A program made the translations under genes and the position numbers. Positions 1-64,000 of a DNA stretch of 64,000 nucleotides are shown here, in pieces. The notes beneath the pieces were generated by a model. It searched no databases. It was not told the origin of the DNA and was given only the letters and a program-made list of their open reading frames with translations. Numbering within the stretch: the first letter of the stretch is position 1; every line of letters starts with the position of its first letter. This DNA comes from Candidatus Levyibacteriota bacterium (GTDB lineage: Bacteria; Patescibacteriota; Microgenomatia; Levybacterales; UBA12049), in NCBI GenBank assembly GCA_016188975.1, contig JACPGQ010000008.1, positions 17,812 to 81,811 of the forward strand, given 5' to 3'.

Positions 1-134
1 TGGAAGTGTCGTATCAACCTTGAACGATGTTCCGGGAACAGAAAAAGAGATGTGGATTTGTTTTGGAATGTTAATAACAATCCCGAGCACTGCGAGCAGA
101 GTAATAAAAAGCAGTGTTACGGAGAAACGCCTTC
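1..134 (-). CDS. Partial ORF running off the left edge. It is the N-terminus of a membrane or secreted protein (MRRRFSVTLLFITLLAVLGIVINIPK...).
   Basis: The ATG lies at 134-132 on the minus strand and is followed by a hydrophobic signal/TM-like stretch. The ORF continues beyond coordinate 1. Confidence 0.3.
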
Positions 135-713
135 TCATGTGGCCAGCATTGCCTCCTCATCCCCGACAAGCATGACGCGTGATGCGCTCAGAATTGCAGC
201 GAGAAACGGGTCATTTCGCCTCTTGCGGAAGCGAAATTCATCTTCTGTCATTGCTGTGTAGTTTATCTCTCTACCTAATCTCGCTTCTTCATTGCGAACA
301 AGCACTGCCAGTTCCGGAAGGACAATCGTCCCGACAACCATAAAATCGATATCATCTGGGTTGTGCTTAATCCTCCTGATAAAAGCGCCAGAGAACATTG
401 CGAATTTTATCTTGCCGAGTTTTGCACGGTTTTTGAGGAATTCATTGCCAAGACCAATTGTTTTTGACCCAATTTCAAGGAGGTCATAATAGAACGGATA
501 ATTTTTATCAAGTGAGTAATAGACTCTATTTGCACGCTGTTCGCGGTTCAGTACTCCACGTTTCTCCAAAAACTGCAATTCCCGGCGAACTGCATTGATC
601 TCATCGCCTGTTCTGCGGACACATTCTCTCACATGGAGCATGTCTGATGGGTTCATGAGAAAAACCGTCAGTAATTTTATTCTGGACTTGGACGTGATGA
701 GATCTGACAACAT
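135..713 (-). CDS. Winged-helix transcriptional regulator with a C-terminal minimal nucleotidyltransferase-like domain
   Basis: The N-terminus is ArsR/MarR-like wHTH (VRRELQFLEKRGVL). The C-terminus has DIDFMVVG, typical of small nucleotidyltransferase folds. Confidence 0.45.
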   Translation of the reverse strand: MLSDLITSKSRIKLLTVFLMNPSDMLHVRECVRRTGDEINAVRRELQFLEKRGVLNREQRANRVYYSLDKNYPFYYDLLEIGSKTIGLGNEFLKNRAKLGKIKFAMFSGAFIRRIKHNPDDIDFMVVGTIVLPELAVLVRNEEARLGREINYTAMTEDEFRFRKRRNDPFLAAILSASRVMLVGDEEAMLAT

Positions 714-792
714 AAATTTTTCCTATTGTATCGCTTTCTGGTTCGTATATCAATAGTACTCAAAAGAGGAAATTAATCCTTTGGGGGCAGTG

Positions 793-1962
793 TTACTTTG
801 CTTCTACAGTTCCAGTCGTAGGCACAATCTCAAACCAAATTACTCCTCTATCAAACTCGACAGGTGATCCGTTGGGCCCTGTAATAATCGTTCTATCTTC
901 TCGTGATGCTTTTTTCCATTTTCCTTTGATTTCCTTTCCGTCCTGAAAAATAATCGCATCTCCAGTTCCTTTGCTCCTGTAGAGACGGTGCGCATTGCCA
1001 TCATATCCGTCATTGGCAGGACTCTCAATCATCTTGAGGACAACAACATTTTTTGCTGAATACTGTTTATCAGTGTTATTGTCCATATGGGAATCCCCTC
1101 TATTTGACCGAAGGTATGAATTTGTGGTCGGATCGTATGTCCAGTTGACAAAATACTCGCTATATCCGTCCCAAAATTCGATATGAATATCTTTTATAGA
1201 CCCGCGCTCAGATGTAGGAGCATCGTCTTTAAATTTATACTGCTCAAAATTTTCATCCCATATTGCTCCTTCTTTGTCTTTATTTGTGAGACGTCGACTC
1301 TTAGCGACATCCCACAGCTTACTCGTCGTAGAATACATCGTATGCTCTGTAGCGACTTGTCTGCCGAGACGGCTCTCGTCACGTCTAAATGTAGGAAACC
1401 CAATTGAGAATTGGTTGAGGTCATTATATTGATTCCACCCGTAATCTCCGATTTGTCCCAGAGCATTTGCGGGGCCTGGTGTATTTGCGCCTCCGACATG
1501 GGCATAGAGAGGGTAATCACCGTATTCTGAAATCCAGTCGAGAAAATAGGTCCGAGCAGACCGGACAGGACCGACAATCCCTGCATCCTGACAATAATAC
1601 ACCGCCAAAAACCGCGTGATGCCTCCTTCTGCGACTGCCTCATACACTACATCAGCAAACGATACGCCTGATTGGGGACGGGAATCTTCATGATTTTCGA
1701 TCATGATGCCAAGGGGCCGATGTGATTTCCACCACTTTTCCTGCTCTTTAGAGTACTTTGCGCCATTGAGAGGACATTCTTGGGTACGGGGTTTTGACGG
1801 ATCAAAAACAATTGCCTCAAAGTCATTGCCTTTGTCAGGGGTTGATGTCGGCGGCGGAGCGTAGGCTGCCTCTCTCGATGAGGCGAAGAACATATATGAA
1901 CCAGCAGCTGTTGAGATATACACAATGAGAGCGAGGATAACTAAGGTGATCTTATTATTCAT
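793..1962 (-). CDS. Secreted DUF3048 (YerB-like) domain protein
   Basis: 389 aa with an N-terminal signal/TM. The overall pattern resembles DUF3048 lipoproteins; this is recognised by eye only. Confidence 0.4.
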   Translation of the reverse strand: MNNKITLVILALIVYISTAAGSYMFFASSREAAYAPPPTSTPDKGNDFEAIVFDPSKPRTQECPLNGAKYSKEQEKWWKSHRPLGIMIENHEDSRPQSGVSFADVVYEAVAEGGITRFLAVYYCQDAGIVGPVRSARTYFLDWISEYGDYPLYAHVGGANTPGPANALGQIGDYGWNQYNDLNQFSIGFPTFRRDESRLGRQVATEHTMYSTTSKLWDVAKSRRLTNKDKEGAIWDENFEQYKFKDDAPTSERGSIKDIHIEFWDGYSEYFVNWTYDPTTNSYLRSNRGDSHMDNNTDKQYSAKNVVVLKMIESPANDGYDGNAHRLYRSKGTGDAIIFQDGKEIKGKWKKASREDRTIITGPNGSPVEFDRGVIWFEIVPTTGTVEAK

Positions 1963-1977
1963 CGGGTATATCTAACT

Positions 1978-2448
1978 CTACGGTTTTTTATTATTTTTTG
2001 CAAGCTTTATTGCTTTGACTTCCTCTGCAGAAAGTTCATATTCTTCCCCTTTTCCGTGTATCACTTTTTTCGCGTACCATCTCGTCCCAGAACGTGAATA
2101 GAGTGCCGAAACGACGATGCCTGAATCATTGGCATCAGTCAGCGCCAGAACAAAACTCTGATCACCACCAGTGTCACGAAACGGGTTAAAGCGCAGGAGT
2201 CCTACTTTCTGTATGTGAAACATCTCGTCAGTCTCTATTTTTTCAAGCCGTACAGAGTTTTCATGAAGCTGTTTTTTCGTATCAGAAAGACTTCTCACAA
2301 CTCCCTCAAGAAACCCACTCAGAGTCTTTTGGTCAGAACCTTCAACGAACAGCTGATATTGACTCCGGGTCTTCCAGAGGAAAAAAGAGAGTGCAGCTAC
2401 CCAAATAAGCAGGATAAAAATAAAAATCAGCTCGAGTGATAGCTGCAT
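1978..2448 (-). CDS. DUF4446-like small membrane-anchored protein
   Basis: 156 aa with an N-terminal TM helix and an LLRFNPF motif. Confidence 0.35.
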   Translation of the reverse strand: MQLSLELIFIFILLIWVAALSFFLWKTRSQYQLFVEGSDQKTLSGFLEGVVRSLSDTKKQLHENSVRLEKIETDEMFHIQKVGLLRFNPFRDTGGDQSFVLALTDANDSGIVVSALYSRSGTRWYAKKVIHGKGEEYELSAEEVKAIKLAKNNKKP

Positions 2449-2508
2449 ATCGACTCCATACTAGCCTCTTGACAGCCTCGTGTCAATAGTGTAACCTAGG
2501 CTACTATC

Positions 2509-2781
2509 ATGGCTAAACACCGAAAGACTCGGAAAGAAAAAATCCGGTCTGAGCAGCGTCAACAGCACGTGATGACGCCTGCAGAAGTTGCATCACCGGC
2601 TCCGCAGGAAAAAACTCCATTTCAATTTACCTTCTCTGCGCAAACTACGCCTAAGACTACTCCTTCTCCCCTCCTTAAACAGAACGAGCATCATGCATTT
2701 GTTTGGCGTGATTTGCGTAAAATCGGTATTGTTACAACAAGTATCGTGGCTGTTGAATTAGTATTATTTCTTTTGATATAA
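2509..2781 (+). CDS. Hypothetical small protein with a C-terminal TM helix
   Basis: 90-aa ORF. A GC-rich hairpin follows the stop. Confidence 0.3.
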   Translation: MAKHRKTRKEKIRSEQRQQHVMTPAEVASPAPQEKTPFQFTFSAQTTPKTTPSPLLKQNEHHAFVWRDLRKIGIVTTSIVAVELVLFLLI

Positions 2782-2895
2782 AAAGGGGGGCTTGCCCCTC
2801 CGTAGCCCGACCTCATAGGGATGGAAACAAGAAAAAGTGAGGAATGAAACCCGCCTTCGTTAAAACTTCGGCGGGCGAAGGGGGGTGAATATACT

Positions 2896-3039
2896 ATGGC
2901 ACAAATGTATTGTGTAAAATGTCGAGCAAAGAGAGACGATCCAAATGCAACTCCTGTCACGATGAAGAACGGTAAACCAGCAATGAAAGGAAAATGCCCA
3001 GTTTGTGGTACAGGAATGTACAAGATTGGCAAAGCCTAA
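2896..3039 (+). CDS. Small zinc-ribbon protein (DUF5679-like), 47 aa. It is below the 60-aa track cutoff.
   Basis: MAQMYCVKCRAKRDDPNATPVTMKNGKPAMKGKCPVCGTGMYKIGKA has two CxxC pairs. A GGGGGGUG Shine-Dalgarno precedes it by 9 nt, and a clean terminator follows. Confidence 0.45.
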   Translation: MAQMYCVKCRAKRDDPNATPVTMKNGKPAMKGKCPVCGTGMYKIGKA

Positions 3040-3093
3040 TCTTTGAATCTCTCTTCTTGGGAGATCCTCAAAAGACTCTCAAGAAACACCTGA

Positions 3094-3123
3094 AAATCCC
3101 CCGCAAATAGCGGGGGATTTCAT
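3094..3123 (+). terminator. Intrinsic terminator hairpin (AAAATCCCCCGC-aaat-AGCGGGGGATTTCATTT)
   Basis: Perfect 9-bp GC stem followed by a T-rich tract, directly after the small zinc-ribbon ORF. Confidence 0.45.
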
Positions 3124-3124
3124 T

Positions 3125-3229
3125 TGTCATTGCGAGCCCTGAAAGGGCGAAGCAATCTCTTATAATAACTTGCTTCAATTGTATAAGATTGCTTCGTCGG
3201 TCGCCTTAGGCGACCTCCTCGCAATGACA
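3125..3229. mobile_element. MITE-like element, copy A. Terminal inverted repeats are TGTCATTGCGAG and CTCGCAATGACA.
   Basis: Perfect 12-bp terminal inverted repeats enclose an internal palindrome (GCGAAGCAATCT / AGATTGCTTCG). The same architecture recurs at 30306-30397, 57680-57803 and 57917-58024. Confidence 0.6.
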
Positions 3230-3886
3230 CGAGAAGTTCTATATAATACAAACGTGACTAAGGAAGAAAAAGTCAAAGAAATTATTAAACGGCTCCGCAA
3301 GGTATACCCCCACCCAAAAACTGCGCTCAATTTCTCAACCCCCTTAGATCTTCTCGTCGCGACAATCATGTCAGCACAAACCACTGATAAATTAGTCAAT
3401 ACGCTCACACCAGCATTATTTGCAAAATATAAAACTGCCAAAGATTACGCTGATGCTCCCGTGGAAGACATCACAAAACTGATTAGCAAAGTGAACTTTG
3501 CTAATAATAAAGCAAAGAATATTAAAGCAGCAGCACAAATTATCGTTGAGAAGCACGAAGGAAAAGTGCCTGATAACATGGAGGAGCTCGATGCGTTGCC
3601 TGGAGTCGCAAGAAAGACTGCCAATGTTGTCCTTGGCAATGCGTATCACAAAGCAGAGGGAATCGTCGTTGACACGCACGTCATGCGTTTATCCCAAAAG
3701 CTTGGGCTAACTGATAAAAAAGATCCGGAGAAAATCGAGCAGGATCTGATGCAAATAGTTCCAAAAGAAGATTGGATCGACTTCGCCCACATGCTTATCC
3801 TCTTCGGCCGCGAATACTGCCCTGCACGTCCTCACAAATGCGACGATTGCCCCCTCAGCGACCTCTGCCCCGATCAAAAAGTTTAG
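3224..3886 (+). CDS. nth: Endonuclease III (HhH-GPD DNA glycosylase with a C-terminal 4Fe-4S Cys cluster)
   Basis: HhH-GPD motifs (LPGVARKTANVVL) and C-x6-C-x2-C-x5-C at the C-terminus. I prefer the start at MTREVLYN (3224) over the longest-ORF start at 3170, which reads through the MITE. Confidence 0.85.
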   Translation: MTREVLYNTNVTKEEKVKEIIKRLRKVYPHPKTALNFSTPLDLLVATIMSAQTTDKLVNTLTPALFAKYKTAKDYADAPVEDITKLISKVNFANNKAKNIKAAAQIIVEKHEGKVPDNMEELDALPGVARKTANVVLGNAYHKAEGIVVDTHVMRLSQKLGLTDKKDPEKIEQDLMQIVPKEDWIDFAHMLILFGREYCPARPHKCDDCPLSDLCPDQKV

Positions 3887-3975
3887 CCTTCCACCTTCCA
3901 GGTGTAAAGCTAAAAATCCGTCCTCCGTCATTCTTGCTTGTGCAAAACCTCTTGAGTTATAATCCAATAAGAAAC

Positions 3976-4377
3976 ATGGCTGAAAAAGTAAGACTATTGG
4001 GCGAAATCTTTAGAGGACTCGGTTTCAATAGAGCAGGAATTCGTTTGGAAAAAGAGAGTGAGGCACTTTTAGAATCCAAAGACTTACCGTTTGATGACCC
4101 ACGTATCGTAATAGGACTTAGAGAAGGAGAACAAGACGACGCTCAAAGATTACCCGATCAATTGTACCTCGGAAATAGACCTGTTTTTACAGCATTACAA
4201 GCCACCGAAAAATTAGGTATCGATAAAAGCAGTACTAGTAAAGCGATTCAAAGAGGAGCATTAGAAGCATCAAGAATCGGAACGCAAATTTTTGTCGATG
4301 GAGAATCCTTGGGAAACTATCAAAGAAGACTATCCCTAAGCGTAAAACGGGGCCCCAAGCCTAAAGCTAGAAAGTAA
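3976..4377 (+). CDS. Small HTH (excisionase/MerR-like HTH_17) domain protein
   Basis: The start is at MAEKVRLL. The longer track ORF (3772) overlaps the nth 3' end. The HTH-like segment is ALQATEKLGIDKSSTSKAIQRGALEASRIGTQIFV, with a basic tail. Confidence 0.35.
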   Translation: MAEKVRLLGEIFRGLGFNRAGIRLEKESEALLESKDLPFDDPRIVIGLREGEQDDAQRLPDQLYLGNRPVFTALQATEKLGIDKSSTSKAIQRGALEASRIGTQIFVDGESLGNYQRRLSLSVKRGPKPKARK

Positions 4378-4379
4378 AT

Positions 4380-5006
4380 TTACATCAACTCATCCAGTAG
4401 AGGACTAATATCAATATTTTCTAGTGATTGTTTCACAAGCGGCTTTTGCGCAATTTGCGGCGTGCCGTCTTCCCAGGTCGGGCGATCTTCTTTGAAGAAA
4501 ATTCCAGTTGCTACTTTTTCTTTCTCTCCTTCTTTGACTGGTCTCCGGAGTGGCCACTCTTCTGCTCTCTCAAACGCCTGCATCTTATTGGTCATATCAT
4601 GGCCTTGCTCCTGAAGTTTGTAGACTCTCTCATAAAACCAAGCGAATGTGTTGTGGTGATTGAACGTCACACATGGCTGCATGGTGTCTATGATTGAGAA
4701 ACCTTTGTGTTTGATCGCCTCAACGAGTAGCTCCGTCTCCTGTTTGTTATCCCCAGCATACCCCCGAGCGACGAATGTTGCTCCAGCTGAAAGTGCTAGC
4801 TGCATCGCATTGACCGGTGCTTCAACGACCGGCACCGGAGTTGCTTTATTTTTCTCACCAATGTTAGTTGTGGGTGAGAATTGTCCGGTTGTTAATCCAT
4901 ATACCTGATTGTCATGAATAAGAAGTGTCAAATTCACATTTCTCCTGGCTGCATGTAGCCAGTGATTGCCTCCCTCTGCAAATTGATCGCCGTCTCCCCC
5001 AATCAC
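4380..5006 (-). CDS. korB: 2-oxoacid:ferredoxin oxidoreductase beta subunit, C-terminal TPP-binding part. A frameshift separates it from the N-terminal part.
   Basis: GDGD...GGNHWLHAARRNVNLTLLIHDNQVYGLTTGQFSPTT is the canonical TPP-binding region of KorB/PorB. The ORF starts at a GTG embedded in a GTGA overlap with the upstream ORF. Confidence 0.7.
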   Translation of the reverse strand: MIGGDGDQFAEGGNHWLHAARRNVNLTLLIHDNQVYGLTTGQFSPTTNIGEKNKATPVPVVEAPVNAMQLALSAGATFVARGYAGDNKQETELLVEAIKHKGFSIIDTMQPCVTFNHHNTFAWFYERVYKLQEQGHDMTNKMQAFERAEEWPLRRPVKEGEKEKVATGIFFKEDRPTWEDGTPQIAQKPLVKQSLENIDISPLLDELM

Positions 5007-6274
5007 GATAACAGTCCAATCCCCGAGACGAGAACGACCTCCCAGGGCTTCAAATCCAGCTGAACAATAGCGTTCTTCAAAGAAACCCAGATTCCGAAGT
5101 CTCCACAGTTATGGAGGATTGCGTTTTCCGTGACGTATGCGTTTTCTGTATCGACCTCAAGATTGTGTACTGGACCCTTATATCGTTGTTTTTCAATCTT
5201 TCTGATTGGTAAGAATGCAAAGTTTTGGGTAAGTAAGTGCCTTTGCGGTACAAATTCTTGCTCATTATTTACGACCAAACCTAAAATTTCTTTTAACTTA
5301 ATGCAATCTCTAGGGCCATACACCCATATGGAATAGGCCGTCTTGTGCATTCCATGAGCTCCCTGAACAGATACAGTTGGTAGAATTGCCTGTCGTAACA
5401 GTAGCATTTTTACCTGCTCTGTAAGCTTCTTCGAAATAGTCCTCAAGCAAGCACTATGCCTTTTTCTGCTTTTTCCTACCCAGCCGTCACCACGCCACAT
5501 ACCCTTAATAAGTTCTTTCTGCTTTTCTTTGGGCAAAAACATTACAAAATCTGGAATCTTTTTATTTGCAGCCCCTTTTCCAAACCACCCCTCAAACATT
5601 TCTGAGAGATATGATGAATTAAATGAAAGGTCAATCGTCTTTCTCCCTTTTCGGTATCGTTTTATTGAGAAGAGACCAAAAAGCTTCTGCATAATTGCTA
5701 CGACATCCTCTGCATACATTTCTTCTCGGGAATGAAAGGTAAAGTTGATAGATCTTCTATGGACGTACCCCTCCGCTATATAATAGCCTGCCAGCCGGAG
5801 AAATTCCGCTTCCAATGGAACACTTGAGGGTAATCCCTTACTTTTTGTATCTTTCTTCCTTTTTATGAAGGAAATATCTATATGCCCTATATCTTTCTCA
5901 GTTTTCAAAATTGGATATACTAGACGATCGCCTTTTTTAAGTTCTCTTGCCTCGACCCACTGTGATTGGTATTCAAGATTTTTACGTCTTAAATGTTCAT
6001 GTTTTATCGTCAATACAGGATGTTCAGGTGTTAGCGTAGTTTCTCCAAAATATCTTGAAACAAGCCGATACATAATGCCATCATGTATGTGAGATAAAGC
6101 TTCAGTAACTTCATGAGGCATTCCATCGCTACCAATAACTCTATCTCCCGTTTTGAGAGTAGATATCAATGCCGTAGAGGGATTAGTTTGAATATAAGTC
6201 TCTGGTATAGTACATCCTGGGCACCAATTCGGCTTGTCGTAGTCAATTTGTAAATCTTGTAGTGTCGTTGCCAT
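5003..6274 (-). CDS. korB: 2-oxoacid:ferredoxin oxidoreductase beta subunit N-terminal part, carrying a 369-aa LAGLIDADG intein
   Basis: The extein MATTLQDLQIDYDKPNWCPG is followed by an intein (CTIPETY...ENAILHN), then the extein CGDFGIWVSLKNAIVQLDLKPWEVVLVSGIG. Confidence 0.75.
   Translation of the reverse strand: MATTLQDLQIDYDKPNWCPGCTIPETYIQTNPSTALISTLKTGDRVIGSDGMPHEVTEALSHIHDGIMYRLVSRYFGETTLTPEHPVLTIKHEHLRRKNLEYQSQWVEARELKKGDRLVYPILKTEKDIGHIDISFIKRKKDTKSKGLPSSVPLEAEFLRLAGYYIAEGYVHRRSINFTFHSREEMYAEDVVAIMQKLFGLFSIKRYRKGRKTIDLSFNSSYLSEMFEGWFGKGAANKKIPDFVMFLPKEKQKELIKGMWRGDGWVGKSRKRHSACLRTISKKLTEQVKMLLLRQAILPTVSVQGAHGMHKTAYSIWVYGPRDCIKLKEILGLVVNNEQEFVPQRHLLTQNFAFLPIRKIEKQRYKGPVHNLEVDTENAYVTENAILHNCGDFGIWVSLKNAIVQLDLKPWEVVLVSGIGLLS
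5108..6214 (-). other. Intein with a LAGLIDADG homing-endonuclease domain, inserted between WCPG and CGDF of KorB
   Basis: Block A starts with Cys (CTIPETYI). Block B is TPEHPVLT. The two dodecapeptide motifs are LAGYYIAEGYV and MWRGDGWVG. Blocks F/G are VHNLEVDTENAYVTENAILHN, followed by the +1 residue Cys. Confidence 0.8.
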
Positions 6275-6280
6275 AATAAC

Positions 6281-6398
6281 TTTTCCTTGTACCCCTCTCC
6301 TTTTTAGGGGAGGGAATGTCCCGATTAAATCGGGACTAGGGTGAGGTCAACAATAACCTCAGACCGAGCCGATCCTCACTTTCGTGAGGATGACATCA
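6281..6398 (-). repeat. GC-rich multi-hairpin intercistronic element (CCCTCTCC..GGAGAGGG and GTCCCGATT.AATCGGGAC). A second copy is at 8745-8810.
   Basis: About 85% identity to the copy at 8745-8810 over roughly 55 nt. Both lie between cistrons of the same minus-strand operon. Confidence 0.55.
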
Positions 6399-8147
6399 TT
6401 AACCTAACAAAGACCTTACCTTTTCAATTATTTCTTCAGGATAAAATGGCCTCCCATCATATTTTCTTAAGCGATTTTCAAATGTATATCCTGTTTTCTC
6501 TCTGATAAGCCCTTCAAACTGTCCTGTCTTGTTATTTTCAATAACAAGTGTTTTCTTTGCCTTCCCTATCTCCAGCATAAAAGACTCAGCAAGAAACGGC
6601 TCCAGGTACGAAACCTGCAAAAAATTCACTGAGGTATTTTCTTTTTTTAACTGCCGTATTGCATCCAGAATAGCAAATTTTGTTGAGCCGAATGCTACGA
6701 TTGTCAAATTCGCATCAGAATCTCCCAGCAATTTCGGTGCCGAAAACTCGCCTGCAGCAATTGCGACATCGAGTTTTTTAAAACGCTTATCCATCATCTT
6801 GATTCTCATCTCAGATTCTTCATTGTAAAGACCCTTCTCGTCATGCTCATCAGAACCGGAAAGCCCGATTCCTCCTTGTTGTCCAGGCAAACTTCGAGGA
6901 GATATGCCGTCGTCGACAAGTGCATAACGTTTGTAATCTGCTTCTTGAGCCGCTTGCTGATCTGTAAGCAGTTTTCCTCTTTCAATTTTGAATTTTTCAT
7001 TTTGAACTTTGAATTCATCAATCGAAACTGTCGCATGTGATTCATTAATATGCTTATCAACAAGCACAATCACTGGAAGCTGATACTTGTCTGCCAGATT
7101 CAGCGCTTTCATCGTGTCCTCAAATGCTTCGAGCATATCTCCAGGAGCAACAACGATGCGGGGAAAGTCCCCTTGCGCTGCGTGCAGCATAAAACGGAGA
7201 TCTTCTTGCGATGTCCACGTCGGCATTCCCGTCGAAGGTCCCGGCCGCATACCCATGATGATGACAATTGGCGTTTCTGTCTGGGCTGCTAAACCAACAC
7301 CTTCTACCATCAATGAAAATCCTCCTCCCGATGTCGCTACCATGGACCGAGCTCCGGCAAATGACGCCCCAAGTGCCATGTTAATGCCTGCAATCTCATC
7401 CTCTGGTTCTTTAACGACGATATTGTACTTGAGGGCATGAGCAACCAGCGTCGTCATAATGGTATTGATCGGTGTCATCGGGTACATCGCTGCAAACTTA
7501 AGCCCTGCGCGGATTGCACCAAATGCGATTGCCTCTGCACCCCCGATAAGAAGCCTGGTTTGAGAACCAATTGGAATATCCGCGAGAAGTCCCTGTCCGA
7601 AATTCTCAACGACATAATCATATCCCGCTTTTGACGTAGTATTGTTCAATGCAACAACGTCATCCCCTTTTTTGCCAAACGTATCCTCCATAATTTTCTG
7701 GAGAACATCAAACTGTTTGTGGAAAAGCGCCAAAGATGCACCGACTGATACTGTATTAATCATCAGCCGATCAGCACCTACTTTTTTGGTAAGTTCCAGA
7801 AGTGGTACTGGAAACAGTCGAACGGAGACAGGAAACTGCTCAACAGTAAGTTTCAAAGCACTCGGGTCAAAAATGATTGCTGCGCCTTCGGAAAGCTCGT
7901 CTGTATGAAGCTTGACGGTATCAGGGTTCAGTGCAACCAGAATATCGACCGTTTTCTTCTGTGATGTAATTGCTTCATCTGATGCGCGAACGTAATACGC
8001 GTTGTGTCCTCCGCGGATGAGGGACGGGTATTCAACGTAGTCAAAAACGTGCAGGCCAAGACGCGTAAAAATCTTTGACATCATAAAGCCTGTGGTCATG
8101 ATGCCGTACCCTGCCTCACCGCCAATAAGCCACTGCAAGTCAATCAT
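6399..8147 (-). CDS. korA: 2-oxoacid:ferredoxin oxidoreductase alpha subunit with a fused N-terminal gamma domain
   Basis: 582 aa. The N-terminus is gamma-like (GGEAGYGIMTTG) and the alpha domain includes AMYPMTPINTIM and ATSGGGFSLMVEG. Confidence 0.85.
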   Translation of the reverse strand: MIDLQWLIGGEAGYGIMTTGFMMSKIFTRLGLHVFDYVEYPSLIRGGHNAYYVRASDEAITSQKKTVDILVALNPDTVKLHTDELSEGAAIIFDPSALKLTVEQFPVSVRLFPVPLLELTKKVGADRLMINTVSVGASLALFHKQFDVLQKIMEDTFGKKGDDVVALNNTTSKAGYDYVVENFGQGLLADIPIGSQTRLLIGGAEAIAFGAIRAGLKFAAMYPMTPINTIMTTLVAHALKYNIVVKEPEDEIAGINMALGASFAGARSMVATSGGGFSLMVEGVGLAAQTETPIVIIMGMRPGPSTGMPTWTSQEDLRFMLHAAQGDFPRIVVAPGDMLEAFEDTMKALNLADKYQLPVIVLVDKHINESHATVSIDEFKVQNEKFKIERGKLLTDQQAAQEADYKRYALVDDGISPRSLPGQQGGIGLSGSDEHDEKGLYNEESEMRIKMMDKRFKKLDVAIAAGEFSAPKLLGDSDANLTIVAFGSTKFAILDAIRQLKKENTSVNFLQVSYLEPFLAESFMLEIGKAKKTLVIENNKTGQFEGLIREKTGYTFENRLRKYDGRPFYPEEIIEKVRSLLG

Positions 8148-8374
8148 GGTATATACAAAGTATAGAGTGCGTTATGAAAAGAAACAACTCTTTCACTAAT
8201 CGGTAACCTTGCCAAAAATCATTCGAAAAAGTGAAGAGGATATCTATTTATTGCTCTTACTTGCAACAGGGATCTTTGCAGCCACAATTGTGACAAAGGA
8301 GAAATTTCAAATGTTTTTTTCAGTTTTCAATGAAAATTTAAACTTAATAACTGAGATCAGGCGGGCCTGCCCGT

Positions 8375-8465
8375 CCTAAATTGCAGCACGAGGCGTGAAC
8401 GAATAGTTCTGACCTGCCCGCTTCGCCTTGCGAAGCATGGCGGGCGGGAAAGCCGAGTGCTAAAA
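8375..8465. repeat. GC-rich palindromic repeat (CCTTGCGAAGCATGGCGGGCGG). A related inverted copy is at ~36615-36665.
   Basis: Contains a perfect hairpin (GCTTCGC-aag-GCGAAGC) flanked by CCCGCC/GGCGGG blocks. A roughly 20-nt core is shared with the mntH leader in opposite orientation. Confidence 0.4.
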
Positions 8466-8738
8466 TTAGGCGGGCCAAACTTGGCGAATTTCATTGCCCT
8501 GCTCATCAACTTCGATAATGATAATCGCATTGACAGGACAAGATTTTGCCGCATTCATGATGTTTACTTCCTCATCAGCAATATCAGAGTACGCAACAAA
8601 ATCTGATAAGGTACTTCCGTCTTTTTTCTTTACAACTGCCTTCCCCTCATTATCCAAGTCAAACGTATTTGGGGCTACCGCAACGCAAGACGCGGCACCG
8701 ATACAGGTATTTCGATCAACTTTTACTTTATAAGGCAT
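8466..8738 (-). CDS. 4Fe-4S ferredoxin
   Basis: CIGAASCVAVAP...SCPVNAI cysteine motifs. It lies between korAB and the suf genes. Confidence 0.7.
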   Translation of the reverse strand: MPYKVKVDRNTCIGAASCVAVAPNTFDLDNEGKAVVKKKDGSTLSDFVAYSDIADEEVNIMNAAKSCPVNAIIIIEVDEQGNEIRQVWPA

Positions 8739-8744
8739 ACGATG

Positions 8745-8810
8745 TTCTTCCTTTTAACCCTCTCCCTCAGGGAGAGGGAAGGTCCCGATGAATCGGGACC
8801 AGGGTGAGGG
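8745..8810 (-). repeat. Second copy of the GC-rich multi-hairpin intercistronic element
   Basis: An outer stem (ATAACCCTC/GAGGGTTAT) encloses the hairpins GTCCCGATTCATCGGGAC and CCCTCTCCCTGAGGGAGAGGG. Confidence 0.55.
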
Positions 8811-9209
8811 TTATCTCAAGCAGTCTTGCAACACTGCCCAGCCGAGTAAAGCGCACTTTCTTCTCGTCTCTGAAAGATCAATTCCAAGCAAATCTAGCAT
8901 ATTCTCCTGAGAAAATTTTGTCAACTCAGTTTTTTTCTTGTCTCTCACAAACTCTGTCAACATTGAGGTAGCTGCAATACTAATCGCACATCCATGTCCA
9001 ACAAACGTAATAGTATGTATCTTGCGCCCTTGGGGTGGACTCGAGGCTCCACCTGCGGAATTTTTCTCAAACCGTATGAACATTTCAATTTCATCACCAC
9101 AAAGGGGGTTGAGTTGTTTTGAGGAAACGTGATATGTTGCCAGCACCCCAAAATTCTGTGGGTTTTTGTAGTGATCTAGTATTTCTTCTTTATAGAGGTA
9201 GCTATCCAT
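8811..9209 (-). CDS. sufU: SUF-type Fe-S cluster scaffold protein (SufU/NifU-like)
   Basis: Three conserved Cys in the contexts NPLCGDE, GHGCAIS and RRKCA. Confidence 0.8.
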   Translation of the reverse strand: MDSYLYKEEILDHYKNPQNFGVLATYHVSSKQLNPLCGDEIEMFIRFEKNSAGGASSPPQGRKIHTITFVGHGCAISIAATSMLTEFVRDKKKTELTKFSQENMLDLLGIDLSETRRKCALLGWAVLQDCLR

Positions 9210-9213
9210 GACG

Positions 9214-9858
9214 TTATTCTAAGATGGTGATGCCGTTTGTCTCGTGTATAAAAAAATCGACGCCGTCTGACAATAGTTTAAAATACCCTGCATTGCTAAC
9301 GCGTACTTTCCTCGTCCTTGCAAATCCTGCATGAGTGAGAAACGCAGACATGAGACCTCCATGCGTCACGACCAATGCAGTTTTTCCAGCATATACAACA
9401 GCTATTTCCCGAACAAAAGTGATAAAGCGCGAGACGAGCTTCTCGTCACTTTCACCTCCTGGAATCAACGTATACCTAAATTTCTCATCATCTGACAATT
9501 TCTCATACTTCTCAAATATCTCCTTGAGCTCTTTACGAAGATCATCAGCTAGTCTCCCTTCATATTTTCCGTAATTATGCTCCCGAAGCAGCTGGGATGT
9601 ATCAACAGCGATCTTACGCTCAAGAGCAACGATCTCTGCAGTATGTTTGGCACGCAGAAGATCGGATGAAAACACTGCATCAAAATGTATTGCTAGAAGC
9701 GAGCGAGCTAACTGCCTGGCCTGTTCAAGTCCAAGGTCCGTGAGCGGAGAATCTTTATGTCCCTGGACCCTCCTTTGGACATTCCACTCAGTCTCTCCAT
9801 GGCGCGCCACGTACAATACACAATATTTAGTAGTTTGACGTTGGGTATGATTTATCAT
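9214..9858 (-). CDS. Histidine phosphatase family protein (phosphoglycerate mutase-like)
   Basis: RHGETEWN catalytic motif near the N-terminus and VVTHGG later. Confidence 0.65.
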   Translation of the reverse strand: MINHTQRQTTKYCVLYVARHGETEWNVQRRVQGHKDSPLTDLGLEQARQLARSLLAIHFDAVFSSDLLRAKHTAEIVALERKIAVDTSQLLREHNYGKYEGRLADDLRKELKEIFEKYEKLSDDEKFRYTLIPGGESDEKLVSRFITFVREIAVVYAGKTALVVTHGGLMSAFLTHAGFARTRKVRVSNAGYFKLLSDGVDFFIHETNGITILE

Positions 9859-9878
9859 AAATAATATATAAATATGTA

Positions 9879-11123
9879 TTAACGTACTGAAAAAACACGT
9901 TTCACATCTAAAATTCCTTTCAAAAATGCCTCTATATCCTCTTCATCATTATAAATGTTGAGACTTACCCGAACACTCGCTGGGACACCAAGTTTCTTGT
10001 GAAGTGGCAACGCACAATGGTGTCCAGCACGAACACAAATATTACTCTCTGCGAGAACTTGCGCTACATCATGAGCATGAATACCCGCTAAAGAAAACGA
10101 TATTACACCGCTCCGAACCGTCAAGTCAAGAGGCCCAAATACAATAACTCCCGAAATTGCACATAGTCTCTCAAGCAAATACTCAGTCAATCGCTTTTCA
10201 TGGGTACGAATTGTACCCATTCCAATTGCATTGAGGTAGTCTATTGCTGCGCCCAAACCAATGATTCCCTCAAGCGGCAAGGTTCCTGGTTCAAGTTTTT
10301 CCGGCACATTCTGAAGGGATGATTGAGAGAGAGTAACTTCTTTGATCATCTGACTTCCGTACAAAAGTGGATCTATAGTATTGAGTACATTTTCTCTTCC
10401 CCATATTACTCCCACCCCTGTAGGTGCTAACATTTTGTGACCAGAAAAAACCAAAAAATCACCTGCGCTATCCTGAACATCTACTTTCATATGAGGAACC
10501 GATTGAGCTGCATCGATAACAAGTACCGTGTCTTTTCGTTTTGTTACAAACTTGTTTCGTATTTTTTCAATACTGTTAATTGATCCAAGAACATTTGAAA
10601 CATGCGCAATCGAAATTACACTATAATTATTTGTACTAAGTGATTTATTTATGTTTCTTCCTGCCATAACTTTCTCAGTCACTATACCGCTTCTATCAAT
10701 TTCCAGGAAATCAAGTGGAGCGTTTTGTTGCGTTGTATAGTGTTGCCACGGAATAATATTTGAATGATGCTCCATTTCTGTAAGCAAAACGCCGCGGTTC
10801 TTGGAAAACGTTTTTCTGAGCGATGAAGCAAGGATATTAATCCCTTCTGTTGCACCATGGGTAAAGACAATTTCTTTCTCGTTTTTTGCATTGATAAATT
10901 GTGCCACTTTTTTCCGTACTTCTTCTACCCGCTCCGTAGCCTTCTCAGCGATTGCATAAATCCCTCGATGAATATTCGAATTGTATGATTCATAAAACTC
11001 TGAAACCGCATCAATTACGACTTGAGGTTTTTGACTTGTAGCTGCAGAGTCAAGATACACAAGAGGTTTACCATTCCTTTTTTTTCGAAAAATTGGAAAA
11101 TCTTTCTTATAGTTTCTCATCAC
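9879..11123 (-). CDS. sufS: Cysteine desulfurase SufS (class V aminotransferase fold)
   Basis: PLP-lysine context SGHKMLAPTGVG and active-site loop RAGHHCA. Confidence 0.85.
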   Translation of the reverse strand: MMRNYKKDFPIFRKKRNGKPLVYLDSAATSQKPQVVIDAVSEFYESYNSNIHRGIYAIAEKATERVEEVRKKVAQFINAKNEKEIVFTHGATEGINILASSLRKTFSKNRGVLLTEMEHHSNIIPWQHYTTQQNAPLDFLEIDRSGIVTEKVMAGRNINKSLSTNNYSVISIAHVSNVLGSINSIEKIRNKFVTKRKDTVLVIDAAQSVPHMKVDVQDSAGDFLVFSGHKMLAPTGVGVIWGRENVLNTIDPLLYGSQMIKEVTLSQSSLQNVPEKLEPGTLPLEGIIGLGAAIDYLNAIGMGTIRTHEKRLTEYLLERLCAISGVIVFGPLDLTVRSGVISFSLAGIHAHDVAQVLAESNICVRAGHHCALPLHKKLGVPASVRVSLNIYNDEEDIEAFLKGILDVKRVFSVR

Positions 11124-11144
11124 TCAATAAACGTGTCTGCTGTA

Positions 11145-11765
11145 TTATAAGGTACTATATGATACATATCCGCTACGCGATAATCTTTTCCTCATGATTT
11201 TTTGCTCAGCGTTTGATAAGAAAACCATCATTGTCTCAAAAAAACCAGAGACAATAAGCTCTATTGCTTGTTTTTCTGAAAGTCCTCTGCTTTGCAGATA
11301 AAATAGTTGCTCCTCATCAGGTTTCCCCACCGTTGATGCATGACCAGCCTTTAACTCATTCTCATCAATCTCAAGGGACGGCACACTTTTTCCCTTAGCA
11401 TCGTCAAAGAGCAGTACCTTTGAGGTAAAATACCCATCTGATCCCTTTGCTCCTTTCTGAATCGTGACTAATCCATCATTAGAAAAAGCAGATTTATCCC
11501 TAAAAACGCCACGGAGTATAGTAAGGCTTTTTGTTCTTGGAGCTTTATGAGTAATCTTTGTGTTGAATCCCAAAGTATTATTACCAGTTCCTAAAAACAG
11601 TCCTACAACGGTAACGCTTGCGCCTTCTCCCACCAATTCAACATCAACAATTACCTCGTTCTCTTTATCGTCAACCCAAATAAACGGGAGCATTCGTTTT
11701 TCATTTTTTTTGACTATAACTGATACGTGCTTCATCCATTTTCCAGACAAGGAGTATCCTTGCAA
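11145..11765 (-). CDS. sufD: Short SufD-like Fe-S assembly protein (C-terminal beta-helix core only)
   Basis: GHASTVGKPDEEQLFYLQSRGLSEKQAIELIVSGF is the SufB/SufD C-terminal signature. It is translationally coupled to sufB. Confidence 0.6.
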   Translation of the reverse strand: MQGYSLSGKWMKHVSVIVKKNEKRMLPFIWVDDKENEVIVDVELVGEGASVTVVGLFLGTGNNTLGFNTKITHKAPRTKSLTILRGVFRDKSAFSNDGLVTIQKGAKGSDGYFTSKVLLFDDAKGKSVPSLEIDENELKAGHASTVGKPDEEQLFYLQSRGLSEKQAIELIVSGFFETMMVFLSNAEQKIMRKRLSRSGYVSYSTL

Positions 11766-11767
11766 AG

Positions 11768-13159
11768 TTATCCAACAGACCCAGTCATCTCAAGCTGAAT
11801 TAACCTGTTTAGCTCAACCGCGTATTCCATTGGCAACTCCTTGACAATCGGCTCGACAAATCCGTTGACGATCATTACCTCAGCTTGTGTCTGGGGAATT
11901 CCTCGTGACTGAAAGTAAAACAATTGCTCTTCACCAATTTTTGAGACAGACGCTTCGTGCCCAATCGTAACTCTTTCTTCATCAATAAGCATCGTCGGAT
12001 AGGTATCAGAACGGCTTCTCTCATCAAGAATAAGGGCATCACACCTGACAGTTGACTTACTGTTTTTCGCGCCTTTGTGGATTTTTAACAACCCTCTGTA
12101 AGACGTCCTTCCACCATCTTTACTAATAGATTTTGACGTAATAGCAGAGCTTGTCTCTTGAGCCATATGAATTGCTTTTCCTCCTGCATCCTGATGCTGC
12201 CCGGATCCAGCAAAAGCAAGTGATAGAACCTCCCCTTTTGCTTTTCTTCCTTTGAGGTAGACTGAGGGGTACTTCATCGTCAATTGGCTCCCTAAATTTC
12301 CATCAATCCATTCGCCTATTCCTTCCTCCTCAACAAACATTCGTTTGGTGACTAAGTTGTAGACGTTCTTACTCCAGTTTTGAATCGTGGTATATCTGAC
12401 TCTCGCCCCTTTCTTGACAATTATTTCAACAACTGCTGCATGGAGTGAGTCAGTCGTAAAAATCGGAGCAGTACATCCTTCAACATAATGGACATATGAT
12501 CCCTCATCAGCAATGATCAACGTCCGTTCAAACTGCCCCATATTCCGGGCATTTATTCTGAAATATGCTTGAAGTGGAAGGTCAACGCGTACGCCTTTTG
12601 GTACATAAACAAATGACCCACCCGACCAGACCGCAGTATTCAGCGCGGCAAATTTATTATCAGCAGCAGGAATTACCGTCCCAAAGTTTCGTTGTAAAAG
12701 CTCAGGATACTTCTTCACTGCTGTATCTGTATCCACAAAAATGACACCTTTTTTGGCAAGCATTTTTGAGATGCTGTGATAGATGACCTCTGAATCATAT
12801 TGTGCGCCAACACCTGCAAGAAATTTCCTCTCTGCTTCCGGAATGCCGATTTTATCAAATGTCGTCTTTATTTCTGCGGGCACTTCATCCCACGACCGTC
12901 CCTTCTTATCTGTCGGCCTTACGTAGTAGTAGATATCATCAAAGTTAATTCGAGAGAGGTCTCCTCCCCAACTCGGCATTTGTTTACTGAAAAAAAGCTT
13001 CAGCGCTAAAAGCCTTTTTTGCAACATCCATTCAGGCTCCTGTTTTATTCCTGATATCACCCGAACAATTTTTTCATTAATTCCTTTCGGAGTGGAATAT
13101 ACAGGCTTGATGCTGTCGAAAAATCCAAACTTGTACTCTGAGGGATCAAACTGCTGCAT
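11768..13159 (-). CDS. sufB: Fe-S cluster assembly protein SufB
   Basis: 463 aa. [35 protein letters not shown] and other SufB blocks are present. Confidence 0.85.
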
Positions 13160-13880
13160 ACCCCTCCTTTTCGATAAGACGTACCAGCTTCATTCCCCCT
13201 GTCTTCTTGGTTTTCCCATCGATGAGCATGTGGACTTTATTAGGCTTGAGAAAGTGTAATATTCTCTGATAGTGTGTTATCAGCAAAATGCCTGTTTTTT
13301 GTTCTTCCGCTACGTGCTCTATTGCACCCGCAACAAGCTTCAAACTATCAACGTCAAGCCCTGAATCAATTTCATCAAGAATGGCAAATTTCGGTCTCAG
13401 CAGAAGCATCTGCGCTACCTCAGCTCGTTTTCGTTCTCCTCCTGAAAATCCTTCATTGACGGATCTGTGCATAAATGATTCATCAAGTCCGACAATTCCC
13501 AGAGCATCTAGAACTTTTTCTTTAAATGTAGAGAGCGGAATTTTCTCATCAGGTCTAAGTGATTTCGAGGCTGTCCGCAAAAATGCAAGAAACGATACAC
13601 CTGTAATCTCCACCGGATTTTGAAATGATACGAACAAACCTGCTCTTGCTCTCTCCTCAGGGAGTAACGTAAACATGTCATTTGCTCCAATTTTGAATTT
13701 TGAATTTTGAATTTTTACTTTATAACCGGGGTGTCCCATCAGACTCATCACGAGCGATGTTTTTCCGGATCCATTTGGTCCCATAACTACATGAATCTCC
13801 CCGGGTTTAATTGCTAAATCAACACCATGCAAAATTTCTTTTCCTTCAATTCCGGCGACTAAATTTTTAACAATCAGCAT
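13146..13880 (-). CDS. sufC: Fe-S cluster assembly ATPase SufC
   Basis: Walker [10 protein letters not shown] and ABC signature FSGGERKR. Confidence 0.85.
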
Positions 13881-13921
13881 ACATGTAACATTAAAACTAT
13901 TTAAATAGTTTTAAAAGAATA

Positions 13922-14338
13922 CTATCGTTTCTGTTGCATAAAGTCCTCAACTGACATAGCTGCAATTTTTTCTAAAAATTCTCCATTCAGTTTTCGCCAG
14001 ATTTTTCCTGTCTCACAAAACGCAGTCTTCTCACACGTCCCAGTCTTTTCTCCAATTGGACAGCAAGGAAGAAAGGGGTGTGGTGAAAAAACATGAAGAA
14101 TGTGACCAATTTTTACATTCTTGGGGTCTTTTGTGAGAAAGTATCCTCCGCGTTTTCCTTCGACTGCATCAATAACGCCAGCTTTTTTCAACTGACTAGC
14201 AAGATTCCGTAAAAAAAGTAATGAGATGTGATGCTTTTTGGCAACTTCTGAGAGAGGAAGCAAACGCTTTTTGTAGGAGTTTGCAAGAGAATGAATCAGG
14301 ATAAACGCATAGTCTTCACTGCGGGAAAAACGAATCAT
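13922..14338 (-). CDS. Rrf2-family transcriptional regulator (IscR/SufR-like) with a Cys cluster
   Basis: The N-terminal wHTH is typical of Rrf2. The Cys cluster is CCPIGEKTGTCEKTAFCE. It lies at the head of the suf operon. Confidence 0.7.
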   Translation of the reverse strand: MIRFSRSEDYAFILIHSLANSYKKRLLPLSEVAKKHHISLLFLRNLASQLKKAGVIDAVEGKRGGYFLTKDPKNVKIGHILHVFSPHPFLPCCPIGEKTGTCEKTAFCETGKIWRKLNGEFLEKIAAMSVEDFMQQKR

Positions 14339-14414
14339 ACACTAGTTTAGTATGAGTTTAAAGAAATTGCCACCATCTGTCAACGACGGTTTCGAAGACA
14401 ACCCGGAGAGGTTA

Positions 14415-15998
14415 TTATTCGCCAGTATAGCGACTGAGTTTATAGACTTTAACAACTGACACTCTCCACTCATCGACAATTTCTGCTCTACCAAAACCAG
14501 CTACCTCCCACAGTGAATTTCCCAAAGGCTTGCAACTTGTATCCTCACAAATAATAAGCAGTTGATCAGTGACGGTCTTTCGCATAGGGTCAATTGTTTC
14601 GTTTTCAATAGTTACAGGTGGCCTACCGGCAAGCTCAAAAAAATACCGATATGCATGGTCTGAGTTTCCTTTTGTGAGAAGGGCAAAATTAAAAGGCTTC
14701 CCTCCTGCTTTTTCCATGACAAACTCTGCGATCATTTTTACCTGATCTTTCTGCCTATTTGGTGATGATAGAAACGGTGCCCCCTTGAGGTTGAAAAAAA
14801 GAAGCCAAGAAAAAGCAAATAGCCCAAGGACAACTCCAATTATATTTAGTCTCTTACTCTTTACAATTGTTGCAAGTGCGTTACCGAGAAGGAGAAATGG
14901 TGCAGGAAACATAAAACCAAAATAATAATCATGAATCGGCTTCTTATAAAAGCCGAAAAGAATAATTCCGAGAAAAAACCACAGTGCGATAAGTGAATAT
15001 TGCAGTATCTTTTTCTCGTCTTTTTTCGTGTAATACTTGTAGAATTGCCAAGCAAAAATACCAGTGCTCACAATTGCAAGTATTACTGTTGCGTAATACC
15101 ACAGTGCAATACCTTGATTTGTTTGTACCGAAACTTGCTCCGGCGGAGGAAAACGGGTAATAAGCCTCCCAAAAAGCCTGAAAAAAACATTTCCCAAGAC
15201 ATCTTGAAACGCCATCCCAGTCTTATAACTTGATGAAAATGTATTGGTGAAAATAAAATTTAGTATTGTTCGGAAATTTGGAAAACCATGCCTGACCTCA
15301 AATGCTAGAAACGGTGAAAATCCGATGAGGAAACCAATAGACATCCTTGACAGAGGATGGAGCATGCTCGGAAACACTCTCTTCCTGGCTCTCATCCAAT
15401 GAGCTATGAAAAGATAGATCAGGACAATGACTCCCAAAAATGTCGCGAGGTAATGAAGTTGCATCGTGATGCCGAAAAGAACACCAATCAGGATGTATAA
15501 TCTCCGTTTTTCCTCAGCAACAGCTTTGTAAAGAAGGAAGAGCACGACGAGAGAGAAAAATGGCATTGGGTTTGGGTTCCAAGACGATCTTGAATAAGCG
15601 ATAACAACGGGTGAAACGGAGTAAAGTGCTGCAGCAAAAAGTGAAGCGGTTGACCCAAAAAATTGTTTTCCTACAAAATAGATGAGCCACACTGTAACTG
15701 TGCCGATAATCCCGATCATGATTGCTGGGCCAATAGGATCAAAATTCCATAGCCATAAAAAAGGGGCCATGAAATAGTAATAAATAGGACCGAGGAAAAA
15801 ATCACCTGCCGAAGCCCGGGGACCAAGGAGTGTCAAATCACCGAGTAAAATATTTCTGACGACGAGGACGTCTCTCCCTTCATCACCCAAAAACGTGAGG
15901 TAGTCGCCGATTCTATACAACCTCAGAAAGCCTGCACCACAGACGACGAGAAAAACAAAAAGTGACTCAAGTGAAAGCAGTCTGCGGAAAAATTTCAT
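14415..15998 (-). CDS. Polytopic membrane glycosyltransferase, GT39/PMT/ArnT-like
   Basis: More than ten predicted TM helices, with the first loop reading LGDEGRD (the DE-type motif of PMT/ArnT-family transferases). I prefer the start at MKFFRRLL (15998) over the longest-ORF start at 16067. Confidence 0.5.
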   Translation of the reverse strand: MKFFRRLLSLESLFVFLVVCGAGFLRLYRIGDYLTFLGDEGRDVLVVRNILLGDLTLLGPRASAGDFFLGPIYYYFMAPFLWLWNFDPIGPAIMIGIIGTVTVWLIYFVGKQFFGSTASLFAAALYSVSPVVIAYSRSSWNPNPMPFFSLVVLFLLYKAVAEEKRRLYILIGVLFGITMQLHYLATFLGVIVLIYLFIAHWMRARKRVFPSMLHPLSRMSIGFLIGFSPFLAFEVRHGFPNFRTILNFIFTNTFSSSYKTGMAFQDVLGNVFFRLFGRLITRFPPPEQVSVQTNQGIALWYYATVILAIVSTGIFAWQFYKYYTKKDEKKILQYSLIALWFFLGIILFGFYKKPIHDYYFGFMFPAPFLLLGNALATIVKSKRLNIIGVVLGLFAFSWLLFFNLKGAPFLSSPNRQKDQVKMIAEFVMEKAGGKPFNFALLTKGNSDHAYRYFFELAGRPPVTIENETIDPMRKTVTDQLLIICEDTSCKPLGNSLWEVAGFGRAEIVDEWRVSVVKVYKLSRYTGE

Positions 15999-16012
15999 AC
16001 ATACTCTCGGCG

Positions 16013-17149
16013 CTATACTTTTCTCTTCTTCCGCCAGATTATTTTTCGATACATGGTAAAATTCCACATGAGCAGGAAAAATGTACCAGCCAGGAAGTAG
16101 ATTCTGTAATACTGTTCACCATAGAGCATATCACCAATTTGTATCGTTCCTGACTGAATAAAAATCACACCTGTATTTGATGTTGCAAAAAAACCGATCA
16201 TCTTCTTTAAGTAAGAAAAAATACTTGTCGACTTCTGAGCTTTGAACGTCCAAACATTATTGAAGTTAAAGTTTGAGAAAATTGCAGTCTGAGCTGCAAA
16301 AATGTTTGCGAGGGCTATTGGTAAATCCGTATTGCGGACGAGAATCTCGTAGAAAACTGCGTTCAAAATAAAACCAAAACCACCAACAATTAAAAATTTA
16401 GGAAATGAGCTATGTAAAACTTCTCTCGTACGCGCAGTAAAAATATACTTGAGCAAATTAAAAATATACTCTTTAGGAGCTATTTTCGAGTTCCCCAGCG
16501 TTCTGTCTGAGAAATGAAAAGGAACCTCTGCTACAGTATATCCGTCTTGTACCGACTTGTGGAGAAATGAGACCTGGAAGGTATATCCCCGGAATTCCGT
16601 AAGCCTGTCTTTCTCTTTGAGGAAGACGTCTTTTTTTATCGCCCTATAGCCACCTGTCCAATCATGTATTGAAAATCGACCGAGTACTGTTCTTACCAAC
16701 AGATTACCGAAAATCGAGTACGCTTTACGAATGAGCGGCCAGTTAGACGGCACAGAGCCTCCACCACTATAGCGAGTTCCAATCACGACGTCATACCCGT
16801 CATCAATTTTTTTTAAAAATTCAGGAATTTTTTTTGGGTCATGCTGTCCGTCTGCATCAAACTCAAACATGACATCTGCCTGCATTTTCTCAACGGCGTA
16901 CGTCATGCCTCTAATGTATGCAGCACCCAATCCATGTTTCTCTCCCTGCACGATGTCAATATTTTTCCATTCCTTCATCATTTTTTTCACCTCTTCTGCA
17001 GTCCCGTCTGGAGAGTTATCATCAGCAACTAAAATTGCCAGAGAATAATTGGTGATTTGTGGAACTATATCTTTCTCAAGTGTCTTGATAATAGGCTCAA
17101 TATTTCCTTTTTCGTTATAGGTAGGAATGATAATAACTACTTTTTTCAT
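16013..17149 (-). CDS. GT2 polyprenyl-phosphate sugar synthase (Dpm1/GtrB-like) fused to a C-terminal GtrA-like TM domain
   Basis: IIIPTYNEKGNI...VADDNSPDGT is a GT-A fold with DxD. The C-terminal four TM helices are GtrA-like. Confidence 0.65.
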   Translation of the reverse strand: MKKVVIIIPTYNEKGNIEPIIKTLEKDIVPQITNYSLAILVADDNSPDGTAEEVKKMMKEWKNIDIVQGEKHGLGAAYIRGMTYAVEKMQADVMFEFDADGQHDPKKIPEFLKKIDDGYDVVIGTRYSGGGSVPSNWPLIRKAYSIFGNLLVRTVLGRFSIHDWTGGYRAIKKDVFLKEKDRLTEFRGYTFQVSFLHKSVQDGYTVAEVPFHFSDRTLGNSKIAPKEYIFNLLKYIFTARTREVLHSSFPKFLIVGGFGFILNAVFYEILVRNTDLPIALANIFAAQTAIFSNFNFNNVWTFKAQKSTSIFSYLKKMIGFFATSNTGVIFIQSGTIQIGDMLYGEQYYRIYFLAGTFFLLMWNFTMYRKIIWRKKRKV

Positions 17150-18108
17150 ACCGTCTTAAAATATTCGATTGTTTTATCAATACCCTCTTCGACTGACACC
17201 TTAGGACTCCACCCAAGCTGCGTTTTTGCTTTCATAATATCCGGGTTTCGACGCTTTGGATCATCCTCCGGAAGATCCATATTCTCAATGGCAAGAGAAG
17301 GATCAATCTTCTTCTTGATAAGCTCAGCGATGTCTTGTATTGTTCGTTCATCCGTATTTCCTAGGTTAAAAACATGCCCGCTACTTCCAACTGTGAACAT
17401 CGCGCGAACAAGTCCATCTACCATGTCATGAACGTAACAAAAGCTTCTCGTCTGCAACCCATCCCCATAAACGGTAAGCGCTTGATGAGCGAGAGCTTGA
17501 TTAATAAAATTTGAGACTACTCTCCCATCATCTTTTTGCATTGACGGACCATAGGTATTAAAAATTCTAATAACCCTGGCATCGAGTCCATACTTTCGTA
17601 TAAACCCAAACGTCATTGCCTCGCCGAAGCGTTTTCCCTCATCATAGACGGAGCGCGGTCCGTTTGGATTGACGTTTCCAAAATATGTTTCTTTTTGCGG
17701 AGACTGTTCAGGATCCCCATATACTTCTGAAGAAGAGGTATACAGAAATGACGCACCGTGGTCTTTTGCCAAAAGCAGCATATGATACGTACCGACGCTA
17801 TTAACGAGTAGCGTTTCTATAGGATATGCGATGTAGCTTTTTGGGCTGTTTTTGTTTGGAGAAGCTGGGGATGCAAGGTGAAAAATATGATCTATCTTTT
17901 CTTCTCCGTACACGTTTGTATCATATGGAGAAGTGACATCACGTTCTAAAAAACGAAAAGAGGAGTCAGCCTCTAAGTCAGCAATATTTTCTCTTTGGCC
18001 GGTAAGGAGATTATCAACGCAAATCACACTATTGCCATCTTTAAGGAGACGGCGGGATAGATGTGAACCAATAAAACCAGCACCTCCTGTAATAAGGATT
18101 CTTGCCAT
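17146..18108 (-). CDS. uxs: UDP-glucuronate decarboxylase (UDP-xylose synthase)-like SDR
   Basis: ILITGGAGFIGSHL, YDEGKRFGEAMTF and RIFNTYGP match UXS-type extended SDRs. Confidence 0.65.
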   Translation of the reverse strand: MARILITGGAGFIGSHLSRRLLKDGNSVICVDNLLTGQRENIADLEADSSFRFLERDVTSPYDTNVYGEEKIDHIFHLASPASPNKNSPKSYIAYPIETLLVNSVGTYHMLLLAKDHGASFLYTSSSEVYGDPEQSPQKETYFGNVNPNGPRSVYDEGKRFGEAMTFGFIRKYGLDARVIRIFNTYGPSMQKDDGRVVSNFINQALAHQALTVYGDGLQTRSFCYVHDMVDGLVRAMFTVGSSGHVFNLGNTDERTIQDIAELIKKKIDPSLAIENMDLPEDDPKRRNPDIMKAKTQLGWSPKVSVEEGIDKTIEYFKTV

Positions 18109-18167
18109 ATTTCTATCTTATATGAAATCGGTAAAATGAGAAAGTCATGTATGAAGAATACCGAGGA

Positions 18168-19145
18168 CTAGCTGATATTTTTTTGCTCGCTTGCGATATC
18201 TGCCTTAACCATCATTTCTACAAGTTCGGCAAATAAGGTTCGTGGCTTCCATCCAAGAACTTTCTTTGCTTTACTATAGTCACCAATTAGGTAATCGACC
18301 TCAGCAGGACGCATGAACTCATGCTTGTTTGGCACGACGTATTTTTTCCAATCAGAAATACCAACTGTCTTAAAAGCGAGCTGCACAAATTCCTCAACAC
18401 TATGGTTTTCACCTGTTGCGATAACATAATCATCTGGCTCATCTTGTTGCAGCATGAGCCACATTGCTTCGACATAATCACCTGCAAATCCCCAGTCCCG
18501 TTTCGCGTCCAGGTTCCCAAGTTCTATGGTCTTCTGCTTACCCAGATGAATTCTCGCAACTCCATGCGTGATTTTTCTCGTCACAAACTCCAAGCCACGC
18601 CTCGGAGACTCGTGGTTAAAAAGAAGCCCTGAGCTGGCAAAAAGATTATAACTCTCCCGATAGTTAAGCGTAATGTAGTGTCCGTAGACTTTTGCTACCC
18701 CGTAGGGACTTCGGGGATAAAATCTCGTCGTTTCCTTCTGCGGCGTCTCAGTAACTTTACCAAACATTTCAGAAGATGAAGCCTGGTAAAATTTGATCTT
18801 TGGATTCACGCTCCGGATCGCCTCAAGCATTCTGGTAACTCCAATTGCCGTAAATTCTCCTGTCAAAACCGGCTGCGTCCATGACGTTTTAACAAATGAC
18901 TGAGCTGCAAGGTTATATACTTCATCCGGATTTGACTCCCTTATCGCTTCTGTGAGTGAGCTCTGGTCTAAAAGGTCTCCTGAGAGGAGTGTTATTTTAT
19001 CTTGTATCTGTTTTATATTGCCAAAATTTTGCGTGCTTGTTCGTCTTGTGAGGCCGTAAACGGTATAGCCTTTATCAAGTAGCAATTCTGCAAGATACGA
19101 TCCGTCTTGCCCCGTAACACCCGTGATAAGCGCTGTTTTTGCCAT
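18168..19145 (-). CDS. gmd: GDP-mannose 4,6-dehydratase
   Basis: [19 protein letters not shown] and [19 protein letters not shown] are GMD signatures. Confidence 0.85.
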
Positions 19146-19157
19146 CGAGTTCTTATT

Positions 19158-20117
19158 TTAAGCAATCCTTCGCCAATAGTCCAGTACGTCTCGGAGTGAT
19201 CTATCAATTGAAATAGTCGTCTCCCAACCAGTTTGTTTTCGAAGCTTTGTATTATCGGTCCTATTGTCGGGAATATCAACTGGCATGAAGCGGGACTGAT
19301 CTGTCTCAATCGTAATTTTCTCTGTTGAAAAACTGACGAGCTTCTCAAGAATTACCTTCATTTCATAAGACACGCCCGATCCGATATTATAGACATCACC
19401 GGGTGTACCCTTTTCTGCCAGAAGTACATATGCCTTCACAATATCCCGTACATCAGTAAAATCGCGTTTTGCTGAAAGCTTTCCAACTCGAAGGACAGGT
19501 TCTTGCTTCCTTTTTTCAATAAGGGCAATTTGCTGCGCAAACGTCGAGACAGCATAGGCAGTTTTTTGTCCGGGACCAATGTGATTAAAGGGCCGGACAC
19601 GCACAATATGCTGGTCATATGTAAGAAAGTACTGAAGACCAAGATAATCCTGGGTAATTTTTGATACTGCGTACGGGCTTACCGGATTCATTTGTGTTGC
19701 TTCGTCTATCGGTAAATCTGATTCCTTCACGATTCCATAAACCTCAGCTGATGAAACTATGACGATCCTGCTTGCGGACAATCCGGCCTTACGGATCGCT
19801 TCAAGAAGGTGGATTTGCCCAGTCACGTTCGTTGTAAAAGTGAGCGAAGGATCCTTAAAACTCTGCGCAGGAGACGCAAGAGCAGCAAGATGAAAAATGA
19901 CATCGGGCTTTATGGAAGAAATGACAGAATCAATTGCCTGCCCGTCAGTAAGATCAACTTTGTGAAGATGTAATTGTGGGGCGATATCGGCAATATTCTC
20001 AAGGCTCTGCTCAGCGTGATAGGTGCCCGAGACAGCATACACACCCTCGTTGAGAAGCTGCCTCGCAAGAAAATTTCCTGCAAAACCTGAAATGCCTGTG
20101 ATAAAAGCCTTTTTCAT
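19158..20117 (-). CDS. rmd: GDP-4-keto-6-deoxy-D-mannose reductase-like SDR (Rmd-type)
   Basis: Extended SDR (AFITGISGFAGNFLA, YAVSK) immediately downstream of gmd. The assignment to Rmd rests on synteny. Confidence 0.55.
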   Translation of the reverse strand: MKKAFITGISGFAGNFLARQLLNEGVYAVSGTYHAEQSLENIADIAPQLHLHKVDLTDGQAIDSVISSIKPDVIFHLAALASPAQSFKDPSLTFTTNVTGQIHLLEAIRKAGLSASRIVIVSSAEVYGIVKESDLPIDEATQMNPVSPYAVSKITQDYLGLQYFLTYDQHIVRVRPFNHIGPGQKTAYAVSTFAQQIALIEKRKQEPVLRVGKLSAKRDFTDVRDIVKAYVLLAEKGTPGDVYNIGSGVSYEMKVILEKLVSFSTEKITIETDQSRFMPVDIPDNRTDNTKLRKQTGWETTISIDRSLRDVLDYWRRIA

Positions 20118-21412
20118 CGGCCTACTCCAATGTAGGAAAATCCAAGTTCTCGCATTTTTGCAGGGTCGTAGACATTGCGGCCATCTATAACAAGCGGTGA
20201 TTTCATAAGCTTTTTTAATTTCTGGAGATCAATTTCTCGAAACTCATCCCATTCTGTTACAAGTATCATTAGATCAGCATCAGCAACGCATGAGTAGAGA
20301 TCCGAGGCAAAACTCAAGCCACTTCCCGCAAGTATCCGCTTCGCATTTCCCATTGCAATCGGGTCATATGCCTTAATCTTTGCTCCCTTTGCAGTAAGTT
20401 GGTTGATGATGACAAGCGATGGTGCATCACGCATATCATCTGTGTCTGGCTTAAAAGAAAGCCCTAATACTGCAATTGTTTTTCCTTTAACATCGTGTTT
20501 GAGCATTTTCTCCGCTTTCTTAACAAGTGAGAGCATCATGTGCTTGTTAATTGCCTCGACTTCATGAAGGAGAGAAAAATCGTAACCATGTTGTTTTGCG
20601 ATGGCAATAAGCGCTTTCACGTCTTTAGGAAAACAACTACCACCATATCCTGCCCCAGCATTGAGAAATGACTTTCCGATCCGGGCATCATACCCTATAC
20701 CTTCAAGAACTTTTGTCCCGTCTGCTCCGACATTTTCGGACAGATTTGCAATTGCATTGGCGTAGGAGATTTTTGTGGCGAGAAAAGCATTGGATGCGTA
20801 TTTGATCATTTCTGCCGTCTCAATGGTAGTAAGAACCTGCACTGACTCAATTGGTGAGTGGAGAGCAAGCATGACTTCTCTTGCCTTCTCTGAATCTATA
20901 CCTATAACAACTCTGTCTGGATGTCGTGTGTCACTAATTGCCTGACCTTCACGGAGAAACTCAGGAATAGATGCGACGTCAAATGTCGCTTTGAGGGGTT
21001 TTACCTTTGTAATAATCTCAAGAATTTTTTTATTGGTCCCAACGGGGACCGTACTTTTTGTTGCAATGACAGTGTATCCTGAAAGGTGTTTCCCAATTTT
21101 TTCAGCAACGTCAAAAACGACAGACAAATCAGCTTCGCCACTGTCTTTTGGGGGAGTACCAACCGCAATAAAAACGGCATCTGAAGACGGGACTGAAGGT
21201 TTGTAATCAAGCGTAAAGAGGAGTCTTTTTGCTTTGACGTTGCGTTTGACGAGTTCCTCAAGCCCCGGCTCATAGATCGGAATAATTCCCTTCTTGAGGT
21301 TTTCAATTTTTTCTGGCGTGTGTCCTATGACCCAAACAGTATTACCCAGATCAGCAAAAACGGCCGCTGAGACAAGACCAACGTACCCATGACCGACAAA
21401 CGTGATAGTCAT
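20114..21412 (-). CDS. ugd: UDP-glucose 6-dehydrogenase family protein
   Basis: The N-terminal Rossmann fold reads ITFVGHGYVGLVSA. The catalytic Cys context is GGSCFPKD. Confidence 0.75.
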   Translation of the reverse strand: MTITFVGHGYVGLVSAAVFADLGNTVWVIGHTPEKIENLKKGIIPIYEPGLEELVKRNVKAKRLLFTLDYKPSVPSSDAVFIAVGTPPKDSGEADLSVVFDVAEKIGKHLSGYTVIATKSTVPVGTNKKILEIITKVKPLKATFDVASIPEFLREGQAISDTRHPDRVVIGIDSEKAREVMLALHSPIESVQVLTTIETAEMIKYASNAFLATKISYANAIANLSENVGADGTKVLEGIGYDARIGKSFLNAGAGYGGSCFPKDVKALIAIAKQHGYDFSLLHEVEAINKHMMLSLVKKAEKMLKHDVKGKTIAVLGLSFKPDTDDMRDAPSLVIINQLTAKGAKIKAYDPIAMGNAKRILAGSGLSFASDLYSCVADADLMILVTEWDEFREIDLQKLKKLMKSPLVIDGRNVYDPAKMRELGFSYIGVGR

Positions 21413-21464
21413 ATTGTGATTTTCACAGATTGATAGCGGATGATCACGGATCAGTGAAAATCAG

Positions 21465-22349
21465 CTATAAATCAGTGGCAATTTTTTTAAGTCCTTCTTC
21501 AAAAGTCATCATTTGCACACCGAGATGTTTGATTTTATCATTTTTTAGCGTGAGATTGAAAGGCCTTGGCGCACGGCCATGGAAAAATTCAGCTCTTTTT
21601 ACTTTGGTAATGGTTGGATTTTCAAGTAAAAATGCTCTTGCTATAGCAATACACGCATCAAATGGTGAGAGTGACGAGCTCCCAACGACATGGATTATTC
21701 CCTCAAATCGCTTTCGTATGATTGCGTCAATTCCTTTTGCAATATCATCAATATATGTTGGCGTCATGAGATGGTCAGTGACTGCTTTCACTTCTTGCCC
21801 AGCCCTAAGCCGAGAAAGAAGAGCACGAACAAAATCCGATTTTGCATCAAACTTTGCCCGGTATGGATACGAAATTCGCATAATAACATTCGAGGCTGAC
21901 GCAGATTGCGTTCGTTTCTCTCCCTCGTATTTTGTAGTTGCATACCAATTTGTCGGGTTGGGGGCATCCTCCTCACCATATCCGCCTGAAGGCGTATTTG
22001 CACCATCGAAAACAAAATCTGTCGAAACGTAGATCATCCTATGCCCTGCATCTGAGCATGCACGAGCGACATTTTCTGTGCCGAGTACATTTATCCTCCA
22101 TGCGTCGCCATTCTCTCCCATTGATTGATCTTTCTCACACGCATCAACATCTGCTTTTGCCGCAAGATGCAGCAGAGTTGCCCCCGAATTCTCACGGAGT
22201 GGCGAAAGTGTTTCAGGTCTTGTGATATCAACCCCTGTTTCCAAGCTGAAACTAGTGACGTCGTAGGTTACTGAAAGTAATTCTTTGAGCCGTGAACCAA
22301 CAAGCCCAGACCCACCAAGCATGACAAGTTTTTCCCTAGCCGTTCCCAT
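21465..22349 (-). CDS. rfbD: dTDP-4-dehydrorhamnose reductase
   Basis: RmlD-like SDR (LVMLGGSGLVGS, YATTK). Confidence 0.75.
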   Translation of the reverse strand: MGTAREKLVMLGGSGLVGSRLKELLSVTYDVTSFSLETGVDITRPETLSPLRENSGATLLHLAAKADVDACEKDQSMGENGDAWRINVLGTENVARACSDAGHRMIYVSTDFVFDGANTPSGGYGEEDAPNPTNWYATTKYEGEKRTQSASASNVIMRISYPYRAKFDAKSDFVRALLSRLRAGQEVKAVTDHLMTPTYIDDIAKGIDAIIRKRFEGIIHVVGSSSLSPFDACIAIARAFLLENPTITKVKRAEFFHGRAPRPFNLTLKNDKIKHLGVQMMTFEEGLKKIATDL

Positions 22350-23349
22350 ACTGTTTGTTGTAATAGTCCTGGTATGCTCCTGACTTTACGTCTTTCCACC
22401 AGTCTTTGTGATCCTGATACCACGCAACCGTTTTTGAGAGCCACTCATCAAAATCATGCTCTGGTTCCCAATCTAATTCTTCTCGTGTCTTGCTCCAATC
22501 AACCGCATAGCGGCGGTCATGACCAGGACGATCTTTGACAAACTCAATCATTGATTCGTCTTCTCCAAGTATATCCAGGATCTTTTTCACCACAGATAGA
22601 TTGTTTACGTCGCCTCCCATGCCTCCCACGCAATACGTTTCACCACTTTTTCCTTTTTGCAAAACGAGGTCTATTGCCCGACAATGGTCTTCCACATAGA
22701 GCCAGTCACGAACGTATAGGCCATCTCCATACACAGGAACCTTTTTTCCTTCAAGAAGATTCGTAATCGCTAAGGGAATAAATTTTTCTGGAAACTGGTA
22801 GGGACCGAAATTGTTTGAGCAGTTCGTGATCGTAATGGGAAGCCCGTATGTTGTGTAGTAAGCTCTCACCAGATGGTCTGACCCTGCTTTGCTTGCCGCG
22901 TATGGACTTCGTGGATTATATGCTGTCATTTCAGTGAATTTGCTTGTATCTTCAAGAGTTAGCGAGCCAAACACTTCATCTGTCGATATATGGTGAAATC
23001 TCCCCACTCCTTCTTTCAGCGCTGCATCAAGAAGCACCTGAGTCCCGCTGACATTCGTTTCAACAAATGCGGCAGGCTCCATGATGGAACGGTCAACATG
23101 GCTCTCAGCGGCAAAATGAACAACAGTGTCGACACCTTTAAGGGATTGCTCAACCGTTTTTGGATCACGGATATCTCCGCGAATAAATGTATACGAGGAA
23201 GAATCCTCAATGTCTTTCAGGTTTTCTAAATTTCCAGCATACGTGAGTTTATCAAAGTTGATAATGTGGTCCTCTGGATGGTTTTTTATCCAGTACAAAA
23301 TAAAATTTGATCCGATAAACCCGGCGCCGCCCGTAACAAACAACTTCAT
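22336..23349 (-). CDS. rfbB: dTDP-glucose 4,6-dehydratase
   Basis: MKLFVTGGAGFIGSNF and YAASKAGSDHLVRAY, at RmlB-typical length. Confidence 0.85.
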   Translation of the reverse strand: MKLFVTGGAGFIGSNFILYWIKNHPEDHIINFDKLTYAGNLENLKDIEDSSSYTFIRGDIRDPKTVEQSLKGVDTVVHFAAESHVDRSIMEPAAFVETNVSGTQVLLDAALKEGVGRFHHISTDEVFGSLTLEDTSKFTEMTAYNPRSPYAASKAGSDHLVRAYYTTYGLPITITNCSNNFGPYQFPEKFIPLAITNLLEGKKVPVYGDGLYVRDWLYVEDHCRAIDLVLQKGKSGETYCVGGMGGDVNNLSVVKKILDILGEDESMIEFVKDRPGHDRRYAVDWSKTREELDWEPEHDFDEWLSKTVAWYQDHKDWWKDVKSGAYQDYYNKQYGNG

Positions 23350-23888
23350 AGCCCACCTTTCTGCCTTAAGGCATGCAGCATTAGTATACCAAGAGATGCA
23401 ATCGAATTTTTTATCTGCCCACGAAGTACACGCTTGACAGCTTCTTCTAACGGCATTTTGACGAGTGTTATTTCCTCATCCTCTTCAGGAGACGCTGCTC
23501 CTCCTACTCTCAAATCAGTTGCGAGAAAAAGGTAGATTTTCGTCTTAATAACACTACTGGTCCCCGAAAACGCAGCAAACTCTGTCCATTTACCTGCTGT
23601 TATCCCAACCTCTTCCCGCAACTCTCGTTTTGCTTCAAAGAGGGGTGATTCATCCTTTTCGACATGTCCAGCAACTTCTTCCAGAAACGTCTGGCCATGG
23701 AGATACCGATACTGCTTAATAAGATATATTTCTCCGTCGTCTGCTATGGGAAAAACGGATGCTATTGAGGGACGATAGACATTCAGATGAGTACGCTTCG
23801 TCCCTTTTATGTCAAGTTGCGTCTCAACGACTGTGAACAAATCAGCATGTAGAATAGGCCGTTGGGAGAGAATTTTTGTTGGGATCAT
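23346..23888 (-). CDS. NUDIX hydrolase
   Basis: Nudix box GHVEKDESPLFEAKRELREEVGI. Confidence 0.7.
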   Translation of the reverse strand: MIPTKILSQRPILHADLFTVVETQLDIKGTKRTHLNVYRPSIASVFPIADDGEIYLIKQYRYLHGQTFLEEVAGHVEKDESPLFEAKRELREEVGITAGKWTEFAAFSGTSSVIKTKIYLFLATDLRVGGAASPEEDEEITLVKMPLEEAVKRVLRGQIKNSIASLGILMLHALRQKGGL

Positions 23889-24328
23889 TTGACGATACCA
23901 CTCTCAAGTTCTTCTTGAGAATACTCTACCTGCTCATCCTTAAGCTTAGGATCGTACGGGGGATCAGGATAATTGACGAGCCATCCCTCTTCTGCACTGA
24001 TGTTTTCAAGCCCTGTTGCAACGTTTTTTGGGATAAAAAGCCGAGACGGCTCTTGTGCGTCAAGTATATGCTCTGTTCTGACCCATCGATCTCCTTCACG
24101 TTCGTACGTAATAATCTTCATCTTTCCCCTGAGGCATACATATCGTGCCGCTCTCACTCGGTGTAAATGATACCCTTTAAATGCTCCTTTATAGGCAACA
24201 GACATATACACTTCTGTCTTTTGATTTGTATCCTTGTCCTTAAACATCTCCAAAAGCCAACCGTTTTCTTTCTTACCATGGTCAAATGTTTGTACTTTTT
24301 TCACGGGTTCTACAAAAACATTATTCAT
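23885..24328 (-). CDS. Cupin-fold sugar epimerase/isomerase (RmlC- or FdtA/WxcM-like) in the position normally held by rmlC
   Basis: HLHRVRAARYVCLRGKMKII resembles the RmlC/FdtA HxH...K core. At 147 aa it is short for RmlC. The call rests on synteny plus this motif. Confidence 0.4.
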   Translation of the reverse strand: MNNVFVEPVKKVQTFDHGKKENGWLLEMFKDKDTNQKTEVYMSVAYKGAFKGYHLHRVRAARYVCLRGKMKIITYEREGDRWVRTEHILDAQEPSRLFIPKNVATGLENISAEEGWLVNYPDPPYDPKLKDEQVEYSQEELESGIVK

Positions 24329-25065
24329 TTCAGCTCTCCTTCCTGGACTTTTTTGGCAACCATCATATTTGCCCTAAGTAACTCATCATATGATGTACCT
24401 GCATCGATCCACCAATCAATGATCTTACACTCCAATGTCCCTTCCTGTAAATAAAAATTATTTAAATCCGTAACCTCTAACTGCTTTCTTGCTGAGGGCT
24501 TTAGCTTTCTAATAAAGTCAAATACGCGATGATCATACATATATATTCCTGTCTGTGCGATCCGGGATTTCGGCTTCTCAGGTTTTTCCTCAATCGACAG
24601 CACTTTTCCATCATCATTTATTTCGACAACTCCATACTGTTTAGAATCGGTATCCATCTCTATACCAAAAACTACTGCTCCCTTTTCTTTCTTCTCAAAC
24701 TCAGACACTGTGTTGCGGAGGTTGAAGTTAAAAATATTATCTCCAAGAAGAACGAGGAGCTTCTCACCTCCGGCAAACTCCTCAGCGAGCGCAATGCCAT
24801 CGGCAATCCCACCTGTTGGATTCTGTTGAACCGCATAGTAAAGACGGAGACCAAACTCATCACCAGTTTTCAGCAGATTCGCGAAATCACCGTTATGATC
24901 TGGCGATGAGGTCAATAATACCTGTTTAATACCAGCACGCTGCATTGCTTCAAGTACATAAAAGATCATCGGCTTATTATAAACAGGGAGGAGATGTTTG
25001 TTGGTTACTGATGTAAGAGGACGTAATCTTGTTGCGAGTCCACCCGCCAATATTGTTCCCTTCAT
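24325..25065 (-). CDS. rfbA: Sugar-1-phosphate nucleotidyltransferase (RmlA-like, short form)
   Basis: The N-terminal G-rich loop is KGTILAGGLATRLRPLT, with further RmlA family motifs downstream. Confidence 0.75.
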   Translation of the reverse strand: MKGTILAGGLATRLRPLTSVTNKHLLPVYNKPMIFYVLEAMQRAGIKQVLLTSSPDHNGDFANLLKTGDEFGLRLYYAVQQNPTGGIADGIALAEEFAGGEKLLVLLGDNIFNFNLRNTVSEFEKKEKGAVVFGIEMDTDSKQYGVVEINDDGKVLSIEEKPEKPKSRIAQTGIYMYDHRVFDFIRKLKPSARKQLEVTDLNNFYLQEGTLECKIIDWWIDAGTSYDELLRANMMVAKKVQEGELK

Positions 25066-25068
25066 ACG

Positions 25069-25338
25069 CTATTTAAGAAGAAAAAGCGTGAAATAAACAG
25101 CACTTATTCCAAGCATTCCGATTAGGACATATTCTACCACAATTTTCGCGTGAATGTCATGGTGGATGAAGTGATGCAAAAGCGCCCATCCGACATAAAA
25201 TGCCGACATAAAAATTGTAACTCCCATCACGAGATTCAGATCGTGGAGCGTTTGTGAAATGAGCAATACACCCGCAAGCAAAACGATAACAAGCCCGAGG
25301 TAGTAGCCAAGATGCCTCTTTGTCTTATAATCCATCAT
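25069..25338 (-). CDS. Small integral membrane protein, function unknown
   Basis: 89 aa with two or three TM helices. Confidence 0.3.
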   Translation of the reverse strand: MMDYKTKRHLGYYLGLVIVLLAGVLLISQTLHDLNLVMGVTIFMSAFYVGWALLHHFIHHDIHAKIVVEYVLIGMLGISAVYFTLFLLK

Positions 25339-26336
25339 ATTATGACACCATTCCCAATCATGATTATGGTTGTAATAATAACGAAAACAAATAACATTGT
25401 ATCAATATTATGTGCAACAATACGTACAATTTTTCTCCTCTGAAAAATAACCAGATCGATGAGAAGCGTTGAAAAAAGCACCAAGAGAATGGTGAGAGAG
25501 ATGCCTTTTGTCACTTGTTTCATGTCCAAAAGAGGCTGCGTGGTAAAGGATGCAACTGAAGCAAGCTCCCCAGCCGTTTCTGCCTTTTGCGGTTGCACCT
25601 GAGGTACGCCTGCTTGCTGCACGGCTTCGGATCTCGAATCGGCAATTTCAGATGGGGTTTCACGTCGTTGTCCAAACATCTCGACAACAAGAACTGTTTC
25701 ATCACCCGTAAGCGTGCCTGGAACAACTGCAAAGCCAATATCTTGATAATTTGTTGAGAGCATATTCTCTCTGTGGCCCGGGCTGTCCATCCAGGCTTGA
25801 ATAACATCAGGTGATGTTGTGAAGCCTCGTGCCAAATTTTCTCCTGCGTAAAGGTAATCATAACCGGCTGATTTGATAAATACCCAAGGAGTAGAACCAA
25901 TAGGGCTATTGTGTGCCCAATAATTTTTCGTAAACATATCAGCCGCTTTCTGGGCAGCGGCATTTGAAAGAGCATCATTAAACTTCAGAGGTGTCAATCC
26001 ATTTTCTACCCGTTTCTTGTTCGTCATCTCCAGTAATTCCGCAACGGTAATACTTGTACGGACGCCTAGGATATCTCCCCGCTTTGTATGAAGAACCGAG
26101 AAAGAAAACTCCAAAACGAATAACAAGACGATGACGACAAGAAGGCTTGAATGATGGAGAAGTCGTGCACGGTGATTATTGGACTCACGGGGAAAAAAGA
26201 GATGATGCAGGAAGTCTCTCATTGTATCTGAAATAAATTCAAGTGAAACGTTAGTCGGTAAACGGTTATGAGGCCCGTATCGATATTCGTCTTTCGTTTT
26301 TCGTAACCGACCAACGAAACGGGCATCGTTACCCAA
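25335..26336 (-). CDS. CAP/SCP (PR-1-like) domain protein with flanking TM helices
   Basis: YWAHNSPIGSTPWVFIKSAGYDYLYAGENLARG...SPGHRENML is a CAP domain. The start is uncertain because the first ~70 nt overlap a repeated intergenic-type element (26268-26335). Confidence 0.55.
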   Translation of the reverse strand: MGNDARFVGRLRKTKDEYRYGPHNRLPTNVSLEFISDTMRDFLHHLFFPRESNNHRARLLHHSSLLVVIVLLFVLEFSFSVLHTKRGDILGVRTSITVAELLEMTNKKRVENGLTPLKFNDALSNAAAQKAADMFTKNYWAHNSPIGSTPWVFIKSAGYDYLYAGENLARGFTTSPDVIQAWMDSPGHRENMLSTNYQDIGFAVVPGTLTGDETVLVVEMFGQRRETPSEIADSRSEAVQQAGVPQVQPQKAETAGELASVASFTTQPLLDMKQVTKGISLTILLVLFSTLLIDLVIFQRRKIVRIVAHNIDTMLFVFVIITTIIMIGNGVII

Positions 26337-26370
26337 TACCGCTTAACAGGGTTGTATTTCTGTAAGTATA

Positions 26371-26685
26371 TTAACTATACACTGGTTCAATCAACTCGCC
26401 AAGGGGTTTCCCGTTTATCGGGACATTGAGGAGAAAACCTAAAGCGTTCGCGACCGAAGCGCCCACACGAAGTCCAGTAAATGAACCCGGACCTTCGCTT
26501 ACATGTATAGCTGCAATATCCTTCAGCTGCAATGTGTGTTTCCGCAGAAGCTGATCCACAAGCGATAACACCTCTTGTGGATTTTCTTTTCCTCTATTTC
26601 CCCTTGCTGCGTACTTTCTTCCTTCAATCGTAATCCCAACGATAATCTCATCGCTTCTTGCTGTATCAATGGATAGGACTACCAT
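26371..26685 (-). CDS. tsaB: tRNA t6A biosynthesis protein TsaB (YeaZ), short N-terminal-domain-only form
   Basis: GPGSFTGLRVGASVANALGF is the YeaZ signature. At 104 aa it is far shorter than the ~230 aa typical of TsaB. Confidence 0.55.
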   Translation of the reverse strand: MVVLSIDTARSDEIIVGITIEGRKYAARGNRGKENPQEVLSLVDQLLRKHTLQLKDIAAIHVSEGPGSFTGLRVGASVANALGFLLNVPINGKPLGELIEPVYS

Positions 26686-26862
26686 ACAGGATATTGTATT
26701 GGTGGCAAAGGGAGAAGTAAAGCTTTTGGTTTTTCATAGCCCTCTTACTTGCTACCTGTATACCGTGCAGGTCTATGTTCCTGATCTACCTCTTCCGAAA
26801 CTTCAATCGTATATTCTCTATCTCCAGTCGGGACCAGATTGTTGTACGAATGACCTGTGGAG

Positions 26863-27579
26863 CTAAACTCCACCCATCAACTCTTCTTCTAATTTTGTCA
26901 TATCCTTAATAATAAGTGTGCTCTTATTCAGATCCACAAGACCCCTCTCTTTGAGAATCTTCATTTCACGGCTTACGGTTTCTCGCGTCATACCTGACTG
27001 CGATGCAAGTTCTGTCTCTGAAATACTCAGCGAGACGTGTGGCCCTTCTTTTTTTCCAAAACGTTTTGCCTGGATGAGAATTTCTGTCGCAAGACGACTA
27101 AAGGCGCTACCAGCCATGAGATACGTCATCCTGGTAAGGAGTCCATCCACCCCCTTGTAAACTCTGCTCATCAAGTCAAAAAGCACGTCAGGATTTCCCC
27201 TGATAAATGCTACTGTTTCAGCCTTTGGAGCTCGGAATACTACAAGATCAGTTACAGCTTCGTAGTAATATGGGTTCGTCGTACTGTTGAGAGCCCATGA
27301 CATTGGAAAAAATGACTGCGGTTTAAAAATATTTATCACCAGTTCATCACCCTTTTTGGAGATCGCGTAGACTTTTACTATTCCCTCTCTCAGGAAGTAA
27401 ATCCCCTGCGGATCATCATCTGCCCTAATAAAAATCTCTCCCTTGCTATATCGCTGCAATTTAAATTGACCAAAAAAAAGCTCTATTTTTTCTTCGACAC
27501 CAGGCATGGAGGTATTGTACAAAATTTTTATCAGTTTCTTAAAGTACTCCATTTGATCAATGCGTTGATACTCATCCAA
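26863..27579 (-). CDS. Crp/Fnr-family transcriptional regulator
   Basis: A cNMP-binding beta-barrel followed by a C-terminal HTH (RETVSREMKILKERGLV). Confidence 0.7.
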   Translation of the reverse strand: MDEYQRIDQMEYFKKLIKILYNTSMPGVEEKIELFFGQFKLQRYSKGEIFIRADDDPQGIYFLREGIVKVYAISKKGDELVINIFKPQSFFPMSWALNSTTNPYYYEAVTDLVVFRAPKAETVAFIRGNPDVLFDLMSRVYKGVDGLLTRMTYLMAGSAFSRLATEILIQAKRFGKKEGPHVSLSISETELASQSGMTRETVSREMKILKERGLVDLNKSTLIIKDMTKLEEELMGGV

Positions 27580-27585
27580 ACCCTG

Positions 27586-28203
27586 CTATGGTCGGATAAA
27601 CCTCGATGCTGAGACGACCAGAAATATTCCAGTCGCGTTGAGAAGAAATGAGATGAGGATAAACTGGTATGTTTTCATCTTCGAAATTCCCATGAGGCTT
27701 ATTCCAATTTCATCGGGAAAAGGAGACGCGATAATAAGTGCGCCAATAACAGGAAGCGTCCAACTAAAATATTTTGAATGAAGAATACGCCTAAAATGGT
27801 GGTCTCCATCAATATGCTCATAAAGTGACGCAATCTCCTGCGTGAGGTTATTTTTGATGATGTGAAAAATCGTCACATCTCCCACGACTCCTCCAAGGCC
27901 TGCAATAATGCCTATTTCAACTGGTGATAACCTCTCGGCAAGAATGAGTAAAATGATAGCTCCAGTCGCGACAGTAAAGGTGGAGACGAAAAGCATGCCT
28001 GCGATAAAAGCCCCTATGTAGCCTAACTCTCCTAATCCAAGCAGATAGGAATGGAGCGACTCATTCCGAAAGACAAAAAAAGCGAGAAGGAGTGAGAGGA
28101 AGAAAAACGAAAGATTTTTATATCTCCATGATCTCCAGTAGCTCATACTTTCAGTATAACAGAGACATTCGCTTGTCGATTGTACCCACACAGAAGCTCC
28201 CAA
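27586..28203 (-). CDS. Integral membrane protein, function unknown
   Basis: Multiple TM helices. The real start is possibly at the internal MSYWRSW. Confidence 0.3.
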   Translation of the reverse strand: MGASVWVQSTSECLCYTESMSYWRSWRYKNLSFFFLSLLLAFFVFRNESLHSYLLGLGELGYIGAFIAGMLFVSTFTVATGAIILLILAERLSPVEIGIIAGLGGVVGDVTIFHIIKNNLTQEIASLYEHIDGDHHFRRILHSKYFSWTLPVIGALIIASPFPDEIGISLMGISKMKTYQFILISFLLNATGIFLVVSASRFIRP

Positions 28204-29670
28204 TGTATTTTTCCTAACAGGAGCAGTATAATCCTCTCAGTGGAACAGGCAGTCTGGGATCTCAAATCGCAATGCGAGAACTATCGTAACTCTGAAGTAT
28301 TTGACTGTATGGTTGCAGAGTTTCTGCTGTCATATGGGAAATACTCTCCTGAGCTATGGGACGTTCTTAATCGGTACAAAGTTGAAACACTTGAGGAACT
28401 CAAGAAAAAACAAAGGGGGAAACTTTCTGCACTTCCTAAGCTTCACAGTCTTTTTTCTGATATCGAGATGCCACTTATTCGAGTGCTATGGGAGATGGAG
28501 CGGGAGGGAATACTTCTGGACAGTGACTGCCTGAAAAAAGTTGGACATGGATTGGATGCTGCAATTATGTCTGTTGCGGATGAGATTAAAAAAGAAGTCG
28601 GATTTGACATCAATCTCAACTCTTCTGTGCAAATAGGTAATTTTTTGGCAGAAAAAGTGGGGGTACCTCTTACAAGAACCAAAACCGGCCGCTTTGCGAC
28701 CAATGAAAACGAGATAGCACAGTACGCAGAACAATTTCCCATCATCAAACAACTTTTGACATACCGTGAACTGAGCAAGCTTCGCTCAACCTACGTTGAT
28801 AGCCTGATAACAAAAGTTGACAGGATGGGGCGTGTCCATACGACGTACCATCAAGTAGCGGTAAATACAGGAAGGCTTGCCTCTTCAAATCCAAACATGC
28901 AAAATATCCCTGTCACTTCCGAGTTTGGGCTCAAGATCAAATCCTGTTTTGTTGCAGGACCTCAAAAAAAACTTCTCTCGTTTGACTATTCCCAACAAGA
29001 ATTGCGCATCCTGGCGCATCTGACCGGAGAGGAAAAATTAATCGAGGCATTTCGCGCTGGTAGAGACGTCCATAGAACCACAGCGAGTCAGCTGTTTAAG
29101 GTCGACTATATGGATGTCACAAAGGAGCAACGGATTATTGCCAAGACAATAAATTTTGGCATTATTTATGGCATGAGTAGCTTCGGGATGAGTCAGGGAC
29201 TACACATTCCGGTAGAGGAGGCGCACATGTTTATTGACACGTTTTACCAAACGTATCCGAAAATCAAGACGTATTTCGACAATTATATTAATCGCGGGAA
29301 AATTGATGGGTTTGTCGAAACGCTTTTAGGGAGAAGACGGTATGTTTTTGAGTATCCAGGACAGAAGTTTATCGACAACAACATGCGCCGAGTACTTCTG
29401 AACTTCCCAATCCAAGGATCAGCAGCTGATCTTATGAAAAAAGCGATGGTGCAAATATATTATGATCTTCTTCAAAAAAATCACTCCATCAAATTGCTGC
29501 TGCAAATACATGATGATTTGGTTTTTGAAGTCCAAGACGATAAAGAGAAGATAACATCCATCATTGATCAGATAAAAGAAATAATGTGCAATATCTATCC
29601 ACTCGCAGTTCCGGTTGAGGTTGATGTGAAAATTGGAAAAAATTGGGGAGATATGGAGAAAATTTTATAG
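28180..29670 (+). CDS. polA: DNA polymerase I, polymerase (palm/fingers/thumb) domain only
   Basis: Motif A is DYSQQELRILAH, motif B is RIIAKTINFGIIYGMS, and motif C is QIHDDLVFE. The ORF begins within the tail of the 3'-5' exonuclease domain, with a TTG start at 28180 or ATG at 28309. No 5'-3' exonuclease region is nearby. Confidence 0.8.
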   Translation: MYPHRSSQCIFPNRSSIILSVEQAVWDLKSQCENYRNSEVFDCMVAEFLLSYGKYSPELWDVLNRYKVETLEELKKKQRGKLSALPKLHSLFSDIEMPLIRVLWEMEREGILLDSDCLKKVGHGLDAAIMSVADEIKKEVGFDINLNSSVQIGNFLAEKVGVPLTRTKTGRFATNENEIAQYAEQFPIIKQLLTYRELSKLRSTYVDSLITKVDRMGRVHTTYHQVAVNTGRLASSNPNMQNIPVTSEFGLKIKSCFVAGPQKKLLSFDYSQQELRILAHLTGEEKLIEAFRAGRDVHRTTASQLFKVDYMDVTKEQRIIAKTINFGIIYGMSSFGMSQGLHIPVEEAHMFIDTFYQTYPKIKTYFDNYINRGKIDGFVETLLGRRRYVFEYPGQKFIDNNMRRVLLNFPIQGSAADLMKKAMVQIYYDLLQKNHSIKLLLQIHDDLVFEVQDDKEKITSIIDQIKEIMCNIYPLAVPVEVDVKIGKNWGDMEKIL

Positions 29671-29702
29671 CTACGGCTTGAGAACCAAGCCTTCCTCTTA
29701 CA

Positions 29703-30296
29703 TTATTGATTGCTGCTTATTTCCACATTTACTGCTCCCTGGCGGAGGATTTTCCAGGGAGACACTGAGCAATCAATGACTGAAGAAGCCCGTCGCAGAG
29801 TACATTCGCCTTCTATAACAAAGTCTACCTGCTCGATAAGTTCAGGATTGAGGTCACTAAACGAATACGGCGTTTTGTCTCCGTGGAAATTTGCCGATGG
29901 TCCTAGAATCGGCTTGCCAAATTCCCTAATAATGGCACGGGTAATGGGATGGTTGGGAATTCTCACTCCCAATGTACTGCTCCCTCCCCGTACAAGTGAA
30001 GGGGCTTTCTCAATTTTTGCAGGCAAAACAATCGTCAATGCACCCGGCCAGTAAGGCTCAATAAGCTTATCGATGACTTCTTTGGGAATCGGCTGCAGAT
30101 AATCCTGTGCCATTTTCACTGTATCGACAAGCACAGGTGTGGCTTGGAATTCCGGACGTTTGCGAATACGAAATAATCGCTCAATTGCCTTCTCATTATC
30201 AATTGCGCAACCGATACCGAATGCAGTGTCTGTAGGATAAACGATTATTCCACCTTTTTTCAGAATCTCAATCGCTTGTTGAATTTGTGTTTCCAT
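29703..30296 (-). CDS. tsaC: L-threonylcarbamoyladenylate synthase TsaC (YrdC/Sua5 domain)
   Basis: YrdC-fold motifs (IIVYPTDTAFGIG, LGVRIPNHP). Confidence 0.75.
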   Translation of the reverse strand: METQIQQAIEILKKGGIIVYPTDTAFGIGCAIDNEKAIERLFRIRKRPEFQATPVLVDTVKMAQDYLQPIPKEVIDKLIEPYWPGALTIVLPAKIEKAPSLVRGGSSTLGVRIPNHPITRAIIREFGKPILGPSANFHGDKTPYSFSDLNPELIEQVDFVIEGECTLRRASSVIDCSVSPWKILRQGAVNVEISSNQ

Positions 30297-30305
30297 AGTT
30301 TATTG

Positions 30306-30397
30306 TGTCATCGCGAACGAATGAAATGAGTATGGCGATCTCACATAAATAAATCCATTTTAAGAGATTGCTTAGTCGCAAGCTCCTCGCAATGACA
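30306..30397. mobile_element. MITE-like element, copy B, with slightly degenerate terminal inverted repeats
   Basis: TGTCATCGCGAA ... CTCGCAATGACA. The internal segment GGCGATCTCA is inverted relative to copy D. Confidence 0.5.
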
Positions 30398-30405
30398 GAG
30401 GAAGG

Positions 30406-30846
30406 TTATACTTGGATAATACTTATCTTCCTCTTCTCCTCGTCTACATACTCAAACCTCACATCGATCCGTTTCTCGGGCAAATACTCACCCATCTTCT
30501 CAGCCCATTCTATGATCACAAGATTTTCGGGATTCCTGATGAAATCAAGTATACCTACGTCAATGATTTCATCTGGGAAACCTATTCTGTAGAGATCGAC
30601 ATGGAACAAATTTGCAATGTTTTTATTCTTCATACTCTGTACCTCATACTTTCGAAGTATAACGAACGTCGGGGAAATCATGCGCTTTTGTATGCCAAGT
30701 GCTTCACCAATTCCTTGAGAGAATGTCGTTTTTCCACTTCCTAGATCTCCATAGAGACAGAGTAAATTTCTTCCTTCAAGAAAGGTAAGAAGGTCAGCTG
30801 CTAATTTTTTTGTTTCTTTGGCTGAAAGAGTAACTTTTGTATTCAT
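30406..30846 (-). CDS. tsaE: tRNA t6A biosynthesis ATPase TsaE (YjeE)
   Basis: Walker A LYGDLGSGKTTF and 146 aa length. Confidence 0.75.
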   Translation of the reverse strand: MNTKVTLSAKETKKLAADLLTFLEGRNLLCLYGDLGSGKTTFSQGIGEALGIQKRMISPTFVILRKYEVQSMKNKNIANLFHVDLYRIGFPDEIIDVGILDFIRNPENLVIIEWAEKMGEYLPEKRIDVRFEYVDEEKRKISIIQV

Positions 30847-30898
30847 TTTTAATTTATTAACGTAACAAAATTTCTCGTGAAGTTAGCCTGTAATGATA

Positions 30899-31774
30899 TT
30901 ATACAGTATCTGAGGCTTCTTTTCGTTTTTTGAGGAAATAAAATACTCCCCCTCCAATGAGGGTAATTCCGGCTACAGGTAACAACAAAAACGGAGATAA
31001 TCCGTCACTTTGCTCTTGCTCCTCCTCATGATCGTCCTTTTCAGAAACAGGTGTGAGTGTCAATTCAGCTGCACTTACACCTAAGACAGCAGTTGGATAC
31101 TGTTTGGTCACCTGAGGAAGTGAGGTGACGTTTCGTACAAGAAACGCCTGAGCAGATGAGGAAGTTGGTTTTGGCGTAGGAGATTTGGTTGGAGCAGCAG
31201 AGGATTTTATCGATGTCGGAGTTTTTATAGGCGTCGGTGTCCTTGTCGGCGTCGGAGACTTTACTGGTGTTGGAGTACGTGTCGGAGTAGGCGTTTTGGT
31301 TGGAGTCGGAACATCTGTAGGAGTTTCCGTCGGCAGATGAACGATTGATGACCCGTTGTTATCACCATCTCTACTGGATGTTGAAAGGATTGCAAAAGCA
31401 CCTGTTCCGTTTGGGAGTCTTCCAGCCGATTGATTTACAGATGGCGCACTGACATCGCTTCCTTTATCTCCGTACCCAACCTGGTCAATAACATTAGTAT
31501 CATCGTCTTTCGCGACAATTTTTATAATGTCACCACCATTATTTAAATTATTACCCCAACCGAATGAAACGTATGTATGGGGAATAAGCGTACCCGTTAA
31601 ATCTATCTTATTGGTCGCGGATGAATCGCGAAGTTTATATAGCAATAAATCAATTGATGCGCTCTCGCTATTGTTGTAGAGCTCCACCCAATCATTTGAG
31701 CCGTTTGAATAAAACTCATTAATAACAAGATCCCCTGCAGTGACTATCGATGCATTGCTGAAGAGAAAAACCAA
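30899..31774 (-). CDS. Surface protein with an N-terminal lamin-tail domain (LTD), a Pro/Thr-rich linker and a C-terminal LPVAG sortase-type sorting signal
   Basis: LVINEFYSNGSNDWVELYN is an LTD. The linker is PTPTKTPTPTRTPTPVK repeats. The C-terminus is LPVAG, a hydrophobic helix, then KKRK. Confidence 0.55.
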   Translation of the reverse strand: MVFLFSNASIVTAGDLVINEFYSNGSNDWVELYNNSESASIDLLLYKLRDSSATNKIDLTGTLIPHTYVSFGWGNNLNNGGDIIKIVAKDDDTNVIDQVGYGDKGSDVSAPSVNQSAGRLPNGTGAFAILSTSSRDGDNNGSSIVHLPTETPTDVPTPTKTPTPTRTPTPVKSPTPTRTPTPIKTPTSIKSSAAPTKSPTPKPTSSSAQAFLVRNVTSLPQVTKQYPTAVLGVSAAELTLTPVSEKDDHEEEQEQSDGLSPFLLLPVAGITLIGGGVFYFLKKRKEASDTV

Positions 31775-31882
31775 TACGAAAACAGGAATGAAAAATACTT
31801 TCGTTACCGTATCTTTCCTTAGAGTAGGTATTCAAAAACAATTTTGCAAGAGTCAAACTGTTATCAAAGTAGTGAAGGTCAA

Positions 31883-32749
31883 TTATTTGAGATATCGAAG
31901 AACTGCTAGGAATGAGGAAAACGTACCAAGAATAATTGCAACGATAAACTCAGCTCCGAGAAGGCCAAGTAAGAAAAACATCGGTACAGGAAGAAGTGGA
32001 ATTGACCCCAGGAATGATTGCAAGTACGGCGTTGCATAGACAAGTCCCACTGCTGCAATAAGCCAGCCAAAAAACGCTCCCACAAGTCCATAAAAAATCC
32101 CCTCCAGCAGAAATGGCCAGCGGATGTACCAATTTGTAGCCGAAAGAAGTTTCATAATCTCAATTTCCTCACGTTTTTGTGAGATTTTAAAGCCAATGAT
32201 TGTCGCCATGATAAAAACAGAAACGACAGACAAGAGAACAATGACCCCAATACCTATTTTTCGAAGTGCACTCGTCCATGATGTAAGCGTTTGGACGACA
32301 TCTTTCTGGAAAATCACTTCAGAAACAATCGGAGACTTCTTGAGTGCGTCAGCAATAGGAGACAGATCTTCGATTCTGTTTGCAGAAACCTCCAAGGATG
32401 CCGGGAGAATGTCAGACGTTACGAGGTCTAAAAGTAATGGGTCATTTTTGTTTTGTTCACGATAAATTTTTAACGCTTCTTGTTTTGAGACAAACCTCAC
32501 ATTTGCAACCTCTTGGCTTTGCTCCATCTGTTCAGACAGGGTGTCTATATCTTCTTGATTTGCTTCATTTTTGAAAAATGCTGTAACTTGGGGTTTTGAT
32601 TCAAAATACGCGATAATCTTTGTCGAGCCAATTGTCATTATCGAAAAAATGGAAATAGCCAGAAACGTCAGCGTCATGATCGTGATTGCGGCAAGCGCCT
32701 GATAAGGAGACCTTCTGATATGATTCCAGCTGGTTCGAAATGTTTTCAT
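31883..32749 (-). CDS. ftsX: Cell-division ABC-transporter-like permease FtsX
   Basis: Four-TM FtsX topology with a large first periplasmic loop. It is coupled to ftsE. Confidence 0.8.
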   Translation of the reverse strand: MKTFRTSWNHIRRSPYQALAAITIMTLTFLAISIFSIMTIGSTKIIAYFESKPQVTAFFKNEANQEDIDTLSEQMEQSQEVANVRFVSKQEALKIYREQNKNDPLLLDLVTSDILPASLEVSANRIEDLSPIADALKKSPIVSEVIFQKDVVQTLTSWTSALRKIGIGVIVLLSVVSVFIMATIIGFKISQKREEIEIMKLLSATNWYIRWPFLLEGIFYGLVGAFFGWLIAAVGLVYATPYLQSFLGSIPLLPVPMFFLLGLLGAEFIVAIILGTFSSFLAVLRYLK

Positions 32750-33498
32750 TTTTCTGTTTTTTGCTCTGCCTTTTCGGATGACTCTTTCTTTTCATGATGT
32801 GATTTCTCAGCCAAAGGCTGATCGGCCTTTGGCCGAGGTTTTTCATCTTTCAGCAGCGATCCTTTACTCAGGGTAACAACTCGTTTGAGAAGGTTATTGA
32901 CTATGTCAGTATTATGCGTCGCCATGATAACTGTCGTTCCCAACGCATTGATGTCCTGAAGGAGTTTCACAATTTCCCACGAAGTTGTAGCGTCCAAATT
33001 GCCAGTCGGCTCATCAGCCAGAAGAATTTCCGGGGAAAAAACAAGAGCCCTCGCAATTGCGACTCTTTGTAACTCTCCTCCTGAAAGCTGGACAGGGAAT
33101 TTGTCTTTATGCTCCAAAATCCCAGCCTGGGAGAGAATGTCTTCTACTTTTTTCAAGGCAGTTTTCGAATCGATGTTGGTCATCTCAAGGGGAAGAATGA
33201 TATTCTCAAGAATTGTTCTATCTGTGAGTAGCTTGAGATCTTGAAAAACAACGCCAATGCGTTTTCGGAGATGGGGAATTTTACTGTTGGGGAGTTTGGT
33301 AAGGTCCCAATCACCTACTATAATCGTACCTTTTGAGGGTAACATATCCCTTATAAGAAGGCGTAAAAACGTCGTCTTTCCTGAACCAGACGGACCAACA
33401 AGAAAGACGAATTCTCCTTTTTCAATTGCAACGGTTACATCAATGAGAGCAGATGCTCCGGTGCCAAAGGTCTTTGTGACGTTTTCGAGTCGAATCAT
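32746..33498 (-). CDS. ftsE: Cell-division ATPase FtsE, with a Lys/Glu-rich C-terminal tail
   Basis: Walker [10 protein letters not shown], signature LSGGELQR and Walker [10 protein letters not shown]. Confidence 0.85.
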
Positions 33499-33634
33499 AT
33501 GAGCAGAGATTGAATTTTAGAAGTGGGAAGTGAGATAATTTCGAACGTGACTCTTTGACGTCTTGAACTCTGAAAATCAAGAATTCAGGTTCAAGAACAT
33601 CTCATTTCCCATTTCAAAAAATCAGAACTCTTTG

Positions 33635-34108
33635 CTAGAGGACCTGTACTCGGCCAACATCCATGAGCCATCCAGCTTTTTGGGCAGCCATTGTCTCTCC
33701 CCATACTTTAATTTTTTTTCCTTTAAACTCTGATAAATCAACAATTGAGGATGTAAGGTAGACGTTTTGACTTGGTCCCCCGGGGCGCTCTAAGTGAAAT
33801 TGTCCTTCTCCTTCAATGCCGCCTTCTTTGAGCACTCCTTCTGCAGTGTCTTTAAATGTTTTTGTGTCTTTTGAACCGTATATCGTGCCTTTTTGGATGC
33901 CCCCTGCTGTTGTAGATGATGTGCCTCCTGGAAGAATCCCTGATCCAGTACCTGTTCGAGCCAAAATAAACCCTGTTCCAACACCCAAAAAGGCAACGAT
34001 GACAAGAATAATGAGCGTTTTCTTCATACTGACTTCCTGTTTTGGCTGCAACTCATGTACTATCTGCTCTTCGGGCTGAGTGTCTTTTGGATTTGTCTTC
34101 TTATCCAC
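33635..34108 (-). CDS. Hypothetical membrane-anchored protein
   Basis: 157 aa with a single TM helix. Confidence 0.3.
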   Translation of the reverse strand: MDKKTNPKDTQPEEQIVHELQPKQEVSMKKTLIILVIVAFLGVGTGFILARTGTGSGILPGGTSSTTAGGIQKGTIYGSKDTKTFKDTAEGVLKEGGIEGEGQFHLERPGGPSQNVYLTSSIVDLSEFKGKKIKVWGETMAAQKAGWLMDVGRVQVL

Positions 34109-34237
34109 AATATATCACTCGCCTCGCCACTTGCGACGGGACCGTTCTAGTTAACCATATTTTCCATTCTTTCGCAACCCCGGATGGAAGTTAGGAGAGA
34201 TGCGAAAAGGAAACCATTTGTCTCTTTTAACCTTCAG

Positions 34238-35245
34238 TTATGAGAGCTTGCGGAGTTCTTCCTCAATAAAGCCATCCAAGTCTCCATCCAAAACAGCTTG
34301 GGTATTTCCCGTTTCATAGTCGGTCCGAAGATCTTTGACCATTTGATAAGGATGCAACACGTATGATCTAATTTGATTACCCCAGCCGGGTGTTTTGTAC
34401 CCGCCTTTGAGCTTGGCTTCTTCTTTTCTTCGCTCTTCCTCACGAAGTAGCCATAATTTCGCCCGTAGATGCTTCATGGCATACTCTCTGTTTTGGTTCT
34501 GATACCGCTCTGTTGAGGCTGTTACAACAATGCCTGTCGGTTTATGACGCAAGCGAACTGCTGTTGAGACCTTATTGACATTCTGTCCCCCATGCCCTCC
34601 TGCTCTGAACGCTTCAAACTCGATGTCTTCATATTTAATCTCAATATCCGGGTCTTGATCGATCTGTGGAAGTACCTCGACTAGTGCAAATGATGTTTGT
34701 CTCAAATTGTCAGCGTTGAAGGGCGATTGCCGAACGAGTCGATGTGTCCCTGCTTCGAATTTGAGAAACCCATACGCAAACTTCCCATTGACACTTATCA
34801 CAACACTCTTCAGCCCTGCCTCATCGCCCGGTGTCTGCTCTATGACCTCAAACTCCCAACCCTTTCTTTCAAAATACCGTGTATACATGCGAAAAAGCAT
34901 CTCTGCCCAATCCATTGCCTCAGTTCCCCCTTGGCCGGAATGAATCGAAAGGATAGCAGATGATTCGTCGTACTGGCCTGAGAAAAACAAAAAGTGCTCA
35001 AGCTTATTCAGGAGCTCCTCTGCCTCTTTTTCATTGCCTTCATCAATATACAGCTGAAGTAACTCAATCTCTTCTATTTCCTTCTGCAAATCAGAAAGCG
35101 TTTTCATTTTCTCACCAGCTGATTTGTGATCCTGCCAAAAATCAGGCTTAATCGACTCTGCCTGAAGCTCGTGGATGCGTTTTCGTACAGAATCAAGGTC
35201 AATTTTCTCAAGTAGCCTCTTTGTTCTTTCCTTTATGTTTTCCAT
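34238..35245 (-). CDS. prfB: Peptide chain release factor 2
   Basis: SPF tripeptide and GGQ motif ([13 protein letters not shown]). The start is at MENIKERT. No internal in-frame stop or programmed frameshift is present. Confidence 0.85.
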
Positions 35246-35261
35246 AGGAGTGTATTGTAGC

Positions 35262-36485
35262 TTATCTGACAAAATCCACCAAGAGGGCCAGTGCTGCGGC
35301 AGACATGACGAAGATCGTGACGACAGCGAAGATGTTTTGCAGAAAACCATTAACCTTTCCTCTCATCACAATTTTGTCATTGGCAATAAGGAGAATCATG
35401 ATAAGCAAAGGGGGCGCAATAAGGCCGTTGAGAATTGCCGTGTAATAGAGTGCCTGAATGGGATTGAGACCGATGAAATTAATAAGTAAGCCGATGAGCG
35501 TTGCGATTGTTATGACACCGTAAAATCCATGAGCTTTACGAAGCTTCAGATAAAGTCCTGCACTCCAATTGAAAGATTCGGCAACCGCGTAAGACGCGGA
35601 TCCTGAAAGGATGGGAACTGCCAAAAAACCAGTACCAATAATACCTGCAGCAAAAAGAACAAATGCAAAATCACCTGCAAGAGGCCGAAGCGCCTCTGCT
35701 GCCTGCTGTGCTGATTCAATAAGGATGATAAACCACATCGTTACATTGGAAAAAAACATCCCCATCGCAGTATCGAAGCTTAGGTGCGTGAGGTCTTTGG
35801 GTGTAACTTTCGGTATGCCTTTTCCAAATCGCCGGAGCTTATGGTGCGCTATTTCCTCCTCTACTTCCTCATTGGCCTGCCAAAAAAACAAATACGGAGA
35901 TATCGTCGTTCCAAAAACAGCAACAATATTCATCAGATATAACTTAGAAAACTCGAGATGAGGAATCAGCGTTGATCTGAGAGCCTGCACCCAGTCGACT
36001 TTTATAACAAAAGCAGTTGCGATATAGGCCAGAAGCGACATGGCAAGGTACTTGAGGAATTTGACGTACGTTTTGTAGGTAATAAATATCTCAAGAACCA
36101 AAATGATAACAGTCATGATGATGAGCCAAAAAACAAACGGCAAATCGATAAGAAGCGACGCCGATGCCGCCATCGCACCGAGGTTTGCGCCGATATTGAT
36201 GGTGTTGGCGATGAGAAGCAGCGTAACCGCAGTATAGAGCATTGATTTTGAGTAGTGCCGTTTGATAACGCCAGCAAGCCCGTGTCCTGTGACAAGTCCG
36301 ATGCGACCGCACATCTCCTGTACGCTTGTCATAAGAGGAAAGGTGAACAGGGCGGTCCACAGCTGGGTGAAGCCAAAAATCGCGCCGGTCTGTGCATACG
36401 TCGCAATTCCCGAGGGGTCATCGTCAGAGGCGCCTGTGATAAAACCTGGGCCTAATATTTTTAGGAATTTTTTAATGCGATTCAC
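35262..36485 (-). CDS. mntH: NRAMP-family divalent metal (Mn2+/Fe2+) transporter
   Basis: [19 protein letters not shown] is the Nramp consensus; 11-12 TM helices. Confidence 0.8.
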
Positions 36486-36614
36486 GATAAGTATGCTTAT
36501 CTGTTTTTATGAGATGTTTTTCAAATCCGAAATACTAAATTCGAAACCCTAAACAATATCAAATGATCCAAATACCAATTACGAAAACATTTTGAGCATT
36601 AGGAAAAAGTTTTT

Positions 36615-36665
36615 GGATTTGTTTCGCCCGCCTGCTTCGCAAGCGAATGCTTTGGCGTAGCCCTA
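36615..36665. repeat. GC-rich palindromic repeat in the mntH leader, related to 8375-8465
   Basis: CGCCCGCCTGCTTCGCAAGCGAATGC...GGCGGGCAGGG shares a ~20-nt core with the element upstream of korA, in inverted orientation. Confidence 0.4.
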
Positions 36666-36708
36666 TTGGCGGGCAGGGATTTCAGTATTCGAGTTTCGGA
36701 TTTATAAG

Positions 36709-37086
36709 CTATAGCTGTTTACAAATATTCTCACAGACATTCTTCAATTCGTCTTTCGGAACTCCCTGGAGATTTTTTAAATCATCAATAATTTTCTGTA
36801 TTTGTGGCGACGAGTGCACGACGTCTTCCGGATCAAGGCTTACTACTTGCTTTTTAATCTCATTGAGCTGTTCCTCGACTGTCCCCTGTAAGCGCTCTTT
36901 CGCAGCTTCTACCTTGTTACTCTCTCCCTGCACCTCTTTTTTTGTCTGTGCTCCTTTCACAAATCCTTGTCTGGTAAGTGAGAATTGCACGAGGACCAGA
37001 ACAATAACAAGCGCTATGAGGGCAAAAACTCCTTTCGATAATGAAGAGGACTCTGCAGTTTTTTTCGAATGGGCAGCATCTTTCAT
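36709..37086 (-). CDS. Hypothetical membrane-anchored coiled-coil protein
   Basis: An N-terminal TM followed by a K/E-rich helical region. Confidence 0.3.
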   Translation of the reverse strand: MKDAAHSKKTAESSSLSKGVFALIALVIVLVLVQFSLTRQGFVKGAQTKKEVQGESNKVEAAKERLQGTVEEQLNEIKKQVVSLDPEDVVHSSPQIQKIIDDLKNLQGVPKDELKNVCENICKQL

Positions 37087-37126
37087 GAGTTTATTGTAGG
37101 CAATTGGGGGCTGTTTTGCAATAAAA

Positions 37127-37847
37127 CTACGAGAGGTATGGGGAAATCTCCGTTGTTATCTTTCCGTTTGTTAGGAGAAAATCAGAGGAAAAGACGTTCC
37201 ATGAGTCACCAGTCAGACTTTGGATTGTTGCACCGGCTTTTTCTGCAATCAGAAGAGCAGCGCCAATAGCTACCGCGGCTTTCAATTGCACGAACGTTCG
37301 GCAAGACTTTTTCAAGGATCCTGAGTGTCTGCATTCTTTTTTGAATATCCCATGACCAATCGCAACACAGGAGTGCTTGCTTGAGTGTCTCAGTTGACGA
37401 AACATGAATCGGAGTATAGTTGAGATAGGCTTGGCTCTCGTCTTGTTGAGCCCAATACAATTTCTTCTCAAGGGGAAGGTATACAACTCCTACTTTAGGT
37501 TTTCCTAAACTGACAAGCCCAACTGAAATTGCAAAATGCTTGCTTCCTCGCGAAAAATTTGTTGTCCCATCAATCGGGTCAATAACCCACAGGTTTTCTT
37601 TCTCAATAAAAGTCGTATATTCAGATGGTGCGGTCTCCTCAGTCAAAAACTCAGTTGTAGGGAATTTTCGGAAAAGTTCCTCCCGAAGAAATGCGTCGAT
37701 GGCATCATCTGCCTCTGTTGCGAAATCAACCCCTCCTTTACTGTGTGTTTTGAATCCTTGTTTGAGAAAGCTATAAATACGCTCACCCGCAGCGGTAACG
37801 ACAGCGACAACTTGCTCTCTTATCGAAGTGAGTTCTCCATCCATCAC
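37127..37847 (-). pseudogene. Inositol monophosphatase-family (SuhB/CysQ-like) gene split by a +1 frameshift
   Basis: Frame 1 carries DPIDGTTNF and ends just after ...RAIESRGS. The WD-AAG / EAGG region (AIGAALLIAEKAGATIQSLTGD) continues in the +1 frame (ORF 37127..37486). The ~23-aa AALDL.YVAAGR segment normally between them is absent. Confidence 0.5.
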
Positions 37848-39724
37848 GCAAGTAACTTTTCAACCGTTTTTACAATATTCTCTGCATCAATGCCTGCGTC
37901 CTTTAAGAGCAATTCCGGTTTTCCAGACCGGGAAAACTTTTTGACGGCAAGCTTCTCTACTCTTGCATCACTCTGAGAGACGGCAGAAAGAACAAAATCC
38001 CCTAACCCTCCATGCTCATAATGGTCTTCAACGGTAACGATAATTTTTTGCTTAGTCTCATCGAGACATGAAAGGAGCGTAGGTTTATCGATAGGTTTTA
38101 TGCTGTAACAATCAACGATACGGACATGTATTCTTTTTTTCTTTAGCTCCTCATACGCTTTCAACGCTTCGTGAACAGTGATACCTGCTGCGACAATCGT
38201 TAATATGTCATCCTGAGCGAAGCGAAGGATCTTGGACCCACCAATGGTAAATGTAGCGTCATTTTTATAGAGAACCGGAGTTTTGGGGCGGAGGGTTCGA
38301 AGGTATGAGATACCTTTATGCACTGCAAGAAGCGGGAGAAGTTTTGCTGTAGACACTGCGTCTGATGGATGGAGAACAACTGCCTCAGGAATCGTCCCAA
38401 ACATCGCGATATCCTCAAGTCCCATTTGCGATGAACCATCCTCGCCTATCGAAACGCCCGAATGAGACCCGACAAAAGTGATATTTGCATGACCGATCGC
38501 TCCCATTCTGATTTGATCAAACGCCCGAGTTAGAAACGCTGCAAATGTTGAGACGAATGGCTTTTTCCCGATTCGAGACATGCCAACCGCAACACCAACC
38601 ATATTTTGCTCAGCAATAAAGCACTCGACGAACCGATCAGGAATTGCTTTCATAAAGTCTAAGCTATACGTTGAATTCTTTACTTCTGCATCAAGCGCAT
38701 AGATACGGGAATCTTCTTTGGCAATGTCTGCCAAGATTTTGCCATACACCTCACGCGTCGCTACTTCGTCACCAATGGCATAGGAACTGTCATTCTGAAC
38801 TTGTTCGCCAAAGGCGAACCTACTCGGTTTCAGCATCTTCTTTGGATCCCGAATCAAGTTCGGGATGACAACGCTCTGAGGCTCCTTTAATTGAAATCGT
38901 AATGATTCATCTACCTCTCCAAGCTCCTTGAGCGCTTTTTCAAGATCATCTTTTTTCAGAGGTTTCCCGTGCCATCCATTCGTGTCTTCTAGAAAACTCA
39001 CTCCTTTTCCTTTGAGCGTTTTCGCAACAACAACATATGGCTTTCCTGTTGTATTCTGCGTTGCATCTAAAAGCGCTTTGTCTATTTGCACTACGTCGTG
39101 CCCATCAATTGCGATAACCTCTGCTCCGAATGCTCGGAATCTTCCCACATACTCATCAATGTGATGCTCAAACATTGTCGGCTGACTCTGGCCGAGACGA
39201 TTAATATCTGAAAGAATGATGAGGTTATCAAGTTTATAATATGATGCAAAATTCAACGCTTCCCACACCTGTCCTTCTGCTAGTTCTCCATCACCAGTCA
39301 AAACATATGTTTTGTACGGAAGTTTCTCGTTTTTAGCAACATACGCTAACCCTGCACCAATTGATACTCCCTGCCCTAAAGAACCAGTCGCTGCATCGCT
39401 ATAGGCAAAATTTGGTGTTGGGTGTCCTTCAAGAGGGCTGTTGAATTGTCGAAGCGTGAGAAGATCCTCAACCGGAAACGCACCGCTGAGAGCAAAAAGG
39501 GTATAGAGAAGCGGCGCAGCATGACCCTTTGAGAGAATGAATCGGTCATTTCCAGGGAAGAGTGGGTTTTTGAGGTCATAGCGGAAGTATTTGTCAAAAA
39601 GGACTGTTGCTAGATCAGCAGCTGACATACAGGTTGTCGGATGACCAGAACCAGCAGCAGTTGTTGACTTGAGGGACCAGGCGCGAACTAACGTTGCTTT
39701 TTGAGCAAGGTGATTGGTTTGCAT
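37844..39724 (-). CDS. tkt: Transketolase
   Basis: TPP motif GDGELAEGQVWEA, N-terminal GHPTTCMSAADL, and the pyrimidine-binding and C-terminal domains are intact. Confidence 0.85.
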   Translation of the reverse strand: MQTNHLAQKATLVRAWSLKSTTAAGSGHPTTCMSAADLATVLFDKYFRYDLKNPLFPGNDRFILSKGHAAPLLYTLFALSGAFPVEDLLTLRQFNSPLEGHPTPNFAYSDAATGSLGQGVSIGAGLAYVAKNEKLPYKTYVLTGDGELAEGQVWEALNFASYYKLDNLIILSDINRLGQSQPTMFEHHIDEYVGRFRAFGAEVIAIDGHDVVQIDKALLDATQNTTGKPYVVVAKTLKGKGVSFLEDTNGWHGKPLKKDDLEKALKELGEVDESLRFQLKEPQSVVIPNLIRDPKKMLKPSRFAFGEQVQNDSSYAIGDEVATREVYGKILADIAKEDSRIYALDAEVKNSTYSLDFMKAIPDRFVECFIAEQNMVGVAVGMSRIGKKPFVSTFAAFLTRAFDQIRMGAIGHANITFVGSHSGVSIGEDGSSQMGLEDIAMFGTIPEAVVLHPSDAVSTAKLLPLLAVHKGISYLRTLRPKTPVLYKNDATFTIGGSKILRFAQDDILTIVAAGITVHEALKAYEELKKKRIHVRIVDCYSIKPIDKPTLLSCLDETKQKIIVTVEDHYEHGGLGDFVLSAVSQSDARVEKLAVKKFSRSGKPELLLKDAGIDAENIVKTVEKLLA

Positions 39725-39732
39725 GAGACGTA

Positions 39733-40746
39733 TTATACCGTATTTTGTGGACGGTGCGAAAGAAATGCCGTAATGTTTTCGATTGTAATATTGACAATGC
39801 GCTGGAGCGCCTCAGTGCTATTAAACGCATTATGGGGTGTGATAATCACATTTGGTTTGGTGAGAAGGACGTGATTAAGAAGTTGCGTTTTTAAGTTACA
39901 CTCCTTTAAAAATTCTTCAGTTAGAAGCTGTACCTCATCCCTGATATAACATTCTTCCTCAAGTACATCCAAACCGGCTGCAAAGAGAATGCCTGTATCA
40001 AGACCCTTCAAAATTGCCTCAGTATCCACGACGCCACCACGTGCTGTATTTATCAGGATGCTCCCTTTCTTACATTTCATGATATTGTTTTTGTTTATTA
40101 AGTGATGTGTCTCTTTATTGTATGGCACATGGAGTGAGACAATATCTGACTTTGCAAGAAGTGTGTCCAAATCTACATAGGTAAACCCTAATTTCTTTGC
40201 TAATGCTGCATCAGTGTGTCGGGAGAACGCGAGTACTTCCATACCGAAACACCTCGCAAGCCGTATGACGGATCTTCCTATACTACCTGTCCCAACAACG
40301 CCTAGTGTTTTTCCATAAAGCTCAAACCCCCGAAGCCCTTTGAGCCTAAAATCTCCTTTCTTAGTCCTTTCAACTGATTGAATAAGCTGCCTGCTTATAG
40401 CCAACATGAGGGCTAGTGTATGCTCGGCAACAGTATAAGAGCCATAATCAGGAACATTGCAGACGATAATATTGTTTTTCCTGCAGTAGGCAAGGTCAAT
40501 GTGGTCAAATCCTGTGGTTCTTGTCGAAACGAGTTTAAGGTTTGTAAACTGTTTGAGGAGCTCCTCGGTGAGATTTGGATAGCTTCGTGATGAGAGGATA
40601 TCGATATCACGATATTGAACAATCACCTCTGGTGAAAGCGCATGCTGTTCAAAAAGAAGCGTATATGAACCAAGCTTCTCCTCGATAAGTGGCTTTTCCC
40701 AACCTTCGATTTCGAAAAATGCTATCTTCACGAAGAGACGTGTCAT
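39733..40746 (-). CDS. D-isomer-specific 2-hydroxyacid dehydrogenase (NAD-binding)
   Basis: GKTLGVVGTGSIGRSVIRLAR Rossmann motif and catalytic R/E/H pattern. The start is probably at MTRLFVKI. Confidence 0.75.
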   Translation of the reverse strand: MTRLFVKIAFFEIEGWEKPLIEEKLGSYTLLFEQHALSPEVIVQYRDIDILSSRSYPNLTEELLKQFTNLKLVSTRTTGFDHIDLAYCRKNNIIVCNVPDYGSYTVAEHTLALMLAISRQLIQSVERTKKGDFRLKGLRGFELYGKTLGVVGTGSIGRSVIRLARCFGMEVLAFSRHTDAALAKKLGFTYVDLDTLLAKSDIVSLHVPYNKETHHLINKNNIMKCKKGSILINTARGGVVDTEAILKGLDTGILFAAGLDVLEEECYIRDEVQLLTEEFLKECNLKTQLLNHVLLTKPNVIITPHNAFNSTEALQRIVNITIENITAFLSHRPQNTV

Positions 40747-40860
40747 TTCGATCCGCCTTTGGCCCACTTCGCCAATCTATTCTCAGCGAGGCGAGAGAGA
40801 AATCTCCGATTGAGATCTCTCCTCACGCAGTTCGTCGAGATGACAACATGTACGATAATA

Positions 40861-41472
40861 TCACATCTCCAGGCTTTTCCATAAGTATCTGCACCCAAGT
40901 GTCCGGTAGGGTTTCCACTTATTAGCAATAGTTAACGCAGTTTTCTCTGATGGTTCTTTTCGCAACCTATACAGTTTTTGCATCGCTCTCTTGAGCCCCA
41001 AATCACCATATGAAAAAACATCAAGTCTCCCCATGCTAAACATCAAAAACATCTCTGCTGTCCATCTGCCGATTCCTTTAACCTTAATCAGTTCCTGAAT
41101 AATTTCTTCATCTGTCATAATTTCAAACTGCTCAAAGAGAATTGCACTCTCCATCGTCTTTTTTGCCAGATCCTTGATGTAGGAGATTTTCTGCCAAGAG
41201 ATACCAACATCTCTAATCTTCTGATCAGGAATATCAAGCGTCAGTGCGGGGTCAACTTGCTCTTTCGGAAAAAGGGCAATAAATCTTTTCCAGATAGTAT
41301 CCGCTGCTTTTATTGAGAGTTGCTGAGAAACGACTGATTCGACAAGCTCAATGAAATAATTCCCTCCCTTGCGAGGGTCAATTGGCCCGACTTGTCCAAT
41401 AACCGATTTAAGGATAGGGTCTTTTTTGGCAAGGTATGTTGCAATCTCTTTTCCTGTAGGGCTTTTTTTCAT
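40861..41472 (-). CDS. HhH-GPD DNA glycosylase (AlkA / 3-methyladenine glycosylase II-like)
   Basis: The helix-hairpin-helix reads IKVKGIGRWTAEMFLMF, followed by the catalytic Asp region (FSYGDLG). Confidence 0.65.
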   Translation of the reverse strand: MKKSPTGKEIATYLAKKDPILKSVIGQVGPIDPRKGGNYFIELVESVVSQQLSIKAADTIWKRFIALFPKEQVDPALTLDIPDQKIRDVGISWQKISYIKDLAKKTMESAILFEQFEIMTDEEIIQELIKVKGIGRWTAEMFLMFSMGRLDVFSYGDLGLKRAMQKLYRLRKEPSEKTALTIANKWKPYRTLGCRYLWKSLEM

Positions 41473-41554
41473 TACTCTATTGTACGGGTCCTCACAGAAG
41501 CATTCAAGAGTGAGGTGTATTTGAAAATATAATGGTATATATTATTTGATTTAG

Positions 41555-41938
41555 GTGCTCTATCAATACATATGGTATACTCAAGAGGCTATGAACATAA
41601 AAGCGCTGCAAGAAAAGATAAAACGATTCAATGAAAAAACACGACCAAAATATAAACTCTACTCACAGACTGAGAAAGAAATATTAACAAAAACGATAAA
41701 ACTCAATGAGGAAGTTGGAGAACTCTGCAATGATATTCTTTCTGTTCTTAAGCTACAACGGAGGTCAAAACTCGCAAAATTTGACAAGCGGAATTTTTAT
41801 GAAGAATTTGCCGATGTCATTATCACTACCTTCCAACTCGGTAGCGTCGCGGGCGTCGACATTGAACGCGCGATTAATGATAAACTGAAAAAAATTGAAA
41901 AGCGATATCACTTGGAGAAAGATCGAATAGAAAGCTAA
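41555..41938 (+). CDS. MazG-like nucleoside-triphosphate pyrophosphohydrolase (small form)
   Basis: EEVGELCNDIL and EEFADVIITTFQL are EExxE/D MazG motifs. The start may instead be at MNIKALQ (41591), which has an AAGAGG Shine-Dalgarno. Confidence 0.6.
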   Translation: MLYQYIWYTQEAMNIKALQEKIKRFNEKTRPKYKLYSQTEKEILTKTIKLNEEVGELCNDILSVLKLQRRSKLAKFDKRNFYEEFADVIITTFQLGSVAGVDIERAINDKLKKIEKRYHLEKDRIES

Positions 41939-42236
41939 TGACCCTCTATCCTTTCTGACCAATAAAAAACACATCCATCACTCCCAACGACTGCTTCATG
42001 GACAGTATTTCCGGGGATAATCATTTTGTCACCAGGCTTACAATGATATATCTTACCAACGACAGTAACATCCATTGATCCCAGAGAAAAACAAGAAGTT
42101 TCGTTTCTGGATGCTGATGCTTAGGATAGACGTATCCTACACTATTGGAAATTTGTATCGGATCAAATCCCCCCTGACGAATATCAGCTGCTATCTTGTC
42201 TTCATGGATCTGTTTATAGTATCCTTTTTTATACAT
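41935..42236 (-). pseudogene. Cupin-domain protein interrupted by a 1-nt frameshift at a G run
   Basis: Cupin motif 1 (YPKHQHPETKLLVFL) lies in one frame and motif 2 (KPGDKMIIPGNTVHEAV) in the -1 frame. One extra G in TGGG near 42051-42053 would restore a single ~100-aa cupin ORF. Confidence 0.45.
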
Positions 42237-42264
42237 GGGGTAAGTTTACCATATAGTTATAGCA

Positions 42265-43467
42265 ATGCCGAAAATGCCTAAACTACCATATCTCCATGCT
42301 CTCAATCTAAAAACGCTCGTGCTTCTTGTCGCCATCGTTGCTGTTGTTGCTGGTGGCATCGCTTTCTACAGTCTCACTATGCAAACGAGACAGCAGGGTC
42401 AAATCACGATGCTCTCTTCTGAAAAAACAACGCTTCAAGGACAACTCGCCTCAACATCAGCACAACTTCAAGACCTTCTGGATGACGATCAGTACAAAAT
42501 CAATCAAGACCTCAAAACAGAAATTGCGAATATCCAGAAAACGTATAAGAAAGCTGTGACGACGTATGAGAGCTTGGTGAAAGTAAAAGATGTATCAAAA
42601 AATATCAAAGGATTTGATGCGCAATTTGCAAAATCCCTGACACTCTTATCGGATAAAAACTACGCATCAGCTGATGCCGAGCTTTCTGATCTTACGAAGA
42701 AGATACAGGCAGAAAATGACAAAGTGAGCTCCTCCTTCTCAATCCCTGCCAACGTCCCTGAAAAAAATACTCCACCTGGCAGCGGGTTCAGCAGGCAACA
42801 AGTCAATGCAGGTATCGGAACATATCTCGTCGATATCGTCTCAGCTGATCTTGGTTCAACCCGAGTGATTGTTGACACTGCATCTGACGGCACCTGCACC
42901 AATAGCTGTCCTGTCCTTTCACTCGGAGCGTATGTCTCACGAAGCGGAGGTTATGCTGGGATTAACGGTTCATATTTCTGCCCTGAGTCATACCCAAGTT
43001 GTGCCGGGAAAACGAACTCTTTTGACACGCTTCTCATGAACAAAAATAAGGTCTACTTCAACTCAGACAATAACAAATTCAGTACAGTGCCGGCAGTTGT
43101 CTTTTTAGGCGGCTCTATACGCTTTGTCGGGCAAAGTGTGGAGTGGGGAAGGGATACCGGAATTGACGGAATGATTGCCAACCAACCGTTACTGTTATCA
43201 GGAGGCAATATTACCTTTGGCGGTGATGGTGATCCGAAGAAGGGAAGTAAAGGCTCAAGAAGTTTTGTGGGCAATAAAGGCAATACTGTTTATATCGGCG
43301 TCGTTCATAATGTCACGGTAGCTGAAGCAGCCCATGTGCTCAAGGCGATGGGACTTGAAAACGCACTGAATCTTGACAGTGGCGGCTCAACTGCACTTTG
43401 GTACAGCGGATACAAAGTAGGCCCCGGCCGCAATATCCCCAACGCGATTGTGTTTGTGAGGAAATAA
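42265..43467 (+). CDS. Membrane-anchored phosphodiester glycosidase family protein (NAGPA/DUF2233-like)
   Basis: An N-terminal TM and coiled coil, with INGSYF and LDSGGSTAL motifs in the C-terminal domain. Confidence 0.5.
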   Translation: MPKMPKLPYLHALNLKTLVLLVAIVAVVAGGIAFYSLTMQTRQQGQITMLSSEKTTLQGQLASTSAQLQDLLDDDQYKINQDLKTEIANIQKTYKKAVTTYESLVKVKDVSKNIKGFDAQFAKSLTLLSDKNYASADAELSDLTKKIQAENDKVSSSFSIPANVPEKNTPPGSGFSRQQVNAGIGTYLVDIVSADLGSTRVIVDTASDGTCTNSCPVLSLGAYVSRSGGYAGINGSYFCPESYPSCAGKTNSFDTLLMNKNKVYFNSDNNKFSTVPAVVFLGGSIRFVGQSVEWGRDTGIDGMIANQPLLLSGGNITFGGDGDPKKGSKGSRSFVGNKGNTVYIGVVHNVTVAEAAHVLKAMGLENALNLDSGGSTALWYSGYKVGPGRNIPNAIVFVRK

Positions 43468-43468
43468 C

Positions 43469-44266
43469 TCAATCTGCTGCCAAAGAACTCTCCTCAAGAG
43501 GAGCACAAAACGTTTTTGCAATTTCCTCTCTGTACTTTTGGATAAGCTCATCACGCGCTTTAGCAGCATCCTTATTCCAGCTAAAACGGTGCGCAGCATT
43601 TAAAGCATATTGAAGGTCAATATCACTTAAGAACCGCTCTGTAATATACGGTTCCATTGCATCAGGAGCTTGTTTTTCAGAATCCCAAACGAGCTCAAGG
43701 ACGGCCTTTCGTTCTAGCAGGTCTCTTTTCCCCTTTCCATTAGAAGTACTGTAGATTTGTTCATAGTACAGCGGTAACGGCGGTACATAGATATTTGCTC
43801 GTTTTGCTAAATTGACAGGAGAATCATAATATGTCTGTTCTACCGGATCTTCGTCGCAGGCAAGTTGACACTGCAGAAATATTCCGCGAATCTGTCTTGT
43901 TCCCATAAACGTTTCAATACCAACATAAAGATCGATCAGGTTTGAGTTATCAACCAAGACCGGGAAAAACGGCATCCCTTCTGCAAAACGGCTCCGAACC
44001 AAGGTATCATCGCCTTCAAGATACACTAACCCCTTACTAAACATTCTATCTATAACTAGCAACTCTTGCTCTCGTTTACCCAAACGAGAAAACTGATCAG
44101 GTGCTACAGCATGACCATCAGGAGAAATATTTGCTACTTGCTCAGGAGAGAGTATGCGCTCATTCTGAAGTGTTACTCCACCAATCGAGGGTTTTACCGC
44201 AGGCGGTATAATTCTCTGACGCGTCCTTATATCAGTAATAATAGCACCAGGTGCCTCTGTAATCAT
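43469..44266 (-). CDS. Hypothetical protein, family unrecognised
   Basis: 265-aa ORF convergent with the preceding gene. No motif that I can name. Confidence 0.3.
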   Translation of the reverse strand: MITEAPGAIITDIRTRQRIIPPAVKPSIGGVTLQNERILSPEQVANISPDGHAVAPDQFSRLGKREQELLVIDRMFSKGLVYLEGDDTLVRSRFAEGMPFFPVLVDNSNLIDLYVGIETFMGTRQIRGIFLQCQLACDEDPVEQTYYDSPVNLAKRANIYVPPLPLYYEQIYSTSNGKGKRDLLERKAVLELVWDSEKQAPDAMEPYITERFLSDIDLQYALNAAHRFSWNKDAAKARDELIQKYREEIAKTFCAPLEESSLAAD

Positions 44267-44398
44267 ATGACTATAGGTTAATTATAAGTCTTCTACTCCT
44301 CACAACTTGACAGTTCTTGGACAATTTAAGCCTCAGATGGCGACATAAAGAGAGATGACACACCTATCTTATGTCACCAAAATTGTTATAATGCAAGA

Positions 44399-45190
44399 GT
44401 GAAACTAACTTTTTTCGGCACTGGTTCGAGTACCCCCACGTCCCACAAACCGTTTCGATCCTATGCAGCTTTTTCAGTTACAACCGTAAGTGATTTTTTG
44501 CTGTTTGATATTGGCCCAGGGACAGTTGCAAAAATGATTCAGCATGGGATTGATGTCATAAAAAATCCAACACATCTTTTCATCTCCCATTTTCACCTTG
44601 ATCATTGCCTCGACTACATCACACTTACCAAAGCACGAGCATTAAAAAGAAAACAAACGGGCGAAGAAACATCGCTTCAGGTTTTTGGCCCTGAAGGATT
44701 AAGAGAGTTAAGTGATGACCTTTTTGCTAAAGTAAAAAAGTGGGATTACATGGCAAACGAATTAAAAGCTTTCGAAATTCTCAAACAGAAAGAAACGATG
44801 GAGGGAGTTGTCGCTAATTCTGGAAGTTGGAAAGTTACTTGTGCGCCGATTAAGCACTATAACGGCGTGTGTTATCGGCTCGATACAGATGGAAAATCTA
44901 TCGTCTATTCAGGAGATATGGGTTATGATGAAACCATTGCAGAACTTGGCAGAAATGCTGATGTTGCAATTCTTGAATGCTCATATCCAAGTAAAGCAGA
45001 AAATAAAGGACTGCATCTCTGTCCGGAAGAAATTGGAGAACTCGCGAGAATCGGAAATTTTAAGTATGTCATTTTGACACATATGTATCCGGCATGTGAG
45101 GGACGCGAAGAAGAGATGGTAGCAACGATACAAAAACGAGCAAACTGTGAAGTGACTGTTGCACAAGATTTTTTGGAGATGGAGTTGTAG
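44399..45190 (+). CDS. MBL-fold metallo-hydrolase (RNase Z/ElaC-like)
   Basis: HFHLDHC is the HxHxDH motif, with further metal-ligand His/Asp residues downstream. Confidence 0.7.
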   Translation: MKLTFFGTGSSTPTSHKPFRSYAAFSVTTVSDFLLFDIGPGTVAKMIQHGIDVIKNPTHLFISHFHLDHCLDYITLTKARALKRKQTGEETSLQVFGPEGLRELSDDLFAKVKKWDYMANELKAFEILKQKETMEGVVANSGSWKVTCAPIKHYNGVCYRLDTDGKSIVYSGDMGYDETIAELGRNADVAILECSYPSKAENKGLHLCPEEIGELARIGNFKYVILTHMYPACEGREEEMVATIQKRANCEVTVAQDFLEMEL

Positions 45191-45194
45191 CTTT

Positions 45195-45230
45195 AAGGCC
45201 ACGCCTTGCAGTCTCGCAAGGCGTGGCCTT
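45195..45230 (+). repeat. Perfect 15-bp GC-rich intercistronic hairpin (AAGGCCACGCCTTGC-agtctc-GCAAGGCGTGGCCTT)
   Basis: It lies between the MBL hydrolase stop (45190) and the next ATG (45238). No U-tract follows. Confidence 0.5.
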
Positions 45231-45237
45231 GTAAAAA

Positions 45238-45642
45238 ATGAAACCTGATATCTTAAAACAAGCAAAAACAATCGCAATTGTTGGTCTTTCTGATAAAAAG
45301 GATAGGCCAAGCTATGATGTCGCGTCATACTTACAGTCACAAGGCTTTCGTATTATTCCAATAAACCCTGGCATTCATGATGTCCTTGGAGAAACGGCGT
45401 ATCCGGATTTATTGTCAGTGCCGAAAGATATACAGATTGATATTGTCGATATTTTCCGAAGATCAGAACTCGTGATGCCACATGTAGAGGAGGCGGTCAA
45501 AAGAGGGGATGCTAAAATGATCTGGATGCAAGAAGGAGTCATCAATGAGGAGGCAGCAGAGCTTGCAAGGTCACATGGCATAGAGGTTATTATGAATTTC
45601 TGCCTAATGAAGACGCATAAGAAACAAACAGGTAAGGTCTAA
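45238..45642 (+). CDS. CoA-binding domain protein (YccU/YneT-like)
   Basis: IAIVGLSDKKDRPSYDVASYLQSQGFRIIPINP is a CoA-binding Rossmann-like motif. Confidence 0.7.
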   Translation: MKPDILKQAKTIAIVGLSDKKDRPSYDVASYLQSQGFRIIPINPGIHDVLGETAYPDLLSVPKDIQIDIVDIFRRSELVMPHVEEAVKRGDAKMIWMQEGVINEEAAELARSHGIEVIMNFCLMKTHKKQTGKV

Positions 45643-45983
45643 TACTTATTTTTGCTTTTATTTTTTGACTCCTCAATATCCACATGTAATTCATCAATGA
45701 CATCCTGTGCAACTTGCTTTATCTTCTGTTCTACTTTATCAACTTTCTTATTCAAAAACCGCCAAAGGCTTGCATGATCGTTCATGGTCATTTGACGTAA
45801 GAATATCTTCTTGTCCTCTTCAGATAACTCAGAAAGAACAGCATTAATAATGACGTAGTGCAACCTGTCATGGGCGAGGTTTACCAGTTCAGTTTTTTCT
45901 TCATCAGTCAAATCAAGTTCCTGAAGCTTCAGGTGGACTGATTGGATATCGACAAGGTGGCTAAAAAAATATCGTTGCTTCAT
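45639..45983 (-). CDS. Hypothetical protein
   Basis: 114 aa, helical, no recognisable motif. Confidence 0.3.
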   Translation of the reverse strand: MKQRYFFSHLVDIQSVHLKLQELDLTDEEKTELVNLAHDRLHYVIINAVLSELSEEDKKIFLRQMTMNDHASLWRFLNKKVDKVEQKIKQVAQDVIDELHVDIEESKNKSKNKY

Positions 45984-45985
45984 AG

Positions 45986-46867
45986 CTACTTCATCTCCAC
46001 TGGACCTAGGGGAATTGTATCATTAGGATCATCAATGAAAAAGTACAAAACAGGCCCAACAGCCTTCCCGTCAACCCGCTCTAAATACTTCATCACCTCA
46101 GGCGATCCACCAAGGCCTTTTCCCGTCCATTCGGCAGGTCCTGCATCTCCTATCACCACAACCATCGCTTTTCCATTGTGCGGGTTAACAACAAGCATTT
46201 TTCTGAATTTAAAAAACTCTGAGTACTCACGAACGCTATCATGAAACCCTGGAGCAAGAAACGTCTGCACTGCGATATAATATTTCTCTCTGTCAGATTC
46301 TTTTTGGGTCATTTCCGAACGAGAAGGTGCAAAATACCGCCACGCCCCAAGGCCTGGCGCCATACCAGACGAGTAGTATTTTGTTGCATCCTCATTAGTC
46401 GCAAAATGTGTCGCCATCGTATCTCCTGGATATCGTGCCAAATGCTGCTCAGCTCCGATTCTGCCGTAGCTTAGATTTAGGCGTTTACCATAAATCTCAG
46501 CTTTTACAGGAAAACCGAAACGCTCAGAGAGCATGGCTGTAATACGGTCCTCTTCTTCAGTTGTGAGCGGCCGGATCTCCTTAGGGATAGTGTTGAAAAG
46601 ATCATGTACAAGAAACGTAGTTTTATCAATACCTTTCTCACGCTCTTCCTGGACAGAAGTGGTGGAATTTCTCGCTCCTATGGAAGGCTGCTGCACAGAA
46701 AGGAGGAGTACTCCAACAGCACCAACTGAGAAATTACGCAAGTGGTGTGTCAGCCAGTGAAACGCTTCTCCATGCTTTTCTAAGATCTCTTTCTGTATCT
46801 CCCTATGCCGGTCTTGCCATTTATTTTTAAGATGTTCGTAGTGAGGTTTGTAATTTCTTTGTGACAT
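45986..46867 (-). CDS. Secreted or membrane-anchored protein with a C-terminal 3D/DPBB (RlpA-like) domain
   Basis: MLVVNPHNGKAMVVVIGDAGPAEWTGKGLGGSPEVMKYL resembles the double-psi beta-barrel of RlpA/3D-domain proteins. An N-terminal TM is present. Confidence 0.4.
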   Translation of the reverse strand: MSQRNYKPHYEHLKNKWQDRHREIQKEILEKHGEAFHWLTHHLRNFSVGAVGVLLLSVQQPSIGARNSTTSVQEEREKGIDKTTFLVHDLFNTIPKEIRPLTTEEEDRITAMLSERFGFPVKAEIYGKRLNLSYGRIGAEQHLARYPGDTMATHFATNEDATKYYSSGMAPGLGAWRYFAPSRSEMTQKESDREKYYIAVQTFLAPGFHDSVREYSEFFKFRKMLVVNPHNGKAMVVVIGDAGPAEWTGKGLGGSPEVMKYLERVDGKAVGPVLYFFIDDPNDTIPLGPVEMK

Positions 46868-46990
46868 CCCATCTATAGTGACACGAATAGGGATGACAGG
46901 TCAAATCGCAAGAAAATTTTTGTCAAGTGAGGCGCGTTAATTAATCCACACTTTTTGAAATGCTAGTCAAATAGGGAACTGCATGATTAA

Positions 46991-48079
46991 CTAAAACGTA
47001 GCTGGGTAGCCTATCATTAACATATTATCATCAAGTTTTTTAAGAGTAAAATTTTTTAGATGCACTGCCTCTTTAATATATTTTGCTCCACTGCCTCCAA
47101 TAGCACTAACTCCTTTTTCTCCACCAACAACAATTGGCGCATAAAATGCATAAACTTTGTCAAATAACCTTTCATCAACAAAATACCCCAAGGTTTTACC
47201 TCCGCCTTCCACCAAAAGACTAATAATCCCCTTTTCTTTTAAGTAGGTTTGTAGTTTATCTAAAGATATTTCATTATCGGAAAATTTGAGAATAGTTATA
47301 TTTTTCTTTTTCAATAAGGCAAGCTTTTTATCAGAAACCCTTAAGTTAGTCACTATTAAAACATTACTATCTCGTAACACTTGACTATTCGGAGGTAATC
47401 TTAAGTTAGGATCAAGAATTATTCTAAGTGGATCCTTTTTTCCTCTAATTCTTACTCCTAAATGAGGATCGTCCTTAAGAACAGTATTAATTCCTACTAA
47501 AACTGCTTGATATTGACCTCTTAAGCCTCTTGCAAATTCTCTAGCCTTTTCATTAGTAATCCATTTTGAGTCGCCTGTTTTGGTCGCTATTTTTCCATCC
47601 AAGCTTGAGGCGAATTTAATTGCAATAAAAGGCCTGTTTTTTTCATGAAATGTAAAAAAAGCTTCATTTAATATTCTTGCCTGATCTTCCAAAATCCCAA
47701 CAGATACATCAATACCTGCTTTTTTTAATTTAGCTACCCCTTTTCCGCAAACTTTTGGATTAGGATCTAAAGTAGAACAAACGACACGAGATATTTTTGC
47801 CTTAATTATTTCATCTACACAAGGTGGGGTTCTTCCAAAATGACTACAAGGTTCCAAGTTAATATATAAGGTGGTTCCCTGGATACTTCCTTTGACAGAT
47901 CCGAACGCTTCAATCTCTGCATGAGGAAGTCCCACCTTTTTGTGGTATCCTTTCCCTATTATCTTGCCGTTTCTAACAATCACCGCTCCTACCATAGGAT
48001 TTGGATTTGTCCATCCTATTCCTTTTTTGGCAAGTTTGAGCGTTTCTTTCAGGAAAAAATGATCCTGAGTCTGATTCAT
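46991..48079 (-). CDS. ribD: Bifunctional riboflavin biosynthesis deaminase/reductase RibD
   Basis: CMP/dCMP-type deaminase zinc motif HAEIEAF...PCSHFGRTPPC, plus a C-terminal reductase domain. Confidence 0.85.
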   Translation of the reverse strand: MNQTQDHFFLKETLKLAKKGIGWTNPNPMVGAVIVRNGKIIGKGYHKKVGLPHAEIEAFGSVKGSIQGTTLYINLEPCSHFGRTPPCVDEIIKAKISRVVCSTLDPNPKVCGKGVAKLKKAGIDVSVGILEDQARILNEAFFTFHEKNRPFIAIKFASSLDGKIATKTGDSKWITNEKAREFARGLRGQYQAVLVGINTVLKDDPHLGVRIRGKKDPLRIILDPNLRLPPNSQVLRDSNVLIVTNLRVSDKKLALLKKKNITILKFSDNEISLDKLQTYLKEKGIISLLVEGGGKTLGYFVDERLFDKVYAFYAPIVVGGEKGVSAIGGSGAKYIKEAVHLKNFTLKKLDDNMLMIGYPATF

Positions 48080-48085
48080 TTTGAT

Positions 48086-49312
48086 TTAAACAAATTTTAG
48101 GCGGTGAGATAACTTTTGCTTTTTAGTAGAAAGGTATCTCTTATTAATTTTGTTTGGTCTTATCTCCAGAGGGATAGTTTTTATAATCTCTATACCAAAG
48201 CTAGTAAGCTGTTTCTCTTTATCTGGATTATTGGTTAACAGATTTATCTTCGTAATCCCTAAATCGTTTAAAATATCTACTGCAATTTTATATTGGCGTG
48301 CATCAACAGGAAAGCCTAGTGATTCATTGGCCTTAACTGTATCATGGCCTTTATCCTGCAGGGCATACGCTCTGATTTTATTAGTCAAACCAATCCCTCT
48401 TCCTTCTTGACTAAGATACAGAATAACGCCGCTACCTTTTTTATTTATCAATTTCGTACTTTGGCGCAATTGCTCTCCACAATCACACCGTAAAGAGGAA
48501 AGTGTATCTCCGGTTAAACACTGGGAATGAATTCTTAAGAGCATAGTATCTTTGAGTTCACCTTTTACTAAAGCTATATGCTCTCTATTATCAATTACTG
48601 ATTTATAAACTATTAACTGAAAATTCCCATAGTTAGTCGGAAGTATAGAAGTAGCAGTTTTAATTATTTCCTTACCCTCTTCAAGTTTGCCTAAAGGATT
48701 CTTCTTCATGTATTTAATCAAATCCTTAATTGAGATTATTTTTATCTTTAGTTTTTGAGATAGTGTAATAAGTTCTGGCAATTTAGCCATATTTCCATCA
48801 CTGCCAACAATTTCACACAAAACCCCTGCTGGTGTAAAATATGCCAGCCTCGCAAGATCAACTGCAGCCTCAGTATGACCATCTCTTTCTAAAACACCAC
48901 CATTTTTTGCCACCAACCCAAAGACGTGGCCTGGACGAGAAAGATCAGAAGGAGTAGATTTAGAATCTGCTAATATATTAATGGTTTTAAACCGATCAAA
49001 GGCAGATACTCCAGTCGTAATACCAATTTTGGCATTAACTGAGACAGTAAAATTAACTTTAGTTTTTTCACTGTTTTCAAAAGGAGCAACCATTAATGGA
49101 AGCTGTAAATTGACTGCTTGCTGTCTAGTGATCGCTGCACAAAGTAAACCCCCTCCAAATTTAATCATTGTTAGAATATATTCAGGAGTTGTTTTATCTA
49201 CAGGGACATAAAAGTCTCCTTCGTTCTCCCTACGAGGGCTATCAACGATGATAAGCATCTTGCCTTGTTTTATATCTTCTATTGCTTCCGTAATGGTGGC
49301 AAAATAATTCAT
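48086..49312 (-). CDS. ribBA: Bifunctional DHBP synthase / GTP cyclohydrolase II RibBA
   Basis: RRENEGDFY (RibB) and the CDCGEQL zinc motif (RibA). Confidence 0.85.
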   Translation of the reverse strand: MNYFATITEAIEDIKQGKMLIIVDSPRRENEGDFYVPVDKTTPEYILTMIKFGGGLLCAAITRQQAVNLQLPLMVAPFENSEKTKVNFTVSVNAKIGITTGVSAFDRFKTINILADSKSTPSDLSRPGHVFGLVAKNGGVLERDGHTEAAVDLARLAYFTPAGVLCEIVGSDGNMAKLPELITLSQKLKIKIISIKDLIKYMKKNPLGKLEEGKEIIKTATSILPTNYGNFQLIVYKSVIDNREHIALVKGELKDTMLLRIHSQCLTGDTLSSLRCDCGEQLRQSTKLINKKGSGVILYLSQEGRGIGLTNKIRAYALQDKGHDTVKANESLGFPVDARQYKIAVDILNDLGITKINLLTNNPDKEKQLTSFGIEIIKTIPLEIRPNKINKRYLSTKKQKLSHRLKFV

Positions 49313-49752
49313 ATCTTTGATAAAATTTTAATCATCGCTAAGGCTGTTAAGGCTGCCTCAACTCCTTTATTTTCTTCATCTCTTGTAGCTCGCTCTATTG
49401 CATCTTTAATGTCATATACAGCCAAAACCTCAAAGATTACTGGAACTTCATATTGCCAAGAAGCATCCATACAGCCTCTGATACACTCATCGGCAATTTG
49501 TTCAAAATGATACGTTTTTCCCTTAAGGATAGCTCCAAAAGTAATAATTGCATCATAAATACCTTTCTTAGCCAACTTTTTTACCACAAGCGGAATTTCC
49601 AAAGAACCTGGCACTCTAAAAATCTCTATCTGACTTATCTTTACGTCTCTACTTTTAAGAGTCTGAATACAATGTTTTTCTAAGTTATCAGCTACTTCTC
49701 TTCTAAAAGAGCTGCTAACTATGGCAATTCTAATATCCTTAGTTTGTTTCAT
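49309..49752 (-). CDS. ribH: 6,7-dimethyl-8-ribityllumazine synthase
   Basis: 147 aa lumazine synthase fold (RIAIVSSSFRREV, GAILKGKTYHFEQ). Confidence 0.85.
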   Translation of the reverse strand: MKQTKDIRIAIVSSSFRREVADNLEKHCIQTLKSRDVKISQIEIFRVPGSLEIPLVVKKLAKKGIYDAIITFGAILKGKTYHFEQIADECIRGCMDASWQYEVPVIFEVLAVYDIKDAIERATRDEENKGVEAALTALAMIKILSKI

Positions 49753-50333
49753 GCTTTTATCAGTTTTTCTATATATTTTGCTAAAATATCAACTTCAATA
49801 TTGAAATAATCACCCGGTTTGATTGTGCATAACATAGTTTTGTCCCAAGTATGAGGGATTATTCCAACGGTAAAAAAGTTTTTTTGAACTTCTATAACGG
49901 TTAAGGAGATACCATTAATAGCGATAGATCCTTTTTCAACAATATATTTAGACAACTCTTTCGGTATTAAAAATTTTAGAATAGTACTATTACCTTTTTG
50001 AGTAATAGTTGCTAACTTTGCTACTCCGTCAATATGACCTTGCACAATATGACCTGATAACAAAGAATTTACCGTTGCAGGCAGCTCTAAATTAACCAAG
50101 CTGTTAGTTTGAAGATACTTAATCATTGTTTTCTTTTCAGTTTCAGGCATAAAATCTACACGAAAACTAGCTTCTGTTACATTGACTACTGTTAAACAAA
50201 TTCCATTTACTGCAATGCTTGCACCTTTAGACAAGCTATTGATTAATCCCTTATCCGCTTTGATTATCAGACTATTTTCTGATTTATCAACTACTTTTCC
50301 TAAATGTGTAATAATTCCTGTAAACATAAGCAT
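49749..50333 (-). CDS. ribE: Riboflavin synthase alpha subunit
   Basis: MFTGIITHLGKV and the internal duplicated lumazine-binding repeat. The start is at 50333 (MLMFTGI) or 50327. The longest ORF (to 50369) would read through the riboswitch terminator. Confidence 0.8.
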   Translation of the reverse strand: MLMFTGIITHLGKVVDKSENSLIIKADKGLINSLSKGASIAVNGICLTVVNVTEASFRVDFMPETEKKTMIKYLQTNSLVNLELPATVNSLLSGHIVQGHIDGVAKLATITQKGNSTILKFLIPKELSKYIVEKGSIAINGISLTVIEVQKNFFTVGIIPHTWDKTMLCTIKPGDYFNIEVDILAKYIEKLIKA

Positions 50334-50334
50334 T

Positions 50335-50530
50335 AAAAAACCCCGATTTCTCGGGGTGCAAAACTCCACATAAACAATCTGCAGACTTTCCCTTCTTTCA
50401 TCCCGACTATACGGTCGACGCTGGGATATACCAGACTCGTGTCCAACACTTAGGTCAGACTCGTGGGTTTAGAACGTTAAAGCGAAGCTTTTTACGTTCC
50501 TATACCACCGATTAGGATTTCCACCTTGCC
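50335..50530 (-). promoter_or_regulatory. FMN riboswitch (RFN element) with an intrinsic terminator/sequestrator abutting the ribE start
   Basis: On the minus strand: CCUUCGGGGCAAGGUGGAAAUCCUAAUCGGUGGUAUA...GUCUGGUAUAUCCCAGCGUCGACCGUAUAGUCGGGAUGAAAGAAGG. This matches the conserved RFN P1-P6 core (UUCGGGGCAGGGUGAAAUUCCC...GCCGACGGUAUAGUCCGGAUG.GAGAG). It is followed by CACCCCGAGAAAUCGGGGUUUUUU. Confidence 0.8.
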
Positions 50531-50644
50531 CCGAAGGAATGTGCGTTAATTGTACCATAAAAATTCCAGGATTTCTTAAGATTTAATTTTATGCATGCGG
50601 TAGCAAAAATGGATGTTTGATTGATAAATCAATCTTAAAGGTTA

Positions 50645-50790
50645 GGGTAATAATGGCCCCGCACCTTGTTCGGGATCATTGTTATACCGCTGCGCTATGC
50701 TAATGCAGGATAATGGCCCTGCGATTTGCTCAGGACCATTCGTCTATCAAATTCCATTAAGCCAATTGTGGATAATGGCATTTTTTGAAA
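50645..50790. repeat. Cluster of related hairpin repeats carrying a GGATAATGGC core (2-3 copies)
   Basis: Copies at ~50651-50697 and ~50701-50745 form hairpins (AATGGCCCCG..CGGGATCATT and AATGGCCCTG..CAGGACCATT). A third GGATAATGGCA lies at 50772. Similar sequence occurs at the 3' coding end of secA (53190-53246). Confidence 0.4.
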
Positions 50791-50822
50791 TGCTATCATA
50801 ATAGGGCGCCTCATACAATTCA

Positions 50823-51644
50823 CTATTTAACCTCTTCCCATGTATCAGTTGCGGTATCCTGCCGATATACTTTTCCAGTTTTATTTTCAACCTTATACCA
50901 GTTAAAGGTTGTCATATGGTCTGGAAAGGACTCAAAAACTTTAACAATTGAATATACATCTTCCTTATGATCAACTGTAATTCCAAACTTTGATCTTCCA
51001 CTTTCTTCAACTGCTTTTTTAAACTCCGTAACTTCAGAGAGTCCAGAAACTAAACTCACGCCCTCTTGCCCGTTGTTTTTCTGAGGTCTTAAAAGAAATA
51101 AGACAGAAATGATAAGTATAGTAATTCCGGTAAAAATAAGAACTTTATTCAGCTGAATAGCTTTATTTTTCTGTCCTCTATCCCTTAGCTGAAGCTGCTG
51201 CCAGAGAAGCAAAACCACGACATCAGCAATAAGTAAAATCAAAGAGGCAATAATCGGCGCAATATCGTAAAGAGTTAGCATAAAAGCTCCGGGTCGAAGA
51301 GTATACGCAGTGACAAAAAGAAGAATTGTGTTCGCGATAGTTGCAATAGAGGCAAGTTTTAGCGCTTCTGCATCTTTTGCAAAAAATAAAACTGTCGAGA
51401 CAATAAGAAGAATAAGAAATAATAAAACAAGCAAATTTCCTTCTAGCGCAAGATTTAAACCAGTTATTCCGCCAAATTTTAAAGATGTCCAGGGAAGAAG
51501 CGTTAGTGTCAAAACAGAAATAGTTAGCCCAAGCGCGGTTTTTCGAAGTCTTTCCAGTTTTTCTTTTGAGAAAGAATAATAAAATGTCTTAAGCGCCCAA
51601 AATGAAATAAGCCCCCAAGCAACCCAAAAAAAGGCAGTTTCCAT
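50823..51644 (-). CDS. Integral membrane protein, function unknown
   Basis: 273 aa with multiple TM helices. Confidence 0.35.
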   Translation of the reverse strand: METAFFWVAWGLISFWALKTFYYSFSKEKLERLRKTALGLTISVLTLTLLPWTSLKFGGITGLNLALEGNLLVLLFLILLIVSTVLFFAKDAEALKLASIATIANTILLFVTAYTLRPGAFMLTLYDIAPIIASLILLIADVVVLLLWQQLQLRDRGQKNKAIQLNKVLIFTGITILIISVLFLLRPQKNNGQEGVSLVSGLSEVTEFKKAVEESGRSKFGITVDHKEDVYSIVKVFESFPDHMTTFNWYKVENKTGKVYRQDTATDTWEEVK

Positions 51645-51646
51645 TT

Positions 51647-51955
51647 TTATTTCCCTGCACTAAAGAGTACAAGAATTGTAAATGTGGCAAATAGTGAAAC
51701 TGCAATACTAAAAACATTTAGGCCAATGGCAATAAATGATAGGTAGCGAGTAGTCATAAATGGTACAGCTGTAAAATTTTTCCTTCCAACTTTTCCTTGA
51801 TAACCAAGAGGAATAGTAACTTTTTTCTCCGGCATTTTAAGTGACAAAACACTCAAAACTAGTCCGGGAATTGACAAGAACAAACTAAAAATCCCTGTTA
51901 TTGCGAGAACAAATGATGCTATTCCAAGAATATATGAGGTCAATAATTTGTTCAT
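51647..51955 (-). CDS. Small integral membrane protein
   Basis: 102 aa with three TM helices. Confidence 0.3.
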   Translation of the reverse strand: MNKLLTSYILGIASFVLAITGIFSLFLSIPGLVLSVLSLKMPEKKVTIPLGYQGKVGRKNFTAVPFMTTRYLSFIAIGLNVFSIAVSLFATFTILVLFSAGK

Positions 51956-53124
51956 TTCCTGCGATAGGATTTAGCCTTTTTTCTTTTGAGAAAGAAGAAG
52001 ACAACTACAGCCAGAGCTCCTATTCCGACAATAAAAATCCATATTGGTAAGCTTATATTCGCTTGAGATTTAGGTATTACTGTTTTTTCAATCATTGAGC
52101 CATCTTTGCCAATCGTTAGACGCTTAATTTCTGAACCATAAACTGTTGCAATAGTTTTCTTTTCGCCGGTGCTTGTACTTTCGATTTCAATCGAACCATC
52201 ATAGATTTCCCAAATTGAGGTTCCACTGTCTTTATCATAAGAGACTCCAAAATCTGTTCCCACAATTGAGGCGGTAGTGTTTAGAGTATGTACTTTCATG
52301 TCTGTTTTAATAGGAGTTTCTAAAACCTTAAATCTCAAAGCACCATTATCTAGCTTTAGTTCTTTCCTATACGCTCCCGGGTTTGTTTGAAAAACTTCCA
52401 CACTGAATTCCTCAAGAGAATCCAAAATAATCGGAATGCCACTTATCCAAACCTCCATTCGCACGTCAAATCCTGTGAAAGCTTTCGCACCGGCTGGGAT
52501 AATATCTCCAACCTTTAACTCAACCCATGTTCCGTCAGCAAGCCGCATGTCTGCAGGGCCATTAAGTTTTCTAACCACACCTGTCAAGGGTTCGCTGGAT
52601 GGTTCTTGCGGAGGAGAATCTGGTTGTAAATCGTTATCAGAAGGAGGCTTATCTAAAAGTGCACTTTCGCCGTATATGAGTGTTGTTGCTGTTTTACCAA
52701 TTGTTGTCAAAGCCCGCATAGGCAAATATCTCATTGAATTACCTCCGGTAGTCAGATTTTGATCCTGTTCTTTTTCTTCTGGAGCTGGAGAAACATTAGT
52801 TTCTGGAGAAGGTTCCTTATTTTCTGGGACAGCTCCCTCTCCTTTCATACACCTTTCATATTCTTCATCATTACAATTTTTCGCTTTTTCATAACAACCA
52901 TCCTGACACGCAGCCCCTGCTGCATAGCCCGCTCCTTTAAGTGGCGGGCAGGAATCACTACATGCTTGGTTAATTTTCCCACACTCTTTATAGGCCTTGT
53001 ATGTGCAGCTATCATGAGTGGGTTGCGCCAAGACGGTCAACGGAAATAGAAATAAAACAATAGCAATTATTGAAGAACAGATGCCTGCCTGCCAAAACTT
53101 TGGTGGGGAAGGAAAATTTTTCAT
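51952..53124 (-). CDS. Secreted/anchored protein with an N-terminal Cys-rich module, a FecR-like beta domain and a C-terminal TM
   Basis: A signal peptide, ~14 Cys in the first 100 aa, a FecR-like region (TASIVGTDFGVSYD) and a C-terminal TM plus KRKKAK tail. Confidence 0.4.
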   Translation of the reverse strand: MKNFPSPPKFWQAGICSSIIAIVLFLFPLTVLAQPTHDSCTYKAYKECGKINQACSDSCPPLKGAGYAAGAACQDGCYEKAKNCNDEEYERCMKGEGAVPENKEPSPETNVSPAPEEKEQDQNLTTGGNSMRYLPMRALTTIGKTATTLIYGESALLDKPPSDNDLQPDSPPQEPSSEPLTGVVRKLNGPADMRLADGTWVELKVGDIIPAGAKAFTGFDVRMEVWISGIPIILDSLEEFSVEVFQTNPGAYRKELKLDNGALRFKVLETPIKTDMKVHTLNTTASIVGTDFGVSYDKDSGTSIWEIYDGSIEIESTSTGEKKTIATVYGSEIKRLTIGKDGSMIEKTVIPKSQANISLPIWIFIVGIGALAVVVFFFLKRKKAKSYRRK

Positions 53125-53182
53125 GTCTCTTGCCTATTAAATAAAGTAAGGCACATGCAAAGTGATTTGTCAAATTTCGCTG

Positions 53183-56002
53183 TTAGTTTGGATAATGGCA
53201 CCGCTTCCACTTTTTTCCTGATCCACACCAACAGGGATCATTTCGACCGAGTTTCTTCTTTGAAGAAACGAGGGAGTCCGCCGAAGCCTTTGGCGTAGAT
53301 GGACGGCCAACTCCTTTTGCGTCTTCGCTCACTTCACTTTCAGGTGTATTTTCAACAGCATTCTGGTTTCCAGATGGTTGCGAATTATCGTGGACGTGAA
53401 TTCTATAAATCTGATGCGCTGCTTCATCATCTATTGCCGCTAACAATCGCTCAAACATGCGGTATGCTTCATTTTTATACTCAACGAGCGGATCTTTCTG
53501 CGCGTACGCTTGCAATCGTATTCCCTCTCGAAGGTGATCGATTGCATCCAGATGATTCATCCAGACATTATCAATAACAGACAACATAACAAACCTCTCA
53601 ATTTGTCGCATAGTTTCCTTGCCCATCGATTCTTCACGCTTGCTATAAATGTCATGCGCGAGCCTTACGAGAAAATCAGTTTTTTCATCAGGGGTTTTGT
53701 GTTGTTCTAACTGATTGACAAGCTGTCTCTGAGATGCATCATCGAAAGGAATGATTGTCGCAAAGCTCTGAACAATTTTCACATTACTTTCACCTATCTC
53801 GCCTGTTGCATTTTGAACATTTGCCTCCATTGCAACAAGCATACTAATACTCTTATCGACACGTTCAAGAACCTGCTCACGAAGCGCTATCTCCTTATGA
53901 TCACTCTTTTCATTTTCTGCTGTGCTTTTTTTGTTTTTCTCTCCCCTTTCAGCCATAGGCTGATCGGCCTTTGGACGAGATACCTCAGATACTTCTCCCA
54001 CCGAACCAGTTTCTAAAATTTCTCTTCGCAACCTATAGATAATCTCCCGTTGCTTATTGAGGACATCATCGTACTCGACTAGATGCTTTCTGCTGTCAAA
54101 ATTGAACTTCTCTACCTTTACTTGTGCGTTCTCTATTGCTCGTGAGACAAGCGAATGTTCAAGCGGTACGTCTTCCGGCATATTAAATCTCGTCATAATA
54201 CCGGCGATTTTGTCACCGCCAAAAATACGCATAATATCATCATCAAGCCCAACAAAAAACCTCGATGCTCCAGGATCTCCCTGCCTGCCCGATCGTCCAC
54301 GAAGCTGATTATCAATACGTCGTGATTCATGTCTCTCAGTACCTATGACATATAATCCCCCAAGTTTTACCACTTCATCATGTGCTTTCTGCCACGCTTT
54401 CCATTCGGCAGTCCCGAGTTTTGGTCTGCCGTCTTCAAGCTTTGGCGTCTCGCCACCAAGGATAATATCAACACCACGACCTGCCATATTTGTTGCCACA
54501 GTTACTGCACCTTTCTTGCCAGCCTCAGCAATAATTTCTGCTTCCCGCAGGTGGTTTTTTGCATTGAGAACTGCATGCCTTATCCCCTTCCTCGTCAAAA
54601 GTTGGGAAATAATTTCATTTTTATCAATTGAGGTCGTGCCGACGAGTACCGGTTGCCCTTTTTTATACGCTTCTTCTATTGACTTAGCAACAGCAGTGAG
54701 TTTTGCACGGGCTGTCTTGTAAACTGCATCAGGAAAATCCTGCCTAACGACAGGGTTATTTGTAGGAATTGCAATGACATCGAGTTTGTAAATTTTCTTA
54801 AATTCTTCAGCTTCTGTCAGCGCAGTCCCTGTCATCCCTGCGAGCTTCTCATACATCCTGAAGTAATTTTGGAGGGAAACTGTTGCAAGTGTTTTTGATT
54901 CCCGCTGGATGGGAACATTTTCTTTTGCTTCAATCGCTTGGTGAATCCCATCTGAAAGACGACGTCCAGGAAGAAGTCTTCCCGTAAATTCATCAACAAG
55001 AATCACTTCTTCGTCCCGAACGATATACTCTTTCTCTCTATGAAAAAGCGTCCGCGCTTTGAGCGCTGCTTCTAAGTGATACACTGTATCAAAATCTTTC
55101 TCGTAGATATTTGCGATACCGTAGAGTTTTTCAATTTTTCCTATGCCATGATCAGTAAGATGTGCAGTACGCAACTTCTCATCAATTTTATAGTCTGTTT
55201 CGGAAGATAATTTATTGACAAGTTTTGCATATTCATAGTACCGTTCCGATGGTGATTCATCTGGCTGAGAAATAATGTGCGGTGTACGGGCTTCATCGAT
55301 GAGGACTGAATCAACTTCATCAACAATCGCAAAATAAAAGTCGCGCTGGACGACATTTGCAATATTTCCTGCCATATTATCTCTGAGGTAATCAAATCCA
55401 TATTCTGAATTGATACCATAGACGACATCCGCCTGATATGCCTCTTTTCTCGTAATAGGTTTCAAATGAGCAAGTCTGTAATCTGTTGCTTCTGTGTCGA
55501 CAAATGATGGGTCATACAAAAATGACCGCTCGCTAATCATCGATGCAACAGAAACTCCAAGGAGGTGAAAAATAGGACCCATCCATCCAGCATCACGGCG
55601 TGCAAGGTAATCATTGACAGTAACAAGATGAACACTTCGTCCCGTCAGACTATTCAGGTACAGTGCAGGGACTGCGGAGAGCGTTTTTCCTTCACCTGTT
55701 TTCTGCTCTGCATTTTTTCCTTCTGAAAGAGCAATTGCAGCCATCAGTTGTACGTCATAGTGACGAAGTCCAGTGACCCGTCGGGATGCTTCGCGGACGA
55801 GTGCAAACGCTTCGGGCAACAGTAATTCTATTTTTTCACTTTTTTTTATCCGTGTGCGAAATTCTTCTGTCTTTTTTGCAAAATCTTTGTCTTTTAGTTT
55901 TTTCGCTTGCTCCTCAAGTACATTGATTTGATCAATGATCGGTGTAAACCGCCTGATTTCGCCCTCGTTTGTACTGAAGAATCGTTGAAGAATCTGAAGC
56001 AT
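53183..56002 (-). CDS. secA: Preprotein translocase ATPase SecA
   Basis: 939 aa with the DEAD-like motor motifs and a C-terminal zinc finger (CWCGSGKKWKRCHYPN). Confidence 0.9.
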   Translation of the reverse strand: MLQILQRFFSTNEGEIRRFTPIIDQINVLEEQAKKLKDKDFAKKTEEFRTRIKKSEKIELLLPEAFALVREASRRVTGLRHYDVQLMAAIALSEGKNAEQKTGEGKTLSAVPALYLNSLTGRSVHLVTVNDYLARRDAGWMGPIFHLLGVSVASMISERSFLYDPSFVDTEATDYRLAHLKPITRKEAYQADVVYGINSEYGFDYLRDNMAGNIANVVQRDFYFAIVDEVDSVLIDEARTPHIISQPDESPSERYYEYAKLVNKLSSETDYKIDEKLRTAHLTDHGIGKIEKLYGIANIYEKDFDTVYHLEAALKARTLFHREKEYIVRDEEVILVDEFTGRLLPGRRLSDGIHQAIEAKENVPIQRESKTLATVSLQNYFRMYEKLAGMTGTALTEAEEFKKIYKLDVIAIPTNNPVVRQDFPDAVYKTARAKLTAVAKSIEEAYKKGQPVLVGTTSIDKNEIISQLLTRKGIRHAVLNAKNHLREAEIIAEAGKKGAVTVATNMAGRGVDIILGGETPKLEDGRPKLGTAEWKAWQKAHDEVVKLGGLYVIGTERHESRRIDNQLRGRSGRQGDPGASRFFVGLDDDIMRIFGGDKIAGIMTRFNMPEDVPLEHSLVSRAIENAQVKVEKFNFDSRKHLVEYDDVLNKQREIIYRLRREILETGSVGEVSEVSRPKADQPMAERGEKNKKSTAENEKSDHKEIALREQVLERVDKSISMLVAMEANVQNATGEIGESNVKIVQSFATIIPFDDASQRQLVNQLEQHKTPDEKTDFLVRLAHDIYSKREESMGKETMRQIERFVMLSVIDNVWMNHLDAIDHLREGIRLQAYAQKDPLVEYKNEAYRMFERLLAAIDDEAAHQIYRIHVHDNSQPSGNQNAVENTPESEVSEDAKGVGRPSTPKASADSLVSSKKKLGRNDPCWCGSGKKWKRCHYPN

Positions 56003-56052
56003 AGTGGGAGTATTTTATCACATTTACGCTCCGAGTGCTGAAACATTGTCCG

Positions 56053-56096
56053 AAAAAAACCCCCTACAAATTCGCCAACTGGCGAAGGGCAGGGGG
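56053..56096 (-). terminator. Intrinsic terminator in the secA leader (nested hairpin plus a 7-U tract)
   Basis: Minus strand: CCCCCUGCCCUUCGCCAGUUGGCGAAUUUGUAGGGGG followed by UUUUUUU. It lies between the poly-Lys mini-ORF and the secA ATG. Confidence 0.55.
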
Positions 56097-56149
56097 TTTT
56101 ACCAACTGATCAATTGGTAATCAAGTCCGCTCTTGCGGACAGATACCAA

Positions 56150-56182
56150 TTATTTCTTCTTCTTCTTTTTCTTCTTTGCCAT
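56150..56182 (-). CDS. Mini-ORF MAKKKKKKKK (10 codons) with a very strong Shine-Dalgarno, in the secA 5' leader
   Basis: AAAGGAAAAAAGAGGAGGTGAATCCACC-ATG GCA AAG AAG AAA AAG AAG AAG AAG AAA TAA. The Shine-Dalgarno GGAGGUGA(A)UCC is almost the full complement of the 16S 3' tail. A plausible TTGACA -35 box lies ~90 nt upstream. Confidence 0.4.
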   Translation of the reverse strand: MAKKKKKKKK

Positions 56183-56489
56183 GGTGGATTCACCTCCTCT
56201 TTTTTCCTTTGTCATTTCCGCAAGGAATCACAAAGTAAATGATGAATAAATTATTGAGATATTTACTATGGTTTGTCAAGGAAATTTCGTAGCTTCAAAA
56301 CACTGCGATTTTATTGACTTGAAGGGATAAAATATGAAGGAAAATATTACGATTTTTTAATGAAAAATCGATAAAAATTGTTACATTGTTACCATTGTTT
56401 CATTGTTAAACTAAAAACATAAAGAAATCTTCAATAAACATTTTCTGAAAATATAGCGTGTCCAGCAATGGAACAGTGAAACAAGAGGA

Positions 56490-57672
56490 TTATTTTTTAG
56501 AAGTAATGATATCTTTTCCAATATATTTTCTTAAAACTTCAGGAATAATAACGCTACCATCTTTCTGTTGGTAATTTTCTACAATAGCAACAAGTGTACG
56601 TCCAATGGCAAATGCAGTGCCGTTTAAAATATTCACAATTTTTTTTTCATTGCCGTCTTGATACTTGATATTCAACCTCCGCGATTGAAAATCTGTAATT
56701 GTTGATGCAGATACACATTTTGACAACCTGGTACGGAATATCCAACGACTGGAAAAATTTTTCTTCCAAAGAAACAAAATACTCATGCTCTTTGTCATCC
56801 TCTCCTTGTGGGACATAGGATACCATCTCTACTTTGTCAAACTGATGGACTCTGATAATGCCTTTTGTGTCTTTTCCATAACTTCCCGCTTCACGACGAA
56901 ATGCTGTTGAGAATCCGACATAACGACGGGGCAAATCTTTTTTGAGAAAAACTTCATTCTTATGCATGGGTACAATGCTATGCTCTGCTGTCCCGACCAA
57001 CACGAGGTCATCTTTGGGAATCTGAAACATATCTTCATCTCCTCCGTGTTCCATATATCCCATTGCACGCATCGAATCTGTCTTGATGAGGACTGGCGGC
57101 ACAACCGGAATAAATCCTTCTTTTATCAGCGTTTCGAATGCAAATTGTACAAGCGCAAATTCCAGGAGCGCTGCTTCGTTTTTGAGATATGCAAACCGGG
57201 CCCCTGAGACTTTTGCGGCTCGGTCGATATCAATAATGTCTAGTATCTGTCCGAGCTCAACATGGTCTTTTGGAGTAAATGAAAGTTTTGTTGGCTCTTT
57301 ATGTTTGCGGACAACTTCGTTTTCTTTATCGTTTTTCCCAACCTTTACATCGGGCTTTGCGGGATTGGCCACTTGGCGAAGCAGCATATCCAACTCTTCT
57401 TTGAGAGCAGCCAATACATGTTCTTCTTTCTCAAGCTTGTCTTTTAACTCTCTTCCTTTTTCTCTATATGAATTTCTTTCCTCTTCAACCGCGTTTGACG
57501 CGGCTTTCGTAAATGCATTTCGCTCTTCACGAAGACCCTGCACTTTTTGCAAAACGCCAAAATACGCCCTCTCTATCTCTAAAAGGTGGTTGATATCAAC
57601 AGGATAATTCTTGTCTTTCGCAGACTTTGAGACAAGCGATGGGTTCTCGCGGATATACTTTATATCGATCAT
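56490..57672 (-). pseudogene. serS: Seryl-tRNA synthetase interrupted by an internal ~75-nt deletion plus a +1 frameshift
   Basis: ORF 56647..57672 encodes SerS up to ...DIPYQVVKMC. ORF 56490..56816, in the +1 frame, encodes TDFQSRRLNIKY...LNGTAFAIGRTLVAIVENYQQKDGSVIIPEVLRKYIG. The canonical TGDLGFSAAKTYDLEVW.P.Q..YREISSCSN block between these is not encoded in any frame. Confidence 0.6.
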
Positions 57673-57679
57673 ACTTCTC

Positions 57680-57803
57680 TGTCATTGCGAGGAGCCATGC
57701 AGGGCTGCGCTGAAACGACGAAGCAATCTAATACAAAACTTTCGTCTTGTAGAGAATTGTTTCTAAGAGATTGCTCTCCGCCAACTGGCGAATCACAATG
57801 ACA
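57680..57803. mobile_element. MITE-like element, copy C, starting 8 nt upstream of the serS start codon
   Basis: Terminal inverted repeats TGTCATTGCGAG ... (T)CACAATGACA, with internal GACGAAGCAATCT / AGAGATTGCTC inverted repeats. Confidence 0.55.
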
Positions 57804-57916
57804 ATCTTAGGTGATTATACTGCGAATTCGCAGGGGAAGCAATTTTCTATCTACTCTCTGCTCCACGCTCTTAGCCCTTTGCCACAACGTAACTATTCAG
57901 TTCTTTCCAATGAACT

Positions 57917-58024
57917 TGTCATTGCGAGCCCCGATTGAATCGGGGCGAAGCCACGTACCGTACGGTACATGGCGAAGCAATCTCATGAGATCGCCACAGC
58001 TACATCAATAGCTTCGCGATGACA
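57917..58024. mobile_element. MITE-like element, copy D
   Basis: Terminal inverted repeats TGTCATTGCGAG ... CTTCGCGATGACA. Internal hairpins are CCCGATTGAATCGGG and CGTACCGTACGGTACATG. Confidence 0.55.
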
Positions 58025-58114
58025 ACCTGTCGGAGAAAACTGAATAGGTGCTCCTAAACGTTATACGCTTTTCGCTAAACGCTAGATCTTGCATTGGCAT
58101 GATAAAATATATGC

Positions 58115-58618
58115 ATGATTCTTTCAGGCAGAAAAGGCATCATCTGGCTCTTTCCTCTCATCCTATCTTTTTTACCTCTGATAGCTGTTTCTCCAATGAC
58201 GAAGTCAGTTGTCAAAGTTGAGTCTACGGACGGCTCGTCCAATGTACGCGTGGAGAACGATACTTCTTCATCAAATACAACGACGACCACGACCACGACT
58301 GGCAGAACCGATATCGTCATCGAATGCAACGGCGTCAAAAAAGAATACCATTCAGACAAAGCAGAGAATGTGACACTCAATTGCGATGACAGCACTACAG
58401 GAACTGTCAAAAGCGAAGTAAAGATCAGTAACAATACGTCATCAGCAACGACCTCACCAAACCCGACGATTGAAGAAGCCAAGAAAAAAATTGCAGAGAA
58501 AAAAGAGGAAATAAAAAAAGAAGTCAAAGCTGCGAAAGAAAAAATCAAAGAGCGCAATGATTTATTTGAAGAAATCACCCACATGATCCGCGAATTCTTC
58601 AAAAACTTCCACTTTTAA
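58115..58618 (+). CDS. Small secreted Ser/Thr-rich protein (signal peptide, poly-Thr run, Lys/Glu-rich C-terminus)
   Basis: The signal peptide is IIWLFPLILSFLPLIAVSP. An antisense ORF of similar length (58075..58602) exists, so the strand assignment is uncertain. Confidence 0.4.
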   Translation: MILSGRKGIIWLFPLILSFLPLIAVSPMTKSVVKVESTDGSSNVRVENDTSSSNTTTTTTTTGRTDIVIECNGVKKEYHSDKAENVTLNCDDSTTGTVKSEVKISNNTSSATTSPNPTIEEAKKKIAEKKEEIKKEVKAAKEKIKERNDLFEEITHMIREFFKNFHF

Positions 58619-59253
58619 CTTGCAGAATAAGTCTGAGTTGGTTGTGCAGTGGATCTTCTCAATTGATCCTTAACTTCATTCAAACCACTCCACATTGCTA
58701 CCGCACCTTTTTTAAATGCGTCTGTAGAAAGCAATCCACTTGGAGATAATTGTGGAGCCATTTCGTTAATAAGCTTGGCTATGTTTGCATTTTCGGGAAA
58801 CTGGGCATTTCGCAATAACCCTTCACTAAATGCGTCTAGATCATCGCCTACTAATGACTCCAAAAGAACCTTACTAATGGTACTATCAAAAGCTAACATC
58901 ACTGCTGCGACACCTTGTAGTGCTGAAATAGAATCCCCACTCATCTTATCAGCATCTTCATAAGGATAGAGCTCATAAACAGCATCAGCAACAGCAGAAT
59001 AAACAGGAGACTCCTGTTCCCCTTTCATTGGCTGAATCCAGGATAAAGTACTTTGAATTCTAAACCCGATAACAAAACTGGGTTTTCCCACTTTCTTAAG
59101 TTGCTCTGGAGAAAGAGATAAATGTAAGTCTCGTCTCAATGACTCAAGTTCAGAATCAGAGATATCAAGATACCCACCTTTCACTACTTCTTCTTCAATC
59201 TTATTTCTTGTCATATTGACCGATAGTATAGCAAGTCTCCTTGCCAAAATCAA
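58615..59253 (-). CDS. Hypothetical protein
   Basis: 212 aa, helical, no recognisable motif. Confidence 0.35.
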   Translation of the reverse strand: MILARRLAILSVNMTRNKIEEEVVKGGYLDISDSELESLRRDLHLSLSPEQLKKVGKPSFVIGFRIQSTLSWIQPMKGEQESPVYSAVADAVYELYPYEDADKMSGDSISALQGVAAVMLAFDSTISKVLLESLVGDDLDAFSEGLLRNAQFPENANIAKLINEMAPQLSPSGLLSTDAFKKGAVAMWSGLNEVKDQLRRSTAQPTQTYSAS

Positions 59254-59631
59254 TGTATGTCTTCCTCGCCAAAATCTGCTTCCTATTCAGGACACAGAAC
59301 CAAGCTGAACTTCTAGGTCAATTTTCCGCTGAACAACGCAGAAAAAATTCTTATGTATCATAAGTTAATATATGATACATATTTGCTACCCCAACAAGGA
59401 TGAAAATCAGTTAAGCACTTCTCACACTTCTCTTCGCTTCTTCATTCACAGTCCTTACTTCAAACTTCTCTACTGAATACATGGTCTTTTCTTTTACATC
59501 GCTCAGTCCTTTAGTCTCACTCGTGTTTGGTATCCTCATCTTCATCTTCCCAAAATTCCTTAACTACTTAATAGCAATCTACCTCATCATCAATGGACTT
59601 CTGGGGCTTGGGATAATTCGATAAGAGAAAC

Positions 59632-59952
59632 TTATTTCGAGGCTTTTTTGGTGGTCTTTGCAGCAGACTTCTTAGGAGCTGCTTTTTTTGTTGCTGGTTT
59701 TGCTTCTTTCTTCGTTGTTGACGGTACTAACTTCGCAAGAGATGACTTGAGTCGTGCGGCTTTGTTTTGATGGATAATATTTTGCTTTGCTGCTTTATCA
59801 ATCGCTTGATAGGCTTTTGCTAAGGCCTGTGGGGTTTTAGTCTTCACAGCAGCCTTAAAAAGCTTCTTGTAGGCGTCTTTTACCTTTCTGTTGGCAAGTG
59901 TCCGCTTCTTGTCCTGTCGAAGCTTCTTTTTTGCATGTTTCAGAACTGGCAT
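59632..59952 (-). CDS. rpsT: 30S ribosomal protein S20 with a Lys/Ala-rich C-terminal extension
   Basis: The N-terminus KHAKKKLRQDKKRTLANRKVKDAYKK matches bS20. Confidence 0.8.
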   Translation of the reverse strand: MPVLKHAKKKLRQDKKRTLANRKVKDAYKKLFKAAVKTKTPQALAKAYQAIDKAAKQNIIHQNKAARLKSSLAKLVPSTTKKEAKPATKKAAPKKSAAKTTKKASK

Positions 59953-60000
59953 AGATGTATTTTAGCATGCTATACTTGAAAATACAACTAATTCAAAGCT

Positions 60001-61665
60001 ATGAACGACTTCCTCAAAAAAAGCTTCTCCGTACTCCTAAGACAGCAAACCAATATCCTCTCTGCTGCCTACATCATCATGGCAACCGTCATCTTCTCTC
60101 AGCTCTTAGGGCTTGTTAGAAACCGCCTCCTTGTCTCGATTTTTGGCGCTTCAAATACTCTTGGCATCTACAATTATTCACTCATCCTTCCTGATACGAT
60201 CTTCCAACTCGTCGTAGCATCGGCGCTCGCGTCAGCCTTTATTCCAGTGTTTGTTGACTACATTAAATCAAACAAAGAAAAAGAGGGCTACAAGATGGCT
60301 TCAAATCTCCTGATTCTTGGACTTGGTATTTTTGGAATCCTCTCAGCAATCCTCGCACTGTTTGCACCATTCATCCTTAGTCTTTTTAACCTTGGCTCAA
60401 ACTTTACAGCTGACCAAATTACACTTATGGCAAGTCTCATGCGTCTTGTCATAATTGGCCAACTTCTCTTTATTATCGCGAGCTTACTTACTGCTATTTT
60501 ACAGTCCTATAACCATTTCTTTATCCCGGGCTTTGCTGCAGCACTGTATAATCTTGGAACAATCAGCGGGATATTTCTCCTTCACTCAAGCTTCGGCATA
60601 TACTCGGCACCACTCGGTGGAATCTTGGGAGGACTCCTCTATATTGTATTCCAACTTCCTCTTGCTTTTAAATTCGGCTTTCGGTTACGACCTGTTTTCT
60701 CACAGCTTTTGGACGCAGGGGTAAAAAAAATTATCCACCTCATGTGGCCTCGGGCATTACAAAATGGCGTACAGCAATTTGGCACAGTTGCGCTAGGAAT
60801 CATCATTGCCTTCCTCACTGATCCTGGGCGTATGTTTCTGCTTTTTGACTATGCAAAAGTATTGATGTTTGCACCAGTGTCCCTTGTCGGGTTTAGTATT
60901 GCGCAAGCAGCGTTTCCCATTCTTTCTCGGGAAAACAGCAACATGGAGGAATTTAAGTCTACGTTCCTCAATAGCGCATATCAAATGCTCTACCTCATTC
61001 TCCCCATCTCGGCCCTCCTCTTAGTGCTACGTATCCCTATTGTTCGCCTCATTTATGGAGCTGATCTTTTCGACTGGGACGCAACAGTTTTGACCGGGAG
61101 GACACTTGCTTTCTTCTCATTCTCCATCTTCGCCCAAGCTCTCATCGGCCTTTTTTATAGAGCATTTTATGCGCTTCACAACACCAAGATTCCTCTTCTT
61201 ACCAGTATCATCGGCACACTCTCTCTCATCTTCCTCGCATACTTTTTTGTCAACGGAAAACAGATGGGAATAGAAAGTATCGCTTTTGCATTTACGTTGG
61301 CAAATATCTTGCAGCTTCTTGTCCTGTTTGTTATTTTAGACAAAAAGACGGGGAAGTTTAATCGCAAGAACGTCATCCTCTCTTTGAGCAAGTTGTTTTT
61401 TGCAACAATTATTATGGCTTTTGCCCTGTACGTACCAATCAAACTTTTGGATCAACTTGTCTTCGATACGACCCGAACGGTAAATCTTCTTATGTTAACT
61501 GGTATTTCGAGCGCAGCCGGAATAAGTCTCTATTTTTTCTGCACCTGGCTTCTCAGTATCAGAGAAGCAAATACTTACCTCATGCTCCTCAAAAAAGTCG
61601 GAAACTGGAGAGAGATTTTGTACAAGAACGAGGAGGTTATCGAGGCGACACGGATCAATCCATAA
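60001..61665 (+). CDS. murJ: Lipid II flippase MurJ (MviN)
   Basis: 554 aa with 14 TM helices and an N-terminal region typical of MurJ/MOP-superfamily flippases. Confidence 0.8.
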   Translation: MNDFLKKSFSVLLRQQTNILSAAYIIMATVIFSQLLGLVRNRLLVSIFGASNTLGIYNYSLILPDTIFQLVVASALASAFIPVFVDYIKSNKEKEGYKMASNLLILGLGIFGILSAILALFAPFILSLFNLGSNFTADQITLMASLMRLVIIGQLLFIIASLLTAILQSYNHFFIPGFAAALYNLGTISGIFLLHSSFGIYSAPLGGILGGLLYIVFQLPLAFKFGFRLRPVFSQLLDAGVKKIIHLMWPRALQNGVQQFGTVALGIIIAFLTDPGRMFLLFDYAKVLMFAPVSLVGFSIAQAAFPILSRENSNMEEFKSTFLNSAYQMLYLILPISALLLVLRIPIVRLIYGADLFDWDATVLTGRTLAFFSFSIFAQALIGLFYRAFYALHNTKIPLLTSIIGTLSLIFLAYFFVNGKQMGIESIAFAFTLANILQLLVLFVILDKKTGKFNRKNVILSLSKLFFATIIMAFALYVPIKLLDQLVFDTTRTVNLLMLTGISSAAGISLYFFCTWLLSIREANTYLMLLKKVGNWREILYKNEEVIEATRINP

Positions 61666-61683
61666 AAATCCGCTCTATGCTAA

Positions 61684-63345
61684 CTAATAATCCATCCCTC
61701 CCATACCTCCTGGCATGCCACCAGCTGCTGGCGATTCCTTCTTCTCTGGAATCTCTACGACGAGCGCTTCGGTAGTAAGGATCATTGTAGCAACGGAAAT
61801 AGCATTTTGGACTGCTGTACGAACTACTTTAAGTGGATCAATAATACCCTCTTTGATCATATCGACAGGCTCCGCGCTCTCCACTGACTCAAGCTTTAGG
61901 ACGTTAAAACCTTGCCCTGTTGCACTCGCTGCCCTAGCCTTTGCGATAAGTTGCCCTGCGTCAATCCCAGCGTTTTGGATGAGTTTCACAAATGGTGCCT
62001 CAAGAGACCTCTGAACAATTTCAAATCCAAATTGCTCATCTCTACTTGCCTTGGCATCTTGCAAGTCTTTAATATTCATCCTTGTTGCAATATCAAGAAG
62101 TGCTACTGATCCACCAGGAACAATACCCTCTTCAAGTGCCGCCTTGGTCGCCGCAACTGCATCATTTACCCGCTCCTTCTTATCCTTCAACTCAACTTCT
62201 GTTGCTGCACCTACGTTTATGATTGCGACTCCGCCTGAGAGCTTTGCAAGCCGCTCCTGCAATTTCTCGCGGTCAAAATCAGATGTCGTTTCATCAATTG
62301 CCCGTCTGATCTGTGCAATCCGTGCTTTAAGCTTACTTGGGTCACCTTTACCACCTATTATTCGGGCATTTTCTTTATCTGCCCACACCTTATCAGCCCG
62401 ACCACAATCTTCAAGTGTAACGCTTTCGAGTTTGCGACCCGTGTCCTCCGAGATGACAGTGCCACCAGTGAGGATTGCAATATCCTCAAGCATCTCTTTT
62501 CTCCTATCACCAAACCCAGGCGCTTTGATAGCAAGCGTATTAAACGTTCCTCTGAGTTTATTGACGACGAGTGTCGCGAGCGCTTCACCTTCGATATCGT
62601 CTGCGATGATAACGAGGTTTTTTGAGACTTTTACCAAGCTCTCGAGAAATGGAAGCAACTCATTGAGCGCAGCGATTTTTTTGTCGGTAATAAGGATATA
62701 TGGATCATCAATATCAGCTTCCATTTTGTCTGCATTGGTGACGAAATAAGCAGAGGCATAGCCTTTATCAAACTCCATTCCTTCTTTATATTCGATCTCT
62801 GTGGAGAGACCTCTTCCCTCTTCAACAGTCACTACTCCGTCTTTACCAACCTTCTTTAGCGCTTCTGCGATAAGTTGCCCTAGCTGAGGATCTCCAGCTG
62901 AAATTGTGGCAACATTGGCAATGTCAGATTGCTTAATATCCTTCCCCATCTTTTTCAACTCGTTCACTACATATTCTCCTGCTTTCTCAAGGCCACGACG
63001 CATTACCATAGGATTGGAGCCAGCAGTGATCATCTTAATCCCCTCATCGACTATTGCCCGAGCGAGGACAGTAGAAGTTGTGGTGCCATCTCCGGCGACA
63101 TCGGCTGTCTTACTTGCTGCTTCTTTGACAAGCTGTGCACCCATGTTCTCAAATGGATCCTCAAGCTCAATCTCTTTTGCAACGGAAACACCATCATGAA
63201 TAACGCTTGGAGCGCCCCACTTCTTATCAATCGCTACATTTCGTCCTTTTGGACCAAGCGTCGTTGCAACTGCATCCGCAAGCTTTGCCACGCCTTTCTG
63301 AAGCTTTTCTCGAACCTCTTCTTTATAAATAATTTTCTTTGCCAT
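61684..63345 (-). CDS. groL: Chaperonin GroEL
   Basis: The start is at [25 protein letters not shown] is present, with a C-terminal GGM repeat tail. Confidence 0.9.
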
Positions 63346-63407
63346 ACTTTGATTATCACGGATTATAACTGATTTCGCGGATCCGTGGATATCCGCTATC
63401 ATCTATG

Positions 63408-63725
63408 TTAATCTACTACCGCCAAAATATCCTTCTGCTCAACGAGCATCCATTCTTCATTGTTTACCTTTACTTCGTTGCCGCCCCATTTCTTGTACAT
63501 GACTTTTTGCCCTACTTTAACGACCATAGGCAACGTCTTTCCCTCTGGAGTCATGTGTCCAGTGCCAATTGCCATAATAATACCGATTTGAGGTTTTTCT
63601 TTTGCTGTATCGGGTAGGATAATCCCGCTTGCCGTTTTTGCTTCGGCCTCAAGCGGCCTGACAAGAACATTGTCAAAAAGTGGTTTAATATTTGTTTTGC
63701 CTGTCTTATCAGTACTTTTTGCCAT
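63408..63725 (-). CDS. groS: Co-chaperonin GroES
   Basis: 105 aa (IKPLFDNVLVRPLEAEAKTASGIILPDTAKEKPQIG) and the mobile-loop region. Confidence 0.85.
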   Translation of the reverse strand: MAKSTDKTGKTNIKPLFDNVLVRPLEAEAKTASGIILPDTAKEKPQIGIIMAIGTGHMTPEGKTLPMVVKVGQKVMYKKWGGNEVKVNNEEWMLVEQKDILAVVD

Positions 63726-63727
63726 AT

Positions 63728-63756
63728 TTAATCACTCGGCAGTAATCACTGCTAAT
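63728..63756 (-). promoter_or_regulatory. CIRCE-like inverted repeat (HrcA operator) immediately upstream of groES
   Basis: Minus strand ATTAGCAGTG-N9-GAGTGATTAA, against the CIRCE consensus TTAGCACTC-N9-GAGTGCTAA. Confidence 0.55.
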
Positions 63757-63837
63757 TTATACAATACGCCGATTTTCTTGTCAATACCCTATAGCAAATT
63801 ACGTTAGGGGTTATGCGGTTACGAAACCCGTATCGTA

Positions 63838-63905
63838 ATTCGTCTATCTTTTCCGTTCCAAACAACGTTACCGATTATCGAAACGGGCCCCGTATAAACT
63901 GTGTT
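63838..63905. repeat. ~68-nt repeat also present at 26268-26335, with a partial third copy at 63975-64000
   Basis: CCCGTATCG(TA)ATTCGTCT.TC.TTT..C....CAACG(AAACGGGC) is conserved between 26268-26335 and 63838-63905. CGGGCATCGTTACC recurs at 26319 and 63987. Confidence 0.4.
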
Positions 63906-64000
63906 GTATCGTCAGAAATGGTTTATAAAGTATTCAGCAACTTGCAAACAACTACTGATTGCAAGCCAAAGTTTGTACGGGGCGGGCATCGTTACCGATA

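What the first reader, a model, noticed from the sequence alone, without database searches (positions are those of the whole stretch)
56490..57672. Essential seryl-tRNA synthetase gene carries an internal deletion plus frameshift that removes the serine-binding TGDLGF...EISSCSN block
The SerS N-terminal coiled coil and the catalytic core through motif 2 are intact up to ...SLDIPYQVVKMC (frame A). The conserved 30-aa segment that follows in all SerS sequences (TGDLGFSAAKTYDLEVW.P.Q..YREISSCSN) is not encoded in any frame. About 18 nt later the reading frame shifts +1 and resumes with TDFQSRRLNIKY...LNGTAFAIGRTLVAIVENYQQ... (motif 3 and the C-terminus), giving two overlapping ORFs (56647..57672 and 56490..56816).

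This is the only serS in the window and it looks non-functional, which is unexpected for an essential gene. A MITE-like element sits 8 nt upstream of its start codon.

The IMPase gene (37127-37847) shows the same signature. korB (4380-6274) pairs a homopolymer frameshift with a ~105-nt missing block. All three cases lose a 70-110 nt block (length 3n+1) at a conserved core. A fourth gene (cupin, 41935-42236) has only a 1-nt frameshift with no missing segment.
Basis: seen in the sequence. Interest (0 to 1): 0.6.

Follow-up and report, generated by a model that had tools for sequence, protein, structure and literature searches.

The report
Assembly-error deletion splitting serS gene
The seryl-tRNA synthetase gene really is broken in this sequence by an 83-base gap, but independent assemblies of the same groundwater bacterium carry the gene intact, so the break is almost certainly an error in one public draft genome, not biology.

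Summary
serS is split into two overlapping ORFs (56647-57672 and 56490-56816, minus strand), and the block between motif 2 and motif 3 is not encoded anywhere in the window.

The cause is a single exact 83-nt deletion at window 56712|56711. There is no separate frameshift.

The window matches a public NCBI Candidatus Levybacteria MAG contig (84,659 bp, locus tags HYV40_). Five independent Logan assemblies of sequencing runs that carry this organism hold an intact 421-aa serS. Their flanks are otherwise identical to the window over up to 7.5 kb.

The same comparison shows two more MAG-only deletions:
- 106 nt in the intein-containing 2-oxoacid:ferredoxin oxidoreductase beta gene ("korB")

A fourth deletion of about 74 nt in the IMPase gene is inferred only from 70%-identical homologues.

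Lengths are 3n, 3n+1 and 3n+2, so there is no 3n+1 rule. No junction has more than 1 nt of microhomology. The truncated products of mntH and IMPase appear only in the NCBI MAG record, and those of serS and korB appear nowhere in the collection.

The likely source study scaffolded MEGAHIT contigs with IDBA-UD, a route known for local assembly errors.

Verdict: an assembly artefact, not a real feature. The separate cupin frameshift is present in three independent assemblies and is unrelated.

The parts
56713..57672 (-). serS 5' part: start codon to codon 320 (...DIPYQVVKMC). It covers the N-terminal coiled-coil arm and the class II core through motif 2. The ORF then runs out of frame to a stop at 56647.
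   Evidence: ORF list. Pfam Seryl_tRNA_N and tRNA-synt_2b positions 8-105. 100% identical to residues 1-320 of intact P0001.
56711..56712 (-). Deletion junction. 83 nt present in independent contigs (L001 1212-1294) are absent here. One ambiguous base (A) is the only microhomology.
   Evidence: Base-by-base walk from both flanks; BLASTN of L001-L005 against the window.
56490..56711 (-). serS 3' part in the shifted frame: SASTITDFQSRRLNIKY...GKDIITSKK plus stop. It contains motif 3 and the C-terminus.
   Evidence: ORF 56490-56816. Pfam tRNA-synt_2b positions 113-179. tblastn places the P0001 C-terminal part (HSP residues 337-421) at window 56744-56493; the base-level walk shows it is identical downstream of the junction.
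57679..57804 (.). MITE-like element bounded by imperfect terminal inverted repeats (CTGTCATTGCGAG ... ATCACAATGACAA), 6 nt upstream of the serS ATG. It is a neighbour of the gene and not part of the defect.
   Evidence: Inverted repeat I1. Motif enriched in the window, 8 matches against 2.2 expected. Alignment with copies at 57916-58025 and 3124-3230.
5015..5017 (-). Second MAG-only deletion junction. 106 nt (L068 3434-3539, encoding GCSSKLPYWVKTYGFNGLHGRPMPVAEGIRLANSGL) are missing from the 2-oxoacid:ferredoxin oxidoreductase beta gene ('korB', 4380-6274). One ambiguous base (G).
35721..35722 (-). Third MAG-only deletion junction. An in-frame 39 nt (L080 906-944, TAGTVLHANGITT) is missing from the Nramp/mntH gene, giving 407 aa instead of 420 aa. 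No microhomology.
37267..37269 (-). Inferred fourth deletion junction in the inositol monophosphatase gene. About 25 codons (roughly 74 nt) present in all homologues are absent, and the frame changes.
   Evidence: tblastn of P0122 and P0124: residues 1-192 in one frame end at 37269, and residues 218 onward in another frame start at 37267. Sequence. No same-strain intact copy is on record.

Best explanation
The split serS is a local assembly error in one public metagenome-assembled genome (an NCBI Candidatus Levybacteria MAG, 84,659-bp contig, locus tags HYV40_). It is not a property of the organism.

Shown: during assembly or scaffolding of that MAG, 83 nt inside serS were dropped. Segments of 106 and 39 nt were dropped in two other genes of the same 64 kb, and about 74 nt appear to be missing from a fourth. 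The two flanks were joined directly, with no Ns.

Inferred: the real population has a normal, contiguous 421-aa type-1 bacterial SerRS. The most likely route is that adjacent contigs ended on either side of a short stretch that was not assembled, and were butt-joined by a scaffolder that judged the gap to be zero or negative. The probable source study scaffolded MEGAHIT contigs with the IDBA-UD scaffolder. The exact algorithmic step is not shown.
For: 1. An intact allele exists in the same population. P0001 (421 aa) is 100% identical to the window's serS fragment. It is encoded on five Logan contigs from five runs: SRR12113383, 384, 420, 424 and 430.
2. Those contigs match the window exactly on both sides, with 1 mismatch in 7.4 kb for L001. 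The only other difference is an exact 83-nt block. P0001 aligns end to end with solved SerRS 2dq3.
3. In total, 25 Logan contigs from 9 runs tile 47.9 kb of the window at 99.76-100% identity. The only differences of 39 nt or more are three deletions in the window (83, 106, 39 nt). There are none in the opposite direction.
4. No deletion allele is seen outside the NCBI MAG. The 407-aa mntH (MBI2442512.1) and the 212-aa IMPase (MBI2442514.1) have only NCBI as source. The intact 420-aa mntH is on 5 Logan contigs. The truncated serS and korB products are absent from the 15-billion-protein collection.
5. The defect is in the public record and was not introduced into the window. NCBI accessions run consecutively across both loci: MBI2442533 SecA to MBI2442534, and MBI2442478 to MBI2442479. 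serS and korB therefore have no protein there, and the locus-tag numbering leaves a spare tag.
6. All 62 related genome loci returned by the serS scan (mostly Levybacteria/Microgenomates MAGs) match P0001, and nearly all of them over residues 1 to about 417-421 without a break.
7. The pattern is implausible as biology. There are four deletions in 64 kb, three of them frameshifting, in serS, a TPP enzyme, a transporter and IMPase. SNP divergence from the population is only 0.1-1.1 per kb, and the 'pseudogenes' show no further decay.
8. Microhomology at the junctions is only 0-1 nt. There are no flanking repeats and no unusual hairpin potential.
9. An independent assembler breaks at one junction. 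Contig L083 starts at window 35720, 1 nt from the mntH junction.
10. He et al. 2021 (PMC7906910) assembled with MEGAHIT and scaffolded with IDBA-UD, and describe no correction of local errors. Chen et al. 2020 (PMC7111523) report local assembly errors as prominent with IDBA-UD, count 13 in one 1.13-Mb CPR genome, and note that they put wrong gene sequences into public databases. SRR12113421, a run with a neighbouring accession number, is documented as He et al. data from the Modesto site.
Against: - No reads could be examined, so lack of read support at the junctions is inferred and not shown.
- The run from which the MAG was assembled is not identified. No Logan run is SNP-identical to the window. 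A run-specific strain therefore cannot be excluded formally.
- The link from the MAG to He et al. 2021 rests on the organism name, on 99.8-100% nucleotide identity to contigs from runs whose accession numbers neighbour a documented run of that project, and on my recollection of that project's locus-tag and accession series.
- A simple 'mis-estimated overlap' model predicts spurious tandem duplications as well as deletions. None is present, and there are no Ns in the window.
- Some MAGs of that project are unscaffolded MEGAHIT co-assemblies (contig names k141_...). The IDBA-UD scaffolding step may therefore not apply to this contig.
- The IMPase case has no same-strain comparator.
Confidence: 0.9

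Rival explanations
1. The deletions are genuine and belong to a particular strain. The MAG represents a real lineage in which serS, korB, mntH and IMPase were recently hit by short deletions. It would be undergoing pseudogenisation, perhaps surviving on a second serS or on products from a host or sibling cells.
For: The sequence as deposited carries the deletions. The MAG's source run is unidentified and no Logan run is SNP-identical to it. One independent contig breaks at the mntH junction, which allelic heterogeneity there could also cause. CPR bacteria are host-dependent.
Against: The intact alleles are found in every run where the loci were assembled. The deletion alleles are never found outside the MAG. 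Four deletions against a handful of SNPs in 64 kb, three of them inactivating conserved genes including the only aminoacyl-tRNA synthetase for serine seen here, with zero secondary decay, is not what recent natural pseudogenisation looks like. L083 starts 1 nt away from where a two-allele branch would place it. No second serS is present in the window.
Confidence: 0.05
2. The deletion-bearing molecules are real but rare. Defective genomes or library chimeras in a high-coverage sample gave the assembler a shortcut path, and it wrongly preferred that path. The junctions would then exist in a few reads but not in the viable genome.
For: This would explain joins with no microhomology and no Ns, and why only deletions are seen. 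Some MAGs of the probable source project come from deep co-assemblies with coverage of 162-368x.
Against: Nothing observed here requires it. Chimeric reads are not recurrent at one position. No Logan assembly yields the junction products. In practice the outcome is still an assembly artefact.
Confidence: 0.04
3. serS is expressed in spite of the break, either by programmed recoding or bypassing, or as a two-piece enzyme.
For: The two ORFs overlap and together cover most of SerRS.
Against: The missing 27-28 codons include the TGDLGF strand and the YRE glutamate of the catalytic core, and they are encoded nowhere in the window. No frameshift or bypass can restore sequence that is absent. The same population encodes an ordinary contiguous gene. 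No structured RNA element is detected around the site.
Confidence: 0.01

Closest known systems
Local assembly errors in metagenome-assembled genomes, as described by Chen, Anantharaman, Shaiber, Eren and Banfield 2020 (PMC7111523; detected with ra2.py)
   Same: - Short stretches of consensus that differ from what the population carries.
- They sit inside otherwise perfect scaffolds and produce truncated or frameshifted genes in public records.
- The frequency is similar: 13 per 1.13 Mb in their CPR example, against 3-4 per 64 kb here.
- They are associated with IDBA-UD, the scaffolder used in the probable source study.
   Different: That paper defines such errors by the absence of perfectly matching reads. 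Here the evidence is indirect and comes from independent assemblies of runs that carry the same organism. All cases here are clean deletions of 39-106 nt, with no garbled sequence, Ns or wrong repeat counts.
Bacterial type-1 seryl-tRNA synthetase (for example Aquifex aeolicus 2DQ3, Thermus thermophilus 1SES/1SER)
   Same: The intact allele P0001 aligns over residues 1-418 with 2dq3 residues 1-423 (E = 3e-102). It has the N-terminal coiled coil, the motif-2 region, TGDLGF, YRE.. and motif 3.
   Different: The copy in the window lacks residues 321-348 and is frameshifted. This lineage has EVTSAST where most SerRS have EISSCSN.
Genuine pseudogenes of essential genes in decaying symbiont genomes
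   Same: An internal deletion plus frameshift in a housekeeping gene.
   Different: True pseudogenes are reproducible across independent data and usually show further substitutions. This disruption is absent from every independent assembly, and the flanks are identical to the intact allele.

Membership tests
Seryl-tRNA synthetase (class II aaRS, bacterial type 1) | N-terminal antiparallel coiled-coil tRNA-binding arm | tested here: met
   Pfam Seryl_tRNA_N, residues 1-103, E = 2e-16.
Seryl-tRNA synthetase (class II aaRS, bacterial type 1) | Contiguous class II catalytic core containing motif 2, the TGDLGF...YRE block and motif 3 in one reading frame | tested here: not met
   In the window the core is split. 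Profile positions 8-105 are in one ORF and 113-179 in another, and 83 nt are absent. The feature is met by the same-population allele P0001.
Local assembly error in a MAG | The variant is found only in the one assembly and not in independent assemblies of the same population | tested here: met
   Intact serS in 5 runs, intact korB in 1, and intact mntH on 5 contigs (two of them, L080 and L081, verified at base level). Deletion products are found only under NCBI MAG accessions or not at all.
Local assembly error in a MAG | No read from the source sample supports the consensus perfectly at the site (the criterion of Chen et al. 2020) | not testable with these tools
Only assembled Logan contigs could be retrieved.
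Local assembly error in a MAG | The site coincides with a contig end or scaffold join | tested here: inconclusive
   One independent contig (L083) begins 1 nt from the mntH junction. No contig ends were seen at the serS or korB junctions. The MAG's own contig-to-scaffold map is not available.
Genuine pseudogene | The disruption is reproducible in independent sequence data from the lineage | tested here: not met
Genuine pseudogene | Relaxed constraint, seen as additional substitutions or indels in the disrupted gene | tested here: not met
   There are zero differences from the intact allele across the whole gene apart from the 83-nt block.
MITE-like repeat (the upstream neighbour) | Small size, terminal inverted repeats, several copies in the genome | tested here: met
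   Elements of 107-126 nt at 57679-57804, 57916-58025 and 3124-3230, sharing the TIR TTGTCATTGCGAG and internal GAAGCAATCT/AGATTGCTTC arms. Logan contigs from all runs break inside the 57916-58025 copy.
MITE-like repeat (the upstream neighbour) | Target-site duplication and a cognate transposase | not tested
   Not examined.

The most novel reading that the evidence does not exclude
The deletions are real and linked on one chromosome. That would mean a Levybacteria lineage that recently suffered a burst of short deletions with no microhomology, knocking out serS and other core genes, and that persists only by complementation from co-resident intact siblings or a host. This would be a 'defective genome' sub-population in an episymbiotic CPR bacterium.
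Probability: 0.04. Interest if true: 0.6.

Novelty: not a real feature. Interest (0 to 1): 0.07.

Why it matters
The biological significance is low, because the organism almost certainly has an ordinary serS.

The practical significance is modest:
- One 64-kb stretch of a deposited CPR genome contains three or four silent deletions. They create two apparent pseudogenes (serS and the 2-oxoacid:ferredoxin oxidoreductase beta subunit) and two wrong protein records (MBI2442512.1 mntH, 13 residues short; MBI2442514.1 IMPase, truncated and labelled hypothetical).
- If that rate held genome-wide, it would mean several dozen errors per megabase. Errors at that rate would lower completeness estimates and could generate false 'missing function' or 'gene decay' claims for CPR bacteria.
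- The case shows that comparing a MAG with per-run assemblies of the same project exposes such errors quickly.

Tried and rejected
- Second serS, or the missing block encoded elsewhere in the window: none found.
- The source genome among the GTDB species representatives: absent, with the best relative at 71% identity. An exact 30-mer in the JGI metagenome contigs gave 0 hits.
- Deleted block as a sequence conserved between species that tangles the assembly graph: not supported. The block shares fewer exact 14-20-mers with the 62 related loci than its flanks do.
- Mis-estimated overlap joins, which should also leave tandem duplications or Ns: none in the window.
- Hairpin or secondary structure in the deleted segments as a cause: z-scores of +0.31, -1.67 and +0.26, which are unremarkable.
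- Repeat- or microhomology-mediated deletion: only 0-1 nt of homology.
- A shared 'CTG' at two junctions was noted but is unexplained, and it does not hold at the mntH junction.
- Same-strain intact IMPase: not on record, searched with both the N-terminal and the C-terminal part.
- RNA elements around serS: none.
- Identifying the exact MAG and run from the supplements of He et al.: the SRR numbers are not held. Several candidate Levybacteria bins exist, including a group at 41% GC and 9-102x coverage seen in five samples.
- A link between the MITE-like elements and the deletions: none. The deleted blocks are ordinary coding sequence without the TIR motif.

Full report
**What is in the window**

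On the minus strand, an ORF at 56647-57672 (341 aa) and an overlapping ORF at 56490-56816 (108 aa) together look like a seryl-tRNA synthetase.
- The first ORF matches Pfam Seryl_tRNA_N and positions 8-105 of the class II core model tRNA-synt_2b. The second matches positions 113-179 of that model.
- Against solved SerRS structures, the first ORF aligns from residue 1 to ...YQVVKMC and then stops resembling anything.
- A tblastn of the full-length protein and of the missing peptide finds no second serS and no other place in the 64 kb that encodes the missing block.

**What the lesion is**

A protein search with the 341-aa fragment returned P0001. It is 421 aa long and 100% identical over the whole homologous part of the query.
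- P0001 is encoded on five contigs assembled independently (Logan) from five runs: SRR12113383, 384, 420, 424 and 430. In each, SecA lies downstream, as in the window.
- BLASTN and a base-by-base walk give L001 1-1211 = window 57922-56712 and L001 1294-7515 = window 56712-50491, with one mismatch in 7.4 kb.
- The window therefore lacks exactly 83 nt (L001 1212-1294). These encode [28 protein letters not shown], and only one ambiguous base sits at the junction.
- Because 83 = 3n+2, this single deletion causes the frame change. There is no separate frameshift 18 nt later.
- The lineage's version of the SSCSN motif (SAST) is retained in the second frame.
- P0001 aligns end to end with Aquifex aeolicus SerRS 2dq3, residues 1-418 against 1-423, E = 3e-102.
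- From my memory of the Thermus SerRS structures, the glutamate of YRE in the deleted block is an active-site residue. I did not test this.

**Where the window comes from**

- The truncated IMPase product is identical to NCBI MBI2442514.1 (HYV40_01235), a protein of a Candidatus Levybacteria bacterium MAG on an 84,659-bp contig.
- Other window proteins carry accessions MBI2442474 to MBI2442540 from the same contig.
- Accessions are consecutive across both broken genes: SecA is ...533 and the next protein, at 58115-58618, is ...534. The 133-aa protein ending at 4377 is ...478 and korA is ...479.
- The locus-tag spacing leaves spare tags, and the window contains no tRNA.
- In the public record, therefore, serS and korB have no protein product. 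The defect belongs to the deposited MAG and was not introduced into the window.
- The species is not among the GTDB representatives, where the best relative is 71% identical. All 62 related genome loci returned match P0001, and nearly all of them over residues 1 to about 417-421 without a break.

**The wider pattern**

I fetched 25 Logan contigs from nine runs through exact look-ups of neighbouring proteins. They tile 47.9 kb of the window at 99.76-100% identity. Besides scattered SNPs, one 2-nt intergenic indel at about 58112 and a small cluster of changes around 45210 in one contig (L071), the only differences are three blocks missing from the window:

| Gene | Block missing from the window | Junction in window | Microhomology |
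|---|---|---|---|
| serS | 83 nt | 56712 / 56711 | 1 nt (A) |
| 'korB' | 106 nt (L068 3434-3539) | 5016 | 1 nt (G) |
| Nramp/mntH | 39 nt, in frame (L080 906-944) | 35722 / 35721 | none |

- 'korB' is a 666-aa 2-oxoacid:ferredoxin oxidoreductase beta subunit that carries a LAGLIDADG intein. The deleted block lies just before its GDG thiamine-diphosphate motif. There is no homopolymer frameshift.
- The mntH deletion shortens the protein from 420 to 407 aa.
- The IMPase gene shows the same kind of lesion when compared with 70%-identical homologues. About 25 codons are absent and the frame changes at about 37268. No same-strain intact copy is on record.
- The lengths are 39, about 74, 83 and 106 nt, so there is no 3n+1 rule.
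- The window has no insertions relative to the population, no Ns and no tandem duplications.
- The 'cupin' frameshift at 41935-42236 is base-identical in contigs from three runs. It is genuinely present in reads and is unrelated.

**Who carries which allele**

- The 407-aa mntH exists only as NCBI MBI2442512.1. The 420-aa form is on five Logan contigs.
- The 341-aa and 108-aa serS fragments and both korB fragments are absent from a collection of about 15 billion proteins that includes the Logan gene calls.
- No independent assembly therefore reproduces any deletion. Every assembly that spans a junction carries the full sequence.

**Mechanism**

Shown: the deletions are specific to one assembly. 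They have 0-1 nt of microhomology, no flanking repeats and no unusual folding potential. They are not unusually conserved at the nucleotide level. One independent contig (L083) starts 1 nt from the mntH junction, so at least that spot is hard to assemble.

From the literature:
- The probable source study is He et al. 2021 (PMC7906910). It assembled each filter with MEGAHIT, scaffolded the contigs with IDBA-UD's scaffolder, and reports no correction of local errors.
- SRR12113421, whose accession number neighbours those of the runs used here, is documented as that study's Modesto agricultural groundwater site.
- Chen et al. 2020 (PMC7111523) describe local assembly errors as prominent in IDBA-UD output, count 13 in one 1.13-Mb CPR genome, and warn that they propagate wrong gene sequences.

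Inferred: two contigs that ended either side of a short unassembled stretch were joined without Ns, because the paired-read gap estimate was zero or negative. I recall that the IDBA-UD scaffolder concatenates without verifying overlap in that case, but I could not check this.

Caveats: some MAGs of that project are unscaffolded MEGAHIT co-assemblies, the exact bin is unidentified, and only deletions are seen.

**Why it is not biology**

- Three frameshifting deletions and one in-frame deletion lie within 64 kb of a small CPR genome.
- They hit the only serS seen here and other conserved genes.
- They occur in a lineage that differs from the surrounding population by 0.1-1.1 SNPs per kb.
- There is no secondary decay.

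This combination is not credible as a living genotype. Recoding or a split enzyme cannot help, because the missing codons are encoded nowhere.

**Verdict**

- The interpretation as a non-functional essential gene is not supported.
- The best explanation is a MAG assembly or scaffolding artefact (confidence about 0.9).
- Novelty: not a real feature. Interest is low, apart from its value as a data-quality flag on a public record.
- Read mapping at the four junctions would settle it.

Noticed in passing
window 35721-35722 (gene 35262-36485, minus): An in-frame 39-nt deletion in the Nramp/mntH transporter gene relative to the same-population contigs L080 and L081. It removes TAGTVLHANGITT. The shortened 407-aa protein is deposited as MBI2442512.1.
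   Followed up: yes
window 4380-6274 (minus); intact copy at L068 2175-4175: The gene called 'korB' is a 2-oxoacid:ferredoxin oxidoreductase beta subunit interrupted by a roughly 330-aa intein with a LAGLIDADG homing-endonuclease domain (Pfam Intein_splicing, LAGLIDADG_3). The intein is inserted after ...NWCPGC near the N-terminus.
   Followed up: partly
window 57679-57804, 57916-58025, 3124-3230; partial copy near 30386-30398: A family of 107-126-nt MITE-like elements with the terminal inverted repeat TTGTCATTGCGAG and nested internal palindromes (GAAGCAATCT...AGATTGCTTC). Two copies lie between serS and the next gene. The exact TIR 13-mer gives only three exact matches among the 87 fetched loci: one is the same-organism contig L068 and two are in related genomes (L041, L055).
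   Followed up: partly
window 57922-57968: All Logan contigs coming from the serS side end at 57922, and all contigs coming from the other side start at 57968. Both points lie inside the second MITE-like copy and next to a 24-nt palindrome (57950-57973). This fits a multi-copy repeat that breaks k=31 assemblies.
   Followed up: partly
window 41935-42236 (minus): A small cupin gene is split by an apparent 1-nt frameshift near ...LLVFL|WDQW.../...MDVTVVGK. The sequence is identical in Logan contigs from three runs (L071-L073). The frameshift is therefore genuinely in the reads, unlike the 39-106-nt deletions.
   Followed up: partly
window 35720 (start of L083, run SRR12113422): An independent contig begins 1 nt inside the right flank of the mntH deletion junction. 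This suggests a reproducible assembly break point at that position. The cause is unknown.
   Followed up: partly
junctions at window 56712 and 5016: At both junctions the deleted block begins with CTG, and the retained right flank reads N-CTG (TCTGCA and ACTGTT). This may be coincidence or a trace of the joining algorithm. It is not seen at the mntH junction.
   Followed up: no
window 50386-50542 (minus): An FMN riboswitch (Rfam RF00050, 79.5 bits) lies upstream of the operon that starts at about 50369.
   Followed up: no
window ~58111-58112: A 2-nt (TG) indel relative to Logan contigs L076-L078, in the sequence ATATA(TG)TGCATG just upstream of the ORF at 58115-58618. It looks like ordinary dinucleotide slippage variation.
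   Followed up: no
window 6400-37100 (NCBI locus tags HYV40_01045 to HYV40_01235): The locus-tag arithmetic leaves two tags without a protein in this interval. One is korB and the other is unidentified. A 104-aa TsaD-family fragment at 26371-26685 and a short PolA-like gene at 28180-29670 are candidates. Both are also present in the Logan contigs.
   Followed up: no
L086, L087 (SRR4343428, SRR4343430) matching window 15979-18291: The same organism, at 99.9% identity, also appears in runs with an unrelated, lower accession series. It therefore occurs in at least one other dataset besides the SRR121133xx-134xx runs.
   Followed up: no
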